A DNA stretch of 64,000 nt from a virus (lineage: Duplodnaviria > Heunggongvirae > Uroviricota > Caudoviricetes). The DNA lies in the IMG/VR virus record IMGVR_UViG_3300036453_000040; one strand, written 5' to 3'. The notes under the pieces are model-generated. The model searched no databases. It saw only the letters and a program-made list of their open reading frames with translations, and was not told where the DNA came from. The position numbers and the translations under genes were made by a program. Of this stretch, positions 1 through 64,000 are shown one piece after another (position 1 is the stretch's first letter; every line of letters begins with the position of its first letter).

Positions 1-119
1 TTGGCAATGATCGGTACCTCATTGGTCTAAACTGGGCTGAAAAACGACGGTTCTTCAACCCAGAATATCTTCAAGAGCTTATCACCAATAGCTAACTTTT
101 GATAGCTAGCTATTTATTA

Positions 120-167
120 GAGCTTCAGTTAAAGATCTATGTATTCTTTAACTGAAGCTCATTTTTG
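120..167 (+). terminator. Rho-independent terminator-like hairpin (15-bp stem) followed by a T-run
   Basis: Inverted repeat gagcttcagttaaag / ctttaactgaagctc followed by atttttg. Confidence 0.4.
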
Positions 168-222
168 TAAACAATTCAACTTGTAAGCCATAATGGCGCA
201 CATTATATTTAAACATCCAAAA

Positions 223-300
223 AAGTCCCGTGATCTACAATACTTTAACTCTAGCGCTTGTCTAGATGCAAAGTATTGTAGATCACGGGACTTTCATTTT
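223..300. terminator. Bidirectional terminator hairpin with a perfect 24-bp stem
   Basis: aagtcccgtgatctacaatacttt at 223-246 pairs with aaagtattgtagatcacgggactt at 270-293. There are A/T runs on both sides. It lies just downstream of the minus-strand gene ending at 303. Confidence 0.5.
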
Positions 301-302
301 AA

Positions 303-971
303 CTAAAAGTTAAGGTAACTAGTTCGTTCAAACACTAAGTGAGTTTGAATAAAACTGGGTCGAAGTTTTCCATTGGTATCTTGAAATGGTATAGCGTCAG
401 GAAAATCATTCCATGCTTTGAAGGATCGTTCAATCAGCATATGGAGAACATCACTAGGACTCTCATCAAAATCGAAAGACTGGAACAGCGTAACAGGAGT
501 TCCTAGTTCTTTACCATGCCAAGTCCACCTGCTAATAGATAAGCGGCGCATAGCTTGGTCATCTGGTTCTACGTCTACGAATCCTATCGTATCACTGTAA
601 CCCCAACCTCTATCCATTAACTCAAGATAAGCAGAGTAAGAAGAAAGGGAGGAATCTATAGGAGCTACAGGAGATGATTCAGTTTTTTTAGTGTTATTTT
701 CATTGTTATGCGTTTTTCGAAGAGTTATATCACAATCATAGTCACCATGCAAAGATTTTGCTAAAGTTGAGATCTCACCACAGGATTGTTCGATCTGATC
801 TAACGTATCAACATGTGCTGCTGCCTTAAACGTATGTGAGTTTTTATAAAAAGTTGCGTCAAAACGATGCCCTATATAAAACCCCGTCTCGACCATGATT
901 GAAGATACTTCACTGGAAAATCCATCTTCGCAGAGAGTTCTCCGTGCTTTTTCTATGCCAGTAAAATTCAT
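303..971 (-). CDS. hypothetical protein
   Basis: 222-aa ORF. No motif recognised. A terminator hairpin follows it. Confidence 0.5.
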   Translation of the reverse strand: MNFTGIEKARRTLCEDGFSSEVSSIMVETGFYIGHRFDATFYKNSHTFKAAAHVDTLDQIEQSCGEISTLAKSLHGDYDCDITLRKTHNNENNTKKTESSPVAPIDSSLSSYSAYLELMDRGWGYSDTIGFVDVEPDDQAMRRLSISRWTWHGKELGTPVTLFQSFDFDESPSDVLHMLIERSFKAWNDFPDAIPFQDTNGKLRPSFIQTHLVFERTSYLNF

Positions 972-1162
972 TCTATGCGACTTACTTTCTTCAGGTATTA
1001 GGTTAACTATCGGTACATTATATTTAGGTTATAGGATGCACGTTATCTGGGTGTGCTCACAGTGATAGCGCTTTCTAAGGCGTTATGTACGCCTTAGGCG
1101 CACAGGTAAGCGTAATGCCTCTGCAAGGCCTTAGGCGGCGCTACAGAGGCATTACAGAGGGT

Positions 1163-1735
1163 CTAGAAGGATACAGCTGGTGGAACTTGCAAAGCTGGAA
1201 GGTCCTCTACCTCGAAAAATTCTGCTGACTTAAAAGAAAAAGATTTAGCAACTATATTAGAGGGAAACTGTTGTGTTTTAGTATTGTAATCGCGTACAGA
1301 ACCGTTATAGAACCTACGAGAAGCCATGATCTTGTCTTCGGTATCCGTAAGGTCAGCCTGCAACTGTAGGAAGTTCGCACTAGCTTGTAGAACAGGGTAA
1401 TCTTCCGCTACGGCAAACAAAGACTTTAGCGCGCCGTGCATTTCTCCTTCTGCTCGACCGACAGCGGCAGGACCAGAATCAGCTTGGTTAATGGTGTTAG
1501 CACGAGCTTGTGTGACTCTCTCGAAAACACTGCTTTCATGAGTCGCATAGCCTTTAACGGTTGCAATTAAGTTAGGCAGAAGATCTGCGCGCCGCTTAAG
1601 CTGAACAGTTACACCGCTCCATGCTTCCTCCGTCTGAACGCGTGCACCAACAAGTGAGTTGTATAGCCCGACGATAAAAAATCCTACTATTAGAGCTATA
1701 ACTATTAGCACAACTAAAGTAATTACAATTTCCAT
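1163..1735 (-). CDS. lemA: LemA family membrane protein
   Basis: N-terminal TM helix, then a region typical of the LemA family (NSLV..R..V.EAWS.V..QL.RR.DL.PNL). Confidence 0.7.
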   Translation of the reverse strand: MEIVITLVVLIVIALIVGFFIVGLYNSLVGARVQTEEAWSGVTVQLKRRADLLPNLIATVKGYATHESSVFERVTQARANTINQADSGPAAVGRAEGEMHGALKSLFAVAEDYPVLQASANFLQLQADLTDTEDKIMASRRFYNGSVRDYNTKTQQFPSNIVAKSFSFKSAEFFEVEDLPALQVPPAVSF

Positions 1736-1799
1736 AAATTTCTCCTTTAATAAAAGATATCGGATTGAGTTTTAGATTCAATTATATGAGTCACGTATT

Positions 1800-2189
1800 T
1801 TAAGAAAGGCCAAGACCAGTCATATACGACGCAAAACTAGATTCAATTATCGAGTATACATAAGCAGCAGATAAGCACAACCAAACCATAGGGCTGATCA
1901 GGAGGAGAAACAACCCGAACCTTGATGTTGCTGAGTACTCTCTAACAATATCTGTGATGCACCTAACAATTGATCCAGCCCACAAGAATGTAACTCCCGC
2001 TAGAATTAGGAGCATTATTATCCCCTGCATAGAAGCAAGAACTGAGTCCTTCAACATGTCACTACTTAAGATAGCCCCTGCAAGAGGGAAAAGAAGAGGG
2101 GAGAATATACTAGCAACTGCTAGAAATATGCCCGATTGAATCCTAGTTAGTTCAATTTTATTTGTTGCGTCGATTTCGTCAGGTCTCAT
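1800..2189 (-). CDS. hypothetical integral membrane protein
   Basis: 129-aa ORF with 3-4 predicted hydrophobic helices. Confidence 0.45.
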   Translation of the reverse strand: MRPDEIDATNKIELTRIQSGIFLAVASIFSPLLFPLAGAILSSDMLKDSVLASMQGIIMLLILAGVTFLWAGSIVRCITDIVREYSATSRFGLFLLLISPMVWLCLSAAYVYSIIESSFASYMTGLGLS

Positions 2190-2210
2190 TATTTTCCTTT
2201 AGTTAGTTAC

Positions 2211-2684
2211 TTAGTTTTGGCTTCTATTATTCAAGATGGGCGGTGGAACAAGTTTTGAGCTTTTCCTCGTCAAGAAAAAGCAAACAGTAGTTGCATCTAG
2301 GGTTCTGTCTACAAAGAGATTCACGGTTATCATCTGGTTCGCAAAACTGGAAACATCAATTTTTACCCGCTCGCTAGAGTTAACAGTAAAAGGATTACAT
2401 AAAACAAGATAGCTACCCTTACAGAAAAAATCACCCTGATAAATTTGTATCAAATCATAAGACAAGCTAACTTCTTCTTCATATGCCACAAGGACAGTTA
2501 TAGAATCATGCCTTAGCACTGGAACGTCTATGTCCTCAACAAAAACTGCAATCTCGTAAGAGTTTGCATGGTAACCACTGTCGATGTTAACATTGCCCCA
2601 GTTAAGATACTCATCCTTCTCAAGTGAAAGGTTTTTGAGATAAATTTGGTTATATTCAGGTTGAACTCTATGTTTAACTAGCAT
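2211..2684 (-). CDS. hypothetical protein
   Basis: ORF trimmed to an internal Met (MLVKHRV) preceded by AAGG. A longer start would overlap the upstream gene by 70 nt. Confidence 0.4.
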   Translation of the reverse strand: MLVKHRVQPEYNQIYLKNLSLEKDEYLNWGNVNIDSGYHANSYEIAVFVEDIDVPVLRHDSITVLVAYEEEVSLSYDLIQIYQGDFFCKGSYLVLCNPFTVNSSERVKIDVSSFANQMITVNLFVDRTLDATTVCFFLTRKSSKLVPPPILNNRSQN

Positions 2685-3528
2685 TATGGTTTTCAACCTT
2701 TTCAATTCGAAACAAGTTACTTTCGGTAATTTTGTTTTCTTCAAAAAAGCGTTTCAAATCAGCACCAAAACGAATATAATCAAGCAAGGAAGTATCACTT
2801 ATTATGGGATCAATGTCCCAACCCGTAATTCCACGTGGCGGGTACGTCTCAAGGACTCTTCTTCTTCGAGCTATTAGTCTATCTTCACCTGTCGCTCGTT
2901 GAGTTAGCCTGCGAAGAATATAAAGCTTGGCAAACTCATAACTATCAAACTTTAGATTATTCATGTCAGAATAACGGTCAGATGTTTTAAGTAGGTTCAG
3001 TATCTTACTATAAGGAAAATTACGAGGTTTCTCGTTTTTATCGAAAAAAGAAATAGTAGCTAAAACAAGTCGAGCTTCAATATCCGTCAACGACTTTTTT
3101 TCTAATAACTCATGGTTATTCGTACTTGAACCAATAACCATGGGATTATACTGAGACATTTTGCCACGAAATTTGTGCCCTTCTAACGCACAAATCTCAA
3201 CTAGCTTCACATAGTAGTCATTCTCGATATTCATGAGTGCCACTTGTGCAACCACAGAGAAAGAAGTCAACGGGGAACGAAGAACTGAGTCAATACCTTT
3301 TATGAGTTGATCTTTAGGTACATGTGATCGTGGGAAAAGAAACATTAGCAGCTGAATCTCATCCGCTGTTAATCGACCTTTCGTTGTTTTGATTGCTTCA
3401 ACCTTGTCATTAATCAAAAGACTAAGAAGATTTATTTCTTTTTGGTCGTAAAAGTCATCGCTCGCATGCTTAACAACAAGCTTATGCAGAGCGTAAACTT
3501 CTGCTCGAACTTTTTCGTTCTTTTTCAC
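2674..3528 (-). CDS. hypothetical protein
   Basis: 284-aa ORF. No motif recognised. Confidence 0.5.
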   Translation of the reverse strand: MKKNEKVRAEVYALHKLVVKHASDDFYDQKEINLLSLLINDKVEAIKTTKGRLTADEIQLLMFLFPRSHVPKDQLIKGIDSVLRSPLTSFSVVAQVALMNIENDYYVKLVEICALEGHKFRGKMSQYNPMVIGSSTNNHELLEKKSLTDIEARLVLATISFFDKNEKPRNFPYSKILNLLKTSDRYSDMNNLKFDSYEFAKLYILRRLTQRATGEDRLIARRRRVLETYPPRGITGWDIDPIISDTSLLDYIRFGADLKRFFEENKITESNLFRIEKVENHNAS

Positions 3529-3665
3529 AAACCAATCCTACTCCAAGATCCCTTTAACTTATATCGGATGGGGGACAAAAATAACTCGTTAATACCTCTA
3601 AGTTTTTACAACTAGAGGTATTAACGAGTTATTTTCATGAAATAGTCATCAACTGATGCGAAAAG

Positions 3666-4742
3666 CTAGGACCATTCTTTCTTGAACTTTTTTTCGCCTT
3701 TTTCTGCAATGAGAGCAAGCTGTTCCTGCTCGGTACGTCCATACTTGTGAGCTAAAGCTGATATTAGCGTATCAAAGTTACGTTGCTTCATGGCATTACG
3801 ATCAGGGTTATTGTTGTAACCATTATAACGTCCAGCATCAACAGCTTTCTTCTCTGAATAAAGGCTTGTAGCTTCAATCTCCGCCGTACGAGCAGACTTA
3901 ATAACGCTATTGTAAGTATCCTCAAGCCTAAGAGGCTCACCATCTGGAGTGAAAATGCTTTTAACAGCATCTTTCTGCGCTTTAACAGCAGCAGCAGCTT
4001 CCTTCTCAATACGAGCGGCTTTGCGTTCAGGTAGCTCAATGCGAGTCTTACGCTTAAGCACATCTATAGGTGCGGACGGGTAGCATACAGTGCAGGCAGA
4101 TTCTCCAGCGTCGTCAACAATCTTAGATTCATCCGAACCTGAATACTGAGGTAGCCAAGCATGACGTGTTGTAGGATAAGTAGTGGAACACGATGTACGA
4201 CTATGAACGTGGCCATTAGTGTTTTCTACTAAGAAAGCCCTCGTCCATCTACCACGCCGTACATATTCATCTTCAAACGGGACAGCTTTATCAAGTATAG
4301 CGGCTGCTTCAGCTTCAAGAATAACCTTAGCAGCTTGTTGCCTATCGAATCCTTCTTGATTTTGCTTTTTATAATAATCGTTATCACGATAGAAGCGGTC
4401 CTTAGGGTCCATGCGTTTCTCGTAATTTTTCATCATATTATCAACTCGATCAACCTCATTAATTTTGCGGTAATACTCGCCATAAATCTCTGCAAGTTGT
4501 TGATCAACCTCAACTGGTGTTTCATTTGCATGAGGGTGCAATAAGGGTTTGTCAGACATAGAATCTAGTTTTTCAGTGAGCGCCTCAGGAGTAAACGCAT
4601 TTGACTTGTCAAGAGCTTCATACTCTTTACGAAGTTTTAAATATCCCTTCACATCTCCATTTTTTTGAAGCAAAAGATACGCAGCACGCATTTCGTTTCG
4701 TGAGCAAAATTTTCCGAGTCCATCATGATAAGGATTAGCCAT
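3666..4742 (-). CDS. hypothetical protein with a coiled-coil N-half and a Cys/His cluster
   Basis: 358-aa ORF. Segment GHVHSRTSCSTTYPTTRHAW...CTVCYP suggests a metal-binding site. Confidence 0.5.
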   Translation of the reverse strand: MANPYHDGLGKFCSRNEMRAAYLLLQKNGDVKGYLKLRKEYEALDKSNAFTPEALTEKLDSMSDKPLLHPHANETPVEVDQQLAEIYGEYYRKINEVDRVDNMMKNYEKRMDPKDRFYRDNDYYKKQNQEGFDRQQAAKVILEAEAAAILDKAVPFEDEYVRRGRWTRAFLVENTNGHVHSRTSCSTTYPTTRHAWLPQYSGSDESKIVDDAGESACTVCYPSAPIDVLKRKTRIELPERKAARIEKEAAAAVKAQKDAVKSIFTPDGEPLRLEDTYNSVIKSARTAEIEATSLYSEKKAVDAGRYNGYNNNPDRNAMKQRNFDTLISALAHKYGRTEQEQLALIAEKGEKKFKKEWS

Positions 4743-4933
4743 AAAATATATCTAACAAGGCGGCGTTCCACAGATTCAGTTACCATACCCCCAAAAAGCC
4801 CTGTAAGGCCATATAACGCTCCCTATATGGCACTCGAATGTCTGGGCGTAGACGGCCTAGAAACCTTCACAGCGGCTTCCTCGCCTTTATGAGCATGCAA
4901 CCAGTCGTTAAACACAAACGTTAGCCATGTTAC

Positions 4934-5341
4934 CTATTTGCGAGATGTTAAATGCCAACTATTACATGTTGAACAATGATAAGCTCTCGCTTCGTTACGG
5001 CCTTTCTTATGCTTATGCGTGATATGAAGTAACGCTTGAAACGCTTCAGCTTCGCTAAAGTACTCGACCTTACCGCAAGTACCTGCTGCATTGTCAGTAC
5101 TGCCATGGCCATGTGAATGAGTTGCCTGACTTGTAATTTTATCGCCTATTTTCTTGCAAAGCAAACACGTGTTCATTTTATTAGCAGAAGCAGGCAACTC
5201 GCTGGAACCACCTTCCCATCCTCTTTGATGGGCTAGAACCATATTACAAGCGCTAATCTTGCCCTTACGTGAAAAATAGTGCCAGTCCTTGTTACCATAA
5301 GTAATGAAACCGTCTTTAATCCATTTTCCAGTAGTCAACAT
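4934..5341 (-). CDS. hypothetical Cys/His-rich (zinc-binding-like) protein
   Basis: 135-aa ORF with CxxC-like pairs (CLLCKK, HCSTCNSWH). Confidence 0.45.
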   Translation of the reverse strand: MLTTGKWIKDGFITYGNKDWHYFSRKGKISACNMVLAHQRGWEGGSSELPASANKMNTCLLCKKIGDKITSQATHSHGHGSTDNAAGTCGKVEYFSEAEAFQALLHITHKHKKGRNEARAYHCSTCNSWHLTSRK

Positions 5342-5553
5342 GGCTAGCTCCTCTCGTAGATAGTTAAGTCACTCATATAGCTTATTAGTTTTAACTATAT
5401 CAGATGAATAGGTTAACTGCAAATGAAAGCGTCCATCTCGTATATTTACAATCCTACGCCTTGCGTTCTTCCCAAGCAATATTTTTATTGAACTCGTACT
5501 CTACAACGAGAATCAATATTAAGCTATCGTTCCTGTGTTCTCGATCTGAAGCA

Positions 5554-5562
5554 TGGTATAAT
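5554..5562 (+). promoter_or_regulatory. Extended -10 element (TGgTATAAT) 5 nt upstream of the ATG at 5568. The transcript is probably leaderless
   Basis: catggtataatcaagtATG. Confidence 0.4.
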
Positions 5563-5567
5563 CAAGT

Positions 5568-6164
5568 ATGATTGAACCAACAAATATAATCGTTTCATGC
5601 CTAAAAAATGAACAAGGGCAAGTATACCTCCCCGTACGCAAGGTTGATGGGCAAGTTGAATACCTCAAAGTGTTAGTCGAAGGAAGTAACATACAGCTCC
5701 TATCAGATACGCTGAAGAGCAGCATCAAAGAAGATAAGCTGCCATTAGAAAGCAAGCAAGGGCGTTCTCACTCTAAGATAACTCGTAAAGAATTTGAAGA
5801 TAAGAAAATAGAGTACCTTTTTCGTATGGGCTATGTTGGCAAACATCTTGTAGCTGGTGTGTTACATCATGGTTCAGTTAAAACTATCAATGTAGAAATA
5901 TCCCCAAGCGCAAGCTTAAACAGCACGCTCTTATCTTATATTGATACAACTAACCCAGATAACCTTATAACCTATTCAAACCTTGATCATGTCCTCGCTG
6001 AGTATACATTCTCTACCCCTCCATATTCCACCTACGAGCGTTTTAAATCAGTGGAAACAAACATGTCTCTTGCCGAGCTTGCAGAAGTAAACATGCCAGC
6101 AATTGAAGCCAAGCTAAACCAAGAGGGAATTTATGTTATTGACCCACTTAACATCTTGATCTAG
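5568..6164 (+). CDS. hypothetical protein
   Basis: 198-aa ORF immediately after an extended -10 element. Confidence 0.5.
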   Translation: MIEPTNIIVSCLKNEQGQVYLPVRKVDGQVEYLKVLVEGSNIQLLSDTLKSSIKEDKLPLESKQGRSHSKITRKEFEDKKIEYLFRMGYVGKHLVAGVLHHGSVKTINVEISPSASLNSTLLSYIDTTNPDNLITYSNLDHVLAEYTFSTPPYSTYERFKSVETNMSLAELAEVNMPAIEAKLNQEGIYVIDPLNILI

Positions 6165-6189
6165 CTAACGCTATACAGTTACTTAAAAT

Positions 6190-6567
6190 TTAACCTAAAG
6201 TTACAAGAAGTTTCAGCTTCCAAGAAAGCGGTAGGTCAGCTACTTCAACAAGGTTGCAACCATTTTCCGCAAGAGCTTTGTTAACGCGACCTTCTAGCAC
6301 GGTAGGCATTGCCCATTTTAACGTAGTTCGCCCTAGGTCTATGTTATGTTCAAGCAACCATTTAGCGCATGCTATAACAGGAGTTGAAGAGTTAGAAGCC
6401 GCAGCTTTACGTACGGTAGCATTACCATGATTAAGCGTTAAATCTTCAAGTACAGCGGGGCTAGTCGCTGGAGAAAGTGCACGCCACATAGGCTCCACGG
6501 TCGCAGACACATCTGAGCCAAAAAGAGAAAAAGTTTTTAACTCTTCATACATTGTTGACGGGTTCAT
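6190..6567 (-). CDS. Short or truncated member of the tandem-array family. It has an LRV/HEAT-like repeat and the C-terminal DLPLSWKLK tail
   Basis: Ends ...VADLPLSWKLKLLVTLG. Contains the ATSPAVLEDL...VRKAAASNSSTP repeat pattern. Confidence 0.5.
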   Translation of the reverse strand: MNPSTMYEELKTFSLFGSDVSATVEPMWRALSPATSPAVLEDLTLNHGNATVRKAAASNSSTPVIACAKWLLEHNIDLGRTTLKWAMPTVLEGRVNKALAENGCNLVEVADLPLSWKLKLLVTLG

Positions 6568-6702
6568 TTCATGGCTTCCTAACTGCTACTTAATATGTTT
6601 GCTATCCTTCCCATTATACACAAGAAGCATGATAGTTGCAACTTCATGAAGTTAGCAAGTGAATCTTGTTATTCCGCTATATTCTTTTTTCGTTTCTAGT
6701 AC

Positions 6703-7497
6703 TCACTCTACTATTGCCTTGAGCTTCCACATTAAAGGCAGATCCTTCCAAGGTCCCTCACCAAAAACAGTATTTATATACTGATCAAGACGTGGCTCAA
6801 AATTTTGCAAACTGGAAGGTGACCACTTATGAAAGTCAATAGTCGCCAACAAATAGGCAGCAGCCAACGGGACAGGATATTGCGGGTTGTCATATACCGC
6901 AGAGCTAAAATCTACTTTTGAATTTTTCAGGAATGTTATAACTTCAGTTAAGAGAGAAGTAGAGGCATTGATATTTTGACAAATTCCTTCAAAATCTTCA
7001 AGGTCTTCTACCAAAGTGATATCCATTGAGTTCACATCGTAACGAGCATCAGCAAAAATTATCATATGAAAAAGTCTTTTCTCGTATAATTCTGCTCTTT
7101 CTCTAAATTCTTCGGTACCTACTAGAGGGCTTCGCAAAAGAAGAGACAAAGGCTCAGATCGAATACTACTGAAGTCCCAATCCTCTGTACAGATCAAAAG
7201 GTCAAACATCTCGATAACCGTTTTACATTTCTTGAGTTCTCTACTTGTGTTCCAAAACTTTTTCCTGACAATCTTCTGAACTTGCGCAAAAGTAAGCAAA
7301 GGGTTAAGAAACAACCAAGCAGAAGTACCATGTACTATCATATCCTCTATAATATCACTAGGCAGAGAAAAGTTCATAGCTAAAGACCTATTCAGTTCAA
7401 CAGAATCCTCAGCATAAAAGCGATGGAGAAAGCCAGCAGGAGTCAACGGATCACGCGCTGCACGTAACTTGTCCGTTTGATTAGTAGGATACTCCAT
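6703..7497 (-). CDS. Tandem-array family protein (helical-repeat N-half, conserved C-terminal GEGPWKDLPLMWKLK tail)
   Basis: Paralog of the nine upstream ORFs. Its start overlaps the stop of the 7497..8330 gene by 1 nt. Confidence 0.6.
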   Translation of the reverse strand: MEYPTNQTDKLRAARDPLTPAGFLHRFYAEDSVELNRSLAMNFSLPSDIIEDMIVHGTSAWLFLNPLLTFAQVQKIVRKKFWNTSRELKKCKTVIEMFDLLICTEDWDFSSIRSEPLSLLLRSPLVGTEEFRERAELYEKRLFHMIIFADARYDVNSMDITLVEDLEDFEGICQNINASTSLLTEVITFLKNSKVDFSSAVYDNPQYPVPLAAAYLLATIDFHKWSPSSLQNFEPRLDQYINTVFGEGPWKDLPLMWKLKAIVE

Positions 7498-8330
7498 TAC
7501 TCGGCCAGCATCCTAAGTTTCCACGAAAGAGGCAAGTCCTCCCAAGGGCCATCACCAGTAGTAAGTATTAAATGTTCATTAACTTTAGCTTCAAGTCCTA
7601 GCAAATAAGAAGGAGACCACCTATAATCGTCCAACTTCTCAAGATGATAGCTGGCAGAAAGCTCGATAGGGCAGTTCAAGTTACTTAGCCCAATTTTAGG
7701 CTCGCTGCTTCTATTAGCCTTTTTTCGAAGATGGACCAATAACTCAGGAGGAATACTAGGGTTGTGAAGCAACCCACGGCGCGCCCAAGGGTTAGGGTTC
7801 AAAAAATAAGCCCAATTACTCATATCAAGACGTGCATCTGCAAAAAACTGCTCATCATTAAGAACATGGGCATGCAACTTTACTCTAACGTTAAAGTCTT
7901 CCGCGCTAACATGAGGGTTACATAATAAAGCAGACGTAAAAACATACGACTCCTTGTATGCACCTGTTACCATTAACGCATCAAAAATCTCGATAGTAGA
8001 CTCGAACCTGTCCAGAGCGTCCAAATCAACGCTCAAGGCCGCACTCACGAGAGCTTTAACCTGCATAAGAGTAAGTTGAGGATTAAGAATCAATGTTAGG
8101 TCTAAACCGAAAACTTTAGCAGCAAGTAGCTCTTCTAAAATACCTAGAGGCAACGACGGATTAGCAGCTAGATCGCACCATACTTCGCTGTCATTAAGCT
8201 CGTAAAGTTCACGTAATAGAGCTACAGGCGTCAAAGGGTCAGTTGACGCTCTATACCATGCGTCATAGCCCGAGAATTCCTTATCCCACGTAAATTCACT
8301 CATATAAAGAAGCATACCATGTTCACTCAC
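7497..8330 (-). CDS. Tandem-array family protein
   Basis: C-terminal ...GDGPWEDLPLSWKLRMLAE. Has the DPLTPVALLRELYE and ANPSLPLGILEELL repeat motifs. Confidence 0.6.
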   Translation of the reverse strand: MSEHGMLLYMSEFTWDKEFSGYDAWYRASTDPLTPVALLRELYELNDSEVWCDLAANPSLPLGILEELLAAKVFGLDLTLILNPQLTLMQVKALVSAALSVDLDALDRFESTIEIFDALMVTGAYKESYVFTSALLCNPHVSAEDFNVRVKLHAHVLNDEQFFADARLDMSNWAYFLNPNPWARRGLLHNPSIPPELLVHLRKKANRSSEPKIGLSNLNCPIELSASYHLEKLDDYRWSPSYLLGLEAKVNEHLILTTGDGPWEDLPLSWKLRMLAE

Positions 8331-8402
8331 TAATCACAAGACAGAAAAGCGCATGACACAGTTCCCCGTTACCGTCATAAAAAGTATTTCTAAGATTAAG
8401 AG

Positions 8403-9329
8403 CTACCCAGCAATCATCTTAAGTTTCCACGAAAGAGGTAGGTCCTCCCATGGACCCTCACCAGAAATAAGCGTTAAATGCGCCTCAACTTTTGCCTCAA
8501 GCTCAAGTAAATAGGAGGGCCTCCACTTGTAGGTTTCTAAATTATCAAGATGATAACTAGCAGACAATTCAAATGGACAATTTAAATTATCGTACACCGT
8601 CCCCTTAAGATACTTAAACTCCATTATTTTATAAATAGCTTGAGCAAGAACCCCCTGATCAGTATTAGGGTTAACAATAATGCTACGCGCATGCTCAGAA
8701 TGGTAAGGGTTTCTACTATCAATGGAAGCTAAAGCAAAACTATAATCAATAGCAGTAGGGATAAAACGAGGATCACTACACGCAATCATCTGGAGAAGCA
8801 TATGTTTATAACTTCTGTCTCTTACCCTTATCATAAGATCTTCAGCACTAACCATTGGGCTGCATAGAAGGTTAGAAAAGAAAACGCGATGCTTCGCCTG
8901 CCCAGAAATAACCAAAGTATCAAAAAGCTCAATAACAGTTTTGCACTTATCTAATTCCAAAGGGTTAACCCAATGGTTCAAATTGTTAAAATGCTGAGAA
9001 ATACTGATAACCTGCTTAAAAGTCGTTAAAGGGTTAACGAAAAAATAAGAAAGAGCATTTGGATTTGAGGACGCTTGAGTATGAGCAACCCCATACTCCT
9101 TCAACCTATCAAAAAGAGCAATAAAAACACGCGGTGGCAACGAAGGATTAGTCGCAAGATCAGACAAGTGCTCAGGATAAAGACCCCAAATACCTTCTTC
9201 GCTAAAATCATCGTATAGCTTCTCCAAAAGAGCAGGAGGAGAAAGGGGGTCACGAGAAGCATATTCTCGCTCTTCACTCTTTTTAGGCATAGCAAACGTA
9301 TCAACTACTGCCTGTTCCATCATGCTCAT
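8403..9329 (-). CDS. Tandem-array family protein
   Basis: C-terminal ...GEGPWEDLPLSWKLKMIAG. Extended -10-like element ends 6 nt upstream of the ATG. Confidence 0.65.
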   Translation of the reverse strand: MSMMEQAVVDTFAMPKKSEEREYASRDPLSPPALLEKLYDDFSEEGIWGLYPEHLSDLATNPSLPPRVFIALFDRLKEYGVAHTQASSNPNALSYFFVNPLTTFKQVISISQHFNNLNHWVNPLELDKCKTVIELFDTLVISGQAKHRVFFSNLLCSPMVSAEDLMIRVRDRSYKHMLLQMIACSDPRFIPTAIDYSFALASIDSRNPYHSEHARSIIVNPNTDQGVLAQAIYKIMEFKYLKGTVYDNLNCPFELSASYHLDNLETYKWRPSYLLELEAKVEAHLTLISGEGPWEDLPLSWKLKMIAG

Positions 9330-9335
9330 AAAGTT

Positions 9336-9344
9336 ATCATACCA
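9336..9344 (-). promoter_or_regulatory. Extended -10-like element (TGgTATGAT) ending 6 nt upstream of the ATG of the 8403..9329 array gene
   Basis: Coding-strand sequence CATGGTATGATAACTTT-ATG. Confidence 0.4.
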
Positions 9345-9361
9345 TGTAGGCTGAGAATAAG

Positions 9362-10291
9362 CTACTCAGCAATTATCTTAAGCTTCCACGATAGAGGCAA
9401 ATCCTCCCATGGACCCTCACCAGAAATAAGCGTTAAATGTTCATTAACTTTAGCTTCAAGTCCTAGCAAATAGGAAGGCCTCCACTTATAGTTTTCCATA
9501 TTGTCAACATGGAAAACTGCTGATAACTCAAATGGACAATTTAAGTTGGCATAAGCAAGTTCTCTAGCTTTTGAATATCCTCCAGCGGCACCAACAATTT
9601 TTGCCAAAAAAACAGGATTAGCATGAGGGTTTGCAGTTATTGCTGACGCATGCCCAAAACTAGAAGAATCTGTATTATTTATAAAGCTTAAAGCGAAAAA
9701 ATAATCAGACGCATTAGGAACAAACCGAGGGTCAGAACATAGAAGAGCATAAGCAAGTTTCTCTTTAAGTTCAATGTTTCTAACCCTCAGCGTAAATTCT
9801 TTAGAAGTAACCATCGGGCTGCGCAAAAGGTTAGAAAAGAAGCCACGATCACTTTCTTTTGCAAAAATAATGAGATTATCAAAAATTTCTATAACCGTCT
9901 TGCATGTTTTTATCTTCTCCGAGCTAACATTCTGCTGAATCTCGTTAGCTCGGATGACAATACTTAGAACCTGCTCGAAAGTCACTAAAGGATTCAAAAA
10001 AAGGCAAGAAAGAGCATACAGTTTTGAATCTTGACTAGGTATCAAAGATTCATACTCCATCAGCTTAACAAAAAGTGCAGAGAACACATCGGGAGATAAG
10101 GAAGGATTACGGGCAAGGTCAGACAAATTATAGAGGTAACTATTCGGACGACGAACCTCATCAAAATCATCAAAATAAAGCCGAGACAAAAGATCAGGAG
10201 AGGACAAAGGATCACGAGCAGCGAACGTTCGATCATTTGAATTTATAGGCATAGTAATCGTATCAACTGCCGTCTGTTCCAGTATACTCAT
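9362..10291 (-). CDS. Tandem-array family protein
   Basis: C-terminal ...GEGPWEDLPLSWKLKIIAE. Confidence 0.65.
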   Translation of the reverse strand: MSILEQTAVDTITMPINSNDRTFAARDPLSSPDLLSRLYFDDFDEVRRPNSYLYNLSDLARNPSLSPDVFSALFVKLMEYESLIPSQDSKLYALSCLFLNPLVTFEQVLSIVIRANEIQQNVSSEKIKTCKTVIEIFDNLIIFAKESDRGFFSNLLRSPMVTSKEFTLRVRNIELKEKLAYALLCSDPRFVPNASDYFFALSFINNTDSSSFGHASAITANPHANPVFLAKIVGAAGGYSKARELAYANLNCPFELSAVFHVDNMENYKWRPSYLLGLEAKVNEHLTLISGEGPWEDLPLSWKLKIIAE

Positions 10292-10297
10292 AAAGCC

Positions 10298-10306
10298 ATC
10301 ATACCA
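10298..10306 (-). promoter_or_regulatory. Extended -10-like element (TGgTATGAT) ending 6 nt upstream of the ATG of the 9362..10291 array gene
   Basis: Coding-strand sequence CATGGTATGATGGCTTT-ATG. The 32-nt spacer is conserved between array members. Confidence 0.4.
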
Positions 10307-10323
10307 TGTCGCCCGAGAATAAT

Positions 10324-11250
10324 CTACCCAGTAATTATCTTAAGCTTCCACGAGAGAGGCAGGTCCTCCCACGGACCCTCACCAGAAATAAGTGTTAAGC
10401 GTGCCTCAACTTTTGCCTCAAGTTCAAGTAAATAGGAGGGCCTCCACTTATAACTCTCGATGTTTTCAATATGATAACTAGCAGAAAGCTCAAGCGGGCA
10501 ATTCAAATTATCATAAGCAAGTTCTTCAATTTTTATATGTCCTTCAGCGTTCGCAAAAAGTTCAGCAAGAAAAACAGAATCAGCATGTGGGTTCGTCACA
10601 ATTCCCACCGCACGATCAAAATTACGAGCGTTTTCGCTATCTACAAACTTTGAAGCGAAAACATATTCAAAAGCATCAGGAACAAAGCGAGGATCAGCAT
10701 ATACCGTTGAATAAATAAGCTTATTTTGAAAATCCGTATTCCTAACCCTTGAAATAAAATCTTCATCACTAACCATGGGGCTGCATAGAAGGTTAGAAAA
10801 GAAAATACGATGCCTACCCGTTGCAAAAATCATCATCTTATCAAAAATGTCTATAACCGATTTACATGTCTCTAGCTCCTCCACACTAACAAAATGATTC
10901 AACTCGTTAGCATAACGAACAATACTTAAAACCTGCTCAAAAGTCGTAGAAGGGTTAACGAAAAAACAAGAAAGAGCAGCCAAATGTGGAGTCTGCTTCG
11001 GTCCCGAAGATTCATACCCCATTAAATTCGTAAAAAGAGCAGAACAAACTTCAGGAGGTAAAGAAGGATTACGAGCAAGGTTAGACAAATGGTAAAGATA
11101 AGCACCTGAAGTTTCCTCCCCAGCATAATCATAATACAACCTAGACAAAAGAGCAGCAGAAGAAAGCGGATCTAAAGAAGCATAAGCTCGATTAGCTCTA
11201 CTCATAGGCATGATAATATTATCAACTGCCGCTTGTGCCAATATGCTCAT
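10324..11250 (-). CDS. Tandem-array family protein
   Basis: C-terminal ...GEGPWEDLPLSWKLKIITG. Confidence 0.65.
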   Translation of the reverse strand: MSILAQAAVDNIIMPMSRANRAYASLDPLSSAALLSRLYYDYAGEETSGAYLYHLSNLARNPSLPPEVCSALFTNLMGYESSGPKQTPHLAALSCFFVNPSTTFEQVLSIVRYANELNHFVSVEELETCKSVIDIFDKMMIFATGRHRIFFSNLLCSPMVSDEDFISRVRNTDFQNKLIYSTVYADPRFVPDAFEYVFASKFVDSENARNFDRAVGIVTNPHADSVFLAELFANAEGHIKIEELAYDNLNCPLELSASYHIENIESYKWRPSYLLELEAKVEARLTLISGEGPWEDLPLSWKLKIITG

Positions 11251-11256
11251 AAACTC

Positions 11257-11265
11257 ATCATATCA
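11257..11265 (-). promoter_or_regulatory. Extended -10-like element (TGaTATGAT) ending 6 nt upstream of the ATG of the 10324..11250 array gene
   Basis: Coding-strand sequence CATGATATGATGAGTTT-ATG. Confidence 0.4.
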
Positions 11266-11282
11266 TGTTGCCAGATAATAAT

Positions 11283-12191
11283 CTACTCAGCAATTATCTT
11301 AAGCTTCCACGATAGAGGCAAGTCCTCCCAAGGGCCATCACTTTGAATTTTCTTAAGGTACTCATCAGCTTTAAGATTAAAAGCCTGCAAATAGGAGGGC
11401 CTCCACTGATATTCGTCCATATTCTTAAGGATAAAATGAGCGGACAACTCTATAGGACAATTCAAGTTTTCGTATATCCATAGTTCAACGCTTTCCTGCC
11501 CTCCCGCATACCTAATAGCTTCAGCTAAAAACTCAGCACTAGAATGCACGTTCGCAAGAATACTTAGTGCATGGTCAAACTCAGCATAGCTCCCCTGAAC
11601 TAAGGAGTCCAAAGCAGAACTATAATCAGCATCACTGGGAATGAAGCGTGAACTAGAATAAATTGTCCAGTTATCAAGTTTCGCTTTAACCTCCTCATCT
11701 AGAATTCTTAACTGAAAATCTTCATCACTAATCAAAGGACTATACAATAACTTAGAAAGAAAAAGCTTACGTCTAGTCTCCAACAAAGGGACAAGTCCAT
11801 CAAAAATCTCAATAGCCGTGTTGCAAGACCTAAGTTCCTTAACCCCTGCAACATTCTTTAAGTTAGTCGCATTACAAATAAGATCCAGTAACTGCTCAAA
11901 AGTAACCAAAGGACTAGAGAAAAAACTGGAAAGCATCTCCAATGACATATGTTTCTCAGGGAACTTATTCTCAACTTCTTTTAAGCTTACGAGAAGAGGG
12001 ATGAGCATATCAGAAGGCAACGAAGGATTACACGCAAGATTAGACAAATGATAATCATGAAAAACTAAACCATCATGGTTCGCATAATCATAGAACAACC
12101 TCCTAAGCAAAGTAGGCGAAGACAACGGGTCACGAGAAGCATGATCTAAGTCAGTTCTACTAATGGGCATAGCCATGTAATCAGAAGTCAT
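11283..12191 (-). CDS. Tandem-array family protein
   Basis: C-terminal ...SDGPWEDLPLSWKLKIIAE. Its start abuts the stop of the upstream paralog. Confidence 0.65.
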   Translation of the reverse strand: MTSDYMAMPISRTDLDHASRDPLSSPTLLRRLFYDYANHDGLVFHDYHLSNLACNPSLPSDMLIPLLVSLKEVENKFPEKHMSLEMLSSFFSSPLVTFEQLLDLICNATNLKNVAGVKELRSCNTAIEIFDGLVPLLETRRKLFLSKLLYSPLISDEDFQLRILDEEVKAKLDNWTIYSSSRFIPSDADYSSALDSLVQGSYAEFDHALSILANVHSSAEFLAEAIRYAGGQESVELWIYENLNCPIELSAHFILKNMDEYQWRPSYLQAFNLKADEYLKKIQSDGPWEDLPLSWKLKIIAE

Positions 12192-13130
12192 TTACTTACC
12201 ACTCTCATAAGGTCGCACCATCTCAAGCTTCCACGATAAAGGTAAATCACCCCATGGTCCCTCGCCTTGCGTTCTCACAAGGTACTCGTCAACTTTTGCC
12301 TCAAGCCCTACCACGTATGAAAGACGCCACTTATACTCGCGTAATCTTTCGCTATGGTACGAAGCCGAAAGCTCAATAGGGCAAACCAAATTTTCATAAA
12401 CAAAAGCTTTATGCGCTCCCTTATGCTTAAGGACCTTAACTAAAAACTCAGGGCTAGCATTCTTATTCATGAGAACGCCCAATACCCCGCGTTCAAGCTT
12501 ACCCTGCCCGTTTGTTATAAAGCTAAACGCAGCATCATAATCAGCAGCGCTAGGAACGAAACGTGGATTATCTAAAAGATCCCAGTTGTCAAGTTTAGAG
12601 CGAACATCTTTGTCTTCCACTCTAAACTTAAAATCTTCATCACTAACCAGAGGACTGCACAGCAGCTTAGTTAGAAAAGAATTGCTTCTTTTAGGTTTCA
12701 CAACAAGGATAAGCTTGTCAAAGACCTCAACAACTGTTTTGCAAGAGCTTAATTCAGCAGGGCTTTCTAAGTCTTCATCGAATATTTTACTAATACAAAT
12801 TGCACTTAGCTCCTGTTCAAAGGTCGTCAAAGGATTAGAGAAAAAGTAGGAAAAAATCTCCATAGCTAAAGTTTTATCTAGGAACCTGTCTCCAAGTACT
12901 TGCACCTTATCCAAAAGAGAATCAAAAATATCTTGAGGCAAGGCAGGGTTCGAAGAAAGGTCCGACAAGTAAACAGGGAACTCGTCCAAATCCACTAAAT
13001 TGTTACCCATAGCAAAGATCTTCCTCAAAAGGGAAGGATGAGTCAACGGGTCCGCAGCAGCAGCCCTTATATCATAAAACTCGTCAGGGATAGCGATGTT
13101 ATCTACTGCCGTCTCGCTTATCGCTATCAT
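12192..13130 (-). CDS. Tandem-array family protein
   Basis: C-terminal ...GEGPWGDLPLSWKLEMVRPYESGK. Confidence 0.65.
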   Translation of the reverse strand: MIAISETAVDNIAIPDEFYDIRAAAADPLTHPSLLRKIFAMGNNLVDLDEFPVYLSDLSSNPALPQDIFDSLLDKVQVLGDRFLDKTLAMEIFSYFFSNPLTTFEQELSAICISKIFDEDLESPAELSSCKTVVEVFDKLILVVKPKRSNSFLTKLLCSPLVSDEDFKFRVEDKDVRSKLDNWDLLDNPRFVPSAADYDAAFSFITNGQGKLERGVLGVLMNKNASPEFLVKVLKHKGAHKAFVYENLVCPIELSASYHSERLREYKWRLSYVVGLEAKVDEYLVRTQGEGPWGDLPLSWKLEMVRPYESGK

Positions 13131-13136
13131 AAACCC

Positions 13137-13145
13137 ATCATATCA
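13137..13145 (-). promoter_or_regulatory. Extended -10-like element (TGaTATGAT) ending 6 nt upstream of the ATG of the 12192..13130 array gene
   Basis: Same architecture as the other array spacers. Confidence 0.4.
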
Positions 13146-13162
13146 TGTTGCCCGAGAATAAT

Positions 13163-14074
13163 CTACATGGTAATCATCTTAAGCTTCCACGATAGAGGCA
13201 ATTCCTCCCACTGGTCAACACCAGAAATAAGCGTAAGATACTCGTTAGCCTTAAGATTAAGAGTAAGCAAAGCAGAAGGCCTCCACCTATACTCATCTAG
13301 ATTTTCCAGAATAGCATGTGCAGATAACTCAATAGGGCAATTCAAGTTTTCGTATACCCACGCTTCAGCACTCTCCTCCCCCGCTGTATAACTGATAACG
13401 TTAGTTAGAAACTCGATGCTAGAATTCGGGTTAGCTAAAATACTTAACCCATGGTCGAACTCATCAGGCCTAACAGAGACCAGAGATACCAAAGCATCAC
13501 GATAGTCAGCATCACTAGGGACAAAGCGTACGCTAGAACAAATTGTCCATTCGTGAAGCTTAGGCCTAACGTTAACGTCCGCAATCCTCAACTGAAAATC
13601 CTCATCGCTAACAAACGGGCTACATAACAGTCTAGTCAGAAAAACCTTATGATTATAATCAGCTAAAGGAACTAGCCTATCAAAAATCTCAACTACAGTC
13701 CTCGAAGACCTAACCTTACTACCGTCTACGATATTTTTCACATAAGCAGAATTACACACAATATATAGTACCTGCTCAAATGTTGTCAAAGGGTTAAAGA
13801 AAAAGTTAGAAAGCATGCCTGCTGACATAGCCATCATCAAGGGAAACTTCTCCTCCACATCTTTCAACGTCAAAAGCAGACCCGTGAAAACATCAAAAGG
13901 TAAGGAAGGATTACGAGCAAGATCAGACAAATGGTAGTCTTGAAAAGAATAACCACTTTGCTTCTCGTAATCATAAAACAACCTCCTCAGTAAAGCAGGA
14001 GAAGACAACGGGTCAGAAGAAGCATTATTCAAGTCAGTTCTACGAGCAGGCATTACAACGTGATCAGTAATCAT
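13163..14074 (-). CDS. Tandem-array family protein
   Basis: C-terminal ...GVDQWEELPLSWKLKMITM. Very similar to the adjacent 14075..15019 paralog. Confidence 0.65.
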   Translation of the reverse strand: MITDHVVMPARRTDLNNASSDPLSSPALLRRLFYDYEKQSGYSFQDYHLSDLARNPSLPFDVFTGLLLTLKDVEEKFPLMMAMSAGMLSNFFFNPLTTFEQVLYIVCNSAYVKNIVDGSKVRSSRTVVEIFDRLVPLADYNHKVFLTRLLCSPFVSDEDFQLRIADVNVRPKLHEWTICSSVRFVPSDADYRDALVSLVSVRPDEFDHGLSILANPNSSIEFLTNVISYTAGEESAEAWVYENLNCPIELSAHAILENLDEYRWRPSALLTLNLKANEYLTLISGVDQWEELPLSWKLKMITM

Positions 14075-15019
14075 TTACTTGTCACTCTTATAAAATCTTA
14101 CCATTTCAAGTTTCCATAATAGAGGTAAGTCCTCCCAAGGACCCTCACCAGAAATAAGCGTTAAGCGCGCCTCAACTTTCGCCTCAAGCTCGACCAAATA
14201 CGAGGGCCTCCACTTGTACTCGTTTAATCTTTCCATATGATATGAGGCTGAAAGCTCAATAGGGTAATTCAAGTTTTCGTATACCCACATCTCAACACTC
14301 TCCCGCCCCGCCGCATAACCGTGCGCCTGAACTAGAAACTCAGGCGTAGAATTCGGATTCTCCATGATACTCAGTTTATCATCGAAGGTAACCATGTCAA
14401 ACGAAGCCAACGCAGCTAAAGCGCCCTCATAGTCAGCATCACTAGGAGTGAACCGTGCGCTAGAGCAAAGACCCCACTCATGAAGCTTAGGTCTAACATC
14501 ATCATCCATAATCCTCACCTGAAAGTCCTCATTGCTAACCCACGAGCTACACAATAGCCTAGTCAAGAAACCCTTATGGTCATCGTTAGCTAAAGGAACC
14601 AGCCTATCGAAAATCTCAACTACAGTCTTCGAAGACTTGACTTTATCAACGTCTACAATATTTTTCACATGGACAGAGTTAGAAACAACATACAACACCT
14701 GCTCAAATGTTGTCGAAGAGTTCAAAAGAAAATTAGAAAGCAGGTCAATTGACTGCGAGGGAATGGAAGAGGACTTGTCCTCCACCTCTTTCAGCTTCAA
14801 GAGTAGCGCCGTGAAAACATCAGGAGGTAACGCAGGATTCCGCGCAAGATCAGACAAATGTGAATCATGAAAAGTATTTCCGCTATGGTCACTGTAATCA
14901 TAGTACAGTCTCCTCAGAAGAGCGGGAGATGACAACGGATCAGAAGAAGCATTATTCAAGTCAGCTCCACTAATAGGCATCACAACGTGATCGACCGCTA
15001 ACCTATCCTGTGTATGCAT
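14075..15019 (-). CDS. Tandem-array family protein
   Basis: C-terminal ...GEGPWEDLPLLWKLEMVRFYKSDK. Confidence 0.65.
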   Translation of the reverse strand: MHTQDRLAVDHVVMPISGADLNNASSDPLSSPALLRRLYYDYSDHSGNTFHDSHLSDLARNPALPPDVFTALLLKLKEVEDKSSSIPSQSIDLLSNFLLNSSTTFEQVLYVVSNSVHVKNIVDVDKVKSSKTVVEIFDRLVPLANDDHKGFLTRLLCSSWVSNEDFQVRIMDDDVRPKLHEWGLCSSARFTPSDADYEGALAALASFDMVTFDDKLSIMENPNSTPEFLVQAHGYAAGRESVEMWVYENLNYPIELSASYHMERLNEYKWRPSYLVELEAKVEARLTLISGEGPWEDLPLLWKLEMVRFYKSDK

Positions 15020-15025
15020 AAAACA

Positions 15026-15034
15026 ATTATACCA
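15026..15034 (-). promoter_or_regulatory. Canonical extended -10 element (TGGTATAAT) ending 6 nt upstream of the ATG of the 14075..15019 gene
   Basis: Coding-strand sequence CTGGTATAATTGTTTT-ATG. It sits in the 20-nt spacer after the stop of the upstream paralog. Confidence 0.45.
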
Positions 15035-15039
15035 GAAGC

Positions 15040-15984
15040 TTACGCATTGTACAAGCTGGCAACCATCTTAAGTTTCCATGATAGAGGCAGGTCCTCCCAA
15101 GGCCCCTCACCTTGCATGCTTGTAAGATACTCGTCAAGTTTCAACTTAAGGCCAAGCACATAAGAAGGCCTCCACCTATAAGACTCTAAATTCTTAAGAT
15201 GAAAACTAGCAGAAAGCTCAATAGGGCAATTCAAATTCTGATATACCCAATTAGAAAGAACATAACCGTCCTCCGCATGCCCTAATACTTCAACCAAAAA
15301 CGCAGGACTAGCATTTTCATTTAAAATAATACTTCTTACACTATTAGAGAGACTCCCATCAACCAAAGCCTTTAAGAACCGCTCATAATCAACAGGAGTA
15401 GGAATAAAACGCGAGTTTATAACAATATTCCACAAGTCAAGTGTAAGCGGCTGCTCCTTGAAATCAATTCGTGCTCGGAAATCTTCACCACTAACCAGCG
15501 GACTACATAGCAGCATGGACATAAAATACTTATGCCTAAAATCAAGAAGCGGGCGCAGACCATCAAAAAGCTCAACAACAGTTCTAGAAGACCGAAGCTC
15601 TTCAAGACCTACAATATCACGCAAATTCGCAGAATCACAAACAATACTTAACACCTGCTCAAAAGTCGTTAAAGGACTAAGAAAAAAGTTAGACAAAAAA
15701 TCATACGCCATAGGCGGCATAGGAGCGACCGAAAGCATGTCCTCCGCTTGCTTCAGTTTCACTAAAAGAATGCTGAATAAGTCAACTGGCAACGCAGGGT
15801 TAAAGGCAAGCTCCGCCAAACTATAGCACTCCGTCATACCTAAAACATCATGGCTGTTATGATCATCAAAAATCTGCCAAAGTACAGCAGGAGGAGTCAA
15901 CGGGTCATTAGCAGCGCTCATTAAGTCATTGCTACCTGTAGGCATAGCGAAAGCCGCAACCACTGTATTTTCCGCCCTAGTCAT
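15040..15984 (-). CDS. Tandem-array family protein (first, promoter-proximal member)
   Basis: C-terminal ...GEGPWEDLPLSWKLKMVASLYNA. Confidence 0.65.
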   Translation of the reverse strand: MTRAENTVVAAFAMPTGSNDLMSAANDPLTPPAVLWQIFDDHNSHDVLGMTECYSLAELAFNPALPVDLFSILLVKLKQAEDMLSVAPMPPMAYDFLSNFFLSPLTTFEQVLSIVCDSANLRDIVGLEELRSSRTVVELFDGLRPLLDFRHKYFMSMLLCSPLVSGEDFRARIDFKEQPLTLDLWNIVINSRFIPTPVDYERFLKALVDGSLSNSVRSIILNENASPAFLVEVLGHAEDGYVLSNWVYQNLNCPIELSASFHLKNLESYRWRPSYVLGLKLKLDEYLTSMQGEGPWEDLPLSWKLKMVASLYNA

Positions 15985-16128
15985 AAAACAACTCTACCAC
16001 GGAACGAACCCAATATACAAGCCCAATATTCGCTTGCCGTCCGCATGGGTATTACTATCAGAGCACAAGCGAATATGCTGATGAGAGCATATTTAAAGCC
16101 TATTTTCTGCCCTGCATTTGACAAGGTA

Positions 16129-16137
16129 TGGTATAAT
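16129..16137 (+). promoter_or_regulatory. Extended -10 element (TGgTATAAT) upstream of the zinc-ribbon/Vsr-like gene
   Basis: ttgacaaggtatggtataattagaat. The ttgaca is too close (8 nt) to act as a -35, so activity would rely on the extended -10. Confidence 0.4.
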
Positions 16138-16180
16138 TAGAATATGCCTCACCTATACAACCACGGAGCTTGGTAACCAC

Positions 16181-17872
16181 ATGACAACATATCGCGCACC
16201 CAAAGCAGGCATGTCGCTAGCAGAAAAACGCCCCGACCTAGCCGCCATGTGGCACCCCACGGCCAATGGAGACATAACGCCCGCCGACATAGGTGCAAGA
16301 GCAAGACAAGTATTCTGGTGGAGCTGTGACTGCGGGAATGACTTTGAGCGGGATTTATGTCTCCTTGCTAATGCTGCTGTCATATGCGATAACTGCAAGA
16401 AAGCCAGCCCGAAATCTCTACTTAAGGGTAAGAAAGTTTTGGATATACCCCTGTTAGCAAAACATTGGGACCCAGCGAACCCTGACGTAGCCTCCACTAC
16501 AACGGTAGGGTCTCACATAGAATTCTCATGGGTCTGTGACGTTGGCAACAAGTACCCTAGAGCTGTGCACATTGAGTGGGGGTCAGAAGGCAAGTGTCCC
16601 ATATGTACCAATAAAAGGGTACTCGAAGGATTCAACGATCTTGCTAGTCGGCGTCCTGACTTTCTAGCTGAATGGGATTACAACGAGAATGCCCTTATTG
16701 ACCCAACACAAATAACTTATGGTCATACTGAACCTGTGGCTTGGAAATGTAAGCAGGGACATAAGTGGTCCGTGTCCCCTGCTTCTAGAGTTTCTCGAAA
16801 AAGTGGATGCGGAGTATGCTCAAACAAGTTTCTTCTGAGCGGCTTCAACGACCTTAAAACTCAATGGCCTGAAATTGCGAAATATTACGACAATATCAGA
16901 AACCCTAAAGACTCCAGCAATATTGGCCCAGGCAATATGAGGACGGACTTATGGTGGGTCTGCGACCTTAACCATGGCTATACACGTTCCATCGCAGAAC
17001 AAATACGATTTGGCCCAAAATGTGAAATCTGTCGTAATAAGATTTTGTTACGAGGTTTTAACGATCTAGCCACTGTTGACCCGAAGTTAGCTGCTGAATG
17101 GGATGAAGAAAAGAATGGTATAGCAGCAAGTGATTTTATCTATAAGCATCATAACAAAAACTTCTGGTGGAAGTGCGTAGCTGAAGGCCATTCATGGGAA
17201 ACCTACTTTACAAATCGCTGTAGGACAAAACAGCCTACTAATTGCCCTTATTGTTCCAACAAGCTTTTTCTCCCAGAGTTTAATTCCCTCTCAGCTATGC
17301 GCCCTGATATAGCAGAAGAACTAGATGAGCCAGACATTACGGGCTGGGAGATACCTTTCGGTAGCCCTAACAATTATAACTGGAAATGTTCAGAGGGCCA
17401 TATTTGGAATGTAAGCGTTTCTCAGCGTTGCCATAACAACAGCGGCTGTATGCTTTGCTCAAAGTCAAATACTTCTGTAATCGAAACTAGACTTAGAACG
17501 CTAGTTATTGAGGGCGGACTTATGACAAATATCCCAGAAGATGATAACACGCGTATCATGATCCCTTTCGGCAATAGGAAATACATGCGCGTTGATATCG
17601 TGGGGAAAGTAGCTGGCAAAAAGTGCGTGATTGAATATGATAGCTTTCATTGGCATCAAGAAAAGTATGAGATAGATAACAGGAAAACAAACCTCCTGCT
17701 CAATGACGGCTATATTGTAATTCGTATCCGTGAGCAAAAACTATTAACGCTTGAAGATGTACCCGCCTCACCCTCCTACGTTGAGCTATTAGACGTTCAC
17801 CCTAATAGCCATAATGGGATTGCTAGGATTATGGAACGCGTAGAAGAAGCGCTTAAAACCATTATGGCCTAA
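16181..17872 (+). CDS. Protein with about 7 repeated zinc-ribbon modules and a C-terminal Vsr/DUF559-like endonuclease-fold domain
   Basis: Repeated motifs GFNDL...W(D)...C..GH.W...R.....C..C. C-terminal RVDIVGK...CVIEYDSFHWH...DNRKTNLL..GYIVIRIRE matches the DUF559/Vsr-like pattern. Start moved to the Met downstream of the promoter element. Confidence 0.55.
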   Translation: MTTYRAPKAGMSLAEKRPDLAAMWHPTANGDITPADIGARARQVFWWSCDCGNDFERDLCLLANAAVICDNCKKASPKSLLKGKKVLDIPLLAKHWDPANPDVASTTTVGSHIEFSWVCDVGNKYPRAVHIEWGSEGKCPICTNKRVLEGFNDLASRRPDFLAEWDYNENALIDPTQITYGHTEPVAWKCKQGHKWSVSPASRVSRKSGCGVCSNKFLLSGFNDLKTQWPEIAKYYDNIRNPKDSSNIGPGNMRTDLWWVCDLNHGYTRSIAEQIRFGPKCEICRNKILLRGFNDLATVDPKLAAEWDEEKNGIAASDFIYKHHNKNFWWKCVAEGHSWETYFTNRCRTKQPTNCPYCSNKLFLPEFNSLSAMRPDIAEELDEPDITGWEIPFGSPNNYNWKCSEGHIWNVSVSQRCHNNSGCMLCSKSNTSVIETRLRTLVIEGGLMTNIPEDDNTRIMIPFGNRKYMRVDIVGKVAGKKCVIEYDSFHWHQEKYEIDNRKTNLLLNDGYIVIRIREQKLLTLEDVPASPSYVELLDVHPNSHNGIARIMERVEEALKTIMA

Positions 17873-17911
17873 ACTATTTCTAGTTTAGGCCATAATGGCT
17901 TACTTATTTAC

Positions 17912-20164
17912 TTAGAGTGCGCAGCTTACGCATTCCTGTGACTGTAGAGCATCAAGGTTTTCGTTCAAAACACGTACATAGTAGAACGTCTTAATTTCCG
18001 CAATTGGAAATTTAGCGAGAACGGTACCGCGCTCATCGAGAGCCTTGGTTGAAGGCTTGCCCTTTGAGTAGGCATAAAGCATCGTCTGCACGATGGTCTT
18101 TGTGGTAGCGCTAGAAACATACCCTAGAGTAAGAGACAAACCTTGATCTACATAAGACTGAGCAATTGAATATATGTCAATTACTTTCTTTGGGTCAATC
18201 GAGTACATGTCATGGTTCTGGAAGTACTTCTCATTTCCCTCTGCTTCAGGAGTAGGAACATAGATAGTTCCAATCTTGCCTTCTGTGCGCTGTTCAATAA
18301 GTCCACCAGGCGTGGCTACCGCCAGGGCGCTCGGAGTTGAGGCATTAATATATGAAATGGACCCCGTTGGGGGGACAGCCTGAAGGTTCTGGTTGTACAT
18401 TCCGTCCTTCTTTACCTTGGCTGCTAGCTCTGCCCAGTCCGCTGGAGTTGGTACGAAGATATCCTTGAAGATCTCTTTTACCTTGTCTGTGCGAGGCTGG
18501 AAGATAGCAGGGTCTTCAGGGTTAGCGTACTTCTCGAAGAACTCTCCAGAAGCGTACTTTGATCCCTTAAAGCTACCGAAGGTTTCGCCTTTTTCTTTCG
18601 CAATGAGGTTGCTCGCGCGAATTGCATGGTAGGTGATTACTTGGAAGTACATGTTGGTGAGGTCGAGGCTTTCTTCGTCTCCGTAGTACATGTGGTGGAA
18701 TGCGAATGCGCCGTGTAGGTTCATTGCTCCTAGTCCTACTGCGTGTGCGCGTGCGTTACCGTTTTTGACGGTTGGTACTGCGTCGATGCTGGACATGTCG
18801 GATACTTGGGTGAGTACGCGGATTGCGGTTTCTACTGTTTGTCCGAGGTCTTTGGATTGTAGTGCTTTGCGTACGTTTAGTGAGCCTAGGTTACATGAGA
18901 TGTCTTGTCCTAGTTCAGTGTAGATTTGGTCGTCGCCTAGGATGGATGGCAGTTGTGGCTGTAGGATTTCACTGCATAGGTTGGACATGATGATTTTGCC
19001 TGGTACTTGGTTGGCTCGGTTTACGGCGTCTTCGAAGACGATGTATGGGTAGCCTGATTCCATTTGGATTTCTGCAAGGGTGGAGAGGAAGTGACGTGGG
19101 TCAATTTTCTCTTTGCGGATGTTGGGGTTGTCTACTGCTTCGCGGTAGATTTCGCTTACGTTGATCCATGAGAATTGTTTGCCGTAGACTTGTTCTATGT
19201 CGTAGGGGGAGAAGAGGTACATTGGTTCGCCGCTGCGAGCTAGTTCGAATGTTATGTCTGGGATTACTACGCCTAGTGATAGGGTTTTGATTCGTACTGC
19301 GTCGTCGGCGTTTTCTCGTTTGGAGTCGAGGAATTCCATGATATCGAGGTGGTGGGCGTTGAGGTATACTGCGCCTGCTCCTTGGCGTGCTCCTAGTTGG
19401 TTTGCGTATGAGAATGTGTTTTCTAGGATTTTCATGACGGGGATTACGCCTGATGCTTGGTTTTCAATCTTTTTGATTGGGTCGCCTTTGGCGCGAATGT
19501 TGGAGAGGTTTAGTGCTACTCCTCCGCCTCGTTTGGAGAGTTGTCCTGCTGAGTTTACTGCTCGTAGGATTGAGTTGAGGTCATCTTCTACGTTGAGGAG
19601 GAAGCATGATACTAGGTCTCCTCGTTGTGCTTTGGAGGAGTTGAGGAATGTTGGGGTTGCGGGTTGGAAGATTCCGTTGATCATTTCGTCTGCGATTCGC
19701 ATTGCGAATGCTAGGTTACCGTCTGCGATGTAGAGGGCGGTTGCGGCGATGCGGTCTTCGAAGCGTTCTAGGAAGCGTTTGCCGTCGAATGTTTTGAGGG
19801 CGTAGGAGGTGTAGAATTTGTATGCTCCTGCGAAGCTGGGGAAGCGGAATTTTTTGGAGTATACGAATTTGTATACTTTTTTGATTGAGGCCATGGAGTA
19901 TTTGGCCATGTATTCTGCTTCGTAGTATTCTTCTTCTACTAGGAATTTAAGTTTTTCTTCTAGGTCGGTGAACCATTGGGTGTTTGGGTTGACGTGGTTG
20001 AGGAAGTATGCTCGGACTGCTTGGCGGTCTTTGTCATATTGTACTACTTTGTTGCCGTTTTCGTCGGTTTTCCAGAGGTTGAGTTCAGCGTTGAGTTTGA
20101 GGTAGTCTGAGCTGGTACCTGAGTTGACTGATTTTACGTCGTTTGTGTTAGATTGGATTGTCAT
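17912..20164 (-). CDS. nrdE: Class Ib ribonucleoside-diphosphate reductase alpha subunit
   Basis: 750-aa protein. Length and the conserved N-terminal and C-terminal regions (...YYVRVLNENLDALQSQECVSCAL) match NrdE. It lies downstream of nrdH and nrdI. Confidence 0.9.
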   Translation of the reverse strand: MTIQSNTNDVKSVNSGTSSDYLKLNAELNLWKTDENGNKVVQYDKDRQAVRAYFLNHVNPNTQWFTDLEEKLKFLVEEEYYEAEYMAKYSMASIKKVYKFVYSKKFRFPSFAGAYKFYTSYALKTFDGKRFLERFEDRIAATALYIADGNLAFAMRIADEMINGIFQPATPTFLNSSKAQRGDLVSCFLLNVEDDLNSILRAVNSAGQLSKRGGGVALNLSNIRAKGDPIKKIENQASGVIPVMKILENTFSYANQLGARQGAGAVYLNAHHLDIMEFLDSKRENADDAVRIKTLSLGVVIPDITFELARSGEPMYLFSPYDIEQVYGKQFSWINVSEIYREAVDNPNIRKEKIDPRHFLSTLAEIQMESGYPYIVFEDAVNRANQVPGKIIMSNLCSEILQPQLPSILGDDQIYTELGQDISCNLGSLNVRKALQSKDLGQTVETAIRVLTQVSDMSSIDAVPTVKNGNARAHAVGLGAMNLHGAFAFHHMYYGDEESLDLTNMYFQVITYHAIRASNLIAKEKGETFGSFKGSKYASGEFFEKYANPEDPAIFQPRTDKVKEIFKDIFVPTPADWAELAAKVKKDGMYNQNLQAVPPTGSISYINASTPSALAVATPGGLIEQRTEGKIGTIYVPTPEAEGNEKYFQNHDMYSIDPKKVIDIYSIAQSYVDQGLSLTLGYVSSATTKTIVQTMLYAYSKGKPSTKALDERGTVLAKFPIAEIKTFYYVRVLNENLDALQSQECVSCAL

Positions 20165-20193
20165 ATTTTTCTTTCTTTAAACCTTTGAGGCTT

Positions 20194-20619
20194 TTACGTT
20201 GTTTGTGGTGAGGGTTTGTTTTCCGTTTGGCCGAATTCTAAAAGGCCTGTTGTTACTTTTTGTACGTCTTCTGTGTTTCCTGCTAGGTCGAACTTGTAGA
20301 GGAGGGGCACGTTAAGTTTTGCTGCTATCATGTCGCCTGCTATGGCGTATTCTTCTCCGAAGTTTAAACTTCCTGCGCCTATTACTCCTACGCAGAGTGT
20401 GCGGTAGGTTTCGTTGGCTAGGAATTTGCGTACTTGTGGTGGTACGTGCCCATGTCCTGCTTCTCCGTAGGAGGGACATATGAGAACGTATTGGTTGGAG
20501 AGGTGAAGCTCAGCGGTACCTTTAAGTGGTATCCTGTGCACTTCGCCTTTCCAACCGAGTTTTTGTACGAATTTGGTTGTGTTGTTTGAAACGTTTGAGA
20601 AGTAAATTATGTCTAGCAT
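20194..20619 (-). CDS. nrdI: Flavodoxin-like NrdI
   Basis: 141-aa protein starting MLDIIYFSNVSNNTTKFVQKL, sitting between nrdH and nrdE. Confidence 0.85.
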   Translation of the reverse strand: MLDIIYFSNVSNNTTKFVQKLGWKGEVHRIPLKGTAELHLSNQYVLICPSYGEAGHGHVPPQVRKFLANETYRTLCVGVIGAGSLNFGEEYAIAGDMIAAKLNVPLLYKFDLAGNTEDVQKVTTGLLEFGQTENKPSPQTT

Positions 20620-20641
20620 ATGTGATTTATTATATCACGAG

Positions 20642-20866
20642 TTACGCGGTTAGCTCTTTAATTTTGTCTGGGCGAAATCCTGCCCATGATGCTTCTCCTG
20701 CGATTACTACTGGGGCGCTCATGAAGCCTAGTGCTTTTACTTTATCGTATGCTTCTTGGTCTTCGGTAATGTCTACTAGGGTGTAGTTGATTGATAGCGC
20801 GTCGAGTGCTTTTTTGGTTGCGGTGCATTGTACGCAGGAGGGCTTAGTGTATACTGTTACGGTCAT
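20642..20866 (-). CDS. nrdH: Glutaredoxin-like NrdH redoxin
   Basis: 74-aa protein with the CVQC active-site motif and a thioredoxin-fold pattern. Confidence 0.85.
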   Translation of the reverse strand: MTVTVYTKPSCVQCTATKKALDALSINYTLVDITEDQEAYDKVKALGFMSAPVVIAGEASWAGFRPDKIKELTA

Positions 20867-21037
20867 TTTGATGGTTCTTTCTTTGTTTTGGGGTAAAAAA
20901 TAACGCAGAACTATTTTTAAGCCAGTCCAGCGTATCTGTTTGTTGATATGGGTTATAGTGTTCTATCCCTATCGACCTTGATACGGGAAATGGTACTCTT
21001 TTTTGGGGCATGTGAGGGCATTTTGGGACATAAAAAA

Positions 21038-21085
21038 GCTACTCCCCTTTGTTCTAAAGGGGAGTAGCGGGGTAAAAGTTTTTTA
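21038..21085. terminator. Bidirectional terminator hairpin (12-bp GC-rich stem) flanked by A-run and T-run
   Basis: gctactcccctt-tgttcta-aaggggagtagc, with aaaaaa before and ttttt after. Confidence 0.5.
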
Positions 21086-21237
21086 AAGTTTTTTTAACAT
21101 TTTTTTAATAGTTGAGGTTTTTGAAGGTTTTACTATCTAACTGTATACAAGCTGAGAAAAGCTTAATTTTTAGGCCTATTTTACGTGATATTGACGAAAA
21201 ACATTTGTGCAATATTTACGCAAAATTATTAGTATTT

Positions 21238-21870
21238 TTAAAGCCTAGCGAGAAGTTCTTGTTTTTTCAGGTCGTACTCTTCTGGGGTGATGAAACCTTT
21301 TTCTCTCATTTCGCCAAGTTCGTTCAATTGTTTGAGAATAAGGTCTGGTCCTGAGAGCGGTGCGCTCATGTTCTGAACTGGTGGCAGTGGAGGTGCCACG
21401 AGAGGCCCTGTGCTGCCTGCTAAGGGGTTTTGACTTGCAGGTCTGCCCGAGTACCCATCGGGTTGCCTTTGTCGCCCCTTGGCGGCATCAGCGGTCAGTT
21501 GGCGGACAAGCTTAGTAAACTTAGCTCCCGCACTTCTACCAACCCAGTTATAAGAAGTTTCATCACCTTTACCATAAAGAGTGAATACTCCGAAGAAGAT
21601 CTTCGTGCTGAACTCTACTGAGCTAATGGTCTCATATGGGTAGTCTTGGTTTTCTCTAAAAACCCATCCATCATGAATGAAGAGTAAACGCTCGTTGGTT
21701 GCTACGACGATACCTCTGCCCCGCTTGTTGAGTCTGCTACCTGTGATGATACCAAGTACGCTTTCATCATTGTTAAGGTGTTGTCGTAGGCGACGTAATT
21801 CACGGTTTGAACCAAAGTTAAAAGCATTAGCTTTAGCGGCTTTTTTGATTTGTTCATCTAAGTTAGGCAT
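21238..21870 (-). CDS. Bacterial PH-like domain protein with a Pro-rich linker and C-terminal SHOCT domain
   Basis: C-terminal LKQLNELGEMREKGFITPEEYDLKKQELLARL is a SHOCT-type motif. The N-half resembles a bacterial PH (YokE-like) domain. Confidence 0.5.
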   Translation of the reverse strand: MPNLDEQIKKAAKANAFNFGSNRELRRLRQHLNNDESVLGIITGSRLNKRGRGIVVATNERLLFIHDGWVFRENQDYPYETISSVEFSTKIFFGVFTLYGKGDETSYNWVGRSAGAKFTKLVRQLTADAAKGRQRQPDGYSGRPASQNPLAGSTGPLVAPPLPPVQNMSAPLSGPDLILKQLNELGEMREKGFITPEEYDLKKQELLARL

Positions 21871-21983
21871 GTTAATATTCCTATCGGTCTAGCTAGTACT
21901 ATCAGGTGAGGATGAAACTTGGAAGGGGCTAAGAGCCAGAGACTAATCCTCTGGCTCTTAGCCCCTTCCAAGTACTTATTTAC

Positions 21984-24900
21984 TTAGTTGTCAGAATCAA
22001 CAACGGTTGTTCCTTTTTTACGACGCTTGTAAGCTACGCTACCTGCTAGAAGTCCCATACCTAGAAGTAGCACTCCTATGGCACCAGCGGCGGATGCTGA
22101 GCTATCTACTCCCGTGCGGGCGAGCGTTGTAGCTTTGTCCGTTTGCGTTTTCTTAACCTCAGCTGCGGTTGGAGCTACAGCGGTTGGAATAGCGGTCGGG
22201 ATAATGGTTGGGATAATAACGGATGTGTCAGCAACAACGAACTTTCCAGCAACAATAATGTTACCGTTCTTATCCATGATAACTAGCGTGTGATTACCAG
22301 CGTTTAGGTTAGCTCCAGAGATATCAAAGTCGATAACTCCGTTGGCGGGAACCTGAACCCAGCCAAGTCCGAATGGGGTAGAGTATGCGTAACCGTAAAC
22401 CCATGTTCCCGCTTCCATGCCAGTTAAGGTGGTGCTAACAGTGTTAGCGTTCTTCTGGGTAACTACGCCTTCTGGCGCTTCTTCGATTACGGTCTCGCTT
22501 GGAGCTACTGGAGCGTCAGCGGGAGCGGTGAGGAAGATACCAGCAACGTTAGTTGCTACTGATGCGCCCTTAGCGTTGTTTGCTAGAACTGAGAACGTGT
22601 ATGCTGTGTCAGCAGCCAATTCAAGCGTTACGGAAAGAGTATCTCCAGTTACCTCACGAGTTGCCTCGCCTAGTTCGCTCTTCATGGTAACGAGGTAGCT
22701 AGTGATTACGCTTCCACCGTTGTACTTAGGAGCAGTCCATGTGACGGTTACTTCCTGATCTCCTACAGTTTCAGCAGTTGCGGTAGCAGGAGCGTCAGAG
22801 ATAACTGCTTCTACTGTTACCTCGTTTGAGGTTGCAGCGGGAGAGTTACCAGCAGAGTTAGTTGCAGTTACTTTAACAGTGTAGTTTTGGCCACGAGCAA
22901 CATTAGAGAAGGATACTTCCTCAGAAGTTACATTCTTTGTTGCTACGATCTGGTTGTTAGCGTTTACTAGCGTTGCAGTGTAACCTGTTACGGTTGCTCC
23001 ACCATTGGACGTAGGAGCAGTCCATGTTGAGGCTACCGTAGTATCAGAAACAGTTGCTACTAGGTTGTTTACGGCAGAGGAGGCTACAGCATTGGTGGTG
23101 ATTGATTTAGACGCTGCGGTTGAGGTGCCTACGCTGTTGATTGCAGCAACTTCTACCGTGTATTCAGTTACGGGGTTTAGTCCAGCAAATGAAACGGTGA
23201 AAGTGTTAGCATCAGTGTTCTTAGATTCAAGAACGGTAGTACCGTTTAGGATGGTTACCTTGTAACCAGTGATTGCACTTCCTCCGTCAAAGACTGGGGC
23301 GGTCCACTTTGTTACAATGGTGGTTGAACCATCTAGGCTTAGATTAACAGTTGATGGTGCACCTGAAATAATTGCGTCAACGTGAACGGTGTTTGAGCTA
23401 GCTGCAACTGAAACTCCAGCTGAGTTGGTAGCCACTACAACAACCTTGTAGTTCTTTCCACGAGGTACGTTGGAGAACGCTACGTTAGTTGACGTAACAG
23501 TTTTTGTACTGATGTTCATGTTAGTGTCAACGTTTACTAGGGTAGCAGTGTAACCTGTTACGGTTGCTCCGCCATCCTTAGCAGGAGCAGTCCATGTTGC
23601 AGAAACAACGTTAGATGCAGCTGAGGATACAACGTTAACTGGTGCGGATGCTGCGATTGCTTCTGTAGTAATAGTTTTCTCTACAGCAGTGCTTGTTCCA
23701 GCAGAGTTCGTAGCTGTGATGCTAACCGTGTAAGTGGTAACAGGGTTAAGGTTTTCGAAAGTCGTACTGAGGATAGATACTTTACGAGTTTCGATTACGG
23801 TTGCACCATCGAGGAGCGTTACAGTATAACCTGTTACGGTTGCTCCACCGTTGTTAGCAGGAGCAGCCCATGTAGCTACAATTGCCGTTGCTCCTGAAAG
23901 CTTAAGGTTGGCGGACTGTACTACGCTGGGTGCAATAGCTGGAATTGCAACAGTTGCAGACTTGCTGGCAGGGCTGGTTCCTACGGTGTTCTTAGCTGAT
24001 ACAACAACAAAGTAGCTTTGGGCACGGTCTAGACCAGTGAACGAGGCGCTTGTAGTGGTAACGTTTTGAGTTGCTACGGTTGCACCGTTTGCGGCGTTCT
24101 TCAATACAGCAATGTAACCTGTTATGGTTGCACCACCGTTAGATGAGGGAGCAACCCATGTTGAGTTAACAGTGGTTCCGTTAACTGCGGCTTCTACGGT
24201 GCGAGGAGCAGAAGGTGCAACTGCGCTTGTAGTAATGCTGTCAGATACGGTTGCACTTGAACCGATTGCATTTACTGCGCTTACGGTTACAGTGTAAGCA
24301 GTTACAGGGTTTAGGTTAGGAATGGTGATCATAGGAGAGGTTGCCGTAAAGTTCTGGGTACCATCAACACTAGTTAGAACAACATTATAACCAGTGATTG
24401 CACTTCCACCGTTGGACGTAGGAGCGGTCCATGTTGCAGTAATGCTCGTTGAGTTCACAATTGCTAGGTTAAGAGCGGTAACTGCCTGAGGTGCTTCTGC
24501 ATCTGTTTTCACGTTAGCAGACTTAGCCGTGTTACCAGAGGTAAGCGTGGAGAAGGTTTGAACACTTGCAAAGTATACAGTACCAGGGTTTAGGCCAGTA
24601 AAGTTAACAGTAGTTACAGTGCTAGCAACAGTTTTCGTTGAAGCAAGCTTTCCAGTTGCTACGTCATAAACATCTACCTTGTAGGACGCAAGAGGTTTCG
24701 TTCCTTCTGTTAGGGGAGCGGACCATGTTGCAGTGGCGGTACGTGAACCTGTGACTGATAGTACTACGTTCTGTGCGTCAGAGGGAGGCGTAGGAGTTGA
24801 AACCTCGTTGGAAGTTGCTCCGTTGCTTTCAAACTGAGTGTTCTTAGCGAACACGCGAACTGAGTAAACAGTGGAAGTGGCAGCATCAGAGAACATTACG

Positions 24901-26984
24901 TTGGTAGTAGTTACGGTTTTTTCTGCAACAACTACACCACCAGTGATTAGTTCTACACGGTAGCTGGAGATTGCTTTTCCACCATCATCAGAAGGAGCGG
25001 TCCATTCAGCAGTTAGGATACCTGAATCATCGGAGGAAAGAAGAGGAGCGAAAGGAGCGCTGGGCTTCTCTAGAAGAGTAGCAAAGGCAGCGGCAGCGTT
25101 AGCTGAAGTTCCACGAGCGTTAATAGCTGAAACAGTTACCATGTAGTTATTTCCACGGATAAGACCTGCAACAGCAAGGGTTGAAGTTGTTTCGCTAACG
25201 GTTACATTTTTGATGGTACCGTTGTTTGAATCGGTTACGATTACGTTATAACCAGTGATTGCACTTCCACCGTTGTACTCAGGGGCAACCCATGCAATAG
25301 TTGCACTTGTTGAGGTTACGGATGAGGTCTTAACTGCGGTTGGAGCATCAGGAGCGGTAGGCGTGCGAGGCACATCTACTACGGCTGATGCTGAGCTATT
25401 AGCGGAGTTTCCTACACTGTTAACGGCTGCTACCTTGAAGGTGTAGCTTGTCCCAGAGTTAATTTGTGTTGCGGTTAGCGTAGTTGCATTTACAGTGCCA
25501 CCAGCAATTGACTTGGTGAAGGCAGCGGTAGTTGAACCGTTAGCGTAAGCGGACACGAGGTAACCAGTGATTGCAGTTCCACCGTTATCAGTGGGGGTAG
25601 CCCACGTGAGGTCGATAATTTGTTCATCTACTAGGTTAGCAGTAACGTTGGTAGGTGAGTTAGCAACGTTGAGAGCTACAACTAGGTCGCTTGATACAGC
25701 AGCGGGGCCAGTACCAGCAGTGTTCTTAGATACTACTGAAACGCGGTAGGTGGAACCCTTAGCTACGGTGAAAGAAGTTGAGGTACCAGTTACGGCTTTA
25801 GTTGTTACGGTTGCTCCAGTTGAAACATTAATAAGTGAAACATCATAACCAATAACGGTTCCACCACCGTTGTTGGTGGGTGCAAGCCATGTTGAGTTAA
25901 CTGTGGTTGTAGTTCCAGACTGGGTAAGCGTTACGCTGCGAGCAGCAGAAGGCGGTGCGACAGCGGTTTTGAAGCTGAAAGCTGATACAGCTGAGGTTCC
26001 AACTGAGTTGGTAGCTGTAACGGTACCGTTGTAAACGGTTGCTGGAGTCAAACCAGTGTAAGCAGTGCTAGGCGAGGTAACGGTACGGTTTGCCTGAGAG
26101 TTAAGGGTAACCGTCCATGAGGTAATTGCAGCGCCACCGTCAGCACCTGTCCAGTTAACGGTTACACCACTTGAAGTTGGGGTACCAACTGAAACGCTGG
26201 GTGCAGCGGGAGGACCTGCAAGAGTTGACGCGGCAGAAATTTCAGACCATGTGCTGGGGCCAGTTGCGTTCTTCGCTCGAACGTCAACATCATACTGAAC
26301 TCCAGTTGCAAGGCCACTAATGGTAGCACTTGTAGTCGTGGAGCTTACGATGACGGGCGTTCCGCCACCTGTAGGAATAACTCGGAAGTCATATCCTGTT
26401 AGCGGCTGGTTACCCGTGATAGCAGGAGCCGTCCATGAACCAGAGATTGAACCGCTGCCAGCAGTTACGTTAGGAGCAGCGGGAGCCTGTGGGATAGTCT
26501 TAGAGGTGGAATAGTTAGCGAAGTTCTGAGTGAAGTAACCAATACCATCAACGATGAAGTAACCAATACCAATGTCACTGAAGTCCCCGAGAAGGTTGAC
26601 CTTGTGAGTAGGAGAGTTGAACCATGCGTTGGTTACTTCTGAAGGCTGGTAACCAGAGGCAACGTTTTCTCCTGCCCTATACCAGCCAGCAGGAATCTGG
26701 GTAGAATAATTAGGGTTGTGGTACATGGTGCGTTCGTTAGCCTGCTGCTCGGACCATGCCTGAGCTACAGAGTTAATCCCTGAGTTCAAACGCAGTGGCG
26801 GAAGACCAGCTGCGACACGGTAGGCGTTTGTATCAGCAAGAATAATCTGAACAGCTTCAGCGGATTGCTGGGGAGTTGCGGCATAAGCGGGTGCTGCTCC
26901 TAGAACAACTGATCCTGCGACACCTCCAAACATTAGTACTGGTGCTAGTATAAGTGCCAGTGCTTTTTTGGTAATCTTTTTCAA
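21984..26984 (-). CDS. Giant cell-wall-anchored surface protein: signal peptide, CAP/SCP domain, about 14 fibronectin type III repeats, Pro/Thr stalk, and LAxTG sorting signal
   Basis: N-terminal signal peptide. CAP-like region (AAGLPPL..NS..N..AQ.WS...H...Y.EN). About 14 repeats of W.AP...GG..ITGY.V. C-terminal LARTG plus a hydrophobic segment plus KRRKK. Confidence 0.85.
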   Translation of the reverse strand: MKKITKKALALILAPVLMFGGVAGSVVLGAAPAYAATPQQSAEAVQIILADTNAYRVAAGLPPLRLNSGINSVAQAWSEQQANERTMYHNPNYSTQIPAGWYRAGENVASGYQPSEVTNAWFNSPTHKVNLLGDFSDIGIGYFIVDGIGYFTQNFANYSTSKTIPQAPAAPNVTAGSGSISGSWTAPAITGNQPLTGYDFRVIPTGGGTPVIVSSTTTSATISGLATGVQYDVDVRAKNATGPSTWSEISAASTLAGPPAAPSVSVGTPTSSGVTVNWTGADGGAAITSWTVTLNSQANRTVTSPSTAYTGLTPATVYNGTVTATNSVGTSAVSAFSFKTAVAPPSAARSVTLTQSGTTTTVNSTWLAPTNNGGGTVIGYDVSLINVSTGATVTTKAVTGTSTSFTVAKGSTYRVSVVSKNTAGTGPAAVSSDLVVALNVANSPTNVTANLVDEQIIDLTWATPTDNGGTAITGYLVSAYANGSTTAAFTKSIAGGTVNATTLTATQINSGTSYTFKVAAVNSVGNSANSSASAVVDVPRTPTAPDAPTAVKTSSVTSTSATIAWVAPEYNGGSAITGYNVIVTDSNNGTIKNVTVSETTSTLAVAGLIRGNNYMVTVSAINARGTSANAAAAFATLLEKPSAPFAPLLSSDDSGILTAEWTAPSDDGGKAISSYRVELITGGVVVAEKTVTTTNVMFSDAATSTVYSVRVFAKNTQFESNGATSNEVSTPTPPSDAQNVVLSVTGSRTATATWSAPLTEGTKPLASYKVDVYDVATGKLASTKTVASTVTTVNFTGLNPGTVYFASVQTFSTLTSGNTAKSANVKTDAEAPQAVTALNLAIVNSTSITATWTAPTSNGGSAITGYNVVLTSVDGTQNFTATSPMITIPNLNPVTAYTVTVSAVNAIGSSATVSDSITTSAVAPSAPRTVEAAVNGTTVNSTWVAPSSNGGATITGYIAVLKNAANGATVATQNVTTTSASFTGLDRAQSYFVVVSAKNTVGTSPASKSATVAIPAIAPSVVQSANLKLSGATAIVATWAAPANNGGATVTGYTVTLLDGATVIETRKVSILSTTFENLNPVTTYTVSITATNSAGTSTAVEKTITTEAIAASAPVNVVSSAASNVVSATWTAPAKDGGATVTGYTATLVNVDTNMNISTKTVTSTNVAFSNVPRGKNYKVVVVATNSAGVSVAASSNTVHVDAIISGAPSTVNLSLDGSTTIVTKWTAPVFDGGSAITGYKVTILNGTTVLESKNTDANTFTVSFAGLNPVTEYTVEVAAINSVGTSTAASKSITTNAVASSAVNNLVATVSDTTVASTWTAPTSNGGATVTGYTATLVNANNQIVATKNVTSEEVSFSNVARGQNYTVKVTATNSAGNSPAATSNEVTVEAVISDAPATATAETVGDQEVTVTWTAPKYNGGSVITSYLVTMKSELGEATREVTGDTLSVTLELAADTAYTFSVLANNAKGASVATNVAGIFLTAPADAPVAPSETVIEEAPEGVVTQKNANTVSTTLTGMEAGTWVYGYAYSTPFGLGWVQVPANGVIDFDISGANLNAGNHTLVIMDKNGNIIVAGKFVVADTSVIIPTIIPTAIPTAVAPTAAEVKKTQTDKATTLARTGVDSSASAAGAIGVLLLGMGLLAGSVAYKRRKKGTTVVDSDN
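22300..26450 (-). repeat. Intragenic array of about 14 FN3-domain coding repeats
   Basis: Periodic protein repeats of about 90 aa. Related DNA segments recur. Confidence 0.55.
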
Positions 26985-27088
26985 CAGGGTTTCCTTCTCT
27001 AGGGTTTTACTCTACCACTAATATCGTGTCTTAGAGCAGCTATGTACATGATTCTATACTATTTTTTTAAAAAAAGCAAATAAAACTA

Positions 27089-28507
27089 CTAATTATTTTG
27101 CATATTTTTAATTTTTTCTGCTAATTCGTATACTGTGCTCACATATACGACACCTTTTGCACCTTTAATATCGTTTCCTGGTGTGGTGAAGATTTTTGAA
27201 AAAGCAAGACGGGACGCTTCCATGATGCGCTTATCTCTATCTCTGGGGGCGCGTATTTCACCTGTAAGTGATACTTCGCCTAAAAATACTGCGTCAGAAG
27301 GTAAAGCAATTCCTGTTTTGGAAGAGATTATCGCAGCGACCACGGCAAGATCAGTAGCTGGATCTTGTAATCTTAATCCACCTGTTGTAGCGACATATAC
27401 GTCCTGATCAAAAAGTCGAAGTTGAACGTACTTGTCTATTACAGCTTGCAACATTTGCGCACGCCCATGATCAATGCCTTGAGTTATTTTTCTTGGGTTA
27501 GGGAGCTTAGTGGCCGTAACTAATGCTTGGATTTCGGTAGGTAACGCTCGGCGTCCCTCTAAGGTAATTGATACAGCAAAACCATTTGTACCTTCCGCGT
27601 GAGCGTCCACGAAAAACCCTGATGGGTCATCAACTGGAACTAACCCATCGCTCGTGTGTTCGAAGCAACCAATTTCATCAGTTGCACCATAACGGTTTTT
27701 AATAGCTCGAAGGAGACGAAGAGGAGAGTCCTGACTGTCTTCGAAAAAGAGAACAACGTCTACAAGGTGTTCCACAACGCGAGGACCAGCAATAGCTCCA
27801 TCTTTTGTAACATGCCCAATAAGGATAGTAGGAATACCAATTTGTTTAGCGAGGTTAGTGAAGTCAGTGGATACTTCGTTAACTTGCGTTACGCTACCTA
27901 CACGACCTTCACTTTCTTCGGAGAGAAGAGTTTGGATACTATCCACGACAAGAAGGTCAGGACGAATATCGTTAACTTGCACGAGAGCATTCTGAAGGTT
28001 ACCCTCTGCTAGGAGAAATAGAGTATCTCCTAGCGTACCTGCGGTTCCAGATGCTGCGCCAATGCGTACGGCTCTGGATGCTACCTGATTGGCAGTTTCC
28101 TCACCCGAAATATAAAGGACACGTTTCCCTTGTTTAGCTGCTTCTGATGCGACAAGAAGAGCTAGGGTTGATTTTCCAACACCAGGAGATCCCGCCAAAA
28201 GTACAACTCCACCTTCAACTAGTCCTCCACCGAGAACCCTATCGAATTCTTTAATCCCAGATGAGATTCTCTTCATGGTATCTGATTGTTGTGCTATCTC
28301 AGAAACAGGTCGAGCTTTGTTTCCTGTGGCTACTTTTGCCGCTCGGAAACCTTTCGCTGTAGAAGAAGTTTTGCCTACTGCTGCGAATGCTGCTGGAGCA
28401 TCGTATTCTTCTACGGTTCCCCATTCTTTACAGGAGGAACATTGTCCTGCCCATTTTGCTGTAACATTACTACATGCTGTACATTTATATGATTTCTTAA
28501 TAGCCAT
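27089..28507 (-). CDS. radA: DNA repair protein RadA/Sms
   Basis: N-terminal C4 zinc finger. Walker A motif GSPGVGKST. RadA-specific KNRFG-type motif (AIKNRYGATDE). C-terminal Lon-like domain. Confidence 0.9.
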   Translation of the reverse strand: MAIKKSYKCTACSNVTAKWAGQCSSCKEWGTVEEYDAPAAFAAVGKTSSTAKGFRAAKVATGNKARPVSEIAQQSDTMKRISSGIKEFDRVLGGGLVEGGVVLLAGSPGVGKSTLALLVASEAAKQGKRVLYISGEETANQVASRAVRIGAASGTAGTLGDTLFLLAEGNLQNALVQVNDIRPDLLVVDSIQTLLSEESEGRVGSVTQVNEVSTDFTNLAKQIGIPTILIGHVTKDGAIAGPRVVEHLVDVVLFFEDSQDSPLRLLRAIKNRYGATDEIGCFEHTSDGLVPVDDPSGFFVDAHAEGTNGFAVSITLEGRRALPTEIQALVTATKLPNPRKITQGIDHGRAQMLQAVIDKYVQLRLFDQDVYVATTGGLRLQDPATDLAVVAAIISSKTGIALPSDAVFLGEVSLTGEIRAPRDRDKRIMEASRLAFSKIFTTPGNDIKGAKGVVYVSTVYELAEKIKNMQNN

Positions 28508-28515
28508 TTGTATTC

Positions 28516-28524
28516 ATTTTACCA
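28516..28524 (-). promoter_or_regulatory. Extended -10-like element (TGgTAAAAT) 8 nt upstream of the radA ATG
   Basis: Coding-strand sequence CTATGGTAAAATGAATACAA-ATG. Confidence 0.3.
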
Positions 28525-28532
28525 TAGTTAGT

Positions 28533-29573
28533 CTAAAAAGCAGAGATCTGGTCTATTCGCGAGTTAAGTTCTTCAAGATAGTCTGGTTCTAAGCGGGTAG
28601 CCCATTCATTCGGGAAAACGATTCCCGAATGAGCCGCGCCGACGAACGTACCTGCTATTGCTGCCATGCTATCCGAATCACCGCTCGTATAGACAACGCG
28701 ACGTAGAGCTTCTACTGGGTTATCACCATGCGTGTCAGCAATAACAACGGATACTAGTAGCGCTTCTTCAGCTACCCAGCCATCCGACTTAAGCAAAACA
28801 CAAGGGTCCATATTAATAGGTGAGTTAGCAAATTCTTCTACGTGTAACGAGCGTGATGCTAAGAAGTCTTTTAGTTGTATAAGGCCTTCTGTGTATATTG
28901 CGTTAAGTGGAGTTGCACGTTTGTTTTCCATCTCAAGTAGTTGATGAGTTTTTTCTGTTACAAACTTGAAAAGTTCATTGTTGCCTGTTGCTAAGGTAAC
29001 TGTACCGTCAAAGACTGCTTTTGTCGCAAGTGCTGTTAGTACTGCTGAGGATAATGCAAGCGGGTGAGAGTGAGTTACTTCTGCTTGTAGGAGACTTAAT
29101 CGTATAATACTATCTTCTGACAATGGAAGCAGCCCAAACCATGGGTTACGCATGTTAGCGCCGCATCCTTTTGAACTCCTCTGAGAACCTTCAAGGCCTG
29201 TGCGCATTGCGGAGTCTTCTAATTTATATAATGCGGTCATGCATGTATTACCTGGTGCACGATTGTTGCGAGGATCGTTGGACCACTCGATAAACTCATA
29301 AGCGAACATGAGTCGCATGTGGCGGGAAAAGTTCATTTCGTTAGATGAGTCAATAACCATTGTGGATATGATGGTCCAGTTATCTAAAACGGCTTTCATA
29401 GCAGCGAGACCCATTTGAGTATCATCTGTTATGAAAGCCGTTTTAACTGGGAACTCAGGTTTCTGTGCAGAAATGGTAGCAAAGTCTTTGAACTCTTGCC
29501 TGTAACCCCATGCATCGCCGTAAGCGCTACCGAAGATTGCATTGTGTACTTTTCTTGAAGAAACTATATCCAA
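28533..29573 (-). CDS. ADP-ribosylglycohydrolase family protein (DraG/ARH-like)
   Basis: N-terminal FGSAYGDAWGY. Segment TDDTQMGLAAM. C-terminal GDSDSMAAIAGTFVGAAHG. These are three signature segments of the ADP-ribosylglycohydrolase fold. Confidence 0.75.
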   Translation of the reverse strand: MDIVSSRKVHNAIFGSAYGDAWGYRQEFKDFATISAQKPEFPVKTAFITDDTQMGLAAMKAVLDNWTIISTMVIDSSNEMNFSRHMRLMFAYEFIEWSNDPRNNRAPGNTCMTALYKLEDSAMRTGLEGSQRSSKGCGANMRNPWFGLLPLSEDSIIRLSLLQAEVTHSHPLALSSAVLTALATKAVFDGTVTLATGNNELFKFVTEKTHQLLEMENKRATPLNAIYTEGLIQLKDFLASRSLHVEEFANSPINMDPCVLLKSDGWVAEEALLVSVVIADTHGDNPVEALRRVVYTSGDSDSMAAIAGTFVGAAHSGIVFPNEWATRLEPDYLEELNSRIDQISAF

Positions 29574-29583
29574 TTTTTCCTAC

Positions 29584-30354
29584 TTATCTCATATGATCAA
29601 AGAATTTATCGACAGAAAAATCAATCGCTTTATCTAGACCATTAAAAATGTCATCTTGCATTTTTTTAGAAAAACGCTTCATCCATTGGGATGTGTTTTC
29701 AATGTGAGCATGAAGCTGTTTACGTTGTTTATCAATGTAAGCAAGTTCCCTGACCATGATAATTCTTTGCTCTTTAAGGTGTTTAACTTCAGCGTCATCC
29801 CCGTTAGCCTTAGCAACATACATCGCCTCTTGGTTATCTTCAATGTTAGCTTCAATTTCATCACCACGTTCAGTTAAGCTGGTGAGCAATTTTTTTGAGC
29901 GGTTCATGTCGATTTTAGCATGAAGCAGTTTCATCTTATCGTTCATGAGAGGATCTTGTAGAATTTTTGCTAGTTTACGCTGAGCAATCCTGCGGTCCTC
30001 GGCAGCGGCTAACTCAGATGCGGAATTAAACCTTTCTGCATCACTGAGCTTCTCGTCATTAATTTTAGCTTCGAGAGATTCTTTGCCTTTTGCGGTTGCG
30101 TAGAACTCTGTAAGGGAGTCCTCTTTTGCCTCTTCAAGGGTATCGATACTTTTCTGAAGTTTAGCTTGCTCTTCAGAATAGAAACCGTCAATATCGGAAC
30201 CTTTCCAAGTATCTGGGTTTTCTTTCCTATAATTTTCTTGCTCTTGAGAAACGTCCTCTTTTTTCTGCTCTGCAACATGCAACTTGCGAGCAATCTCTCT
30301 GAGCTTATCGCTGGGGTGATTACTGCAATGAAATCCTGGCCATGGTCTACACAC
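29584..30354 (-). CDS. hypothetical acidic coiled-coil protein
   Basis: 256-aa ORF rich in E/K heptad-like sequence. Confidence 0.45.
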   Translation of the reverse strand: MCRPWPGFHCSNHPSDKLREIARKLHVAEQKKEDVSQEQENYRKENPDTWKGSDIDGFYSEEQAKLQKSIDTLEEAKEDSLTEFYATAKGKESLEAKINDEKLSDAERFNSASELAAAEDRRIAQRKLAKILQDPLMNDKMKLLHAKIDMNRSKKLLTSLTERGDEIEANIEDNQEAMYVAKANGDDAEVKHLKEQRIIMVRELAYIDKQRKQLHAHIENTSQWMKRFSKKMQDDIFNGLDKAIDFSVDKFFDHMR

Positions 30355-30394
30355 TAGTTAATTCCTTTCAGGATATAACTATCGGCGGGGCCGT

Positions 30395-30970
30395 CTAAGG
30401 AGTGTTAAGTTTAAGCTCACAAATAAACTTGTATACGTCATCCCACGTGTAAGCACGCAGGCCAGCCATGCCCTGATTGTAGGGTGCGTCAAAAATAATG
30501 ACGGTTCGACCTGCTGCATCAAAATTGAGAATGTTCGAAGGCGAGTCGTCAATGTACACGTCAGCGAACACATCGACCTTATCTCGCACAAACATGATAT
30601 CGCGGTAAGGAATGTCGTTCTTGTCCAGCCACTCAGCAGTGTTAGCTACAACCTTATAGTTCTGACCGTGCTTAACAAAACGAGAAGTGATAACACGAAG
30701 GTGATCGCCTTCACCGTTCAAACGCCATAGGGTTTCGCTTGCACCCTCCATTACGTCCATATCCTTATATAGACCCATAGCTACCGCCTCGGAGTGGTAC
30801 TTAACAAAGTCCTCCGAAACATGGGGCCAGTTAGTGAAATTGTAATCAATTGGCTCGGGGAACATGGTCATGCGGTCAGCTTCTGGAATGCCTAGCTGGT
30901 TGGAGACGAAAGTTCTCAGTACTTCAACGTACTTACCTGTAACGCCGTCAAGATCTACACCAATAATCAT
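30395..30970 (-). CDS. 5'(3')-deoxyribonucleotidase-like HAD phosphatase (NT5C family)
   Basis: N-terminal MIIGVDLDGV (DxDG motif I). Overall pattern of the NT5C-type nucleotidase family. Confidence 0.6.
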   Translation of the reverse strand: MIIGVDLDGVTGKYVEVLRTFVSNQLGIPEADRMTMFPEPIDYNFTNWPHVSEDFVKYHSEAVAMGLYKDMDVMEGASETLWRLNGEGDHLRVITSRFVKHGQNYKVVANTAEWLDKNDIPYRDIMFVRDKVDVFADVYIDDSPSNILNFDAAGRTVIIFDAPYNQGMAGLRAYTWDDVYKFICELKLNTP

Positions 30971-31076
30971 TTATCTAACTTTCCTTGTTGTTTGGACTGT
31001 ACATTCTTATAATAACAGAAAAGGAACGAAACTGCAAATTGCGCAGTTTCGTTCCTTTTCATTGTTCTTTAATACC

Positions 31077-32885
31077 TTATACAGAGTATCCAAGCAAGGC
31101 ACTTACAAGTGGGTAATCACTTAAGAGTGGAGCAGGATCAATACCAGCGTTTCTCAACTTATCCATGTAGCCACTGATTTGCTTAGTGGCTTTAGATACG
31201 TGAGTGTTATTTGCGTAGTTAAGTCCCATTGAATCTAGACGACCAAGCAATGCTTCCATTCCCGCGAGGCGAACATGTGCGGCATTAACTAGTTCACGGC
31301 TTGTTTCGCGAGAGGAAGAACTAATCTTTCCACTTAGCTCTGAAAGGGCGCTTACCGTTTCAGCCATGTTGTTTTCGATTTCAGCTTCTTCAATCTTTGA
31401 CTGTCCGAGAATAACTGGTTCAGCTACAACTTTTTCCTTACGGATGGTTGGAGCTTCGTGAGTCAGGGGAGCAGGAGCGGCAAGTCTAGCTTGCTTTTTC
31501 TCTCTACTCCCCTGAGCTTTTCCCATGGAACTACCAATCGCGTTACCAGTAACGGACCCGTTAATGATAGCCTGAATGTCAATACCAGTAGCATCCTTCA
31601 TGAGGGTAGTCATGCTAGCCATGTTGCTTACAACATCGCCCGTGAGCTTGTTAGCACCATCAGCGCTAACAATCGTAAGGTTATCAATGCCAGAATATGC
31701 AGCAGCGAACTTCTCAGCGATCAAAGGTAGAGTTTCGATCATCTGCTGAGCGAGAACCGCACCAGCTTCCTTCTCAAGAGCAGCAGCACGAGCGCCAATA
31801 GCCTCAGCCTCAGCCTTACCCTTAGCAGAAATAGCGAACGCCTCAGCTTCACCCTCAGCCTTGGTAGCCTCAGCCTGAGCAAGACGGTTGTCACGCTCTG
31901 CTCGTGCGGTTGCTACCTGAGCGTCAGCGTTAGCCTGAGCGGTGGTAGTAATACGGTAAGCTTCCGCGTCAGCTACCTTACGAATGTCAGCGTTAAGAAG
32001 CTGCTCACGAAGACTAGCTTCCTTGGTTGCTGTAATTTCTTCCTGAGCTACAATGCGCTGACGCTGGATTGCATCCTCAAGAGGCTTCGCAGCGTTAGCT
32101 TCAGCTAGAGCCTTATCGGTCTCAGCCTGAACGGCAGCCTTCTGTAGGCTTAGGTCACGGTTCGCGTTAACGATAAGTTTCTCAGCGGAAATGCGAGCTT
32201 CCTCAGAGGCGCGAGTTGCTTCGGTATCAGCTACCTCTGCCATACGGCGAACGTTAGCGGATTCTGGACGGCCTAGGTTGTCAATATAACCTGACTCGTC
32301 ATTAATTTCCTGAACCTGTAGCGTATCTACTACGAGTCCCTGTTTGGTGAGCGCTTCCTCAGCGGCAGCTAGTACAGCTGATGCAAGGGCGGCACGGTCA
32401 CGGATAAGGTCAGTTACTTCAAGCTGACCGATGATTCCACGGAGAGAACCTGAAAGCACTTCCTGAGTGGAGGTCTCAATTTCTTCCTGCTGTGATAGGA
32501 AGCGCTGAGCGGCTGAACGAATCATTTCTTCGCTACCACCTACCTTGATAACGGCTACAGCGCGTGCTGTAATAGTAATGCCGTTTTTGGTCTGAGCTTT
32601 AGTCGTGATGGTTAGGCGACGTGAACGAAGAGAGAGAACAAACGCTTTCTGTACGAATGGGAGAACGAAAATTCCTCCACCAGTTACAACCTTTTGACCA
32701 GATAGGTCTGAGATTTGCTTGCCATCGGAATCTATCTTAATCTTGCCTTTACGGCCTGTGACAATGATTGCTTCGTCAGGTTCAGCAATGCGGTAACGCT
32801 TGATAACGATGAGAGCAACGATAACAAGGGCGAGAACAGCACCTCCAATACCAATAACTAGGGGGTTTGCTAATAGTGTGAACAC
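31077..32885 (-). CDS. Flotillin-like SPFH/band-7 protein
   Basis: N-terminal TM helix and SPFH domain, then a long Ala/Glu-rich coiled coil (AEA.. repeats), and a C-terminal extension. Confidence 0.8.
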   Translation of the reverse strand: MFTLLANPLVIGIGGAVLALVIVALIVIKRYRIAEPDEAIIVTGRKGKIKIDSDGKQISDLSGQKVVTGGGIFVLPFVQKAFVLSLRSRRLTITTKAQTKNGITITARAVAVIKVGGSEEMIRSAAQRFLSQQEEIETSTQEVLSGSLRGIIGQLEVTDLIRDRAALASAVLAAAEEALTKQGLVVDTLQVQEINDESGYIDNLGRPESANVRRMAEVADTEATRASEEARISAEKLIVNANRDLSLQKAAVQAETDKALAEANAAKPLEDAIQRQRIVAQEEITATKEASLREQLLNADIRKVADAEAYRITTTAQANADAQVATARAERDNRLAQAEATKAEGEAEAFAISAKGKAEAEAIGARAAALEKEAGAVLAQQMIETLPLIAEKFAAAYSGIDNLTIVSADGANKLTGDVVSNMASMTTLMKDATGIDIQAIINGSVTGNAIGSSMGKAQGSREKKQARLAAPAPLTHEAPTIRKEKVVAEPVILGQSKIEEAEIENNMAETVSALSELSGKISSSSRETSRELVNAAHVRLAGMEALLGRLDSMGLNYANNTHVSKATKQISGYMDKLRNAGIDPAPLLSDYPLVSALLGYSV

Positions 32886-32936
32886 TATGGTCCTTTCATA
32901 ATTTTTGTTAGTTGTTTTAGGTTAAACGTGTAATTT

Positions 32937-33491
32937 TTAGTTCTCAGAAGATTCTTGCGAATCAGGTACTGCTTCTACCATAACAGACGAATCAGAAATG
33001 GTAGCCAAAATAAGAACTTTTGTACCAACGGAGATAGGTTCCCGTGATAAGGCAGCAAAAGTATGGCGAATCCCGTTATAAGGCAGGCTGATTTCACCAA
33101 AATTATCATTACCAGGAATTCGAAGAATTACAATTCCTTCTTTACCTGCGAGGCCAACCGATTGGATTGAAGCCGTAGAAGACGAGTCTCTAAAGAACTT
33201 AGCGAACCACCAAGCACCTAGGCCTCCAAGTACGCCCGTTAGAGCGCCATATAATGCAGCCATGGGAGGTTCTGCTCCTGCGCCCACTGAAGCGTATCCG
33301 ACGAAGCCAAACACAGCTCCAAAAGCTGACATTGTTGTTAAACTCAATGGGCCGTCACCAAAGTCGAGTGCTTCGAAAATACCACCCAACACAAAAGATA
33401 ACAGAAGCAAAATAACAGCAACGATTCCAATTAGAAGAAACGTACCGCCTGAAGTTACTGTGTTAAACCATTCTAATGCAGCGTCCATCAA
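32937..33491 (-). CDS. NfeD/YqiJ-like membrane protein, the usual partner of flotillin
   Basis: Multi-TM N-half with a soluble OB-like C-half. Sits immediately downstream of flotillin on the same strand. Confidence 0.65.
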   Translation of the reverse strand: MMDAALEWFNTVTSGGTFLLIGIVAVILLLLSFVLGGIFEALDFGDGPLSLTTMSAFGAVFGFVGYASVGAGAEPPMAALYGALTGVLGGLGAWWFAKFFRDSSSTASIQSVGLAGKEGIVILRIPGNDNFGEISLPYNGIRHTFAALSREPISVGTKVLILATISDSSVMVEAVPDSQESSEN

Positions 33492-33619
33492 AGAATGACT
33501 CCTTCTAACAGAAGGTTTTCCATCATACGAGCACTAACTTTCTTGTTGTATTATGTGTTAAGCGTAATATACGTATCTTAGCACATTTGTAGAACAAAAC
33601 CTAATTTAGTTAATTTTTG

Positions 33620-33928
33620 TTAACTTAAAAGTAGGTACGCTACAATAGCGGCAGATAACAAACCTGCACCAAGCTCAAACAATAAATACCAGACAGGTAA
33701 CCTTGTTGAACAGCATTTCGTTTTACCGCCTATAGCTAACCAACCTATTACAGGGATATTCTCGTAATTTTTTAGTTGACGACCGCATGCACAATGGCTT
33801 CGACCCATAATACTTTCATGTTTAGGAACTCTTTCTATCACTACCCCAGCAAAGGAGGCAAGTGCTCCTCCGAAGAAGAAAGCTAGGACAAGAAGCAAAA
33901 TTAGGGAGGCATAGTACATGGTGAACAA
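33620..33928 (-). CDS. Stand-alone N-terminal domain of a type IV prepilin peptidase. The A24 peptidase domain is absent
   Basis: TM helix plus S.CACGRQL...IPVIGWL..GGKTKCCSTRLPVWY matches the Cys-rich N-domain of PilD/TadV peptidases. The ORF is only 102 aa and no peptidase domain follows. Confidence 0.5.
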   Translation of the reverse strand: MFTMYYASLILLLVLAFFFGGALASFAGVVIERVPKHESIMGRSHCACGRQLKNYENIPVIGWLAIGGKTKCCSTRLPVWYLLFELGAGLLSAAIVAYLLLS

Positions 33929-33989
33929 TTTATCGGCTAATGAAGCTATTTAACTAGCGCACATGTATTCATCATGCTAAACTTCAGCT

Positions 33990-34613
33990 ATGACACAGGA
34001 TGAAGTTAATTTTAGCCCCGATAACACAAACGAGGACCTGATGAGGTATGCAATGGCTGAACGGGAACTTGCTGATTTTAACGCCTTAAGCTTGAGCCTA
34101 CCTAAAAGCCCATTAAGCGCAAAACGTCATTCCTCTTTCACTGAGGGGTTAACGCTTTCTCCTCAGTTTAAAAGCGAAGTTATTTTTCCTACTTCACTTA
34201 CTCTTGAAGGCGTCTTCGCTGCTTTAGTAGCTAGAAAACCTTTAGAGATCCAGTTTCAAGAAAGGTTCACTTTTAAAGTAGTTGGAGATGATTGCCACTG
34301 GACTAATGGAGGTAAAGAAATTGGTTTTAACGGTATGCTTCCTAGCTCGAATGAAGATGGAACGCATAGTCGTAAGCTCTTAATTGAAATGTCAGAAATG
34401 GCTCGCACCATTCAGCTAACGCCACTGAGCATTTTCCTTCGACCTGAAGATGCAACTTATGCACAAAAACACGCGGGTCAAGAATTTGTTCCATGGTCTT
34501 TCGATGGGGCAGTCAGTTATGGTGGGTACAGCGACATGCGTGCTGAACACTCATACCGCATTATGGTAGATGAACTTACTGCATATTGTACCCAGTTAAG
34601 TAGTTCCGACTAA
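33990..34613 (+). CDS. hypothetical protein
   Basis: 207-aa ORF followed by a strong terminator hairpin. Confidence 0.5.
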   Translation: MTQDEVNFSPDNTNEDLMRYAMAERELADFNALSLSLPKSPLSAKRHSSFTEGLTLSPQFKSEVIFPTSLTLEGVFAALVARKPLEIQFQERFTFKVVGDDCHWTNGGKEIGFNGMLPSSNEDGTHSRKLLIEMSEMARTIQLTPLSIFLRPEDATYAQKHAGQEFVPWSFDGAVSYGGYSDMRAEHSYRIMVDELTAYCTQLSSSD

Positions 34614-34650
34614 AGAAAAGAAGTTTCATTGTAGGAACTCACAAAGTTCT

Positions 34651-34705
34651 AAAATCCCCCAAAAACCCTTGATTTTACGCGGTTTTTGGGGGATTTTATT
34701 TCTAG
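34651..34705 (+). terminator. Rho-independent terminator (17-bp stem)
   Basis: aaaatcccccaaaaacc / ggtttttgggggatttt followed by atttct. Confidence 0.55.
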
Positions 34706-34731
34706 GTTTGCTTGTATGATAAGCACATTGC

Positions 34732-34740
34732 TGCTATACT
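34732..34740 (+). promoter_or_regulatory. Extended -10 element (TGcTATACT) upstream of the small secreted-peptide gene
   Basis: ttgctgctatactttt lies 45 nt before the ATG. An AGGAGA ribosome-binding site follows. Confidence 0.35.
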
Positions 34741-34785
34741 TTTAATAACAACGACACACAATAACAACAACATTAGGAGAACATC

Positions 34786-34938
34786 ATGGGTATCAAGGCC
34801 AAGATCATCACAGTCATCACGCTCACCAGCATTTTCGGTTTCGTATCGCCTGCTCAGGCAGCAGAAGCCCCCAGCACACCCGCTGTAATTCAGATTGCTT
34901 CGGTCAGTGGTGCCGCTGGATCACTCGCAGGTCAGTAA
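34786..34938 (+). CDS. Small secreted peptide precursor: a 25-aa signal peptide ending AQA, then a 25-aa Ala/Ser/Gly-rich mature peptide
   Basis: MGIKAKIITVITLTSIFGFVSPAQA|AEAPSTPAVIQIASVSGAAGSLAGQ. Ribosome-binding site AGGAGA lies 5 nt upstream. A terminator follows directly. Not in the ORF track because it is under 60 aa. Confidence 0.4.
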   Translation: MGIKAKIITVITLTSIFGFVSPAQAAEAPSTPAVIQIASVSGAAGSLAGQ

Positions 34939-34958
34939 CTAATTTTTAGAGGATTCCC

Positions 34959-35000
34959 CACCCCCTATACCTACTATGGTATAGGGGGTGCCTTGTTTTT
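34959..35000 (+). terminator. Rho-independent terminator (13-bp GC-rich stem plus T-run)
   Basis: caccccctatacc-tactat-ggtatagggggtg ccttgttttt. Confidence 0.55.
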
Positions 35001-36465
35001 AGCTGATGTTTTTGCTGATCCATTTAACGCCATCCGCTTGCGTTCTAAATGAATCAGAGTATTGAGCCTTGCGAGCTTTAGTTAAAGCTTCTTTCATCCA
35101 TGGGCCAGGCTTTCGAGTAGGGAATGCTGCCATCATGTTTTCGCCATTTACTAAGTCTTTCTCAGCAGAGTCAGCAATTCCCAGTTTTTCAGCTTTAGCT
35201 AAGATACGGCTCCCCTGCTTAGCGTCACCAGTTGCCATCTCATACAAAGCCCAATCTCGGATGCTTGTGTTATTGGGCATGTCATGAGACCAATTACGCA
35301 AAGAGGTTTTGCCTTGCTTTTGTGGAACTTTGAGTTCTGTAATATTAAAAGCATTATTTTTTTCTTTATCTCCCACGGTTGTAGTGGTAAGAAACTTACG
35401 CCTGTTCTTTGGGTTTAAGCGCTGAGAGATAGTCGCAGAAAGCAAAGCTACCCTCTTGTTCTGTGGTACTGAGCCATTGTCAATAAGTTTTTGCATGCGA
35501 CGAACATTACGGTACAATTTGGAATCGTTTATTTCTGTCAAACCATCAAAGTTTTGATCCCATTCTGTTTCTTTCAAAAGACGAAGGGCTTTATCTGTAC
35601 GCTTCCCCTTTTCGTACAATTTCTGGAATTCCATTTGTACTCGCTCAGTTGCAAGATCTGCAAACGCTGGTCGGAGTGATTTAGCTTTTTCAACAGTATC
35701 AGGGTGTAAGTCCATGCCGAAACGTGAAGCCATTTGTACTCCCCTGAGTACACGCAGCGGGTCCTCATCAAAAGCATCTGAAACATGACGTAGTTGTTTA
35801 GCTTCGATATCCTTAAGCCCACTATGCTTGTCAATGATAAAACCTAACTTATGAGAGTACATAAGAGCATTAATTGTGTAATCACGTCGAGCGGTTGCCT
35901 CTTCCAATGATAGGTCAGGGTTCACTTCTACAGCGAATCCTTTATGACCGTCGCCTATTTTGCTATCAGTGCGAGGTAAGGAAACATCAAAGTCTTCATC
36001 ATCAATACGAATTTTGAGTACTCCGAAAGATTTTCCTACCTCATCCACATGTCCAAGCTTACGGAGTGACTTAATAATAGAATCTGCCTGTCCGCCATAA
36101 ACCTCAATGTCGATATCCTTTGACGGCAAGCCTAGAAGTGCATCTCTAACGCTACCACCGACAATGTAAGGCGAGAAACCATCGTTTTCAAGCTGACGTA
36201 AGACTGCTACAGTATGAGGCGTTAGATCCATTACATAGGTTCTGACATTGCCTAGATCTTTTTTCTCATCATTGAGTGACTCAATTTTTGAAGTAGCATC
36301 TAAAAGCGCTGACTCACTTTTCTTACGTTGTTTATCTGTTAGCCCTTGGCCCAGCAGTCGAGCAGCATGATACTGCTTCTGAGCCTGTAGGTTTCGTTTC
36401 ATAACCCCATACGGGTTATTTTCGTTACAGCGATGACGGCCTTCATTATCAATTGCTCTACACAT
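34999..36465 (-). CDS. cca: Class II tRNA nucleotidyltransferase (CCA-adding enzyme or poly(A) polymerase family)
   Basis: Head-domain motifs YIVGGSVRDALLG...DIDIE, RRDYTINA and DPLRVLRGVQMASRFG. There is an 80-aa N-terminal extension. Confidence 0.75.
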   Translation of the reverse strand: MCRAIDNEGRHRCNENNPYGVMKRNLQAQKQYHAARLLGQGLTDKQRKKSESALLDATSKIESLNDEKKDLGNVRTYVMDLTPHTVAVLRQLENDGFSPYIVGGSVRDALLGLPSKDIDIEVYGGQADSIIKSLRKLGHVDEVGKSFGVLKIRIDDEDFDVSLPRTDSKIGDGHKGFAVEVNPDLSLEEATARRDYTINALMYSHKLGFIIDKHSGLKDIEAKQLRHVSDAFDEDPLRVLRGVQMASRFGMDLHPDTVEKAKSLRPAFADLATERVQMEFQKLYEKGKRTDKALRLLKETEWDQNFDGLTEINDSKLYRNVRRMQKLIDNGSVPQNKRVALLSATISQRLNPKNRRKFLTTTTVGDKEKNNAFNITELKVPQKQGKTSLRNWSHDMPNNTSIRDWALYEMATGDAKQGSRILAKAEKLGIADSAEKDLVNGENMMAAFPTRKPGPWMKEALTKARKAQYSDSFRTQADGVKWISKNIS

Positions 36466-36513
36466 TTTCTATGTCCCTAAGTTTAGTCTTGGTATATTAC
36501 TATCGAAGACTAA

Positions 36514-37317
36514 CTAGTTTGCAGCTTTTAAACGCACTAAAGTTGCATGTTTTTTACTGATAGCTTCGTGGCTATTCTTATTAGGGTTATTCAATAACTG
36601 GTTTGGTACTACTTCTAAGATGACAAATCTCATATTACGAGGCAATAAGTGCTCTTGCTCTTTGTGAGCATTAGCATGCCCGAAGCTGGACAAGGGGGCA
36701 CCGCTAGACGTTTCGATCTCATAAACAATGTTTGAAAGACCAGAATCCTTACCATTCAAAAGCTCTAAGTATTGCTCACGATTCTTAATTCCGAACGTTC
36801 CCGTAGACGGAGGAAGATCCTCATACGATTCGGGCAAAAAATCAAATAACGCTTCAGGGTTAGTTGTCGTTGACATGTAGCCTTCAATTGTTAGCTCTTG
36901 CCCAACTTTAAACTTGTTGCTTACAAAATCAGCAGATTCATCTGGAGTTGCGAAGTTGTTATCAAATAATTTAGTTGCCCTATAAACAATCTTGCTCTTT
37001 GTGCCTTCTATTTTTTTATGTTTTGCTAATGCTGTATCAATTTTTGTCATCATCGTTTTAACGTCATGGCTTTGAACACCGTAAAGATGCTCCCCAATTT
37101 GGGTATAGGACTGGTTCGCATAAGAAGCTAGCGCTTCTTTTTCTGCATCAGTTAGCAAAAGAGAATAGTTCTGTGAGTCTCTAAGAGTTTTGTTGATATC
37201 ATTTGCAGGGTTAAAATTAAACGTACCTGTTTTTAAATCTAATGTACTTGCAAAATTAACTCCATGCACACGACAAATAGCAGGGATATTAGCTCGACAT
37301 GCAATGGGTTTAATCAT
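36514..37317 (-). CDS. C3-like (R-S-E class) mono-ADP-ribosyltransferase domain protein
   Basis: KIVYRATK provides the catalytic Arg. GYMSTTT is the STS motif. EQEHLLPRN is the Q/E-x-E motif followed by LLPR, as in C3 exoenzyme. There is no signal peptide. Confidence 0.6.
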   Translation of the reverse strand: MIKPIACRANIPAICRVHGVNFASTLDLKTGTFNFNPANDINKTLRDSQNYSLLLTDAEKEALASYANQSYTQIGEHLYGVQSHDVKTMMTKIDTALAKHKKIEGTKSKIVYRATKLFDNNFATPDESADFVSNKFKVGQELTIEGYMSTTTNPEALFDFLPESYEDLPPSTGTFGIKNREQYLELLNGKDSGLSNIVYEIETSSGAPLSSFGHANAHKEQEHLLPRNMRFVILEVVPNQLLNNPNKNSHEAISKKHATLVRLKAAN

Positions 37318-37370
37318 AACTAATATATATCAAACCAGCGGTAAGGATAATTGTTTTTTATGTTAGTTCA

Positions 37371-37379
37371 TGGTATAAT
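37371..37379 (+). promoter_or_regulatory. Extended -10 element (TGGTATAAT) in the divergent intergenic region
   Basis: ttcatggtataattgat lies 35 nt upstream of the ATG at 37414. Confidence 0.4.
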
Positions 37380-37413
37380 TGATATAAGATTAAACCAAAA
37401 GAAATGATATGCC

Positions 37414-37752
37414 ATGACAGATGACAAGACTGCCGCTAAGAAACCACGGGTAAAAAAAGAACCACCTAAGCATACAGATTTTCTTGGTACAGCTCTTGAC
37501 GTTGACGACATGGTTGCCTTCTCACAGGGAAGCTCCTCTACGATGGCTCTTGGCCGCGTGACGGGATTCACTGCTAAATCAGTACGCGTTGAACCTATAA
37601 GAGTGTCTAATACTAATATTGCAATAGGTTACGCTTATCGCGGGGACGGAACCCCTATTACTCGCTCCCCGAATCAGGTAGTTAAACTACCTAGCAACAT
37701 CCAAGAATTTAACTACTTGCCTCGTGACTGGATCACTCACGTATTCGAGTAG
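37414..37752 (+). CDS. hypothetical protein
   Basis: 112-aa ORF downstream of the promoter element. Basic N-terminus. Confidence 0.45.
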   Translation: MTDDKTAAKKPRVKKEPPKHTDFLGTALDVDDMVAFSQGSSSTMALGRVTGFTAKSVRVEPIRVSNTNIAIGYAYRGDGTPITRSPNQVVKLPSNIQEFNYLPRDWITHVFE

Positions 37753-37758
37753 CTATCC

Positions 37759-38289
37759 TTAGCGGTTCGCCATCACAAGCGATATGCTTTCATTTGGCAA
37801 GTTTTGCCTTCTTAGAAGCAAGTAATAGGAAGTAGGGACTACTCGTCCTCTAAAATGAATCTTATATCCTGATGCTTCGTCAGGAGGCAAAGCGAGAAGT
37901 GTTTTCACTCCTTCATACCATGTCCAGTCTGGATCGTCCTCGTGAGATGCGTGAACATTGAGCTGATCGAAAATACGATCTGCGTATCGTTTTAAAATTT
38001 GAGGAAGATAACGACCTTCTAATTCGTAAAAACTTAAAAACTCAACCTCGTCAACTTCAAGGTTATTTTGTAACGGTTTATAGTTCCAAGCTGGGTTATT
38101 GTAACGTTCTCTCAGAACAATTAGACAGGACTCTGCAAGAAGATCGTCTGTGGAAGCATTAAATACTCTTTCATTGTTTTCTTCTTTGAAGACAATACTA
38201 CGCGAGAATCTATATGACATGTGTGAAATTTCGCAATCTGTTTCATTTGGCGTTGTTATCGGTTTATACGACAAAAGAGGCCTAGCCAA
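37759..38289 (-). CDS. hypothetical protein
   Basis: 176-aa ORF. Confidence 0.45.
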   Translation of the reverse strand: MARPLLSYKPITTPNETDCEISHMSYRFSRSIVFKEENNERVFNASTDDLLAESCLIVLRERYNNPAWNYKPLQNNLEVDEVEFLSFYELEGRYLPQILKRYADRIFDQLNVHASHEDDPDWTWYEGVKTLLALPPDEASGYKIHFRGRVVPTSYYLLLRRQNLPNESISLVMANR

Positions 38290-38482
38290 ATCGGGAGCAA
38301 CCGAACGCCCTTAAACACAACCACGAGATGATCTGACTAGACCTCTTACACTTATATCGACATACTACCCCCGAATTAGGGTCTTTTCAGTAAACTCTAA
38401 GATAAAAATATTTTGTTGCATCGGAATAGGTAGCGTTTAAAACACCTAAGAGTCGTTGGTGAGCTTAAGTTTCCAGCATGTA

Positions 38483-40015
38483 TTAAAACAACAAATAATT
38501 ATCTCGTAGCATCTTTACTGTTTTTTGAAGCTGTTTTATATGACGCAATGTAAATGGGATCAATGGTTTAAAGAATTTGCGCTCATCTTTGGCTGGTTCA
38601 ATAAGTTGAGTCTCGTAATACGCTAGAGAACCTCGTAGTGGAGTGTGAAATTTTCCGTCAGCCCATTCTCCAGAGATTAAAGCTTTAACTCTTTTAGCAG
38701 TTACTTCTTTGGAAATACCAGCTTCGTTAGTAGTAACAAGAACGCAAGAACGGTTACCTTTATCTAAAGAATTAAGCTGCGCTACAGCGTGTGCCGTCGA
38801 GCCAGACCCAGCAAAAAAGTCCATAATTAGTGGCGGAGATTCTGTATCATCTTTGCGATGTTGCGGGATTACATATTCAATCCATTCCGCTAAAGTGTTA
38901 TGGTCTTTAGGGTAACTAAACTTACCTCGCCCAATTTGTTTAGCGAGCAGCTTATTAGCAAAGTCCCTGTCTTTTTGGATTACATCCTTCAAAACAACTG
39001 ATAGGTTATCTTTCAAGTATCTTTTAAACGAGGGGACCCCTTCGCCATTCCACAATATTTGGTCAGCGTCAATTTTCTCTTGAAAAGTGTCCATACTATG
39101 AACCCATCCTCTTTTAGGAATAGCAACTACTGTTCCAGTGTGAGGGTTTACAATTGCATAAGTTCCACCATGGCCACTAGGTGAAGATAAATCGCTCGCA
39201 CGATACAACCGTCCCTCATTATCAATCGCATTGTACATTTTCAAACCTGGTTCAATTTGAAATATTTCCTTAGCTTCATCAGAGATATAAAAACGTCTCA
39301 GGTTTTTAGTAGCTTTCTGGGAATCATGGCCGACCTCAACCCAGATTGTCTCTGCAATCTCTAGTAGTTGCTCCGCTCCGTGTTTTTGAGCGCGCCACTT
39401 CGCACTTACGGCTTTCGTGGCATCAATATTTTTAGCATAGATAAGCATATAGTCACTGCTCGTTGAAACGAAACGTGCATTATTAATGGAGGAGCCGCTC
39501 CATGTAATATTAGCAATAAAGTTCTCCTCACCAAATAAGGTATCCATAAGCAACTTCAACCTGCTTAGCTCTTCAACCCCAATTGCGCACATAATGATTC
39601 CAGTTTCTTGCAAAAGTTCACGAGCAAGAAACAACCTGCGTTCCATGAATGAAACCCAGCGAGAGTGCTTATCTAACCGAGATTTATATGAATCCGAGTA
39701 AGTATAGACATCTTTACCCGTGTTATACGGAGGGTCAATATAAATCACATCAGCAGAATTAGCATACTTGTCTTGAAACGCAACCAAAGCAGGTAGGTTG
39801 TCTCCTTCAACGAGAACAATAGAAGGTTCCCCTTGTTTATGGAAAGACAATTTCTCGTTTTTTACAAATACTGGAACTTTACCCGCAAGTAAATCCAAAT
39901 ATGCGTTATCTCGTTCTGGTTTACGCTGGAAAAAAGTGCTTTTGTCTGCTCGTAGTGCTTCGTTTTCGGCGCGCAAAACAGCAAGGTCTCTAAGCAAGTC
40001 ATTTTTAGTAGTCAT
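38483..40015 (-). CDS. Beta-class N6-adenine or N4-cytosine DNA methyltransferase (Type III Mod-like or orphan)
   Basis: DPPY motif (VIYIDPPYNTG) precedes the FxGxG AdoMet motif (MDFFAGSGSTAHA). N-terminal coiled coil. Confidence 0.8.
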   Translation of the reverse strand: MTTKNDLLRDLAVLRAENEALRADKSTFFQRKPERDNAYLDLLAGKVPVFVKNEKLSFHKQGEPSIVLVEGDNLPALVAFQDKYANSADVIYIDPPYNTGKDVYTYSDSYKSRLDKHSRWVSFMERRLFLARELLQETGIIMCAIGVEELSRLKLLMDTLFGEENFIANITWSGSSINNARFVSTSSDYMLIYAKNIDATKAVSAKWRAQKHGAEQLLEIAETIWVEVGHDSQKATKNLRRFYISDEAKEIFQIEPGLKMYNAIDNEGRLYRASDLSSPSGHGGTYAIVNPHTGTVVAIPKRGWVHSMDTFQEKIDADQILWNGEGVPSFKRYLKDNLSVVLKDVIQKDRDFANKLLAKQIGRGKFSYPKDHNTLAEWIEYVIPQHRKDDTESPPLIMDFFAGSGSTAHAVAQLNSLDKGNRSCVLVTTNEAGISKEVTAKRVKALISGEWADGKFHTPLRGSLAYYETQLIEPAKDERKFFKPLIPFTLRHIKQLQKTVKMLRDNYLLF

Positions 40016-40080
40016 TTTATCCTTTGCCTATCATAGCATTATATTAGTTGTTTGCCTAGATATGGTATGATTGAATTATA

Positions 40081-40374
40081 ATGACCAACTATAACGCTCC
40101 TAAGCCAATTAAACCTTGCATTGCTTGCAAGAAAGAGCTTACTTCGGTTTTTCCTTCAACCACTGAAGCTCTCTCCAGTGAATACGTGCAACCTGACAGT
40201 GGAGTTAGTTTTTCAGGATATGGTGGATATGGTTCTGTTTTCGATGACATAGATAATGACTGTGAGTATGTCGTAAATATATGCGACGAATGTCTTACCA
40301 GTGCGATTAAAAACAACGAAGTTTTGTTACGTACGACTGTAAAGGTTGATACGTATACTGAAGCTACAAGCTGA
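40081..40374 (+). CDS. hypothetical small zinc-ribbon protein
   Basis: CIAC ... CDEC pairs. Confidence 0.4.
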   Translation: MTNYNAPKPIKPCIACKKELTSVFPSTTEALSSEYVQPDSGVSFSGYGGYGSVFDDIDNDCEYVVNICDECLTSAIKNNEVLLRTTVKVDTYTEATS

Positions 40375-40487
40375 TTAAACTAGAAACATTTTTCTGAGAC
40401 ACGAAATAATTTCAAGTATGACGATAATAATCATATAAGGTTAAACAATCTTTATCTTTCCAAAGATGCAAGGATTCCCGCATCTAA

Positions 40488-40811
40488 ATGAAAGAAGTTG
40501 ACACTATGTATTCAATGCCCACTAACGAAGAACTTAAAGAGTTCTTTCTCTGCGGACTTCGCACTGGTTACTCCAGCAAAAAAGAAGCCCTCCGTTATAG
40601 CTCCAGCTCGGGGCACGCCTATGATTGTATTTATTGTGCTGGATGGCATAAAGTCCCTGAAACCAGCAATGAAGCAGAACTGATTAAGCAAGCGAAAACA
40701 AAATTCGACTTACACATAAGCAGAAATCAGTATACTCCTCATATCTCTAACCCACCAACAGTCCCCATGGGCGTTTTAACTTCATCGATCATAATCCTTG
40801 GAAGAGAGTAA
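40488..40811 (+). CDS. hypothetical small protein
   Basis: 107-aa ORF followed by a strong terminator. Confidence 0.4.
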   Translation: MKEVDTMYSMPTNEELKEFFLCGLRTGYSSKKEALRYSSSSGHAYDCIYCAGWHKVPETSNEAELIKQAKTKFDLHISRNQYTPHISNPPTVPMGVLTSSIIILGRE

Positions 40812-40829
40812 CCATAGTTCTCTACCGTT

Positions 40830-40895
40830 AAACTAAGAAACTCACGCGACTAATATTTTAGTCGCGTGAGTTTCTTAGTTTAATCGAAAGCGTTT
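40830..40895 (+). terminator. Terminator hairpin with a perfect 22-bp stem
   Basis: aaactaagaaactcacgcgact-aatatttt-agtcgcgtgagtttcttagttt. Confidence 0.5.
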
Positions 40896-41026
40896 TGTTG
40901 TTTAGGAATTAAACTTTCAAAAAAGTTAAATGCATCGTCTACATGTGTAACATCACTAGAGAACCATGCAAACACAAGAACGAAAACAACTCCAGCAATA
41001 ATCGCTTTAAAATGCATTCTCAGCAT
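40880..41026 (-). CDS. Possible 48-aa single-TM membrane peptide
   Basis: MLRMHFKAIIAGVVFVLVFAWF... preceded by AAGGAG. Not in the ORF track. Confidence 0.25.
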   Translation of the reverse strand: MLRMHFKAIIAGVVFVLVFAWFSSDVTHVDDAFNFFESLIPKQQNAFD

Positions 41027-41093
41027 AATTATTTTCTCCTTTTAAACATATCACATTGTATATAGGAAGAAAGCAATCCCCGATAGGAGAGGT

Positions 41094-41663
41094 ATGGAAG
41101 AAAAAATTACCTCAAAAATTTTGTTGATCGCTTTACGAGCTAAGTTACCAAAAGCTGCTGTCCTAGGTGAAGTCACAATGGAAGACGAAGAGGAATCTCA
41201 TCGTATACGGACTGGATATGCAAAACGTTACCCAGCATGGAGAAAAAGTTATGACAAAAAAGGTTTAAGTTATGATGCAGTACTTCCTGAGGGCTATGAT
41301 TTCAGAAAAGCTGTTTCTATCCGTAGAATCGATGCTCTAATTTTCGAGGGTGATAAGAAAACTGCTATCGAGATCAAGATCTCCAGAGCTGACTTTTTTC
41401 GGGATACGCTAGAAAAGCGCTATGCATGGATGAAGCATACACATAGGTTTATATACTTGACACCTAAAGGGCTTATCAAAGTGGAAGAAGTTCCAGACGG
41501 GTGCGGCTTATGGGAGTATGAGAACGGCGTAATTACATCCGTTAAAAATGCTCGTGGCAATAAGAATATCCAAGATTTCCCTATATCAATGTATAAGTAT
41601 TTTGTTTGGCGAGCTTTCATTGCAGAACAAAAGCTAGCTAAACAACCATATAAAAGAAGGTAA
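41094..41663 (+). CDS. PD-(D/E)xK nuclease-fold protein, MmcB-like
   Basis: RIDALIF...AIEIKISRADFFRD gives D / E-x-K catalytic-like residues in the right spacing. Confidence 0.45.
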   Translation: MEEKITSKILLIALRAKLPKAAVLGEVTMEDEEESHRIRTGYAKRYPAWRKSYDKKGLSYDAVLPEGYDFRKAVSIRRIDALIFEGDKKTAIEIKISRADFFRDTLEKRYAWMKHTHRFIYLTPKGLIKVEEVPDGCGLWEYENGVITSVKNARGNKNIQDFPISMYKYFVWRAFIAEQKLAKQPYKRR

Positions 41664-41688
41664 TTTAGCTAGCTTTATGTGTTCTTGT

Positions 41689-42762
41689 TTAATCTTTAAT
41701 TGTAGCATCCCATGGTGCATTCAACAGCGCCTTAGAGAAGACTGATAATTTGTCCCTAAGTAGCGTGGTATACGCACGGTCGTAAACTGCTATATCTGCT
41801 TTTTTCTCTTTGCTATCACGATTAAAAAAGCTAGATATTTTTTCCAAAGCGCCTTTACTTTCTTGCGCTCGGTAAGAACTTAACCCGTTTCTAACGAGGT
41901 CGTTACGCATAGATTTAACGAGTGCTTCTTTTTCGCTATCTGTATAATCAGGGTTATTAACAAGGCGACCAATTGCGTTGTTATACTTACCTACGCTAAT
42001 ACCACTGTTACCCACGGCAAAATCAGTATCCAATTCATTATAATCAAGCCCGTCAAGATGAACCGTTTTATCTTCCCAGTGAGCTATATCTTCTTTTTGA
42101 AGAAAAAATGCATTTCTGCTTCTAGTAGCTAAAGCAACAGCATTATCTACTTTAGTATGAAATTCGTCATAATTAGCTTGTAATCGAGTAACGTTATCTT
42201 GAGTTTTAGCGTAATCTAACGCTGAAGTTGCACGTGCTTCTTCTTCAGTTGCGCCTTTACCTTCATAAGTTCCATTCTTCCATTGCTCTTCAAAAACTTG
42301 AGGGCTGTTATAGCTATGCGCTTCTTTGGCGAAATCAAGCATTTGTTTGCTATCTTCATATTTAGCTAAAAGTTGCTCTTGGCCTAAAGCTCTATTGTAG
42401 TTTTTACGTATTGCTCCTAAAGAACTTGCGCTTGGATGTTTAGTGCTCTCTAAAAGATCTGGTTTCATCCTATTTGAGATATTTAACTCATGACCAAAAG
42501 AGGGAGTACTTGAGTCAACAGCTGCGGGGTCCACCTTGTTAAAAACTGAATCAGCTATCTCCTTGCTCAGGGCCGCGCGTTCTACCGCGTCAATTTTGCC
42601 ATCAGCGGATGCAAGATCAATGGAAGCTTGATGACGTTCTAAGCTTTTAGTCGTTTCACCTATCCTATGGTTACTTGCACCGACATATTTACACGCTCTT
42701 TTAGTAGCTTTGCAGGGTTTCCATCCCGTAGGAGTATTATGCTGTAGTTGTTTAGTTGCCAT
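41689..42762 (-). CDS. hypothetical protein
   Basis: 357-aa ORF. Confidence 0.5.
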   Translation of the reverse strand: MATKQLQHNTPTGWKPCKATKRACKYVGASNHRIGETTKSLERHQASIDLASADGKIDAVERAALSKEIADSVFNKVDPAAVDSSTPSFGHELNISNRMKPDLLESTKHPSASSLGAIRKNYNRALGQEQLLAKYEDSKQMLDFAKEAHSYNSPQVFEEQWKNGTYEGKGATEEEARATSALDYAKTQDNVTRLQANYDEFHTKVDNAVALATRSRNAFFLQKEDIAHWEDKTVHLDGLDYNELDTDFAVGNSGISVGKYNNAIGRLVNNPDYTDSEKEALVKSMRNDLVRNGLSSYRAQESKGALEKISSFFNRDSKEKKADIAVYDRAYTTLLRDKLSVFSKALLNAPWDATIKD

Positions 42763-42828
42763 GCGTTATATCTATCAGTTTCAATGGGGACCATTACATA
42801 TTAGCAACAGAACGAACACTTTGGGAGT

Positions 42829-43491
42829 TTAGCTTAAAAGAGAAGTGAACCCGTTTAAAGCGAAGTCATCTCGTCCTCGCCATGATGCGCTCGTTTGAAC
42901 GTGGTTAGCTCGTACAAATTTTGCAACATGTTGTCCAAACTCGCTATATGGAATCATGCCCGCATCACGCAACACGAACCCTTCTGAGACTGTGGAGTCT
43001 AAGACCTTGCCCCATGCTTGGGTAGCTTCCTTATAGCTTGTACCGCGATACAGTGTTGGTACAACGGGCAGTCCCAGCATGCTAGCGAACTCACTCATGT
43101 CATCGAAAGAGAGCAAGTTGTTGTTCTCATCCCAAATCCCGAATACATATAAAGGCCCCTCAAGTGAATCGTAAGCTACTGACCTGCGAGCTTGAAGTGA
43201 CTCTCCTGTTACTCGCCAACCCGTAGGAATATCAAAGCGTACCTGACTCCAGATTCGCTTCGCTAACGTATCCCAAGCGTGAGTGCCAGAATCAAGAGAG
43301 CGAGCATGGAAATAATCAGGGTAAAGGGAGACGTTTCCGCCGTCAAGTTTCTCAGTTACTACAAGTTCAATGCCGCTCTCTAAATAAGCAAGGGCAGAAG
43401 CTGAAGCCATCTTGTCATCACTGGTCATGCCTTCAGAAAAGGGCAAGTGTGGCGTACGAGGATATTTATAACGCATAGTTGATTCACTCAT
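42829..43491 (-). CDS. ATP-dependent RNA ligase family protein (KxDG nucleotidyltransferase, minimal Rnl type)
   Basis: KYPRTPHLP. Motif I TEKLDGGN. Motif IV-like EGFVLRD. Motif V-like AKFVRANH. Confidence 0.6.
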   Translation of the reverse strand: MSESTMRYKYPRTPHLPFSEGMTSDDKMASASALAYLESGIELVVTEKLDGGNVSLYPDYFHARSLDSGTHAWDTLAKRIWSQVRFDIPTGWRVTGESLQARRSVAYDSLEGPLYVFGIWDENNNLLSFDDMSEFASMLGLPVVPTLYRGTSYKEATQAWGKVLDSTVSEGFVLRDAGMIPYSEFGQHVAKFVRANHVQTSASWRGRDDFALNGFTSLLS

Positions 43492-43699
43492 GAACTTACC
43501 CTTTCTTATGGCTGGTTTGTATTAAATAACCATACCATACGAATGGTTGGTTTACAACAGGCAGTTAACTTCATTTTGCAAGTTGAGCTTTTTAGTTGAA
43601 CACTTCAATTAATCAGAGCTTAAAATCTTTCACTCCCATATTTCTGTAGCCCCTCCAGAAATATGGGAGGGGCTACAGAAATACAGCGAATTAAACTAC

Positions 43700-45193
43700 C
43701 TACTTCACTAGTGGAAATAAGACAGTATCCCTGATTCCCTTGTTAGAAAGAATCATAATTAAACGGTCAATTCCCATGCCAATACCTCCAGTTGGAGGCA
43801 TTCCGTATTCTAATGCTTGCAGGAAGGACTCATCTAGAGCCATGGCTTCATCGTCACCACGCCCAGCAAATCTAGCTTGTTCAACTAGACGCTCGCGTTG
43901 GATAACAGGGTCAACAAGTTCTGAGTACCCTGTTGCTACTTCCATACCAGCAATGTAAAGGTCCCACTTTTCTACTACTCCAGCGATAGAACGATGATTA
44001 GCAACTAGCGGCGAGCTATCAACAGGGTAATCGAAGACAAAAGTAGGCAAGGTAAGGTTAGGCTTAACGTAAGATTCCCACAGTTCTTCAACTAGCTTTC
44101 CTCTTGTTGGAGCTTGAATCTTGATATTGCGAAGATCAGCAAGGCTTACAATTTCGCTAAGCGGAGTTAGAGGAGTAATTTCAACCCCAGAGGCTTCACT
44201 CAAAGACTCATACAAAGAAATGCGCTGCCACGGGTCGTTTAAGCTCCCGAGGTTCTTCTTGACTTCAGCTAGGGTTTCAGCTGTAACATATCTACCAATA
44301 TCATGGGCAGACTCCTTGATAACGGCCTCTACACGATCTGCCATCCTATTGTAATCAGAGTAAACTTCATAAGCTTCAAGCATAGTAAACTCAGGAGAGT
44401 GAGTTGAATCCATTCCCTCGTTACGGAAGTTCTTGTTAATTTCAAATACTCGGTCCATGCCGCCAACAACAGCTCTCTTCAAAAAAAGCTCTGGAGCAAT
44501 ACGTAGGTAAAGGTCTTCGTCAATAGCATTGCTATGGGTTACGAACGGGCGTGCAGAAGCGCCCCCATGGAGAGTTTGCAAGATAGGGGTTTCGACTTCA
44601 AGGTAGTCATCCTCCTCGAACATTCTACGAATTCTTGAAATAACCTTTGAACGAAGAATTGCTTGGTTGCGAGCTTCACTACTGAGAATCAGGTCAAGGT
44701 AACGTTGACGAGCGCGAGTTTCATCATTCAAGTCAGAATGCTGGTTGGGCAGAGGCCGAATAGCCTTAGAAATCACACCCCAAGTAACCACAAAGATAGA
44801 CAGTTCACCTGTCTTAGAGGTGGAAACAAGGCCCGTAACAGTTACATGGTCACCAAGGTCAACCTTCTGCCTCCAAACAAGGTGTGACTCATCGCCAATT
44901 TCAGCACGAGAGATCAAAAGTTGCATTTGATCTCCACGGCCAGATTGAATAACAGCAAAAGAAATGCGACCTGCGTTGCGAATACTCATAAGTCGGCCAG
45001 CAATAGTGACAGTATCTTCAGTCTTGGTATCAGCTTCAAGGTCAGTATAGTCCATACGGATCTTCGCGATGCTATCAACAGCTTCCGCAAAGTTAACAGG
45101 ATAGGGGTTATGCCCCATCTCAATTAGGTTCGCTCGCTTCTCCAGCCTTACAAGCATCTGGTCTGACGTGTCGGGAGCGCGTGTTGAACTCAT
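43700..45193 (-). CDS. lysS: Lysyl-tRNA synthetase, class II
   Basis: N-terminal OB anticodon-binding domain. Class II motifs. C-terminal GGIGMGIDRLIMIL. Confidence 0.9.
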   Translation of the reverse strand: MSSTRAPDTSDQMLVRLEKRANLIEMGHNPYPVNFAEAVDSIAKIRMDYTDLEADTKTEDTVTIAGRLMSIRNAGRISFAVIQSGRGDQMQLLISRAEIGDESHLVWRQKVDLGDHVTVTGLVSTSKTGELSIFVVTWGVISKAIRPLPNQHSDLNDETRARQRYLDLILSSEARNQAILRSKVISRIRRMFEEDDYLEVETPILQTLHGGASARPFVTHSNAIDEDLYLRIAPELFLKRAVVGGMDRVFEINKNFRNEGMDSTHSPEFTMLEAYEVYSDYNRMADRVEAVIKESAHDIGRYVTAETLAEVKKNLGSLNDPWQRISLYESLSEASGVEITPLTPLSEIVSLADLRNIKIQAPTRGKLVEELWESYVKPNLTLPTFVFDYPVDSSPLVANHRSIAGVVEKWDLYIAGMEVATGYSELVDPVIQRERLVEQARFAGRGDDEAMALDESFLQALEYGMPPTGGIGMGIDRLIMILSNKGIRDTVLFPLVK

Positions 45194-45203
45194 TTTATAC
45201 CTT

Positions 45204-45249
45204 TCAAAAAAATATGGTTACATCCCATTATAGCGGATGTAACCATATT
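45204..45249 (-). terminator. Terminator hairpin (15-bp stem) with a T-run on the minus strand, between the Nudix gene and the lysS start
   Basis: aatatggttacatcc-cattatagc-ggatgtaaccatatt preceded on the plus strand by aaaaaaa. Confidence 0.45.
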
Positions 45250-45276
45250 TTGCAAGCTTGCTATTTTAGTGTTAAT

Positions 45277-45813
45277 TTAAAGAAAAGTTTTTGTAGCTAC
45301 TTTTTCCCAGCTTAGGATACCTTCAGTGATTAGCCATTCCGCAATATGTTTAGTATCAAAACCAATCTCATCACTTTTCAAATTGCTAATTTCTTCTAAG
45401 TCAAGCCAGCGAATATCAGTCGATTCACCTTCTACAGGAAGACCACGAGGAAGTTGGTCAGTTACAAAACCATACCCAAGGTCAGTATGCATGTGTTTGC
45501 CTTCTGCGTCAACTTTATGCGTGTTATGAAGAATAGGAATCGGGTGAATTGTTACGCTGGGGAGGAACTTAATGCGATGATATGGTTGAAGAATCTCAAG
45601 CTGATTAATATCATAGCCTGTTTCCTCAAGCAGTTCATGCGTAATAGCTTCCCATGGCGTCTCGTTTAGTTCAATATGGCCACCTGCTTGTAGAAGTTTG
45701 TGGAATTTTTTATGCATATGCAGAAAAAGTTTAGGTTTCGTATCACCTGTGTAAACGATGAAAGCGCTAGTAGTATGGTCGTGTTGTCCGTCTAAGTCAT
45801 GAATATGTGCCAT
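45277..45813 (-). CDS. Nudix hydrolase
   Basis: Nudix box GGHIELNETPWEAITHELLEETGY. Confidence 0.8.
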   Translation of the reverse strand: MAHIHDLDGQHDHTTSAFIVYTGDTKPKLFLHMHKKFHKLLQAGGHIELNETPWEAITHELLEETGYDINQLEILQPYHRIKFLPSVTIHPIPILHNTHKVDAEGKHMHTDLGYGFVTDQLPRGLPVEGESTDIRWLDLEEISNLKSDEIGFDTKHIAEWLITEGILSWEKVATKTFL

Positions 45814-45921
45814 TATAAACTAATTATAGCAGACAATAGTTAACTTCAAGTACATTAATAGCTTTGTAAAGCGATTAGTCATGGTAAGATAGTAACCTAA
45901 CTAATTATTTTGGAAGAACTT

Positions 45922-46452
45922 ATGTTTAAAACAACTCTTTACCTTGATTTTGACGGCGTACTTAACGCAAAAAAGCCCGCGCATGCTTTAATTTCCAAAT
46001 TTGCAATTGCAATCAAAGACAGTTTGCATCTTGCTTCCATTAACCATATTACTTTCAGTCCCTACGTAATCCAAGATCTAGATAAGTTACGCGTGCAGTA
46101 TCAACTTGAGCTGGTTTGGTTAACCACGTGGAACGAGAAAGATAATGTTCTCAAGTTGTCGGAACCACTTGGTGGCTTACGTAACGGACGGGTACTTGCG
46201 GCTAATCTTAATCAAAAAGCGTTAAACAAGAAAGAATGGACTCAGTGGAAAGCTGACGCAATCATTGCTGACCAGCGGGCCACTCCTCGGCCATTTGTTT
46301 GGGTTGATGATAATGCTCACCAGTTTCATAGCGAAGTTGTTAACGCTGAAACGAAAATAGTTCCTAGTCTTTTCCTCACTCCAGTAAGTTTAACTGGTTT
46401 AACTGTCAGGAATTTAGAGGAGCTAAAAGATTTTCTTAAGTCAATCGGTTAA
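45922..46452 (+). CDS. HAD-superfamily phosphatase-like protein
   Basis: LYLDFDGVLNA contains the DxDG motif. Start moved from the TTG in the ORF track to the ATG preceded by GGAAGAA. Confidence 0.45.
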   Translation: MFKTTLYLDFDGVLNAKKPAHALISKFAIAIKDSLHLASINHITFSPYVIQDLDKLRVQYQLELVWLTTWNEKDNVLKLSEPLGGLRNGRVLAANLNQKALNKKEWTQWKADAIIADQRATPRPFVWVDDNAHQFHSEVVNAETKIVPSLFLTPVSLTGLTVRNLEELKDFLKSIG

Positions 46453-46631
46453 AGCTGATTTGAGGTAAGGTAAGCCACTGCAAACATGGAAGCAGCAAAA
46501 GATAGATAAGCCATTATTATTACAGCACGAGGTTTAGTTTTTTTCAGATTTAAAGCTTGTACTAAAAACAGTATAACAATTAAAATAGCAATGAATCCAA
46601 TAAGCAAACTAAGGATGGAAAGAACAACCAT
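46449..46631 (-). CDS. Small two-TM membrane protein
   Basis: 60-aa hydrophobic ORF. Confidence 0.3.
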   Translation of the reverse strand: MVVLSILSLLIGFIAILIVILFLVQALNLKKTKPRAVIIMAYLSFAASMFAVAYLTSNQL

Positions 46632-46921
46632 TATTCTTCTATGTCCCTCTGCTTTAACTCATAACCAAGTTCTTCAAGACGTTCTATAATCTCTGAAAAT
46701 GTTAGCGGTCGCTCATAAAGAAGCCCGTTCCGCGCTATAACCGAAATAAGAGCCTCAGAATCAGCTAGCTCTTCCTCACTACGTTGAAATATAGTCTCTA
46801 GGACTTTAGGGTATGAGTTTGGGTCATTGCTTGCGTTTTCAGCAAACTCAGCTCTCTCTACGGGTGCGCCAAAAGAGACCGCTAGTTCTTTTGCTATATT
46901 CAGCTTTGTCATTGTATTCAT
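46631..46921 (-). CDS. hypothetical protein
   Basis: 96-aa ORF. Confidence 0.4.
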   Translation of the reverse strand: MNTMTKLNIAKELAVSFGAPVERAEFAENASNDPNSYPKVLETIFQRSEEELADSEALISVIARNGLLYERPLTFSEIIERLEELGYELKQRDIEE

Positions 46922-47043
46922 TACTAAGTAAGTTTATCATAAATAGTATTTTATGCCGCGAGAATTCAATCTTCTTAAGATTTGACTTTTCAACTATGAG
47001 GAGTTATACTAAAACTAAGAGACCAGAGAGAGAAACCCACATC

Positions 47044-47487
47044 ATGAGCATTACCATTAGCGAGAAGTGCGATACCACCCGTGGTTCATACGCAACTAAG
47101 CATGGTATTGTCGTTCTACCTGCCAAAAATATTGGCCTCTCGAAGAAGGAACGTGCTTTTCTTGACCTTGCCTTTAAGATGGCTGAGAGCAGTGAAGTTG
47201 AAAACCGCCACGGCGCAGTGGTAGTTAAGAACGGACGCGTTCTCTCTCTTGGTATCAACAAGTGGCGCAACAAGGGCCTCGAATGTGGCCGTGAAGAATA
47301 TCAGGCAGTGTTGACCACTCACGCTGAGATTGATGCCCTGAGCCGTGTAGCAAACCCTGCTGGCGCGGTACTCTATATCGCACGGGTTGGTGTCGGTGGA
47401 GAAGAACGCATCTCCCGTCCCTGCGTGCGTTGCATGGCTGTTATCGAGAAGCTTGGTATCAAGCGCATCATTTATACTGTCGATTAA
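47044..47487 (+). CDS. Cytidine/deoxycytidylate deaminase family protein (dCMP deaminase or TadA-like)
   Basis: Zinc-binding motifs HAEIDAL and PCVRCMAVI. Start chosen at the ATG inside the longer track ORF. Confidence 0.7.
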   Translation: MSITISEKCDTTRGSYATKHGIVVLPAKNIGLSKKERAFLDLAFKMAESSEVENRHGAVVVKNGRVLSLGINKWRNKGLECGREEYQAVLTTHAEIDALSRVANPAGAVLYIARVGVGGEERISRPCVRCMAVIEKLGIKRIIYTVD

Positions 47488-47736
47488 CCAACAGATCAAC
47501 AAGATGCTAATAAGCATTTGAAGAATCAGTCCTATGGTTCTGGCTCCAAAGATCGCAACCTATTCAGCACTTGAACAGGTTGCGATCTTTGCGTTCCCAG
47601 CATGGATCTCCTCAGTTATTCTAGCGACCCATGCATTCGCAAACATCTTCCATGGCAGCGGTTCGCTTGCTTCGAAGCAGGAACGCTATCTCAGGACCTC
47701 GCGTTACCCCACCGTTAGCTGCTCTTTTTATGCTCG

Positions 47737-48783
47737 CTATTCTTTAGCGATGTATTTGTAGTACCATGTTGAGGGCAGAGTAATCCATAGTTCATGAAGT
47801 GCATCAATGTGTTCAATGTTGGATATTGGCACTTCGTTAACTTGAAGAGAATACAGGAACGCGCTATCCCAGCCCTTACGCATGAAAATATTCACCAGTT
47901 CACGATATGAGATAGCTAAGCCATCATGGAAACAATGGCCTTCGTCTTCTAACGCTATCTTGATCCTATTCGTCAGAAGCATGAATGCCCCGTCCGCCCT
48001 TAAGATGCAAGAATAATCAATGTACGCGGCAATATTTTCTTCGGTTGTATCGAACCCATCCTCTTTGAGATGTGATAAAACAAGTTCCCTCATGGAGAGT
48101 AGCGTACCGATAAACGCACGAGCGGGGATGCTGCTTGTGTCTCTTGATTCGATGATCGCGCTTGAATTCATCATATCAATGGCAGCGCGAGCTAACGGGG
48201 TATCATTGTTTTCAAGAAGAAATCGCGTAATTTTTAATGAATCTTTCACTTCTCCAAGCTGCTTATCGTAAGTGAAAAGGGACAGCATATTTTGAGCTTG
48301 ACCGAGCGAGTATTCCTCGCTGTACTCTCCCTGTAGAAACTCAGATCGTATATCCGAGGATGCTGCTGAATACGCTTCAGCTATGACTTGCCTACGGTCA
48401 GTTTTAACTGTATGGACATATATGTCACTATTAGATACGGGGAGATAGAGGTACCTTGCAAAAGTGCTCGTATCTTGCATATGAAGCTTAGTCCTGTCAT
48501 GTTCAACACGTATGTTAGCCAGCGAATAATACTTTGACAAACCGAGGTCATCTAACGCTTCATAGATAAGAAGAAGCTGCTCTGCTGAGCTAACGATTGC
48601 CTCATCAGTAAGCTCTTGCCTGCGTAAACGGATCAGAGCTACTCTTCGTACTGACATAGCAAAGGTCTCGTTAAGCTGGCATTCTTTAACACTGGGGTTG
48701 AAAGGGGAAACTAAAATCGTAGGGGCAATGGCCGAGCCTATCGTGTCCTTTCTCATGTTCACTTTCTTTGTGTTAGAAACCAT
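47737..48783 (-). CDS. hypothetical protein, paralog of the 48815..49696 gene
   Basis: C-terminal regions are alignable between the two neighbouring genes (IFMRKGWDSAFLYSL...IEHIDALHELW versus IFVKNGWSPQFVFAL...IEMLEALFSIY). Confidence 0.5.
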   Translation of the reverse strand: MVSNTKKVNMRKDTIGSAIAPTILVSPFNPSVKECQLNETFAMSVRRVALIRLRRQELTDEAIVSSAEQLLLIYEALDDLGLSKYYSLANIRVEHDRTKLHMQDTSTFARYLYLPVSNSDIYVHTVKTDRRQVIAEAYSAASSDIRSEFLQGEYSEEYSLGQAQNMLSLFTYDKQLGEVKDSLKITRFLLENNDTPLARAAIDMMNSSAIIESRDTSSIPARAFIGTLLSMRELVLSHLKEDGFDTTEENIAAYIDYSCILRADGAFMLLTNRIKIALEDEGHCFHDGLAISYRELVNIFMRKGWDSAFLYSLQVNEVPISNIEHIDALHELWITLPSTWYYKYIAKE

Positions 48784-48814
48784 ATTCTCATATTACAGTA
48801 GTGAAACGTTAAAG

Positions 48815-49696
48815 TCAAACTTGCTCCGAGATATGCGCATGAAACCATGCATAAGGTGCAGAGTTATAGATCGAAAATAATGCTTCCAGCATTTCGATAG
48901 AACTAATCTCAGTACGCGAGAGATAAAGCGCAAAAACAAATTGTGGTGACCATCCATTTTTTACGAAAATGCAATATAGTTCTTCGGTTATGTCAACCGC
49001 TAGCTTTTTCTGTATTTCCTGTATAAGGGTATAACCGTTAAGTTCACTCCCATGAACGAGGCAAGCAAAGTCTACATATTGGCTTAAGTTTTCAGGCGTG
49101 ACTTCTACATCATAAGAGGCCATGGTCACTTCTGCTTTGCTTACTGCTCCCGCAAAATGCTGGAGGAAAAGCGATCTCGCCATTCTTAACGCACCCATAG
49201 GAATAACCATACCGCTTTGAGAGGGAGCTAAGGTAAAAAGGTGCCGCGTTTGTTCATCGTTGCTACTCACGTCAGCTAGGGCCAAGGTATCAAAAGCTAT
49301 GAAAGACAACAAACCTGCGCTTAATCTTACTGTTTCGCATTTCTCATCAAATTGAAATAACGAAAAAATCAAGCTCGAAGAAGTCCAGTTTTCGTCATCA
49401 ATGTAAACGTTGTTCTCTTCAGAAGTATAAGGTCTCAGTACTGAATGGGTATCGCTTATTTGAGTTGTTTCTAAATACATGTTAACAACTTGCATTCGAT
49501 CTGAAGCGATAAACGGCTTCAAGTAACCATCGTACTCGTCAACATACATTTCATCTACGCCGAATGAAGCTATCTTAACCATTTCCTGAAAATTAAAATA
49601 ACCAATAAGGCCATCTGCCGCGAAAGCATTTAGAAGACAAGTATAGTTTGTGATTGAAGCTTCTTCCGTTACGGGTGTTGCATCTAAATATGCCAT
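48815..49696 (-). CDS. hypothetical protein, paralog of the 47737..48783 gene
   Basis: See above. Confidence 0.5.
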   Translation of the reverse strand: MAYLDATPVTEEASITNYTCLLNAFAADGLIGYFNFQEMVKIASFGVDEMYVDEYDGYLKPFIASDRMQVVNMYLETTQISDTHSVLRPYTSEENNVYIDDENWTSSSLIFSLFQFDEKCETVRLSAGLLSFIAFDTLALADVSSNDEQTRHLFTLAPSQSGMVIPMGALRMARSLFLQHFAGAVSKAEVTMASYDVEVTPENLSQYVDFACLVHGSELNGYTLIQEIQKKLAVDITEELYCIFVKNGWSPQFVFALYLSRTEISSIEMLEALFSIYNSAPYAWFHAHISEQV

Positions 49697-49867
49697 ATGA
49701 TATATCGTACCTTATATGAGCAAGTTACTCCCTTAATTAGGAGTTGGACAGATATATTTGGGCAAAAAAATTGGCAGTAGGGAGGTCACGTCCCTACTGC
49801 CAAAACTTTGGGGTTCTTTCTGCCTAGCGATTAAAAGCTGACCCGCTAGGCAGAAAGTTTGTTATCG

Positions 49868-50992
49868 CTAGAAGCGAAGCTTAGCTTCCTTTAGGTAAGG
49901 AGCGTACTCGCGGAGTACGGAACCAATGAGTAGAGCGGCCTCAGACTTGGACTCAGACGAGGTGCGAACCTTGTCCATGAGCGGGAAGGCAAGAGCCGTG
50001 CAAACATCGGCTTTCTCACCGATTTTAGCAGCAGCGCCGAAGACCTGCGCGCTAGCCTTGACGTTCTCGCTGTTCATACGACCGAGAATCATGGAAAGAA
50101 TGACATAAACCTCACTAGAGGAACGTGATTTCCAGTCAACCTTTTCGGGGTTAGCAAGAACATCATCATAGTTAGGGAGGTTCAAGCTCTGCTCAAACAC
50201 GGAGAACTGCTGTGCGGCCTTTTCGCCTACGGCACCACGAGTAGCAATAGCACGCGGCGAGCTACCTTCAAGGTACTGTAGCATGGAAACGAGGTTATCC
50301 CAAGAACGGTACGAGGGCCATGCCTTACCTGCTTCTTCGGCATTCTTAGGCATCGAGTTAATGAGAGTCGGGTAAGCCTTAAGGAACGCGACAACCTTAG
50401 CTCGTTCAACGCTTTCACGTTCGCTTACTACGTTGCCCCAAGCAACGGTCATTCCTTCAAGGAAGTCGTTGTTGTCAGGCTCGAAGTGAATGTGAATGAA
50501 ACGGTTAGCCATGGGAGCGGCAAGCGTCCAGCCGTCAGCGGCATCAGAAGCTTCGTTAGCTGCGGCGATCATCCAAACATCATCAGAAAGCGTGTGCTTA
50601 CCAATCATGCGACCCTGGAAAAGCGAAAGGCCAGCAGCCTGCATGGACGGCACAGCGTTAGAAATCTCGTCAAAGAAAATAATTCCCTTGCCAGTACGCA
50701 GAAGTTCTTCCGCCCAGAAGTTGAGAGTGTTATCAGTGATGGTAATTTCGGTACCATCGGGCAGGATTACCTGCTTAAGAGCAGGCAGACCCTGCAAGTC
50801 GGTGCTGTCCATAGTGGACAGAAGCAGAACGTAGAGGGGGAGGTCATACTTTGCTGCAAGAGCGCGAACTAGCGCGGTCTTGCCAACACCTGGAGCACCC
50901 CAGAGAATTGTAGGAACTCCAGACTTGCGACCCGCATCAAGTACGGAAATCGTGTTCTGCATGTTTTTCGAGCGACCAATGTAAGTACCCAT
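49868..50992 (-). CDS. MoxR-like AAA+ ATPase
   Basis: Walker A motif GAPGVGKTAL. Walker B motif IIFFDEIS. Size and organisation of MoxR/AAA_5 ATPases. Confidence 0.75.
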   Translation of the reverse strand: MGTYIGRSKNMQNTISVLDAGRKSGVPTILWGAPGVGKTALVRALAAKYDLPLYVLLLSTMDSTDLQGLPALKQVILPDGTEITITDNTLNFWAEELLRTGKGIIFFDEISNAVPSMQAAGLSLFQGRMIGKHTLSDDVWMIAAANEASDAADGWTLAAPMANRFIHIHFEPDNNDFLEGMTVAWGNVVSERESVERAKVVAFLKAYPTLINSMPKNAEEAGKAWPSYRSWDNLVSMLQYLEGSSPRAIATRGAVGEKAAQQFSVFEQSLNLPNYDDVLANPEKVDWKSRSSSEVYVILSMILGRMNSENVKASAQVFGAAAKIGEKADVCTALAFPLMDKVRTSSESKSEAALLIGSVLREYAPYLKEAKLRF

Positions 50993-51096
50993 TAAATTCG
51001 TGACCTTTCGTTTGGGTTTTTCTTCTTACCTTAAGTATATAGTAAGAGTATGCCCAATGTCAAGCTGAAACGAGTTTTAGTTTAAACTTTTTTAAA

Positions 51097-51516
51097 TCAC
51101 TCACTACTTGAGGTTTTGCCTGTTGCACTATCACGAGTCAGAGTAATATCTAGCTTGCTATCCGTTATAGTAATCACATAATTATTCCAACCACCTACTA
51201 CAGTGATCTTGCTCGTATCGTAGGTAGGAGGAGTTATTGGAACTACAGACAAGTCTTCAGCTATAACATCCTCCACAAGATATGTTTGAATTTCAATGTT
51301 TGCTACGCTTAGGTCACTATTCAGTGTTGCAATTTTTGCTTCTTCCGCAGGTGTTCGACTCTGCTGCACATTAACTTCTTGCACGATAGGCGTAACGTTA
51401 GAACATCCAGATAATGTTACAGCGCTTGCGCTTATCATTATGAAAGCTACTACATGCATGATCTTTTTCTTCATATTAGAAGTATCGGGCAAATCACGAT
51501 AAAGCGCGCGGGTCAA
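51097..51516 (-). CDS. Lipoprotein. Paralog of 51574..52278 with one copy of a beta-rich module
   Basis: Signal peptide plus lipobox LSGC. Module DLSVVPITPPTYDTSKITVVGGWNNYVITITD. Confidence 0.55.
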   Translation of the reverse strand: MTRALYRDLPDTSNMKKKIMHVVAFIMISASAVTLSGCSNVTPIVQEVNVQQSRTPAEEAKIATLNSDLSVANIEIQTYLVEDVIAEDLSVVPITPPTYDTSKITVVGGWNNYVITITDSKLDITLTRDSATGKTSSSE

Positions 51517-51573
51517 TAATCAAAATGCTTAGGTGACGTTTTGATTATTGACCCGCACTAAATGTGAACCAGC

Positions 51574-52278
51574 TTATAGCTTTATCTCCAGAATCCTACC
51601 AGTCTCACTATCATACGTAGAAGAAAGGCCTAACTCTGTATCAGTTATCGTGATTGTATAATCCATCCATCCTCCCTCTACGACAACAACACTAGTATCA
51701 TACGTAGGCGAGGTTACGGGGACTGCTGAAAGGTCATTAGCAATAGGATCATTAACGAGATAGGTAGCCAGATCTATGTGGACATTTTTGAGGTCAGAAG
51801 TTAAAACTTTGGCTTGGTCTAGCTCTGCGTCAACTTCTTCAACGGCGCTCTCTTCTATTTCTGCTAGTGCTGGCTCCTCTGCTTGTTTTTCTGCGGGTTC
51901 TCCCACTCGTTCGCTAGTAGTTATACCGTTTTCGGTGATCGTCAGCATGCCGTCATTCCAAACTACCAGAATGTCATTGTCCTTATCCTCCAACGTAATC
52001 GTATATTTTTCCCAGTTACCTTCCACAGTGATGAAGCTAGTAATAAATGTTGGCCGAGAAATATCAACCATGGATAGGTCTTCTGCTCTCGGATTTTCAG
52101 CGAGATATGCAAGGACTTCTTGATTAGCATGGAGAACATCTTGTTGAATTGAAACCATACCTGTTGGTTCTGTTAATTGTATTGTTTCAGGTGTCGTTGT
52201 GTTAGAACAACCTGAAAGAGTTATGGCGCTTGCGCCTATCATTATTGCAGTTACTACATGTATAATTTTTTTCTTCAT
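51574..52278 (-). CDS. Lipoprotein with two copies of the same module
   Basis: Near-identical signal peptide and lipobox. Modules DLSMVDISRPTFITSFITVEGNWEKYTITLED and DLSAVPVTSPTYDTSVVVVEGGWMDYTITITD. Confidence 0.55.
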   Translation of the reverse strand: MKKKIIHVVTAIMIGASAITLSGCSNTTTPETIQLTEPTGMVSIQQDVLHANQEVLAYLAENPRAEDLSMVDISRPTFITSFITVEGNWEKYTITLEDKDNDILVVWNDGMLTITENGITTSERVGEPAEKQAEEPALAEIEESAVEEVDAELDQAKVLTSDLKNVHIDLATYLVNDPIANDLSAVPVTSPTYDTSVVVVEGGWMDYTITITDTELGLSSTYDSETGRILEIKL

Positions 52279-52427
52279 ATTAGAGGTATCGGTTTAATCG
52301 CAACAAGGAGCTAAGCAAAAACCAAAATACTTTGTATCTATTACCATGTTAAAATAGTCAGTATCTAGAGCATCAAATTAGGGGTATGGAGTGACAGCAT
52401 TATGCTGTCACTCCATACCCCTAATAA

Positions 52428-54707
52428 TTATTCAGCTACAAGGTTGATATAGTTGATAATCTGACGAAGTTTTGCTTCCACCAGATGATCTCCCGCTTCT
52501 GATGTAGTAATAAGGAAGAAACTCTCTGCAACTTCAGCCATGCTGGAAGCTTTTTCAGTAAGAACCTCGTTAAGATCAGCATCGTTGTGCTTGACATAGC
52601 CAGCCCAATAAGACAGGTTAGCCTTACGCTCTTCAACCTTAATGAACTCTGCAATTTCTTCAGGAGTAGCATCCTTCGCATGAGAAGCATCCGCTGATTT
52701 TTTTAGGTTAATCCATTCCCTGACCTGCAAGAACTTTTGATTGTGGACTTCCGCTAGAAGACCCCTTTCTTCAAGAGTTTTATAGTGGAGAATTAGGCGA
52801 TCCACACGGCTGCGCATAGTGTAGCTACCTTGAAGCTTAGTCATTACTTCGTTGAAAGTATAGTTAGACTCAGGTTCATAATGCTCAAGTGCATAAGCGC
52901 GTACAAGTGGTTCAATTTCTTGAGCCGAGGGATACTCAGTGGTAAACTTCTCGATTGAGACGCGCGAATTGAGAAGGAAAATTGGCGTATCTCCAATTAT
53001 CTTTCGAGCGAACCCAAACATTCCACGGGCATTATCACGCTGAGTAATAGTGTAAATATCGTTATCGTCGTCGTGTGAGAACCATGGAAAACTTGAACGT
53101 GAACGATCCTGCTTCATGTAATAAACAGTCTTGTTTTTATTTAGTTCAGCAAGGCGCTCATCCTTCGCATAAATGCGCTCGATCTCACGAGTGCCATCAT
53201 CTTTTGAAGTCAAGAAGTAAGCTACAACTTTTTTAGCAGCAGGAGCTTTATCAAGAACACCGTTCTCCTCTTTGATTCGCTTGCGTTCGTTCTTTGCATA
53301 GACCTTGACAACTTCAATCAGCTTAGAAACAGTCGGGTACTCTTCATTGTGAGCAAAAGCAAACCAATCGTTATCATAGTCTTTTTTGGAGACAATGATA
53401 ACTCGTTCTTTGCCTGTCATTTCACGAATCATTCGAGCATGACGACGAGCAAGCACAGAATTTTCTCTTAGCAGACCATCGTTAAGAACAATCAGGTCGT
53501 AAGTATCCCCTTGGAAATAGTTACGATATGCATAAGTGTAGTTAGAGAAGTAACTTGCCGTGTTTTTAGTAGCCCCACGATAGTTTGACGAGGAAACTAG
53601 CACAGATTGATCCGCTGTCACAAAGTCCTCAGGAATGATTTTACCTCTCCACTTAAGGCCATCGCTCTGCCAGTAACCCATGTCCCTAATAGCAAGGTTC
53701 ATTTCAACAGCTTCACGGGGAGTCTTAGCACGGTTAACGTTAGCAGTGAAATGAACTTCAATTGCTTCAACAAAGTTACGAAGAGCGATCTCAAGAATGT
53801 TCTTCGTTTTATCGCTGTAGAGAAGCTCTTCACGACTCGGGGTAAGGTCAACGGAGCCAATTGGAATGTTCAAGAAAATACGGTGAGCAAACTGAGCTAT
53901 ATGATTGAACTTTGACTTGTTGATCCAAGTATCCTGAATTACATACTTTACTCCACCAATAACAGCGAGGAGGTTGGTTTCGTTATAATTACCCCGCGAG
54001 CGCTGGGAAGCAATCTCGTACCAACCAGCATTATCCTCGTTTGTCATGCCCATAATAGGCGTAAACTTTTCTTCGTTATTCAACGCCGTAGTACTGATAA
54101 CTCCGTTGATACGTAGGGTGCCGCTGGGGAATCCAACGAAAAAGTCGTTTACAAATGCAGTATCAAAAGTATAGTCTGCGTAAGGAATAGTTACTTCCAC
54201 TCCGCTGGGTTCAGTGGTTGCTTCTTCCGAAACGAAATAAAGCAAACCTGCACCTTGGATGTTTTTCTCTACATAAAAATCAAGGCGAAGGCCATCTTTA
54301 ATAGAAACTACGTCGAAACGTGAGGCAATAGCAAGGGCTGACTTTGCGCCAAGTCCAAAGCCGCCAATTTCATCGTTATTATCGCGCTTAGTTGAAGTTC
54401 CATAACGAGAGTAAACATTCGTAATGTCTTCCTTGCTCATACCTGCGCCATAGTCACGAACTACAAGGAAACGTGAACCATAGGTAGGGAGCGTAATGTC
54501 AATAGGAGTATTAATCTTGCTCTTCGTGTGAGAGTCAATAGCGTTGGAAACGTACTCACGCAGGATTGCAGTGTGAGGCTGGGAATATAGGTTCGTCAGA
54601 ACACCCATGATATGCACGAGGGCGCTAGAGTCAATAGACAGGGCAATTGACTCATGGGCCGAAGTATTCTCTAGGGCCTTCTTATCAGTTCTGGATACAG
54701 TCTTCAT
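52428..54707 (-). CDS. Hsp90-like GHKL (Bergerat-fold) ATPase with a large uncharacterised C-terminal region
   Basis: NLYSQPHTAILREYVSNAIDS resembles the Hsp90 N-box. DYGAGM is like the G1 box. IGGFGLGAKSA is like the G2 box. Confidence 0.55.
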   Translation of the reverse strand: MKTVSRTDKKALENTSAHESIALSIDSSALVHIMGVLTNLYSQPHTAILREYVSNAIDSHTKSKINTPIDITLPTYGSRFLVVRDYGAGMSKEDITNVYSRYGTSTKRDNNDEIGGFGLGAKSALAIASRFDVVSIKDGLRLDFYVEKNIQGAGLLYFVSEEATTEPSGVEVTIPYADYTFDTAFVNDFFVGFPSGTLRINGVISTTALNNEEKFTPIMGMTNEDNAGWYEIASQRSRGNYNETNLLAVIGGVKYVIQDTWINKSKFNHIAQFAHRIFLNIPIGSVDLTPSREELLYSDKTKNILEIALRNFVEAIEVHFTANVNRAKTPREAVEMNLAIRDMGYWQSDGLKWRGKIIPEDFVTADQSVLVSSSNYRGATKNTASYFSNYTYAYRNYFQGDTYDLIVLNDGLLRENSVLARRHARMIREMTGKERVIIVSKKDYDNDWFAFAHNEEYPTVSKLIEVVKVYAKNERKRIKEENGVLDKAPAAKKVVAYFLTSKDDGTREIERIYAKDERLAELNKNKTVYYMKQDRSRSSFPWFSHDDDNDIYTITQRDNARGMFGFARKIIGDTPIFLLNSRVSIEKFTTEYPSAQEIEPLVRAYALEHYEPESNYTFNEVMTKLQGSYTMRSRVDRLILHYKTLEERGLLAEVHNQKFLQVREWINLKKSADASHAKDATPEEIAEFIKVEERKANLSYWAGYVKHNDADLNEVLTEKASSMAEVAESFFLITTSEAGDHLVEAKLRQIINYINLVAE

Positions 54708-54863
54708 TCGTATTTCTCCTTGTTTCTCTCTACTTATATTATACGATAGAACCTAGCGTTTGTCAAGCGCAAACTAAAACTAAAGAGTTTATGAACTACG
54801 TTTGACTCTATGAAGTTCTTGTGCTATGATTAACGTAGAGAAGATAAAGAAAAGAGAAACAAC

Positions 54864-56543
54864 ATGACTCGCGGAACAACTAAGCTTACCGAAGAACAGC
54901 AGAAGTTTTATCGCACGCTCCTTATTCGTGCTACGTCTCCCGACCTTGGACAGCCCTACATTGCATATGCTCTGTTCGAGCTAATCCCTGTTTCAGCGCC
55001 TGGGCTTAAGACAATGGCAGTGGATAAGAACTGGCGCGTTTACATTGACTTCGAGTACATGAAAGAAAAGGGCGTTGAATACGCCGCTGGAGTCCTCAAC
55101 CACGAACCTTGGCACCTTCTGCGTGACCACATGCGTCGTTTTGACTCGCTTGATATTCTTGAGAACGGCAGACAGCATAACCATAAGGCATGGAACATTG
55201 CTGGCGACCTCACCATCAACGGTGACATTCCCAAGCTCGTTCCCGAAGATGGTTGCTTCCCTGAAAAGGGACCATTCGTTGATTACCGTCTGAATACTTC
55301 CGCTGAGGACTACTACTCTCAGCTTATGACGGATGAAAAATTCAATCCTCCTGCCTGCCCCGATTGTGGCAAGCCTGAAAATAAGGACAAAGACAAGTCT
55401 GACAAGGGCGAAAACAAGGACAAAGACAAGTCTGACAAGGGCGAAAAGTCTGACGAGTCGGGCGACGGCGAGAAGTCTGACAAGGGCGAAAAGTCTGACG
55501 AGTCGGGCGACGGCGAAAATGAGGGTGACGGCGACGGTGAGGGCGAAGGCTCTGGTGAGGGCGAAGGCTCTGGTGAGGGCGAAGGCTCTGGTGAGGGCGA
55601 AGGCTCTGGTGAGGGCGAAGGCTCTGGCTCTGGCAAGTGCAACACTTGTGGAGAAGAAAATGGTTCTGGTTCTGGTTCTGGTGAGGGTGAGGGCGAAGGC
55701 AGTGGCCTTGGTGGAGTTCCTCAGCCCATGTGCGGTAGTGGTGCTGGAAACAAGATAGGAGATTATGAGCTTAGCGAGGATGAAGCTAAGAGCGTAGATG
55801 CCGAGCGCGGGGACCAGATTCGTCAGGCTGTTGCAACGGACATGAAACAGTATGAAGCTTCTAACCCTGGCAAACTTCCTGGTGGCCTTAAAATTTGGGC
55901 TGATAACGAACTAAAGGCTGAACCTATTGACTGGCGACAGCTTCTTCGAGGACAGATCAAGAAAGCAATCTCCTCGTGGACTAAGGGCAAGATGGATTAC
56001 CGTCGCTCTAAGCCTAACCGTCGCCAGCCTAGCCGTGACTTCATCTTCCCTGCAATGCAGGCTCCTAAGCCGCGACTCGCAGTAGCGATTGACACGTCAG
56101 GTTCACATCTTCACAAGCTTCCCGTAGTAATTGACCAGATTGTCGAACTTACTAAGCAGGTCGGTGTTCGTGGCCGTGATCTACTTGCGTTCGGTGTTGA
56201 TGTTCAGATTACTGACGTGAAGCCCGTTAACGACCCTCGCAAGGTACTCGATGACATGGTAGGCGGTGGAGGTACTGATATGTGTGTTGGTATCGAGCAG
56301 CTTGCAGAACTTGGTCGCAAAAACAAGGCCGACATTGGTATCATGCTTACTGACCTCCAAACGGGTTGGCCTACAGAACGTCCTCAAGGTCCTATGCGTT
56401 ACATTGTCTGCGGCATCGTAGATTCTAGCCAAGAGTGGGAAATGCAATGGGTTGAAAAAGCACGCGAGGCAATCGGTGACTGGGCAGAAATTGTCGTTAT
56501 TGATGTGGACGCAGCTAACGTAGCCGCGAAAAAGCGCCGCTAG
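54864..56543 (+). CDS. Metallopeptidase-like N-domain (HEPWH) plus a VWA-like domain (DUF2201 type), with an acidic KD/GE-rich low-complexity insert
   Basis: HExxH-like [13 protein letters not shown]-like [10 protein letters not shown]. Transcribed divergently from the MoxR-containing operon. Confidence 0.65.
55383..55700 (+). repeat. In-frame short tandem DNA repeats encoding an acidic low-complexity tract
   Basis: ggtgagggcgaaggctct x5 (55536-55625). A 33-nt unit x2 (55383-55448). Repeated gaaaagtctgacgagtcgggcgacggcga units. Confidence 0.7.
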
Positions 56544-56549
56544 CATTAA

Positions 56550-56601
56550 GTTTTAGAGAACAACTCCCTATCCTTCTCTATAGGGAGTTGTTCCCTAAAA
56601 C
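56550..56601 (+). terminator. Long hairpin (about 21-bp stem, one mismatch) downstream of the VWA gene
   Basis: gttttagagaacaactccctat / atagggagttgttccctaaaac. Confidence 0.35.
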
Positions 56602-56625
56602 TTAGCTCCCGTTGTATGATTTATA

Positions 56626-56670
56626 GAAACGCTCTTGTGAACAAATATTGCTTGTTCACAAGAGCGTTTC
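56626..56670. promoter_or_regulatory. Perfect 19-bp inverted repeat (gaaacgctcttgtgaacaa-N7-ttgttcacaagagcgtttc). Either a terminator or an operator
   Basis: Seen directly. Located between the VWA gene and the downstream membrane-protein gene. Confidence 0.35.
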
Positions 56671-56755
56671 TCGTGTCAACGATGATATATACAGTTTCTT
56701 AGAAAGAATATATTACTGAAAGTCGCTCATCTTTGTCATTTAAGCCGATAACTCC

Positions 56756-57454
56756 ATGAGAGCCTTATGGAGAGGGACACCAATGAATGAAGATATCGTT
56801 TTAGATATTACGACAGTTATAGAAAAGCAAAAAGAGTCAAAAGGAAAACGGTTCCGTCTTTCAGTTTTGGCTATTGGTGTACTCGTGCTAGCGGTACTCG
56901 TTATAGCAGCCCTTAATAACACCTATAACACAATTTTTCTTATAGCCATTGGTATTGTTACTGTTCTTGCGGCAATCACATATAGCTTGCCGTCCAGAGC
57001 AGAAAATAAATTTCTCACCCCGTACATTGCGGATATCACAAGCGAACTCAAAGCACGTGGTTACAAGTTCGCAGATTCAAAATCTAAAGCAAATTTCAGG
57101 CCATGGTTTTCTAGTCAGTCAGCGTTTCTTTACGGAGATGGACTAGTAATCAATAAAAGCATGGACAAAGGAGTTAAAATGCGTAAGATTAACTTTGAGC
57201 ATAAAACAGGAAAAGTAGGATTGTCAGTAGAACGAATAATGACAAAAAAGCAAATTCTTATTCGTGTTATTGGAATAAACAAGAAGCCACTCGCTCCCAT
57301 ACTTAACCCAAACGAGCCACTATTAAAAACGCTTCCACCCATTCAGTTTGTCTCTAAAGATGGCAAAAATGTAACGTTTGACGAACTACACAAAAAGCCC
57401 AAAATCGAAGCACAAGAAACGACAACTGAATGGGATAAAAACTCTTTAACCTAA
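56756..57454 (+). CDS. hypothetical membrane protein (two TM helices)
   Basis: 232-aa ORF with a hydrophobic N-half. A terminator follows. Confidence 0.5.
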   Translation: MRALWRGTPMNEDIVLDITTVIEKQKESKGKRFRLSVLAIGVLVLAVLVIAALNNTYNTIFLIAIGIVTVLAAITYSLPSRAENKFLTPYIADITSELKARGYKFADSKSKANFRPWFSSQSAFLYGDGLVINKSMDKGVKMRKINFEHKTGKVGLSVERIMTKKQILIRVIGINKKPLAPILNPNEPLLKTLPPIQFVSKDGKNVTFDELHKKPKIEAQETTTEWDKNSLT

Positions 57455-57475
57455 TTTTTGACCGTAATAGATAGC

Positions 57476-57535
57476 AAATACTAGCTCTCCTCGTAACCAA
57501 TACGTTATTGCGAGGAGAGCTAGTATTTTTATATT
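57476..57535 (+). terminator. Rho-independent terminator (18-bp stem plus T-run)
   Basis: aaatactagctctcctcg ... cgaggagagctagtattt ttatatt. Confidence 0.55.
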
Positions 57536-58101
57536 CTGGCACGCTATTTCAGTTTTCGTTGAAGCAAGAACATCGCCAAATTAACGTAGGTAAAGTGCAG
57601 AGATCACACAGGAGCAAAAGCGCTGAAGCCCCCTACAAGCCATTCTTTCTTTAACATGGAACTGTGCCTGCTCAAGTATAAAAAAGCGCTCAGTAGCTCA
57701 CACAGGGCCTTTTTAAGTAACCTCAGGGGCTAACTTACGAGTGGTTGCTAGATTCGCAGAAGTATGCGCTTTAAGTGAACGTCCAAGCGTACTCATCTCA
57801 GAGCTACTAATGCTTGTAGCATTAAGATGAGGAAATATAACCAAGTTTTTAAAATACCAGAGGTACAGCGAAGATACATGCTAAAATTGTTATACAACCA
57901 ATTAGTATCGCGAAAGGATACATAATTCCTATTATAGACAGCTCCGTAAACACCTCTTATAATCGTGAAAGCGATTACGAAATGATTGACTTAGGAGAAG
58001 GCATATCAGTTGATCCCAGAAATGGCCGTATAGGTTTCCGCGCTTAAATTTAAACCTTTGATTTTGAATTTAAGCGTAAAGAATGTGATAGACTTACGAC
58101 C

Positions 58102-58806
58102 ATGCTAGAAAAATATAAAAACATTCAACTTCCTGCTTTTGTTTCGTTCCCAGAAGCACCAACCGTTTACTTCATTAAAGATAACGGTACAAACTTTTAT
58201 GTTGAAGGAATTCCATCACAAGAGTTCAACCTAGTGTCAGAAGTTGAAGAATATATTCTTAAAACATTGGAAGGCGAAGTTTCGTTCAACTCTGCCGAAT
58301 TAAGCAGGGGAGAACCTCAGATCTCAGGAGATCAAGCTGTTGAGGGTTTCATTTTTGAGAAAGCTACCAACCGCATGATAGTTTCTTATACATCTCAAGA
58401 TACTATCAATAGCCTAAAAGCTGATTATTACGATTTTCTGGAACTTGATAGGGAATATAGCGAAAACCCTGAAGATTGGGCTATTGCTTACAACTGGGTA
58501 GCTAGCCATCCTGCGTTTTATCATCGCAATAGTTCCAATGCAACCTTTTGGGATTTTTGTAACGGATGGGATTCTAAGTGGGAGGCTGTTTATAAATTGG
58601 AAGAAGGTGGAAATTTAATTCTCATTGAGCATGGACCTTTTATAGGTACAGACCGAGTTCAAAGCACGCATGATCCTCGCCTTGACTCATCAGGCGAGAA
58701 TTTCGAAGAAGCTTATATTAAATTTGCTAAACTCGTGAGCAAACACTATGATATTCTCGGAGAAGATCGTAAACTTGCAAAAGAAGACGCTCCAGAGTTA
58801 TTCTAA
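58102..58806 (+). CDS. hypothetical acidic protein immediately upstream of the second ADP-ribosyltransferase
   Basis: 234-aa ORF. Confidence 0.5.
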   Translation: MLEKYKNIQLPAFVSFPEAPTVYFIKDNGTNFYVEGIPSQEFNLVSEVEEYILKTLEGEVSFNSAELSRGEPQISGDQAVEGFIFEKATNRMIVSYTSQDTINSLKADYYDFLELDREYSENPEDWAIAYNWVASHPAFYHRNSSNATFWDFCNGWDSKWEAVYKLEEGGNLILIEHGPFIGTDRVQSTHDPRLDSSGENFEEAYIKFAKLVSKHYDILGEDRKLAKEDAPELF

Positions 58807-58869
58807 ACCGTTTCAACTAAGTGATGGTTTGTAACCCGTTACCCTTTGATCGGTTAGTTATAAACGGAT

Positions 58870-59655
58870 ATGACTACTACCTTCCCCCCACATGCAGATG
58901 GTTCACGATGCTGGACTCATGATTGTTCTTTAAGGCATGGTTCTAACCTGCAAACTGCAATCAAAAATAACGATTCTAGCGGATACCTAAAAGCACGAGA
59001 AGCAGCAGATCAGAAAGCTAAAACTTCTTCCGCTCAAACTGTTACATATCCCATGCTTGAATACGGTAGCACCAACTATAAGCTTTTCATGGAAAAATCC
59101 GAAGAACTTATGTACCAGTTAGACGGTAAAGAATCAAAAGCCGTCATGGAATACACGGGTTGGTCCTACCAGCAATATTACGAATACCTTGAAGATTCCA
59201 ACAATCAGAACATGACTGATGAGCTTAAACAATCTCTTAGTGAAGGTACTGGGCATCTTGATTCTGTCATCAAAAAAGCAGGCAAGTTAGATAAACATGT
59301 AACTGCATTCAGAGGCGAAAAAGTACCTCAAGGTACTAGTATTGAATCTCACCTTGCTGCGAAATTTCCTGTAGGTCAAGATGTTAACGTAAAACGCTAC
59401 ATGTCTACAAGTATGGACTCAAAAGTTGCATCAGATATCCTTGGCGACAGTGACACCTCCTCCTCTTACGTTCTTGCAATCAAAACTAAAGAAGGAGCCA
59501 TGCTGGGAGAATACCTAAGTGAGCAAGGCCTACGGGAAAAAGAAATACTACTTCCTCGTGACCGCACCTACCGTGTCGAGTCTATTACTTCTGCCGTCAT
59601 CTCATGGGGTGTATCTAAAAAACGCCACACGGTAGTAAACCTCACTCTATTATAG
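58870..59655 (+). CDS. C3-like (R-S-E class) mono-ADP-ribosyltransferase domain protein. Paralog of 36514..37317
   Basis: AFRGE provides the Arg. YMSTSM is the STS motif. EKEILLPRD is the ExE motif followed by LLPR. Confidence 0.6.
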   Translation: MTTTFPPHADGSRCWTHDCSLRHGSNLQTAIKNNDSSGYLKAREAADQKAKTSSAQTVTYPMLEYGSTNYKLFMEKSEELMYQLDGKESKAVMEYTGWSYQQYYEYLEDSNNQNMTDELKQSLSEGTGHLDSVIKKAGKLDKHVTAFRGEKVPQGTSIESHLAAKFPVGQDVNVKRYMSTSMDSKVASDILGDSDTSSSYVLAIKTKEGAMLGEYLSEQGLREKEILLPRDRTYRVESITSAVISWGVSKKRHTVVNLTLL

Positions 59656-59718
59656 CTTTAAACTAATAGGAATGGCCACGCTAATTTAGCGTGGCCATTC
59701 CTATTATATGACTACCTA

Positions 59719-60549
59719 TTAAAGAAAGGGAGCCATGAGATCCTGAAAAAAATCTGATAAGCCGAACGATGCAAAACTCACGATACCAACCATCACAACA
59801 AAGACCGTGGCAAGTATGGCGTTTACAGAATCATCTAAGAACTCCGAGACTTTTCCTAATTTCTTTGTTACGATTTCTACAGGTGTGGGAACCCAAGGAG
59901 CTTCACCGTTTGCTGTTTCTACTGCAATAGGCGGAAACTTAGCGAGGAGCGGCTGACTACTGATAGCCGCGCTTACATCTTCAAACGAGAGTCGGTTTCT
60001 ACTTTGAATTACAGAATGATACAAACACGAGGGAGTCATGTCATCAGTGTATGAAAACGACGGGGGTTTTAGGAAAAGCACCGCCTGTGACGTGCAAACT
60101 GGAGAACCGCATTTATCTACCACGATTTTTGTTACCCTCTGATGCGCGTAGCGAAAACCCTTCTTATGTTGCATAAATTTTCCCGAAATTGCAACTTCAA
60201 GTAGTACCGAACCTTTCGACTCCTGTGGATGTTCTTCAGCGGCAGCACGCGAAGGGTAAGCATAAAAACCACAGGTACAATGAGCGCCTACAAGCTTGTG
60301 GTGTTTCTTGAACGTTTTTACAAAAAAACCATTCTGCTGAGCAGGAGACCAACTATCTAAATCTGCGATTGTGTAACAGATTGCTTCGCTGTTGAGACCT
60401 GACTGAATACCAACAGCAAGTGCTTTAACTTGGATATAACCATTTGGGGTACGAGTCAGATAATTACGTTTCCACCCAAGGATAGCTTTAGACTCTTCCT
60501 TTGTGTTCGTGGTACGCGTAACGTGTCCTATGAATTGGTTCCAGAGCAT
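59719..60549 (-). CDS. hypothetical protein (Cys/His-containing, C-terminal TM helix)
   Basis: Start set at MLWNQ, which is preceded by AAGGGAA. The longer track ORF begins 16 codons upstream. Confidence 0.45.
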   Translation of the reverse strand: MLWNQFIGHVTRTTNTKEESKAILGWKRNYLTRTPNGYIQVKALAVGIQSGLNSEAICYTIADLDSWSPAQQNGFFVKTFKKHHKLVGAHCTCGFYAYPSRAAAEEHPQESKGSVLLEVAISGKFMQHKKGFRYAHQRVTKIVVDKCGSPVCTSQAVLFLKPPSFSYTDDMTPSCLYHSVIQSRNRLSFEDVSAAISSQPLLAKFPPIAVETANGEAPWVPTPVEIVTKKLGKVSEFLDDSVNAILATVFVVMVGIVSFASFGLSDFFQDLMAPFL

Positions 60550-60910
60550 ACGTTCCCTTACTTGTAATATGTATACTCGTATCCTACCATAATACAAGAC
60601 CTTGTGTCAAGATAAGTTCAAGTTAAAAAGTAATGGCAGCGGCCTTCATAATTTAGGTTTATGAAGGCCGCTGCCATTACTCTAAAGTTAGTTTTAAGAC
60701 CAGTCAGAATCATCCACCCATGATTTTACAGGAACGTTTTCTTCTTCTTTTGTCTTCATTTTGCTATCAGTCATTGTACTTTTTCTCTTAAGGGACATTA
60801 TTATAACTATCAACTAGTTGCTTAAAAACAAGATAAGTGATAAGGTAAGAACATAAGGATTTTAATATTCATTACCCTTACCTAAAACAGCAAAAATAGA
60901 GGACAATTCA

Positions 60911-61636
60911 ATGGGAAGTCGCATTCATAAAATCATGGGCTACGGGCTTGATGACTTAGAAACCGCAAAAAGAGGAAAAATCATTGACCCTAGAATTAAC
61001 ACCACATCAATTCTTCTAGATGAGGACGCTTTCGATAAAAAATACAATACGGTTAGGGAAGCCTTAGAAGACTATAAAGAATTCCTTAAGAATAACAAGG
61101 AGAGAAACGGTCTGGATTCTTCTCGCGAAGTTGATAAGTTTGAAGATTCTAACTTTTTTAACATGGTAACTCATGTGTCAGAAGGGGGTCTTAAAAGCGT
61201 ATTATGCATTACGCCTCTTAGCTCCCTAAGCACATACGGTTGGCGTAGAGTTGATGACTCTATGGACTATGCTGAGGCCAGTCTACTTAGAAATCCGCTT
61301 AAGCCTACCGTGAAAACTTTTACAAGCGGGTTCTATCCCTTTAACGCCAGTTATAGCGACAAACGCACAGGAGCATCCTTAGAATCATATACTGCAATTT
61401 CTTTAATTCGAGCAGCCAACCGTATTAAGAGCGCAAGGAAAGAGGAAGATCGTGATCCATATATGTTTGACTATTTTGCAAAAGAGCTAGGCTTTGCTTC
61501 ATCTAAAGAAGCGACTGACTTTATGGTCCCACGCCCACCAGCAGATATCATATCTTTAGCAACATGGGGAGAACTTTTCACTGCGCCACTCCATGCGTTC
61601 GACCTTAAGCCTATGATTTACACTTACTGGAGCTAG
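60911..61636 (+). CDS. hypothetical protein
   Basis: 241-aa ORF. Confidence 0.5.
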   Translation: MGSRIHKIMGYGLDDLETAKRGKIIDPRINTTSILLDEDAFDKKYNTVREALEDYKEFLKNNKERNGLDSSREVDKFEDSNFFNMVTHVSEGGLKSVLCITPLSSLSTYGWRRVDDSMDYAEASLLRNPLKPTVKTFTSGFYPFNASYSDKRTGASLESYTAISLIRAANRIKSARKEEDRDPYMFDYFAKELGFASSKEATDFMVPRPPADIISLATWGELFTAPLHAFDLKPMIYTYWS

Positions 61637-61662
61637 TAGCACCCAGATATAGAACGGAACCT

Positions 61663-61890
61663 ATGAACCACGTACCATCAGAAAGAGTTTACAAAGCGTT
61701 CGTTGCAGCGAAAAAACGCGCACCACGAGACGATGAAGGTCGGATCAATATTCGGGAAGTAAAGCTTGAAATTGCAGAGAAGTTTAATATCTCTTTACAG
61801 GAGTTAAGCATAACTATTGAACTCGAAAGAGGACAAGCGATCACTAGAAATGAAGACCGTAAAACTAAGGCTAAAAAACTCAAAAAATAG
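61663..61890 (+). CDS. hypothetical small basic protein
   Basis: 75-aa ORF with a K-rich C-terminus. Confidence 0.35.
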   Translation: MNHVPSERVYKAFVAAKKRAPRDDEGRINIREVKLEIAEKFNISLQELSITIELERGQAITRNEDRKTKAKKLKK

Positions 61891-61930
61891 AGAAGGTCAC
61901 AACATATAATATGTTGTGACCTTCTCTATT

Positions 61931-62470
61931 TTAATCCCACCATCCTTTGTGAAAATGAGTGCGAGTGTAAAGATCGGTTTCTTCGAAGTTTTCATCTTCG
62001 TCCATCCCTGCGTTCCAGTAATTTACGAGTTTCGTTAGAGCGATTCCCTCGTTGGAGCGAGCGCTACTGTGGAAATCTTTTTTCTCGTGTCTGCGAGGAC
62101 GATTGTGATAGTCCCATCTTAGGCTGTAGGAGCAAGGTGTGAGCCTCCAGTACTTCATCTCGGTGTGACTGTGGTTATCGTCTTCATCAATGGTGCAATG
62201 GTCTGCAATTGTACCCATAAGGTAGGTTTCGCGCACCGCATATCGCGAGAGGCGATGCTCTTCGTAGTACTCAAGTGCACGAGTGTTTTCGTTGATTCTC
62301 CAACCTCCGTATAAAACTGTTGCGAAAATGATCTCACCGTTTTCATCGGTTTTACGTCTTGTGCTGTAGATCTCTTTTCCTAGGGAGAGATGATTGTGGG
62401 TTTCGTAGCGCTCTTCGCGAGGGTCCCTAGCGCGTACACGATAGGGACGGTCCTTGTAAGTGCGGGACAT
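61931..62470 (-). CDS. hypothetical protein
   Basis: 179-aa ORF, His/Arg-rich. Confidence 0.45.
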   Translation of the reverse strand: MSRTYKDRPYRVRARDPREERYETHNHLSLGKEIYSTRRKTDENGEIIFATVLYGGWRINENTRALEYYEEHRLSRYAVRETYLMGTIADHCTIDEDDNHSHTEMKYWRLTPCSYSLRWDYHNRPRRHEKKDFHSSARSNEGIALTKLVNYWNAGMDEDENFEETDLYTRTHFHKGWWD

Positions 62471-62863
62471 GTTTTTACTCGATTCTGAAATTACTCATTT
62501 GCTAACGTTGTGTTAGCAGGCGGTAATTTACTTACGTTTCCGTAATAAACATTATGAACCTTTCTTAATCTATAGTATATGCAGAGTTTTTAACTGCATA
62601 TACTATATTAGCATGGAACAAATAAAAATGCCAGTTAAAACAACCTTAACTGGCAAAACTCATATGATTCGAGCGCTTTCACATGATATGGTATATGTCA
62701 CATACCTAACCTATACCATGATTTCCTAAGGAATACAAAAGCTTCGAAAACCAATAAGGCCATAAAGTGAAGTTCAGATGAATCTCACTTTATGGCCTCC
62801 ACTTAGCGGAACGCCGCAGATTAATTAAACGCTTAGAGCTTAAGTCATGGGGTTGAGCGGACA

Positions 62864-63016
62864 TTAGAACTCCCAGTTATGCTTTGCGTAGCGCTTAATA
62901 TGATCTTCTTCAAAAAAGTCATTTGGCATAGTGTACGGTTTTGTATCTACATCGAGATACTCAGGGGTTTTTTCTTCTAGAACGTCCGCTTCAGGTGTTG
63001 CAGTTTGTATTTCCAT
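62864..63016 (-). CDS. Possible 50-aa acidic small protein
   Basis: MEIQTATPEADVLEEK... preceded by a strong Shine-Dalgarno AAGGAGG with 6-nt spacing. Not in the ORF track. Confidence 0.3.
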   Translation of the reverse strand: MEIQTATPEADVLEEKTPEYLDVDTKPYTMPNDFFEEDHIKRYAKHNWEF

Positions 63017-63123
63017 GGTGCTACCTCCTTATTGTAATATGTTTTCCCTATGGAGAACAGTTGATGCAATAATTATAAGGTATAACTGTAATTTAGCTAA
63101 GAAATGATGAATTTATTTCATTT

Positions 63124-63645
63124 TTAGTCAATTGGCGTTCCATCTGCACTAAAACGCTTGCCATTATTATCCAGATGCAGGATCTTGTTAAGCTGGAAAT
63201 CGGTTATGATAGTACTGTCTACGATCCCATTTCGCGAGAGAAGAATATCCTCCCATGTTACGCGGTCAGTAATGAAAGCTGCAACAGTAGGAAAGTCGAA
63301 CTCTGCTGGAACATGAAGAATTGAACCCATAATTTGCCTTGCCACAACTAGATCGTCATGAATAACAAGGATCAAAGCTTTAGATGAACCTTCGAAATCT
63401 TCCGCCATTGACGGGAATAACTTATGAGCTAGATCATGAAACATTTCTACGTGTTCCTCATTGAACTCTTTATGATCTAAGAAAAAGTTAAAGCTCTGGA
63501 TTGCTGTACTATTTTCTAAATTCTCGTCAGTGAATAAGCACATTGCTATCCTGTGCTGGTATTGCCCGTCAAGGCTTATTTCTACGTTTTTAATCCAGCC
63601 ATTAGGGTCTGGAACTAGTAACAAATCATCATTTATATTAACCAC
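63124..63645 (-). CDS. hypothetical protein
   Basis: 173-aa ORF. Confidence 0.45.
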   Translation of the reverse strand: MVNINDDLLLVPDPNGWIKNVEISLDGQYQHRIAMCLFTDENLENSTAIQSFNFFLDHKEFNEEHVEMFHDLAHKLFPSMAEDFEGSSKALILVIHDDLVVARQIMGSILHVPAEFDFPTVAAFITDRVTWEDILLSRNGIVDSTIITDFQLNKILHLDNNGKRFSADGTPID

Positions 63646-64000
63646 GTTGTAATCCTAACACGTTACAAATATTTCCCCCATTATGGGACACAAAATGGGG
63701 GAAATAACTTGCTAGAAAGTACCCAGTTCAAAAAGCTTATGCATGCGTTTGCAATGAAAAAGAAAATATGATATTGAGGTCATGCTCTCATCCTTAAGAA
63801 GCGAAAGCATGTTCTTCTGCGTAAGCGTCTAGCTTAGCGTAGGTAAACTCCAACGAAAAGAGCTACCCCGTTTACAGAAGTAGGCCTGTCATCCTTCGAT
63901 GTAAGCATATCATCGCCTGTAGAACCATCAGCTAGTGCTTCCCAAAACCAGTTAGTTTTAATCGTGGCTTTAGCAAGGTCAAGACTTTCAATAAACTGAA

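Follow-up and report, generated by a model that had tools for sequence, protein, structure and literature searches.

The best explanation for the seven genes studied here is that they belong to an early or middle block of genes in the genome of a large, uncultivated lytic phage. Two known phage functions, an rIIA homologue and an AAA+/VWA pair, happen to lie interleaved in this block, together with lineage-specific additions; we put the probability of this reading at roughly 60%. The region is thus mostly ordinary, apart from one arrangement of genes that is specific to the clade and modestly interesting. What had been proposed as a bacterial defence island is re-labelled as phage genes of known families, which takes it off the list of possible new immune systems.

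We judge the window (the whole 64,000-nucleotide stretch of DNA analysed) to be a phage genome and not a cellular one, from the gene content of the window and of all related contigs. Phage-type genes in the window, identified by PHROG and Pfam matches, include ribonucleotide reductase (RNR), dCMP deaminase, a helicase, a tail protein, an Alt-like ADP-ribosyltransferase, RNA-repair genes, tRNA nucleotidyltransferase and an aminoacyl-tRNA synthetase. The phage genome is probably very large. All seven ORFs were confirmed at the coordinates below, six on the minus strand and one (VWA), divergent from them, on the plus strand:

47737–48783, minus strand: paralogue p348, 348 aa
48815–49696, minus strand: paralogue p293, 293 aa
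49868–50992, minus strand: MoxR-like AAA+ ATPase, 374 aa
51097–51516, minus strand: lipoprotein with one domain copy, 139-aa ORF
51574–52278, minus strand: lipoprotein with two domain copies, 234 aa
52428–54707, minus strand: GHKL protein, rIIA homologue, 759 aa
54864–56543, plus strand: metallopeptidase–VWA protein, 559 aa
55377–55627, plus strand: tandem repeats with periods of 18–54 bp (TRF), coding for an insert in the VWA protein

A reading of this DNA made from sequence only had proposed a tightly spaced multi-gene module. Its domain calls (GHKL, lipoproteins, AAA+, paralogues, and HExxH plus MIDAS VWA) were right, as motifs and profile matches confirmed, and its ORF order stands. The tightness was overstated: the gaps along the minus-strand genes from rIIA to p348 are 149, 57, 104, 171 and 31 nt, and several contain promoter-like or terminator-like signals. 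The VWA and rIIA genes lie head-to-head across a common 156-bp divergent control region.

The 759-aa protein is, on profile and alignment evidence, an rIIA homologue with an N-terminal GHKL ATPase and a variable C-terminal region. It matched phrog_612 (‘RIIA’) at 2.7e-76, with residues 7–661 aligned to profile positions 5–629 of 725, and the copies in relatives matched the profile up to position 706–709. T4 rIIA aligned to residues 16–356 (28% identity over 362 aa, E = 1e-26), and in both alignments the homology reaches past the ATPase domain. Among phage records, 2730 matched the protein, the top ones carrying an rIIA-like annotation. Its GHKL motifs are complete (N-box E51xxxN55xxD58; G1 D85YGAG, of the form D85xGxG; G2 G115GFGLG), and Pfam HATPase_c_3 scored 41 bits against a cut-off of 25. 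As in the T4/N4 rII module, rIIA has an early or middle position in the genome of a lytic phage; the sizes are comparable (759 aa here and 725 aa), and the GHKL ATPase with the following ~300 residues is common to T4 rIIA and the 759-aa protein, whereas the C-terminal third of the latter has no detectable similarity to T4 rIIA.

The same protein had been called Hsp90-like, which holds for the GHKL (Bergerat) ATP-binding fold and nothing else. We rejected its assignment to Hsp90/HtpG: the NCBIfam HSP90 model PRK14083 scored 35.9 bits against a cut-off of 455, over residues 38–135 only, and Pfam searches found neither an Hsp90 middle nor an Hsp90 C-terminal domain, with no match to PF00183.

These results bear directly on the proposal that the genes come from a bacterial cell and form a multi-gene module for defence or conflict around an Hsp90-like ATPase, which we consider effectively refuted. 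Weak NCBIfam matches of the GHKL domain to an HSP90-family model and to MutL speak for it, as do weak PADLOC matches. However, the search of PADLOC-DB v2 with the seven proteins gave only noise, the best matches being IetA (1.2e-4, P-loop only) and MzaB (7e-4, GHKL only), with nothing for the other five. Furthermore, the window and all related contigs are phage-like, the search of species-representative genomes found no close relative, the rIIA profile match is nearly full length, and the HSP90 score falls far below its cut-off.

Divergent rII modules, those of N4 and T4 among them, counter RexAB, and rIIA homologues are known as counter-defence rather than defence (PMC11879866). By homology with T4 and N4 rIIA, the protein here would most likely shield the infection from Rex-type systems of abortive infection or superinfection immunity that depolarise the membrane. 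We know of no established molecular mechanism for rIIA. Its usual partner was not detected downstream: tblastn and phmmer searches of the 64-kb window with T4, N4 and Larnav rIIB gave nothing below E 0.2, and the genes downstream of rIIA, here and in seven relatives, gave no rIIB match when scanned with PHROG. Thus, in contrast to the T4/N4 rII module, rIIA here has no detectable rIIB, and its neighbours are the divergent peptidase–VWA gene and the AAA+ gene. It may therefore work with something else. The closest rIIA relatives outside the clade are in Streptomyces phages, where rIIA is found with rIIB and the surrounding 6 kb contain no annotated AAA or VWA gene. Streptomyces phage Larnav resembles the window in having a dCMP deaminase gene near rIIA.

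The AAA+ and HExxH–VWA proteins can be assigned, from their motifs and profile matches, to the known phage MoxR/vWA-peptidase pair, the N4 gp24/gp25 family. The AAA+ protein has Walker A (GAPGVGKT, 32–39) and Walker B (IIFFDE, 104–109) motifs. It scored 36.5 bits with Pfam AAA (cut-off 21.2) and 32.2 bits with AAA_5 (cut-off 22), while the MoxR-specific models AAA_3 (19.1 bits) and bpMoxR (19.4 bits) fell below their cut-off of 27. Many of its homologues carry AAA_3 or bpMoxR matches, or are named MoxR-like at source. It matched phrog_1297 at 2e-55, and tblastn found N4 gp24 and Serratia phage BF gp212.

The VWA protein matched PF13203 (DUF2201_N, 84.8 bits, cut-off 23.2), PF09967 (DUF2201, 33.3 bits, cut-off 26.4), phrog_1314 (1.7e-39) and N4 gp25 (BLASTP, 2e-07). 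It contains an HExxH motif (HEPWH at 80; residues H80, E81, H84 and H89) and a MIDAS motif (DTSGS at 410). In an alignment that included N4 and Serratia phage BF, H80, E81, H84, H89, D410, S412, S414, T471 and D497 were invariant. A CPDC...CNTC pair brackets an acidic, G/E/S/D/K-rich repeat insert (approximately residues 170–290), which is missing from N4 gp25 and Serratia phage BF gp213 in the alignment. This insert is clade-specific and varies in length; two near-identical 791-kb contigs, for example, encode proteins of 628 and 556 aa.

The MoxR/VWA pairing noticed in the sequence-only reading is real: it belongs to the gp24/gp25 family, and the two genes are paired at most VWA-containing loci. 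VWA was found with AAA at 66 of 80 IMG/VR loci and at 15 of 20 and 51 of 80 further loci, and most pairs were co-directional and close. Outside the clade, the usual form among the 132 loci with VWA is an adjacent, co-directional AAA→VWA pair, mostly with a gap of ≤130 nt. Here the partners are 3.9 kb apart on opposite strands: the VWA gene is inverted and parted from AAA by rIIA and the two lipoprotein genes. The families are otherwise identical to those of the gp24/gp25-type pair (phrog_1297 and phrog_1314), and the Walker A/B, HExxH(x4)H and MIDAS residues are kept, although the VWA protein here has gained the CxxC...CxxC pair around its hypervariable acidic insert. The chaperone systems RavA–ViaA, CbbQ–CbbO and NorQ–NorD of cells, and the MoxR/vWA pair of the Acidianus two-tailed virus, also combine a MoxR/AAA_5-type AAA+ protein with a MIDAS-bearing VWA partner (PMC7824862 and established knowledge). 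The pair here differs from all of these in the N-terminal zinc-peptidase domain of its VWA partner and in the below-cut-off scores of the Pfam MoxR models. The claim that the set was not a described system is not supported: both rIIA and the MoxR/peptidase–vWA pair have been described in phages (PMC7824862, PMC4193335, PMC11879866): MoxR–vWA pairs are known from jumbo phages (Iyer et al. 2021, PMC7824862), and gp24 and gp25 are middle-expressed core genes in N4-like phages (PMC4193335).

How might this pair act? The AAA+ ring would use ATP to remodel a client protein, which the VWA cochaperone would grip through its MIDAS site and its zinc-peptidase domain would then cleave. The client could be part of the virion or a protein of the host; to our knowledge, the phage AAA+/peptidase–VWA pair has no known client in any phage.

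Scanning the region for promoter-like and terminator-like patterns gave the following sites:

54802–54830, plus strand: promoter-like TTGACT-17-TG-TATGAT from a consensus scan, 34 nt upstream of the VWA start; putative function
54738–54766, minus strand: perfect sigma-70 consensus TTGACA-17-TATAAT from a consensus scan, 31 nt upstream of the rIIA start
52378–52424, minus strand: hairpin with a 20-bp stem and a weak T tail, directly after the rIIA stop; possible terminator or RNA-processing site
51034–51063, minus strand: promoter-like TTGACA-18-TATACT with 11/12 matches, 42 nt upstream of the AAA start
49771–49803, minus strand: canonical intrinsic terminator after AAA, a 13-bp stem followed by T7

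All are pattern matches, and near-consensus promoters are no more numerous in the window than chance would give. Several of the sites recur in relatives. The related locus L034 has an identical sigma-70-consensus site at the same place before rIIA, the same promoter-like site before AAA (weaker sites are present in L038, L040 and L041), the post-rIIA hairpin with one compensatory pair, and the post-AAA terminator with two compensatory base-pair changes. L036, L038, L040 and L041 have comparable hairpins after rIIA. Together, the promoter-like and terminator-like signals suggest that the genes are separate transcription units.

The order VWA↔rIIA→AAA is kept in seven related lineages, at AAA identities of 43–87% (loci L034, L035, L036, L037, L038, L040, L041, L042 and L127). 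Synteny in other genomes thus holds for this core, while the lipoproteins and p293/p348 occur only in the closest relatives. The multi-gene module of the sequence-only reading shrinks accordingly: these four genes are not conserved parts of it, and the genes appear to be transcribed separately. The clade has rIIA and the AAA+/VWA pair locked together, with no rIIB detected beside rIIA. N4 carries both gene pairs within ~5 kb, gp24/gp25 lying ~3 kb from rIIA/rIIB.

One alternative, which we regard as unlikely but worth weighing, is that in this rIIB-less clade the trio functions as a single system, in which the rIIA-like GHKL ATPase works with the AAA+ and peptidase–VWA proteins. For example, both ATPases could control the VWA-peptidase as it captures an abortive-infection effector of the host and cleaves it. 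The persistence of the trio down to 43% AAA identity amid turnover of its neighbours could indeed reflect selection for linkage. It also fits this idea that rIIB was detected neither in the window nor next to the rIIA genes of relatives, that VWA and rIIA have a common divergent promoter region, and that N4 holds both gene pairs so close together. However, no rIIA was found within 7–10 kb of AAA at loci outside the clade (0/20, 0/80 and 0/79, ~180 loci in all), so the rIIA–AAA link has a single origin; the Streptomyces phages likewise have rIIA–rIIB without an annotated AAA or VWA gene nearby. Collinearity of the clade loci runs well past the trio, through dCMP deaminase, NUDIX, RNA ligase and methyltransferase genes, and the trio has the separate promoter-like and terminator-like signals described above. 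Divergence is unequal too: identity to distant relatives is 55–63% for AAA and 54–61% for VWA but 32–39% for rIIA, whose rate of divergence is about double.

The separate signals, the unequal divergence rates and the collinearity of the surrounding genome indicate that the trio is most likely an inherited adjacency of two separate functions. On this preferred reading, an ancestral rearrangement in the clade would have turned the VWA gene round, so that rIIA came to lie between AAA and VWA, after which VWA↔rIIA→AAA would have been inherited with the rest of the collinear genome; the signals suggest that each gene is transcribed on its own. A stronger form of the one-system idea seems to us more doubtful still: in these very large phages without a recognisable rIIB, the AAA+/peptidase–VWA machine would have taken in rIIA as its third component, making the trio a single counter-defence apparatus with the hypervariable p293/p348 as specificity adaptors. 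If the trio were one counter-defence apparatus, the 70-year-old rII puzzle would be tied to the ATP-driven capture of an abortive-infection factor of the host and to its proteolysis.

The interval between rIIA and AAA varies in content among relatives, holding two lipoprotein genes, a gene for a 355/377-aa P/Q-rich protein, an HNH-like gene or nothing. Both lipoproteins have a signal peptide, K-rich at its N-terminus and then hydrophobic, that ends in the lipobox LSGC at residues 21–24 (234-aa protein) and 35–38 (139-aa ORF), which agrees with the pattern [LVI][ASTVI][GAS]C. They are paralogues (47–49% identity), the 234-aa protein comprising two copies of a ~90-aa orphan domain and the 139-aa ORF one. 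The latter probably starts at an internal ATG (51474), giving 125 aa, and its L034 orthologue is 67% identical. The 234-aa protein had only 3 homologues among 5.8 billion proteins and no Pfam, PHROG or PADLOC match. We take both to be lineage-restricted orphans, confined to the closest relatives, in an insertion hot-spot between rIIA and AAA. Judging by their lipoboxes, export to the host envelope is probable, where they could serve, for instance, in superinfection exclusion.

A further alternative is that the phage carries the whole cluster to exclude competing phages or defend against them, with the lipoproteins blocking entry and the ATPases and peptidase forming an intracellular effector arm. 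We consider it very improbable. It would accommodate the intact lipoboxes of both lipoproteins, the fast evolution of the lipoproteins and p293/p348, and the near-consensus host-type promoter before rIIA, which fits early expression. Conflict systems do contain GHKL and MoxR/vWA parts, which was the premise of the earlier proposal, and there is the weak bpMoxR match. Yet no PADLOC match was significant, the lipoproteins lie outside the conserved core, AAA/VWA are core genes of N4-like phages and so atypical for accessory exclusion genes (PMC4193335), and rIIA homologues act in counter-defence (PMC11879866).

The p293/p348 and lipoprotein families can be seen as hypervariable orphan genes within a conserved backbone. 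Counter-defence genes often sit in such surroundings. p293 and p348 are paralogues over their C-terminal ~180 residues (BLASTP, 3e-13), where the family has a conserved helical domain with the motifs GW(S/T)PxF and PxxW(F/Y). An AF2 model of p293 was poor (pLDDT 53), and a fold search with it gave no match. Like the lipoproteins, the pair is restricted to the closest relatives and placed at an insertion hot-spot, and it is the fastest-evolving part of the region by sequence comparison: identity to L034 is 54% for p293 and 43% for p348, against 86–95% for the flanking genes. This speed of change suggests a role in interaction with the host or with competitors. Relatives of this phage lie on contigs of ~0.6–0.9 Mb, which merit a separate look.

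All seven ORFs of the sequence-only reading were found, and its account of their domains was accurate. It had also called the genes tightly spaced, which they are not especially (gaps of 31-171 nt). The ORFs are as follows.

54864-56543, plus strand (divergent): peptidase-VWA protein (VWA), 559 aa; DUF2201_N and DUF2201 both pass
52428-54707, minus strand: GHKL protein, 759 aa; ATP-binding site intact (E51xxxN55xxD58, D85xGxG, G115GFGLG)
51574-52278 and 51097-51516, minus strand: two lipoproteins, each with the lipobox LSGC behind a typical signal peptide
49868-50992, minus strand: AAA+ protein (AAA), 374 aa; Walker A GAPGVGKT, Walker B IIFFDE
48815-49696 and 47737-48783, minus strand: p293 and p348 (293 and 348 aa), paralogous across their C-terminal ~180 residues (3e-13)

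The GHKL protein is an rIIA homologue. It matched phrog_612 ("RIIA") at 2.7e-76 over residues 7 to 661, and aligned with T4 rIIA along 362 residues (28% identity, E 1e-26). It is not an HtpG: with a cut-off of 455 bits, the HSP90-family NCBIfam model reached only 35.9 and covered the ATP-binding fold only. Matches occurred in 2730 deposited phages, the best being Streptomyces phages, whose gene carries the annotation rIIA-like and is followed by rIIB. In the account of Iyer et al. (PMC7824862), rIIA combines a GHKL ATPase with a C-terminal domain that varies, and is central to a counter-defence system that is poorly understood; lambda RexAB is countered by divergent rII modules, including that of N4 (PMC11879866). 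Searching IMG/VR with rIIA peptide patterns gave no confirmed hit, and a PDB sequence search with rIIA, AAA and VWA gave no informative relative.

AAA and VWA are, by their family matches, the N4 gp24/gp25 pair. AAA scored above the Pfam cut-offs for AAA and AAA_5 and matched phrog_1297 (2e-55), while VWA matched phrog_1314 (1.7e-39); N4 gp24 and gp25 belong to these families, as do gp212 and gp213 of Serratia phage BF. In VWA, HEPWH lies at residue 80 in a putative metallopeptidase domain (DUF2201_N) and the MIDAS motif DTSGS at residue 410 in a VWA-like domain (DUF2201). In alignment A5 every HExxH(x4)H and MIDAS residue is unchanged between N4 and this clade (this phage and its relatives at 43-87% AAA identity), which indicates that both predicted activities of VWA, peptidase and MIDAS, are conserved. 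The VWA family goes under the name "HNH endonuclease" in PHROGs and RefSeq, which is at odds with the domain content found here. Among N4-like phages gp24 and gp25 belong to the 14 core genes, and in N4 they are middle genes (PMC4193335). Jumbo phages carry the same pair, described as a MoxR AAA+/vWA chaperone-cochaperone pair whose vWA protein bears a metallopeptidase at its N terminus; a role in virion assembly was proposed for the pair (Iyer et al., PMC7824862).

By family membership, the region contains an rIIA homologue, for which no rIIB could be detected, together with a MoxR-like AAA+/peptidase-VWA pair of the gp24/gp25 type. The window shares rIIA with the N4 and T4 rII modules but differs from them in that rIIB was not found anywhere in its 64 kb, nor beside rIIA in any relative. 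The gp24/gp25 families are likewise the same, but elsewhere the two genes are co-directional neighbours, whereas here they are split by rIIA and VWA is divergent.

How unusual this order is can be judged from AAA homologues at 26-41% identity, outside the clade, which were gathered with their flanks. A VWA gene was present at 15 of 20 and 66 of 80 loci in two IMG/VR sets and at 51 of 79 on metagenome contigs, and most of the loci without one end too soon. rIIA lay within 7-10 kb at none of the loci in any set. In the IMG/VR sets VWA was nearly always directly 3' of AAA on the same strand, mostly with a gap of <130 nt; on the metagenome contigs a co-directional downstream VWA within 300 nt was seen at 25 of the 51 loci. 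Inside the clade, every locus with its upstream side visible had divergent VWA, then rIIA, then AAA (AAA identity 87% for L034/L035, 65% for L127, 63% for L038, 59% for L036/L037, 56% for L040 and 43% for L041/L042), and PHROG assigned the GHKL protein of each to rIIA. Synteny beyond this genome, on which the proposal of a multi-gene module depended, therefore holds for this core trio, whose order recurs within the clade. New here is the placing of rIIA between the AAA and VWA partners, a split order specific to this clade.

Does the trio form one integrated system, or two functions side by side? We prefer the latter, on the strength of a single origin, signals of separate transcription, unequal rates and an insertion hot-spot between rIIA and AAA. 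All trio cases fall in one clade, whose genomes are collinear far past the trio (dCMP deaminase, NUDIX, RNA ligase, synthetase and methyltransferase genes); the association of rIIA with AAA/VWA arose once. The following elements flank the genes in the window.

31 nt upstream of rIIA: promoter-like TTGACA-17-TATAAT, perfect
3' of the rIIA stop codon: 20-bp hairpin
42 nt upstream of AAA: promoter-like site, 11/12 matches
3' of AAA: canonical terminator (predicted), 13-bp stem, T7

The same four elements occur in L034, where both hairpins show compensatory base-pair changes; a hairpin 3' of rIIA and a promoter-like site 5' of AAA are present in L038, L040 and L041, and the hairpin only in L036. 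Near-consensus promoters (at least 11/12 matches) numbered 4 in the window against 2.1 +/- 1.4 in shuffles, which is not significant alone, so the argument uses only position and conservation. On these grounds the genes appear to be transcribed as separate units. Identity to distant relatives was 55-63% for AAA and 54-61% for VWA, compared to just 32-39% for rIIA. The rIIA-AAA interval is an insertion hot-spot: it holds the two lipoproteins in the window and L034, whereas L036 and L127 have a P/Q-rich protein of 355/377 aa there, joined in L127 by an HNH-like gene, and L038, L040 and L041 have nothing. Against these four lines stand the missing rIIB, the trio holding together while neighbouring genes change, and the rII and gp24/gp25 pairs of N4, which lie ~3 kb apart; we nevertheless consider a single integrated system unlikely.

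The HNH-like gene belongs with a DUF4379/MTES_1575 protein encoded in the window at 16118-17872 (plus strand). Its homologues lie between VWA and rIIA in L038 (4739-6550) and between rIIA and AAA in L127 (4072-5706); in its behaviour it resembles a mobile homing endonuclease.

Also new is a length-variable acidic insert in VWA, flanked by Cys pairs. This G/E/S/D/K-rich stretch is coded by tandem repeats (55377-55627), and CPDC and CNTC stand on either side of it (55356-55650), possibly as a split zinc ribbon. In two otherwise near-identical 791-kb contigs (L041 and L042), VWA is 628 aa long in one and 556 aa in the other; this difference of 72 residues implies that the repeat grows and shrinks quickly.

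The remaining genes, p293, p348 and the lipoproteins, are lineage-specific additions rather than conserved components. The lipoproteins are paralogues of each other (47-49% identity), the larger carrying an orphan domain (~90 residues) twice, and their family has three members among 5.8 billion proteins, all from the closest relatives. The p293/p348 family forms 3 clusters in that database, and a profile search of 1.84 billion representatives returned 7 proteins, including both window copies and one probable artefact. The latter, a 1405-aa repeat protein (P0009), matched the profile of the C-terminal helical domain in 7 stretches (summed E 1.4e-07); we read its repeats as insect-allergen-like and the match as probably repeat-summed. 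A pair of this type lies 3' of AAA in L034, and pairs also occur in L004, L005, L033 and L030, the last beside the conserved dCMP deaminase; the 860 nt visible upstream of that pair contain no AAA. In L038 the family is represented by one copy, and in L040 by one weak copy. The family diverges fast: p293 and p348 are 54% and 43% identical to their L034 counterparts, where flanking genes are at 86-95%, and the family is ~25% identical to that of L030, where flanking genes are at 60-82% (two small ORFs are lower, at 44% and 58%). We considered p293/p348 as a divergent rIIB, but their sequences gave this no support (BLASTP to Larnav rIIB, E 0.8 or worse); searches by phmmer and tblastn with the rIIB proteins of T4, N4 and Larnav found nothing, and PHROGs gave no rIIB match. 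AF2 models were weak (pLDDT 53 and 62), with confidence in the C-terminal helical domain only, and fold searches with them gave no significant match. Putative roles for these orphans draw solely on the lipobox, which suggests export of the lipoproteins to the envelope, and on rate of change.

No support was found for the suggested new cellular conflict system made up of several genes: the window is a phage genome, and PADLOC matched no model, giving P-loop or GHKL noise only. Scanning the surrounding ORFs against PHROG and Pfam identified ribonucleotide reductase, dCMP deaminase, replicative helicase, a 1666-aa tail protein, DNA methyltransferase, tRNA nucleotidyltransferase, NUDIX, ADP-ribosyltransferases, an ADP-ribosylglycohydrolase, a HAD domain of RNA-repair proteins, a full class II aminoacyl-tRNA synthetase and an SPFH/flotillin protein. 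Scans of the window turned up neither a tRNA gene nor an Rfam family, and no near-identical DNA was found among deposited phages; its proteins sit on a 110,710-bp JGI metagenome contig. Species-representative genomes held no close AAA relative and so gave no host clue.

Several further features were seen. The synthetase (D/K/N-type, 278 bits) stands side by side with an RNA-repair/tRNA-repair set, an arrangement typical of very large phages.

43700-45193, minus strand: synthetase
42829-43491, minus strand: RNA ligase (PF09414 recorded on the relatives' homologue)
45910-46452, plus strand: HAD_SAK_2 domain
34999-36465, minus strand: tRNA nucleotidyltransferase
45277-45813, minus strand: NUDIX

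Ten paralogous genes run head-to-tail over 9.3 kb at 6703-15984 (minus strand); their products measure 264-314 aa and are 25-64% identical in pairs. The single copy scanned had no Pfam or PHROG match, and kinship with p293/p348 was ruled out. A 602-aa phage-encoded protein with SPFH/Band 7 and flotillin domains lies at 31077-32885 (minus). Two ADP-ribosyltransferase-like proteins, distantly related (BLASTP 3e-06), and one ADP-ribosylglycohydrolase-like protein lie at 58870-59655 (plus), 36514-37317 (minus) and 28533-29573 (minus). The dCMP deaminase ORF (46813-47487, plus) is 224 aa from its first ATG compared to 146-169 aa in relatives, and translation probably begins further inside it. Between this ORF and p348, a convergent gap of 250 nt (47488-47736) contains a hairpin with a 14-bp stem that could be a two-way terminator.

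Trio-carrying relatives lie on contigs of 0.6-0.9 Mb, of each of which 21 kb was seen, with phage-like neighbours (RNA ligase, methyltransferase, PARP, TelA). P0020 contigs reach 907,852 bp, and the lengths for P0026 and P0039 are 617 kb and 725 kb. L041 (JGI 3300028585 Ga0265797_10000002; 791,393 bp) and L042 (ENA ERZ27250822 k141_903752; 791,061 bp) come from independent samples, and their near-equal lengths suggest complete, exceptionally large phage genomes.

Follow-up and report, generated by a model that had tools for sequence, protein, structure and literature searches.

The gene at positions 58870-59655 (plus strand) of a 64,000-nucleotide stretch of viral DNA (hereafter the window) is best explained, with a rough probability of 0.6, as encoding an active arginine-directed mono-ADP-ribosyltransferase (ART) that would serve host takeover and has no dedicated partner protein. 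This 261-aa enzyme, here called ART2, would draw on host NAD+ within infected cells and ADP-ribosylate host proteins at their arginines, and the modification, to judge from family membership, would be part of host takeover as with Alt, ModA and ModB of phage T4. These T4 enzymes modify RNA polymerase and translation factors. Reversal of the ART2 modification, if any, would more likely be the work of a DraG/ARH1-like hydrolase of the phage (28533-29573).

The Locus and Its Phage

ART2 is preceded on the same strand, across a gap of 63 nt, by an ORF encoding a 234-aa protein (58102-58806). The ORFs, their coordinates, the gap and the motifs quoted in the original prediction were all confirmed, and both genes are real, each having relatives at 33-96% identity in metagenomes. 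The window carries genes for a RIIA homolog (E = 3e-76), aaRS, RNA ligase, CCA enzyme, NrdE, RadA, MoxR/VWA and DNA methylase. These genes place the window in an uncultured large lytic phage. Relatives of the 234-aa protein sit on contigs of 177-358 kb.

A megablast search of the 56-62 kb region against INPHARED gave no match to a cultured phage, and tblastn searches of INPHARED with ART2 and with the 234-aa protein gave none either. Nothing was found when IMG/VR was scanned with profiles of the two families and with a motif pattern, and the family of the 234-aa protein has no match in 185,579 reference genomes. The phage clade is missing from the INPHARED and IMG/VR collections as searched, and ART2 appears from its sequence to be a new, divergent ART of an uncultured clade, without close relative in cultured phages.

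Similarity of ART2 to Alt/VIP2-Type Enzymes

ART2 matches Pfam PF03496 (ADPrib_exo_Tox) at E = 2.8e-17 over profile positions 7-191 of 196 (63.1 bits, where the cutoff is 23.4), and this domain is present in all ART2 relatives. It also matches PHROG 802, "Alt-like RNA polymerase ADP-ribosyltransferase" (E = 1.2e-8). The motifs VTAFRGEKV, KRYMSTSMDS and LREKEILLPRDRTY are in place. The catalytic Arg148 in AFRGE (59311-59313) is invariant in two family alignments; the NAD-binding motif S179-T180-S181 (59404-59412), which aligns with the STS of Vip2, and the ARTT motif E223-K-E225 (59536-59544), an ExE motif of the arginine-directed type, are invariant in the family (all on the plus strand). These residues are unchanged in 8/8 ART2 family members, with counterparts in ART1, the paralog described below, and both catalytic Glu residues are invariant in all relatives.

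The AF2 model of ART2 has a pLDDT of 72.8 overall and of about 80-90 in the catalytic part. It shows a low-confidence N-terminal part (residues ~1-60), a helical region (~60-137) and a catalytic core (~138-261), and it has the expected ART fold, a split beta-sandwich with an N-terminal helical region. In a Foldseek search against the PDB, the model matched Certhrax, Vip2, C3 and C2-I at E of about 1e-9 and probability 1.00, with TM of 0.5-0.65 when normalised to single-domain targets. Taken together, the sequence and the model point to a bona fide R-S-E ADP-ribosyltransferase with catalytically intact motifs.

The enzyme had been described as C3-like, which holds at the level of fold (the Foldseek matches above) and does not hold for the subfamily. 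The C3 exoenzyme has a QxE motif and modifies Asn41 of Rho. Both paralogs carry ExE rather than QxE (E223-K-E225 in ART2, E220-Q-E222 in ART1), the best sequence matches of ART2 are Vip2 and the Alt-like PHROG, and a signal peptide is lacking. In a profile search against the PDB, Vip2 was the top match (7.5e-5), C3larvin reached 0.081 and C3bot was not listed; in the sequence alignment the EKEILL segment of ART2 is the same as that of Vip2, residue for residue. Because of its ExE motif, its best sequence match to Vip2 and its Alt-like PHROG, ART2 is placed with the arginine-directed Alt/VIP2 enzymes, and its arginine specificity is deduced solely from ExE and from the resemblance to this family.

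The N terminus of ART2 is polar, with a maximum 10-aa hydropathy of -0.55 versus 2.78 for a secreted control protein of the window, and the 10-aa hydropathy scan revealed no signal peptide or hydrophobic N terminus. ART2 is thus likely to be intracellular. This bears on the idea of a secreted exotoxin-type moron that aids the bacterial host against eukaryotes, comparable to phage-borne C3, CTX and Vip2-like toxins. The C3 exoenzyme is phage-borne, and the closest neighbors of ART2 in structure and sequence (Certhrax, Vip2, C3 and C2-I) are bacterial exotoxins; however, besides its polar N terminus, ART2 comes with no translocation or binding component, its genome is that of a lytic large phage with RIIA, and all members of its family sit on phage-like contigs. 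Such a role is therefore highly improbable.

A Cys/His Module at the N Terminus

The N-terminal part of ART2 contains a Cys/His module (58891-58938, plus strand) of the form H8-x5-C14-x4-C19-x3-H23, "HADGSRCWTHDCSLRH". D10, S12, C14, T16, C19, S20 and H23 are invariant across the 8-member ART2 family, and the region is left unmodelled by AF2 (pLDDT about 43). The module is about 13-16 residues long. Its canonical version, found in ART1, reads C-x-A-K-[ND]-P-x-T-C-R-V-H-G, and the ART2 variant reads C-x4-C-S-L-x-H, so that the Cys spacing is C-x4-C-x3-H in ART2 versus C-x7-C-x2-HG in the canonical form. A literature search for the literal motif returned no relevant paper, and the cysteine motif is nowhere mentioned in the study of polyvalent proteins (PMC5512222). 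We regard the segment, speculatively, as a separate small module that probably serves targeting (e.g., encapsidation or docking) or binds metal.

The module stands at the N terminus of both ARTs and of further, unrelated proteins, and modules of this kind precede several unrelated enzymes of the phage. A PBECR2-like, effector-like protein that occupies the MuF slot behind a Mu-type portal bears it as well, and its place beside the portal is the only indirect hint of packaging.

A broader reading would make the module a portable tag not described before, which could be a metal knuckle or a signal for encapsidation/ejection and would label effector enzymes of uncultured large phages and Mu-like prophages; ART2 would then be delivered, and the acidic protein upstream might be a chaperone or regulator in a sub-clade. 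The bearers under this reading would be the two ARTs, proteins of unknown function and the PBECR2-like nuclease by the portal. In this window, ART2 is not near head or portal genes and has no MuF fusion: no MuF domain was found in it, and no structural genes were recognised near it by Pfam, PHROG and homology searches, so that the gene context lends packaging no support. We consider the portable tag rather unlikely. If a packaging or targeting tag were true, it would provide a sequence handle to predict the enzymes that large phages deliver or co-localise.

The Paralog ART1

ART1 (36514-37317), a 267-aa ART, is indeed a paralog of ART2, with 24% identity and a BLASTP E of 3e-8, as had been claimed; it lies on the minus strand, which had not been stated. 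It matches PF03496 at E = 1.3e-12 and carries the module "CRANIPAICRVHG" as well as R113, S149-T-T and E220-Q-E222. The catalytic residues are invariant in the ART1 family (n = 9), and the Cys/His N-terminal module is found in 7/7 of its full-length members. ART1 and ART2 have separate ortholog sets at 39-96% identity, and contigs of one sample, ERZ27247812, contain orthologs of both (related contigs and loci are denoted by L numbers; L005 for ART2 and L022 for ART1). By sequence, then, the two appear to be ancient, separately conserved ART paralogs of the phage clade.

Immediately downstream of ART1 lies a gene for a CCA-adding/poly(A) polymerase-family enzyme (34999-36465, minus strand; Pfam PolyA_pol, PHROG 2244), a conserved neighbor whose adjacency is retained in L021 (87% identity) and L022 (47%), and RNA ligase and aaRS genes are found nearby. 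This context raises the possibility that ART2 acts on nucleic acid or NAD-capped RNA, through ModB-like RNAylation or DNA/RNA ADP-ribosylation, in connection with RNA-repair genes. T4 ModB, an R-S-E ART, RNAylates proteins (PMC9503650), and the Cys/His module could be a nucleic-acid-binding knuckle. The RNA-repair context, however, belongs to ART1 and not to ART2, and a Pfam-type profile search detected no nucleic-acid-binding domain in ART2. The DNA-targeting R-S-E ARTs pierisin and scabin have QxE rather than the ExE of ART2. An action on nucleic acid is hence quite improbable, and modification of host proteins is preferred.

The Upstream Acidic Protein

The original prediction held that an acidic protein encoded upstream could neutralise a basic ART. 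The 58102-58806 protein (plus strand) is acidic, with a pI of 4.48 and 42 D+E versus 20 K+R, but ART2 is not basic (pI 6.40; range of the ART2 family 6.1-8.8) and the charge argument fails. Moreover, the acidity is not distinctive, because 31% of the window proteins have a pI below 5 and their median is 5.47. The protein is one of a large family, so far uncharacterised, that has the conserved motifs SHPAFYHR, EHG and DxRLD, is confined to large-phage-like contigs and generally acidic (median pI 4.7, irrespective of context), and for which no Pfam, PHROG or PDB relative was found. A profile search yielded ~450 cluster representatives, a size whose contrast with the ART2 family is partly made by the tools, an exhaustive profile search in one case and a word-indexed search in the other. 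Its invariant residues (His, Glu and Asp) would suit an enzyme or a protein that binds a ligand better than they would a charge plug. The family may merit a definition of its own. One apparent member, P0102 (4,001 aa), which seemed to hold 13 "copies" of the N-terminal region of the acidic protein, is an FN3/Ig repeat protein, and we regarded the match as a repeat artefact.

The acidic protein is upstream of ART2 on the same strand in 4/8 ART2 lineages, and each of these is closely related and syntenic over the whole neighborhood; where the pair is kept, the syntenic block consists of p232, the acidic protein, ART2, a 292-aa gene and p241. In L006 the acidic protein is encoded elsewhere, on the other strand and 2 kb from ART2. 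It is missing in three further lineages (L003, within ±5 kb; L008; L020), where missing means absent from the available flanks, most related contigs being short (1-4 kb). The spacing between the two genes is 63-74 nt, and in L004 a whole gene is inserted between them. Conversely, no ART was found near five distant loci of the acidic protein with usable flanks on both sides: none lies within up to 10 kb, or less at contig ends, at L014/15, L016/17 and L018, and none immediately downstream at L009 and L012. A DNA methylase or DUF59 protein comes after the distant genes instead. Cryptic ARTs near these homologs were sought with a permissive HMM search (E < 50) and a scan for the R-S-E motif; none emerged, and the single motif match is a DUF885 protein, not an ART. 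ART1, too, lacks a neighbor of the acidic family in the neighborhoods of the window, L021 and L022.

The ~450 representatives, the 4/8 lineages, the distant loci without ART, the ART1 gene without partner and the pI of 6.4 indicate that the 58102-58806 protein serves ART2 neither as a dedicated immunity protein nor as a dedicated regulator. Its adjacency to ART2 reflects the local synteny of close relatives, and among remoter genomes the linkage expected of a conserved pair is lost in both directions. A two-gene toxin-immunity module, in which the acidic protein would be the cognate immunity protein, antitoxin or regulator that keeps ART2 bound and neutralised until the enzyme is needed, is further disfavored by the 63-74 nt spacing and the inserted gene, which are unlike tightly coupled TA pairs, and by a PADLOC and TA-family search that gave zero matches. 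We consider it unlikely, and the reading as an acidic immunity partner should not be propagated into annotation. Within the close sub-clade there may be a functional link, because the two genes stay adjacent and co-oriented in relatives as divergent as 51-56% identity and no terminator was called between them.

Upstream of the pair, a strong hairpin with a T-run after the preceding gene (57470-57535, plus strand; dG -33.5 kcal/mol) is a likely terminator and likely insulates what follows. Just upstream of the acidic protein gene lies a conserved micro-ORF or leader (57982-58047, plus strand) of 21 codons from its ATG, with peptide-level conservation starting at 57961; compared with a 40-aa gene that was called at this position in L001, it shows 81% aa identity over 27 residues and ~71% at the DNA level. 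A sigma-70-like promoter candidate, TAGACA-17-TATAAT (57935-57963, plus strand), agrees with the consensus at 11 of 12 positions and is a consensus match only, since such sites are no more numerous here than in shuffles. Rfam matches in the 650-nt gap upstream of the acidic protein gene were miRNA-like, sub-threshold and spurious, and came from the terminator hairpin. The acidic protein gene is probably co-transcribed with ART2, and the micro-ORF and the two genes possibly form one transcription unit.

An ADP-Ribosylglycohydrolase in the Same Genome

The window also encodes an ADP-ribosylglycohydrolase (ARH) of the DraG/ARH1-like type (28533-29573, minus strand; PF03747, E = 1e-39), a candidate eraser of Arg-ADP-ribose. 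Its top PDB matches are ADP-ribosylarginine hydrolase (7e-7) and DraG. ART2, ART1 or both might form with it a reversible writer/eraser cycle, like DraT/DraG and Tre1/Tri1, that times or limits the modification of a host or phage target or protects phage proteins. Its nearest solved relatives are the arginine-specific ARH1 and DraG, which fits ExE-type ARTs, and its position is conserved together with ART1 in L021; ART-ARG pairs are also known in Aeromonas phages (PMC9503650). On the other hand, the ARH gene lies too far from ART2 (29 kb) and from ART1 (7 kb) to be an operon partner, and the protein scores far below the equivalog cutoffs of NCBIfam for DraG (5.5e-13) and Tri1 (1.5e-4). In addition, the ARH homologs of cultured actinophages occur by themselves, none having an annotated ART in its vicinity, and for this reason counter-defence against host ARTs is equally plausible. 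The gene directly upstream of ARH, g29584, was considered as a hidden ART and rejected (hhalign probability 0.1% against the ART alignment).

A dedicated cycle is therefore doubtful. If the modification is reversed at all, the ARH would be a likelier antagonist of ART2 than the 58102-58806 protein. With two Arg-type ARTs and a DraG/ARH1-like eraser, this phage clade is a candidate system for reversible ADP-ribosylation in infection.

Comparison with Known Systems

The occurrence of two ART paralogs in one window had been thought unusual, but several ARTs per genome are normal in large phages: ARTs are common and often multiple, more than 40% of jumbo phages encode them, phage G has at least 10, and for many of those in large phages packaging and injection have been inferred (PMC9503650). 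With several Alt/VIP2-type ARTs per large phage already common, the finding of ART2 is ordinary as it stands.

ARTs are a common cargo of MuF-toxin and polyvalent-protein systems (PMC5512222). ART2 shares with such effectors an enzyme joined to a portable N-terminal element, and the Cys/His module is also found on the PBECR2-like protein in the MuF slot; it differs in that no MuF domain or polyvalent architecture is present, the module is short and its Cys spacing is another. With the DraT/DraG, Tre1/Tri1 and Aeromonas phage ART-ARG pairs, the phage shares the presence of both an Arg-type ART and a hydrolase of the DraG/ARH1-like type, whereas here the genes are 7 and 29 kb apart and the ARTs are of the PF03496 type, not of the DraT type.

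With the C3 enzyme of Clostridium botulinum, ART2 has in common the fold (Foldseek E about 2e-8, TM up to 0.6) and a similar size, about 25 kDa with one ART domain. C3, however, has QxE and a signal peptide, whereas ART2 has ExE and no signal peptide, and its sequence match to C3 is weaker than that to Vip2. The actin Arg177 ARTs, Vip2 of Bacillus and C2-I, iota Ia and CDTa of Clostridium, include the closest solved relatives by sequence (Vip2, 7.5e-5) and are among the top fold matches, with the ExE type and an identical EKEILL segment in the ARTT region. They are secreted two-domain components of binary toxins whose target is eukaryotic actin, in contrast to ART2, which is single-domain, lacks a signal peptide and is encoded by a lytic phage.

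The functional parallel would be phage T4. Its Alt is an ART that resides inside the head, is ejected and carries an N-terminal propeptide (PMC9026906). ART2 has an Alt-like match in PHROG 802; with 261 aa it is by far the smaller enzyme, its gene lies away from head genes, and it has a Cys/His N-terminal module not described for the T4 enzymes. Like Alt, ModA and ModB, it belongs to the phage-encoded, intracellular R-S-ExE mono-ARTs of PF03496, which occur as several paralogs per genome and which need no immunity gene.

ART2 is an intact phage ADP-ribosyltransferase

Both open reading frames (ORFs) lie where the original prediction had placed them: 58102-58806 (+) encodes 234 amino acids (the acidic protein, hereafter the partner) and, after a gap of 63 nt, 58870-59655 (+) encodes 261 amino acids (the ADP-ribosyltransferase ART2), in which the expected motifs AFRGE, YMSTSM and EKEILLPRD are all there. 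ART2 matches the Pfam family ADPrib_exo_Tox (PF03496) with E = 2.8e-17, far over the gathering score. A search of 5.8 billion proteins yielded only seven relatives (39-96% identity), each annotated as PF03496, and R148, S179-T180-S181, E223-x-E225 and L228-P229-R230 are invariant across them. Conservation of the catalytic glutamates in homologs (E223 and E225) thus favours ART2 as an enzyme. The AF2 model of ART2 has an overall pLDDT of 72.8, with values of about 80-90 for the catalytic part, and in Foldseek it superposes on Certhrax, Vip2, C3bot, C2-I, C3larvin, Plx2A, Vis, CDTa and iota Ia (E about 1e-9 to 1e-7). Among solved structures, Vip2 is closest in sequence (7.5e-5, family profile); its ARTT segment EKEILL is identical to that of ART2, and PHROGs assigns ART2 to phrog_802, 'Alt-like RNA polymerase ADP-ribosyltransferase' (1.2e-8).

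C3 enzymes are defined by an asparagine-directed QxE motif and by secretion. ART2, in contrast, has ExE and a polar N-terminus with no signal-peptide-like stretch; the earlier label 'C3-like' is therefore right for the fold, as the Foldseek matches indicate, but wrong for the subfamily. Judged from its sequence, ART2 is best placed in the arginine-directed Alt/VIP2 group. ART2 is a phage-encoded PF03496 enzyme with all catalytic motifs conserved, no signal peptide and an old paralog in the same window, real and intact but an ordinary kind of phage gene. From what is known of the family, ART2 would use NAD+ to mono-ADP-ribosylate arginine of host proteins during infection, as part of host takeover.

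Its gene content places the window in an uncultured large lytic phage: it encodes a RIIA homolog (52428-54707; phrog_612, E = 3e-76), a class II aaRS (43700-45193), an RNA ligase (42829-43491), a DNA methylase, a CCA-adding/poly(A)-polymerase-family enzyme (34999-36465, -), NrdE, RadA and an SPFH protein, together with the CAP/FN3, DUF2201/VWA and MoxR-type proteins described below. No tRNA genes were found in the window. In 50,697 records of cultured phages nothing matched ART2 or the partner at DNA or protein level, and IMG/VR gave no match either; a 110.7-kb JGI contig carries an identical partner protein according to its database record. A 1,666-aa protein (21984-26984, -) combines a CAP domain and about 14 FN3 repeats with a signal peptide of Gram-positive type. 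As a secreted or surface protein it is unusual in a phage; it is kept in L021, a related metagenome locus. At about 6703-15984 (-) lies a head-to-tail array of some ten paralogs, each roughly 264-314 aa long, which share the N-terminal motif A(S/A)RDPL(S/T)xPxLLxxL(Y/F); the one member tested has no Pfam or PHROG match. A DUF2201 metallopeptidase/VWA protein (54864-56543, +), which pairs with a MoxR-type AAA ATPase (49868-50992), carries a long acidic low-complexity insert between its two domains (about residues 175-285) with KDKSDKGE repeats and a second, 13-letter repeat.

The upstream acidic protein belongs to an independent family

The partner is indeed acidic (pI 4.48), as are many window proteins (pI below 5 in 31%). 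The proposal that it neutralises a basic ART fails, as no basic enzyme is present: the pI is 6.40 for ART2 and 6.1 to 8.8 in its family. The partner is a member of a large independent family, mostly acidic (median pI 4.7); its profile, run exhaustively against 1.84 billion representatives, finds 450 clusters at E<=1e-3 and 264 at <=1e-10. A word-indexed search gives similar counts for the partner (6) and ART2 (7), so the search method accounts for part of the difference in family size, and the decisive test is that of genomic context.

Among metagenome loci with relatives of these proteins, the partner lies directly upstream of ART2 or its ortholog in the window/L007, in L019 (ART 96%, partner 78% identity) and in L001/2/10 (both 56%). 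In L004/5/13 (51% and 47%) it is also upstream, with a 120-aa gene in between. L006 (ART 39%) has a partner homolog 2 kb downstream of the ART, encoded on the opposite strand, none occurs within ±5 kb in L003 (42%), and the genes upstream of the ART in L008 (55%) and L020 (53%) are unrelated to the partner. Loci that retain the pair show synteny across their entire neighbourhood (DUF2201 protein, 232-aa membrane protein, partner, ART2, 292-aa gene, 241-aa gene), and the adjacency in these loci cannot be distinguished from inherited gene order. The gene downstream of more distant partner relatives encodes an Eco57I-type N6 DNA methylase (L014, L015) or a FeS_assembly_P/DUF59 protein (L016, L017, L009) or is an opposite-strand ORF (L018); L012 has no ART immediately downstream, and a permissive HMM and motif scan found no ART within up to 10 kb (less at contig ends) of the distant partner loci. 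Because the pair is broken in some ART2 relatives and no ART was detected near the distant partner loci, conserved co-occurrence is largely absent from homologous loci, and the immunity or regulatory function suggested for the upstream gene is not supported.

It is also evident that in three distant loci the partner-family gene overlaps the small FeS_assembly_P/DUF59 gene after it (L009:2-1158, L016:9944-11031, L017:4942-6065), a pairing more recurrent among distant family members than that with ART2. The 292-aa gene convergent with ART2 (59719-60597, -), without family assignment, has the Cys motif CTCGFYAY and is tandemly duplicated in L004 and L005 (36% and 29% identity; L004:11421-13129). 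In L003:3584-8019 the ART2 ortholog lies among NAD-salvage genes (NAPRTase family, NadR-like CTP_transf+AAA_28, PnuC-like NMN transporter), which suggests that some relatives organise NAD supply together with the ARTs that consume NAD. In L004 and L005 a NADAR-domain gene lies 4 kb downstream of the ART2 ortholog.

The preceding gene is followed by a strong hairpin and T-run (57470-57535, -33.5 kcal/mol), and a sigma-70-like site (TAGACA-17-TATAAT) lies at 57935-57963. Terminator prediction gave nothing between the partner and ART2. Co-transcription of the two is plausible and remains unproven, because promoter-like sites in the region do not exceed those in shuffles. Within the 650-nt gap upstream of the partner, and just downstream of the near-consensus -10/-35 pair, a micro-ORF (ATG 57982 to stop 58047, +; conservation from 57961) shows 81% protein identity with a 40-aa gene called at the same place in L001, and may be a leader peptide or small protein.

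An ADP-ribosylglycohydrolase as candidate antagonist

The window also encodes an ADP-ribosylglycohydrolase (ARH; 28533-29573, -; PF03747, E = 1e-39), whose nearest solved relatives are the ADP-ribosylarginine hydrolase ARH1 and DraG (NCBIfam DraG 5.5e-13, below cutoff). ARH appears a better candidate antagonist of ART2 than the upstream acidic protein. Speculatively, ARH might reverse the modification made by ART2: its ARH1/DraG specificity class fits ExE-type ARTs, its gene is kept in the ART1-bearing L021, and phage ART-ARG pairs are known (PMC9503650). However, ARH lies 29 kb away from ART2, and its homologs in cultured phages of Mycobacterium, Gordonia and Rhodococcus are solitary, none having an annotated ART in its vicinity. 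ARH may equally be a counter-defence enzyme, and the writer/eraser link is accordingly given here as a rival explanation only. ARH is 10 nt downstream of a gene for a 256-aa protein (29584-30354, -), and this pair is kept in L021. The 256-aa protein carries the N-terminal module described below (MCRPWPGFHCSNHP) and is not ART-like by hhalign.

A recurrent N-terminal Cys/His module

The main interest lies in two by-products, the large unnamed acidic family and a recurrent N-terminal module. The first 25 residues of ART2 contain H8-x5-C14-x4-C19-x3-H23, with D10, S12, C14, T16, C19, S20 and H23 invariant in its family. The N-terminus of ART1, the second ART of the window, is CRANIPAICRVHG, and C-x-A-x4-5-C-x2-H occurs in all full-length ART1 relatives. 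Of the 62 window proteins, 4 have the pattern C-x(4-10)-C-x(2-8)-H starting in their first 25 residues against 0.27 expected, a count reached by none of 2000 shuffles, and the pattern occurs nowhere else in those proteins. Near-identical modules (CRAKDPSTCRVHG, CRAKNPATCKVHG, CGAKNPATCWRHG) stand at the N-terminus of unrelated proteins encoded in L008 and L011, the canonical form being C-x-A-K-[ND]-P-x-T-C-R-V-H-G; the motif string was not found in searchable literature. Module-bearing genes lie at 36514-37317 (-), 58870-59655 (+), 29584-30354 (-), 41689-42762 (-) and 34999-36465 (-) in the window, and at L008:806-1777, L011:2676-3641 and 5444-6325, L003:10002-10424 and L026:1419-1832 (-). The ART2 version differs in spacing, so its homology with the canonical module is not established.

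Three Kiritimatiellae MAG contigs, found with a back-translated pattern, encode a 137-aa protein with the module at its residues 5-17. This protein has a weak PBECR2 nuclease match, and its gene directly follows a terminase fragment and a portal gene of Mu type (Portal_Mu, 5e-33). MuF-effector fusions, which are presumed to be packaged and injected, occupy this slot (PMC5512222). In T4, the ART Alt resides inside the head, is ejected and has an N-terminal propeptide, and internal proteins are targeted to the capsid via N-terminal sequences (PMC9026906). From this one context and a motif, a role as targeting tag or metal knuckle is possible, and one might speculate that ART2 is delivered or docked through its module.

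Two separately maintained ART lineages

ART1 (36514-37317, -; 267 aa) matches PF03496 at 1.3e-12 and, as predicted, is a paralog of ART2, homologous but distant (24% identity, E = 3e-8). It has no acidic neighbour. The CCA-adding enzyme gene lies directly downstream, and this pair (34999-37317, -) is kept in L021 (10001-12320) and L022 (4346-6681), down to 47% identity, which hints that ART1 is linked to an RNA-repair set; the RNA ligase, class II aaRS and NUDIX/HAD genes lie near the pair. Two ARTs in 64 kb had been considered unusual, which does not apply to this kind of genome: more than 40% of jumbo phages have ARTs, with at least ten in Bacillus phage G (PMC9503650).

ART1 has its own family of nine members (38-100% identity), in which R113, S149-T-T and E220-x-E222 are invariant, and contigs from one sample carry an ART2 ortholog (L005, 51%) and an ART1 ortholog (L022, 47%). 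Both lineages are thus old and have been maintained separately, which argues for distinct roles, as in T4 Alt, ModA and ModB.
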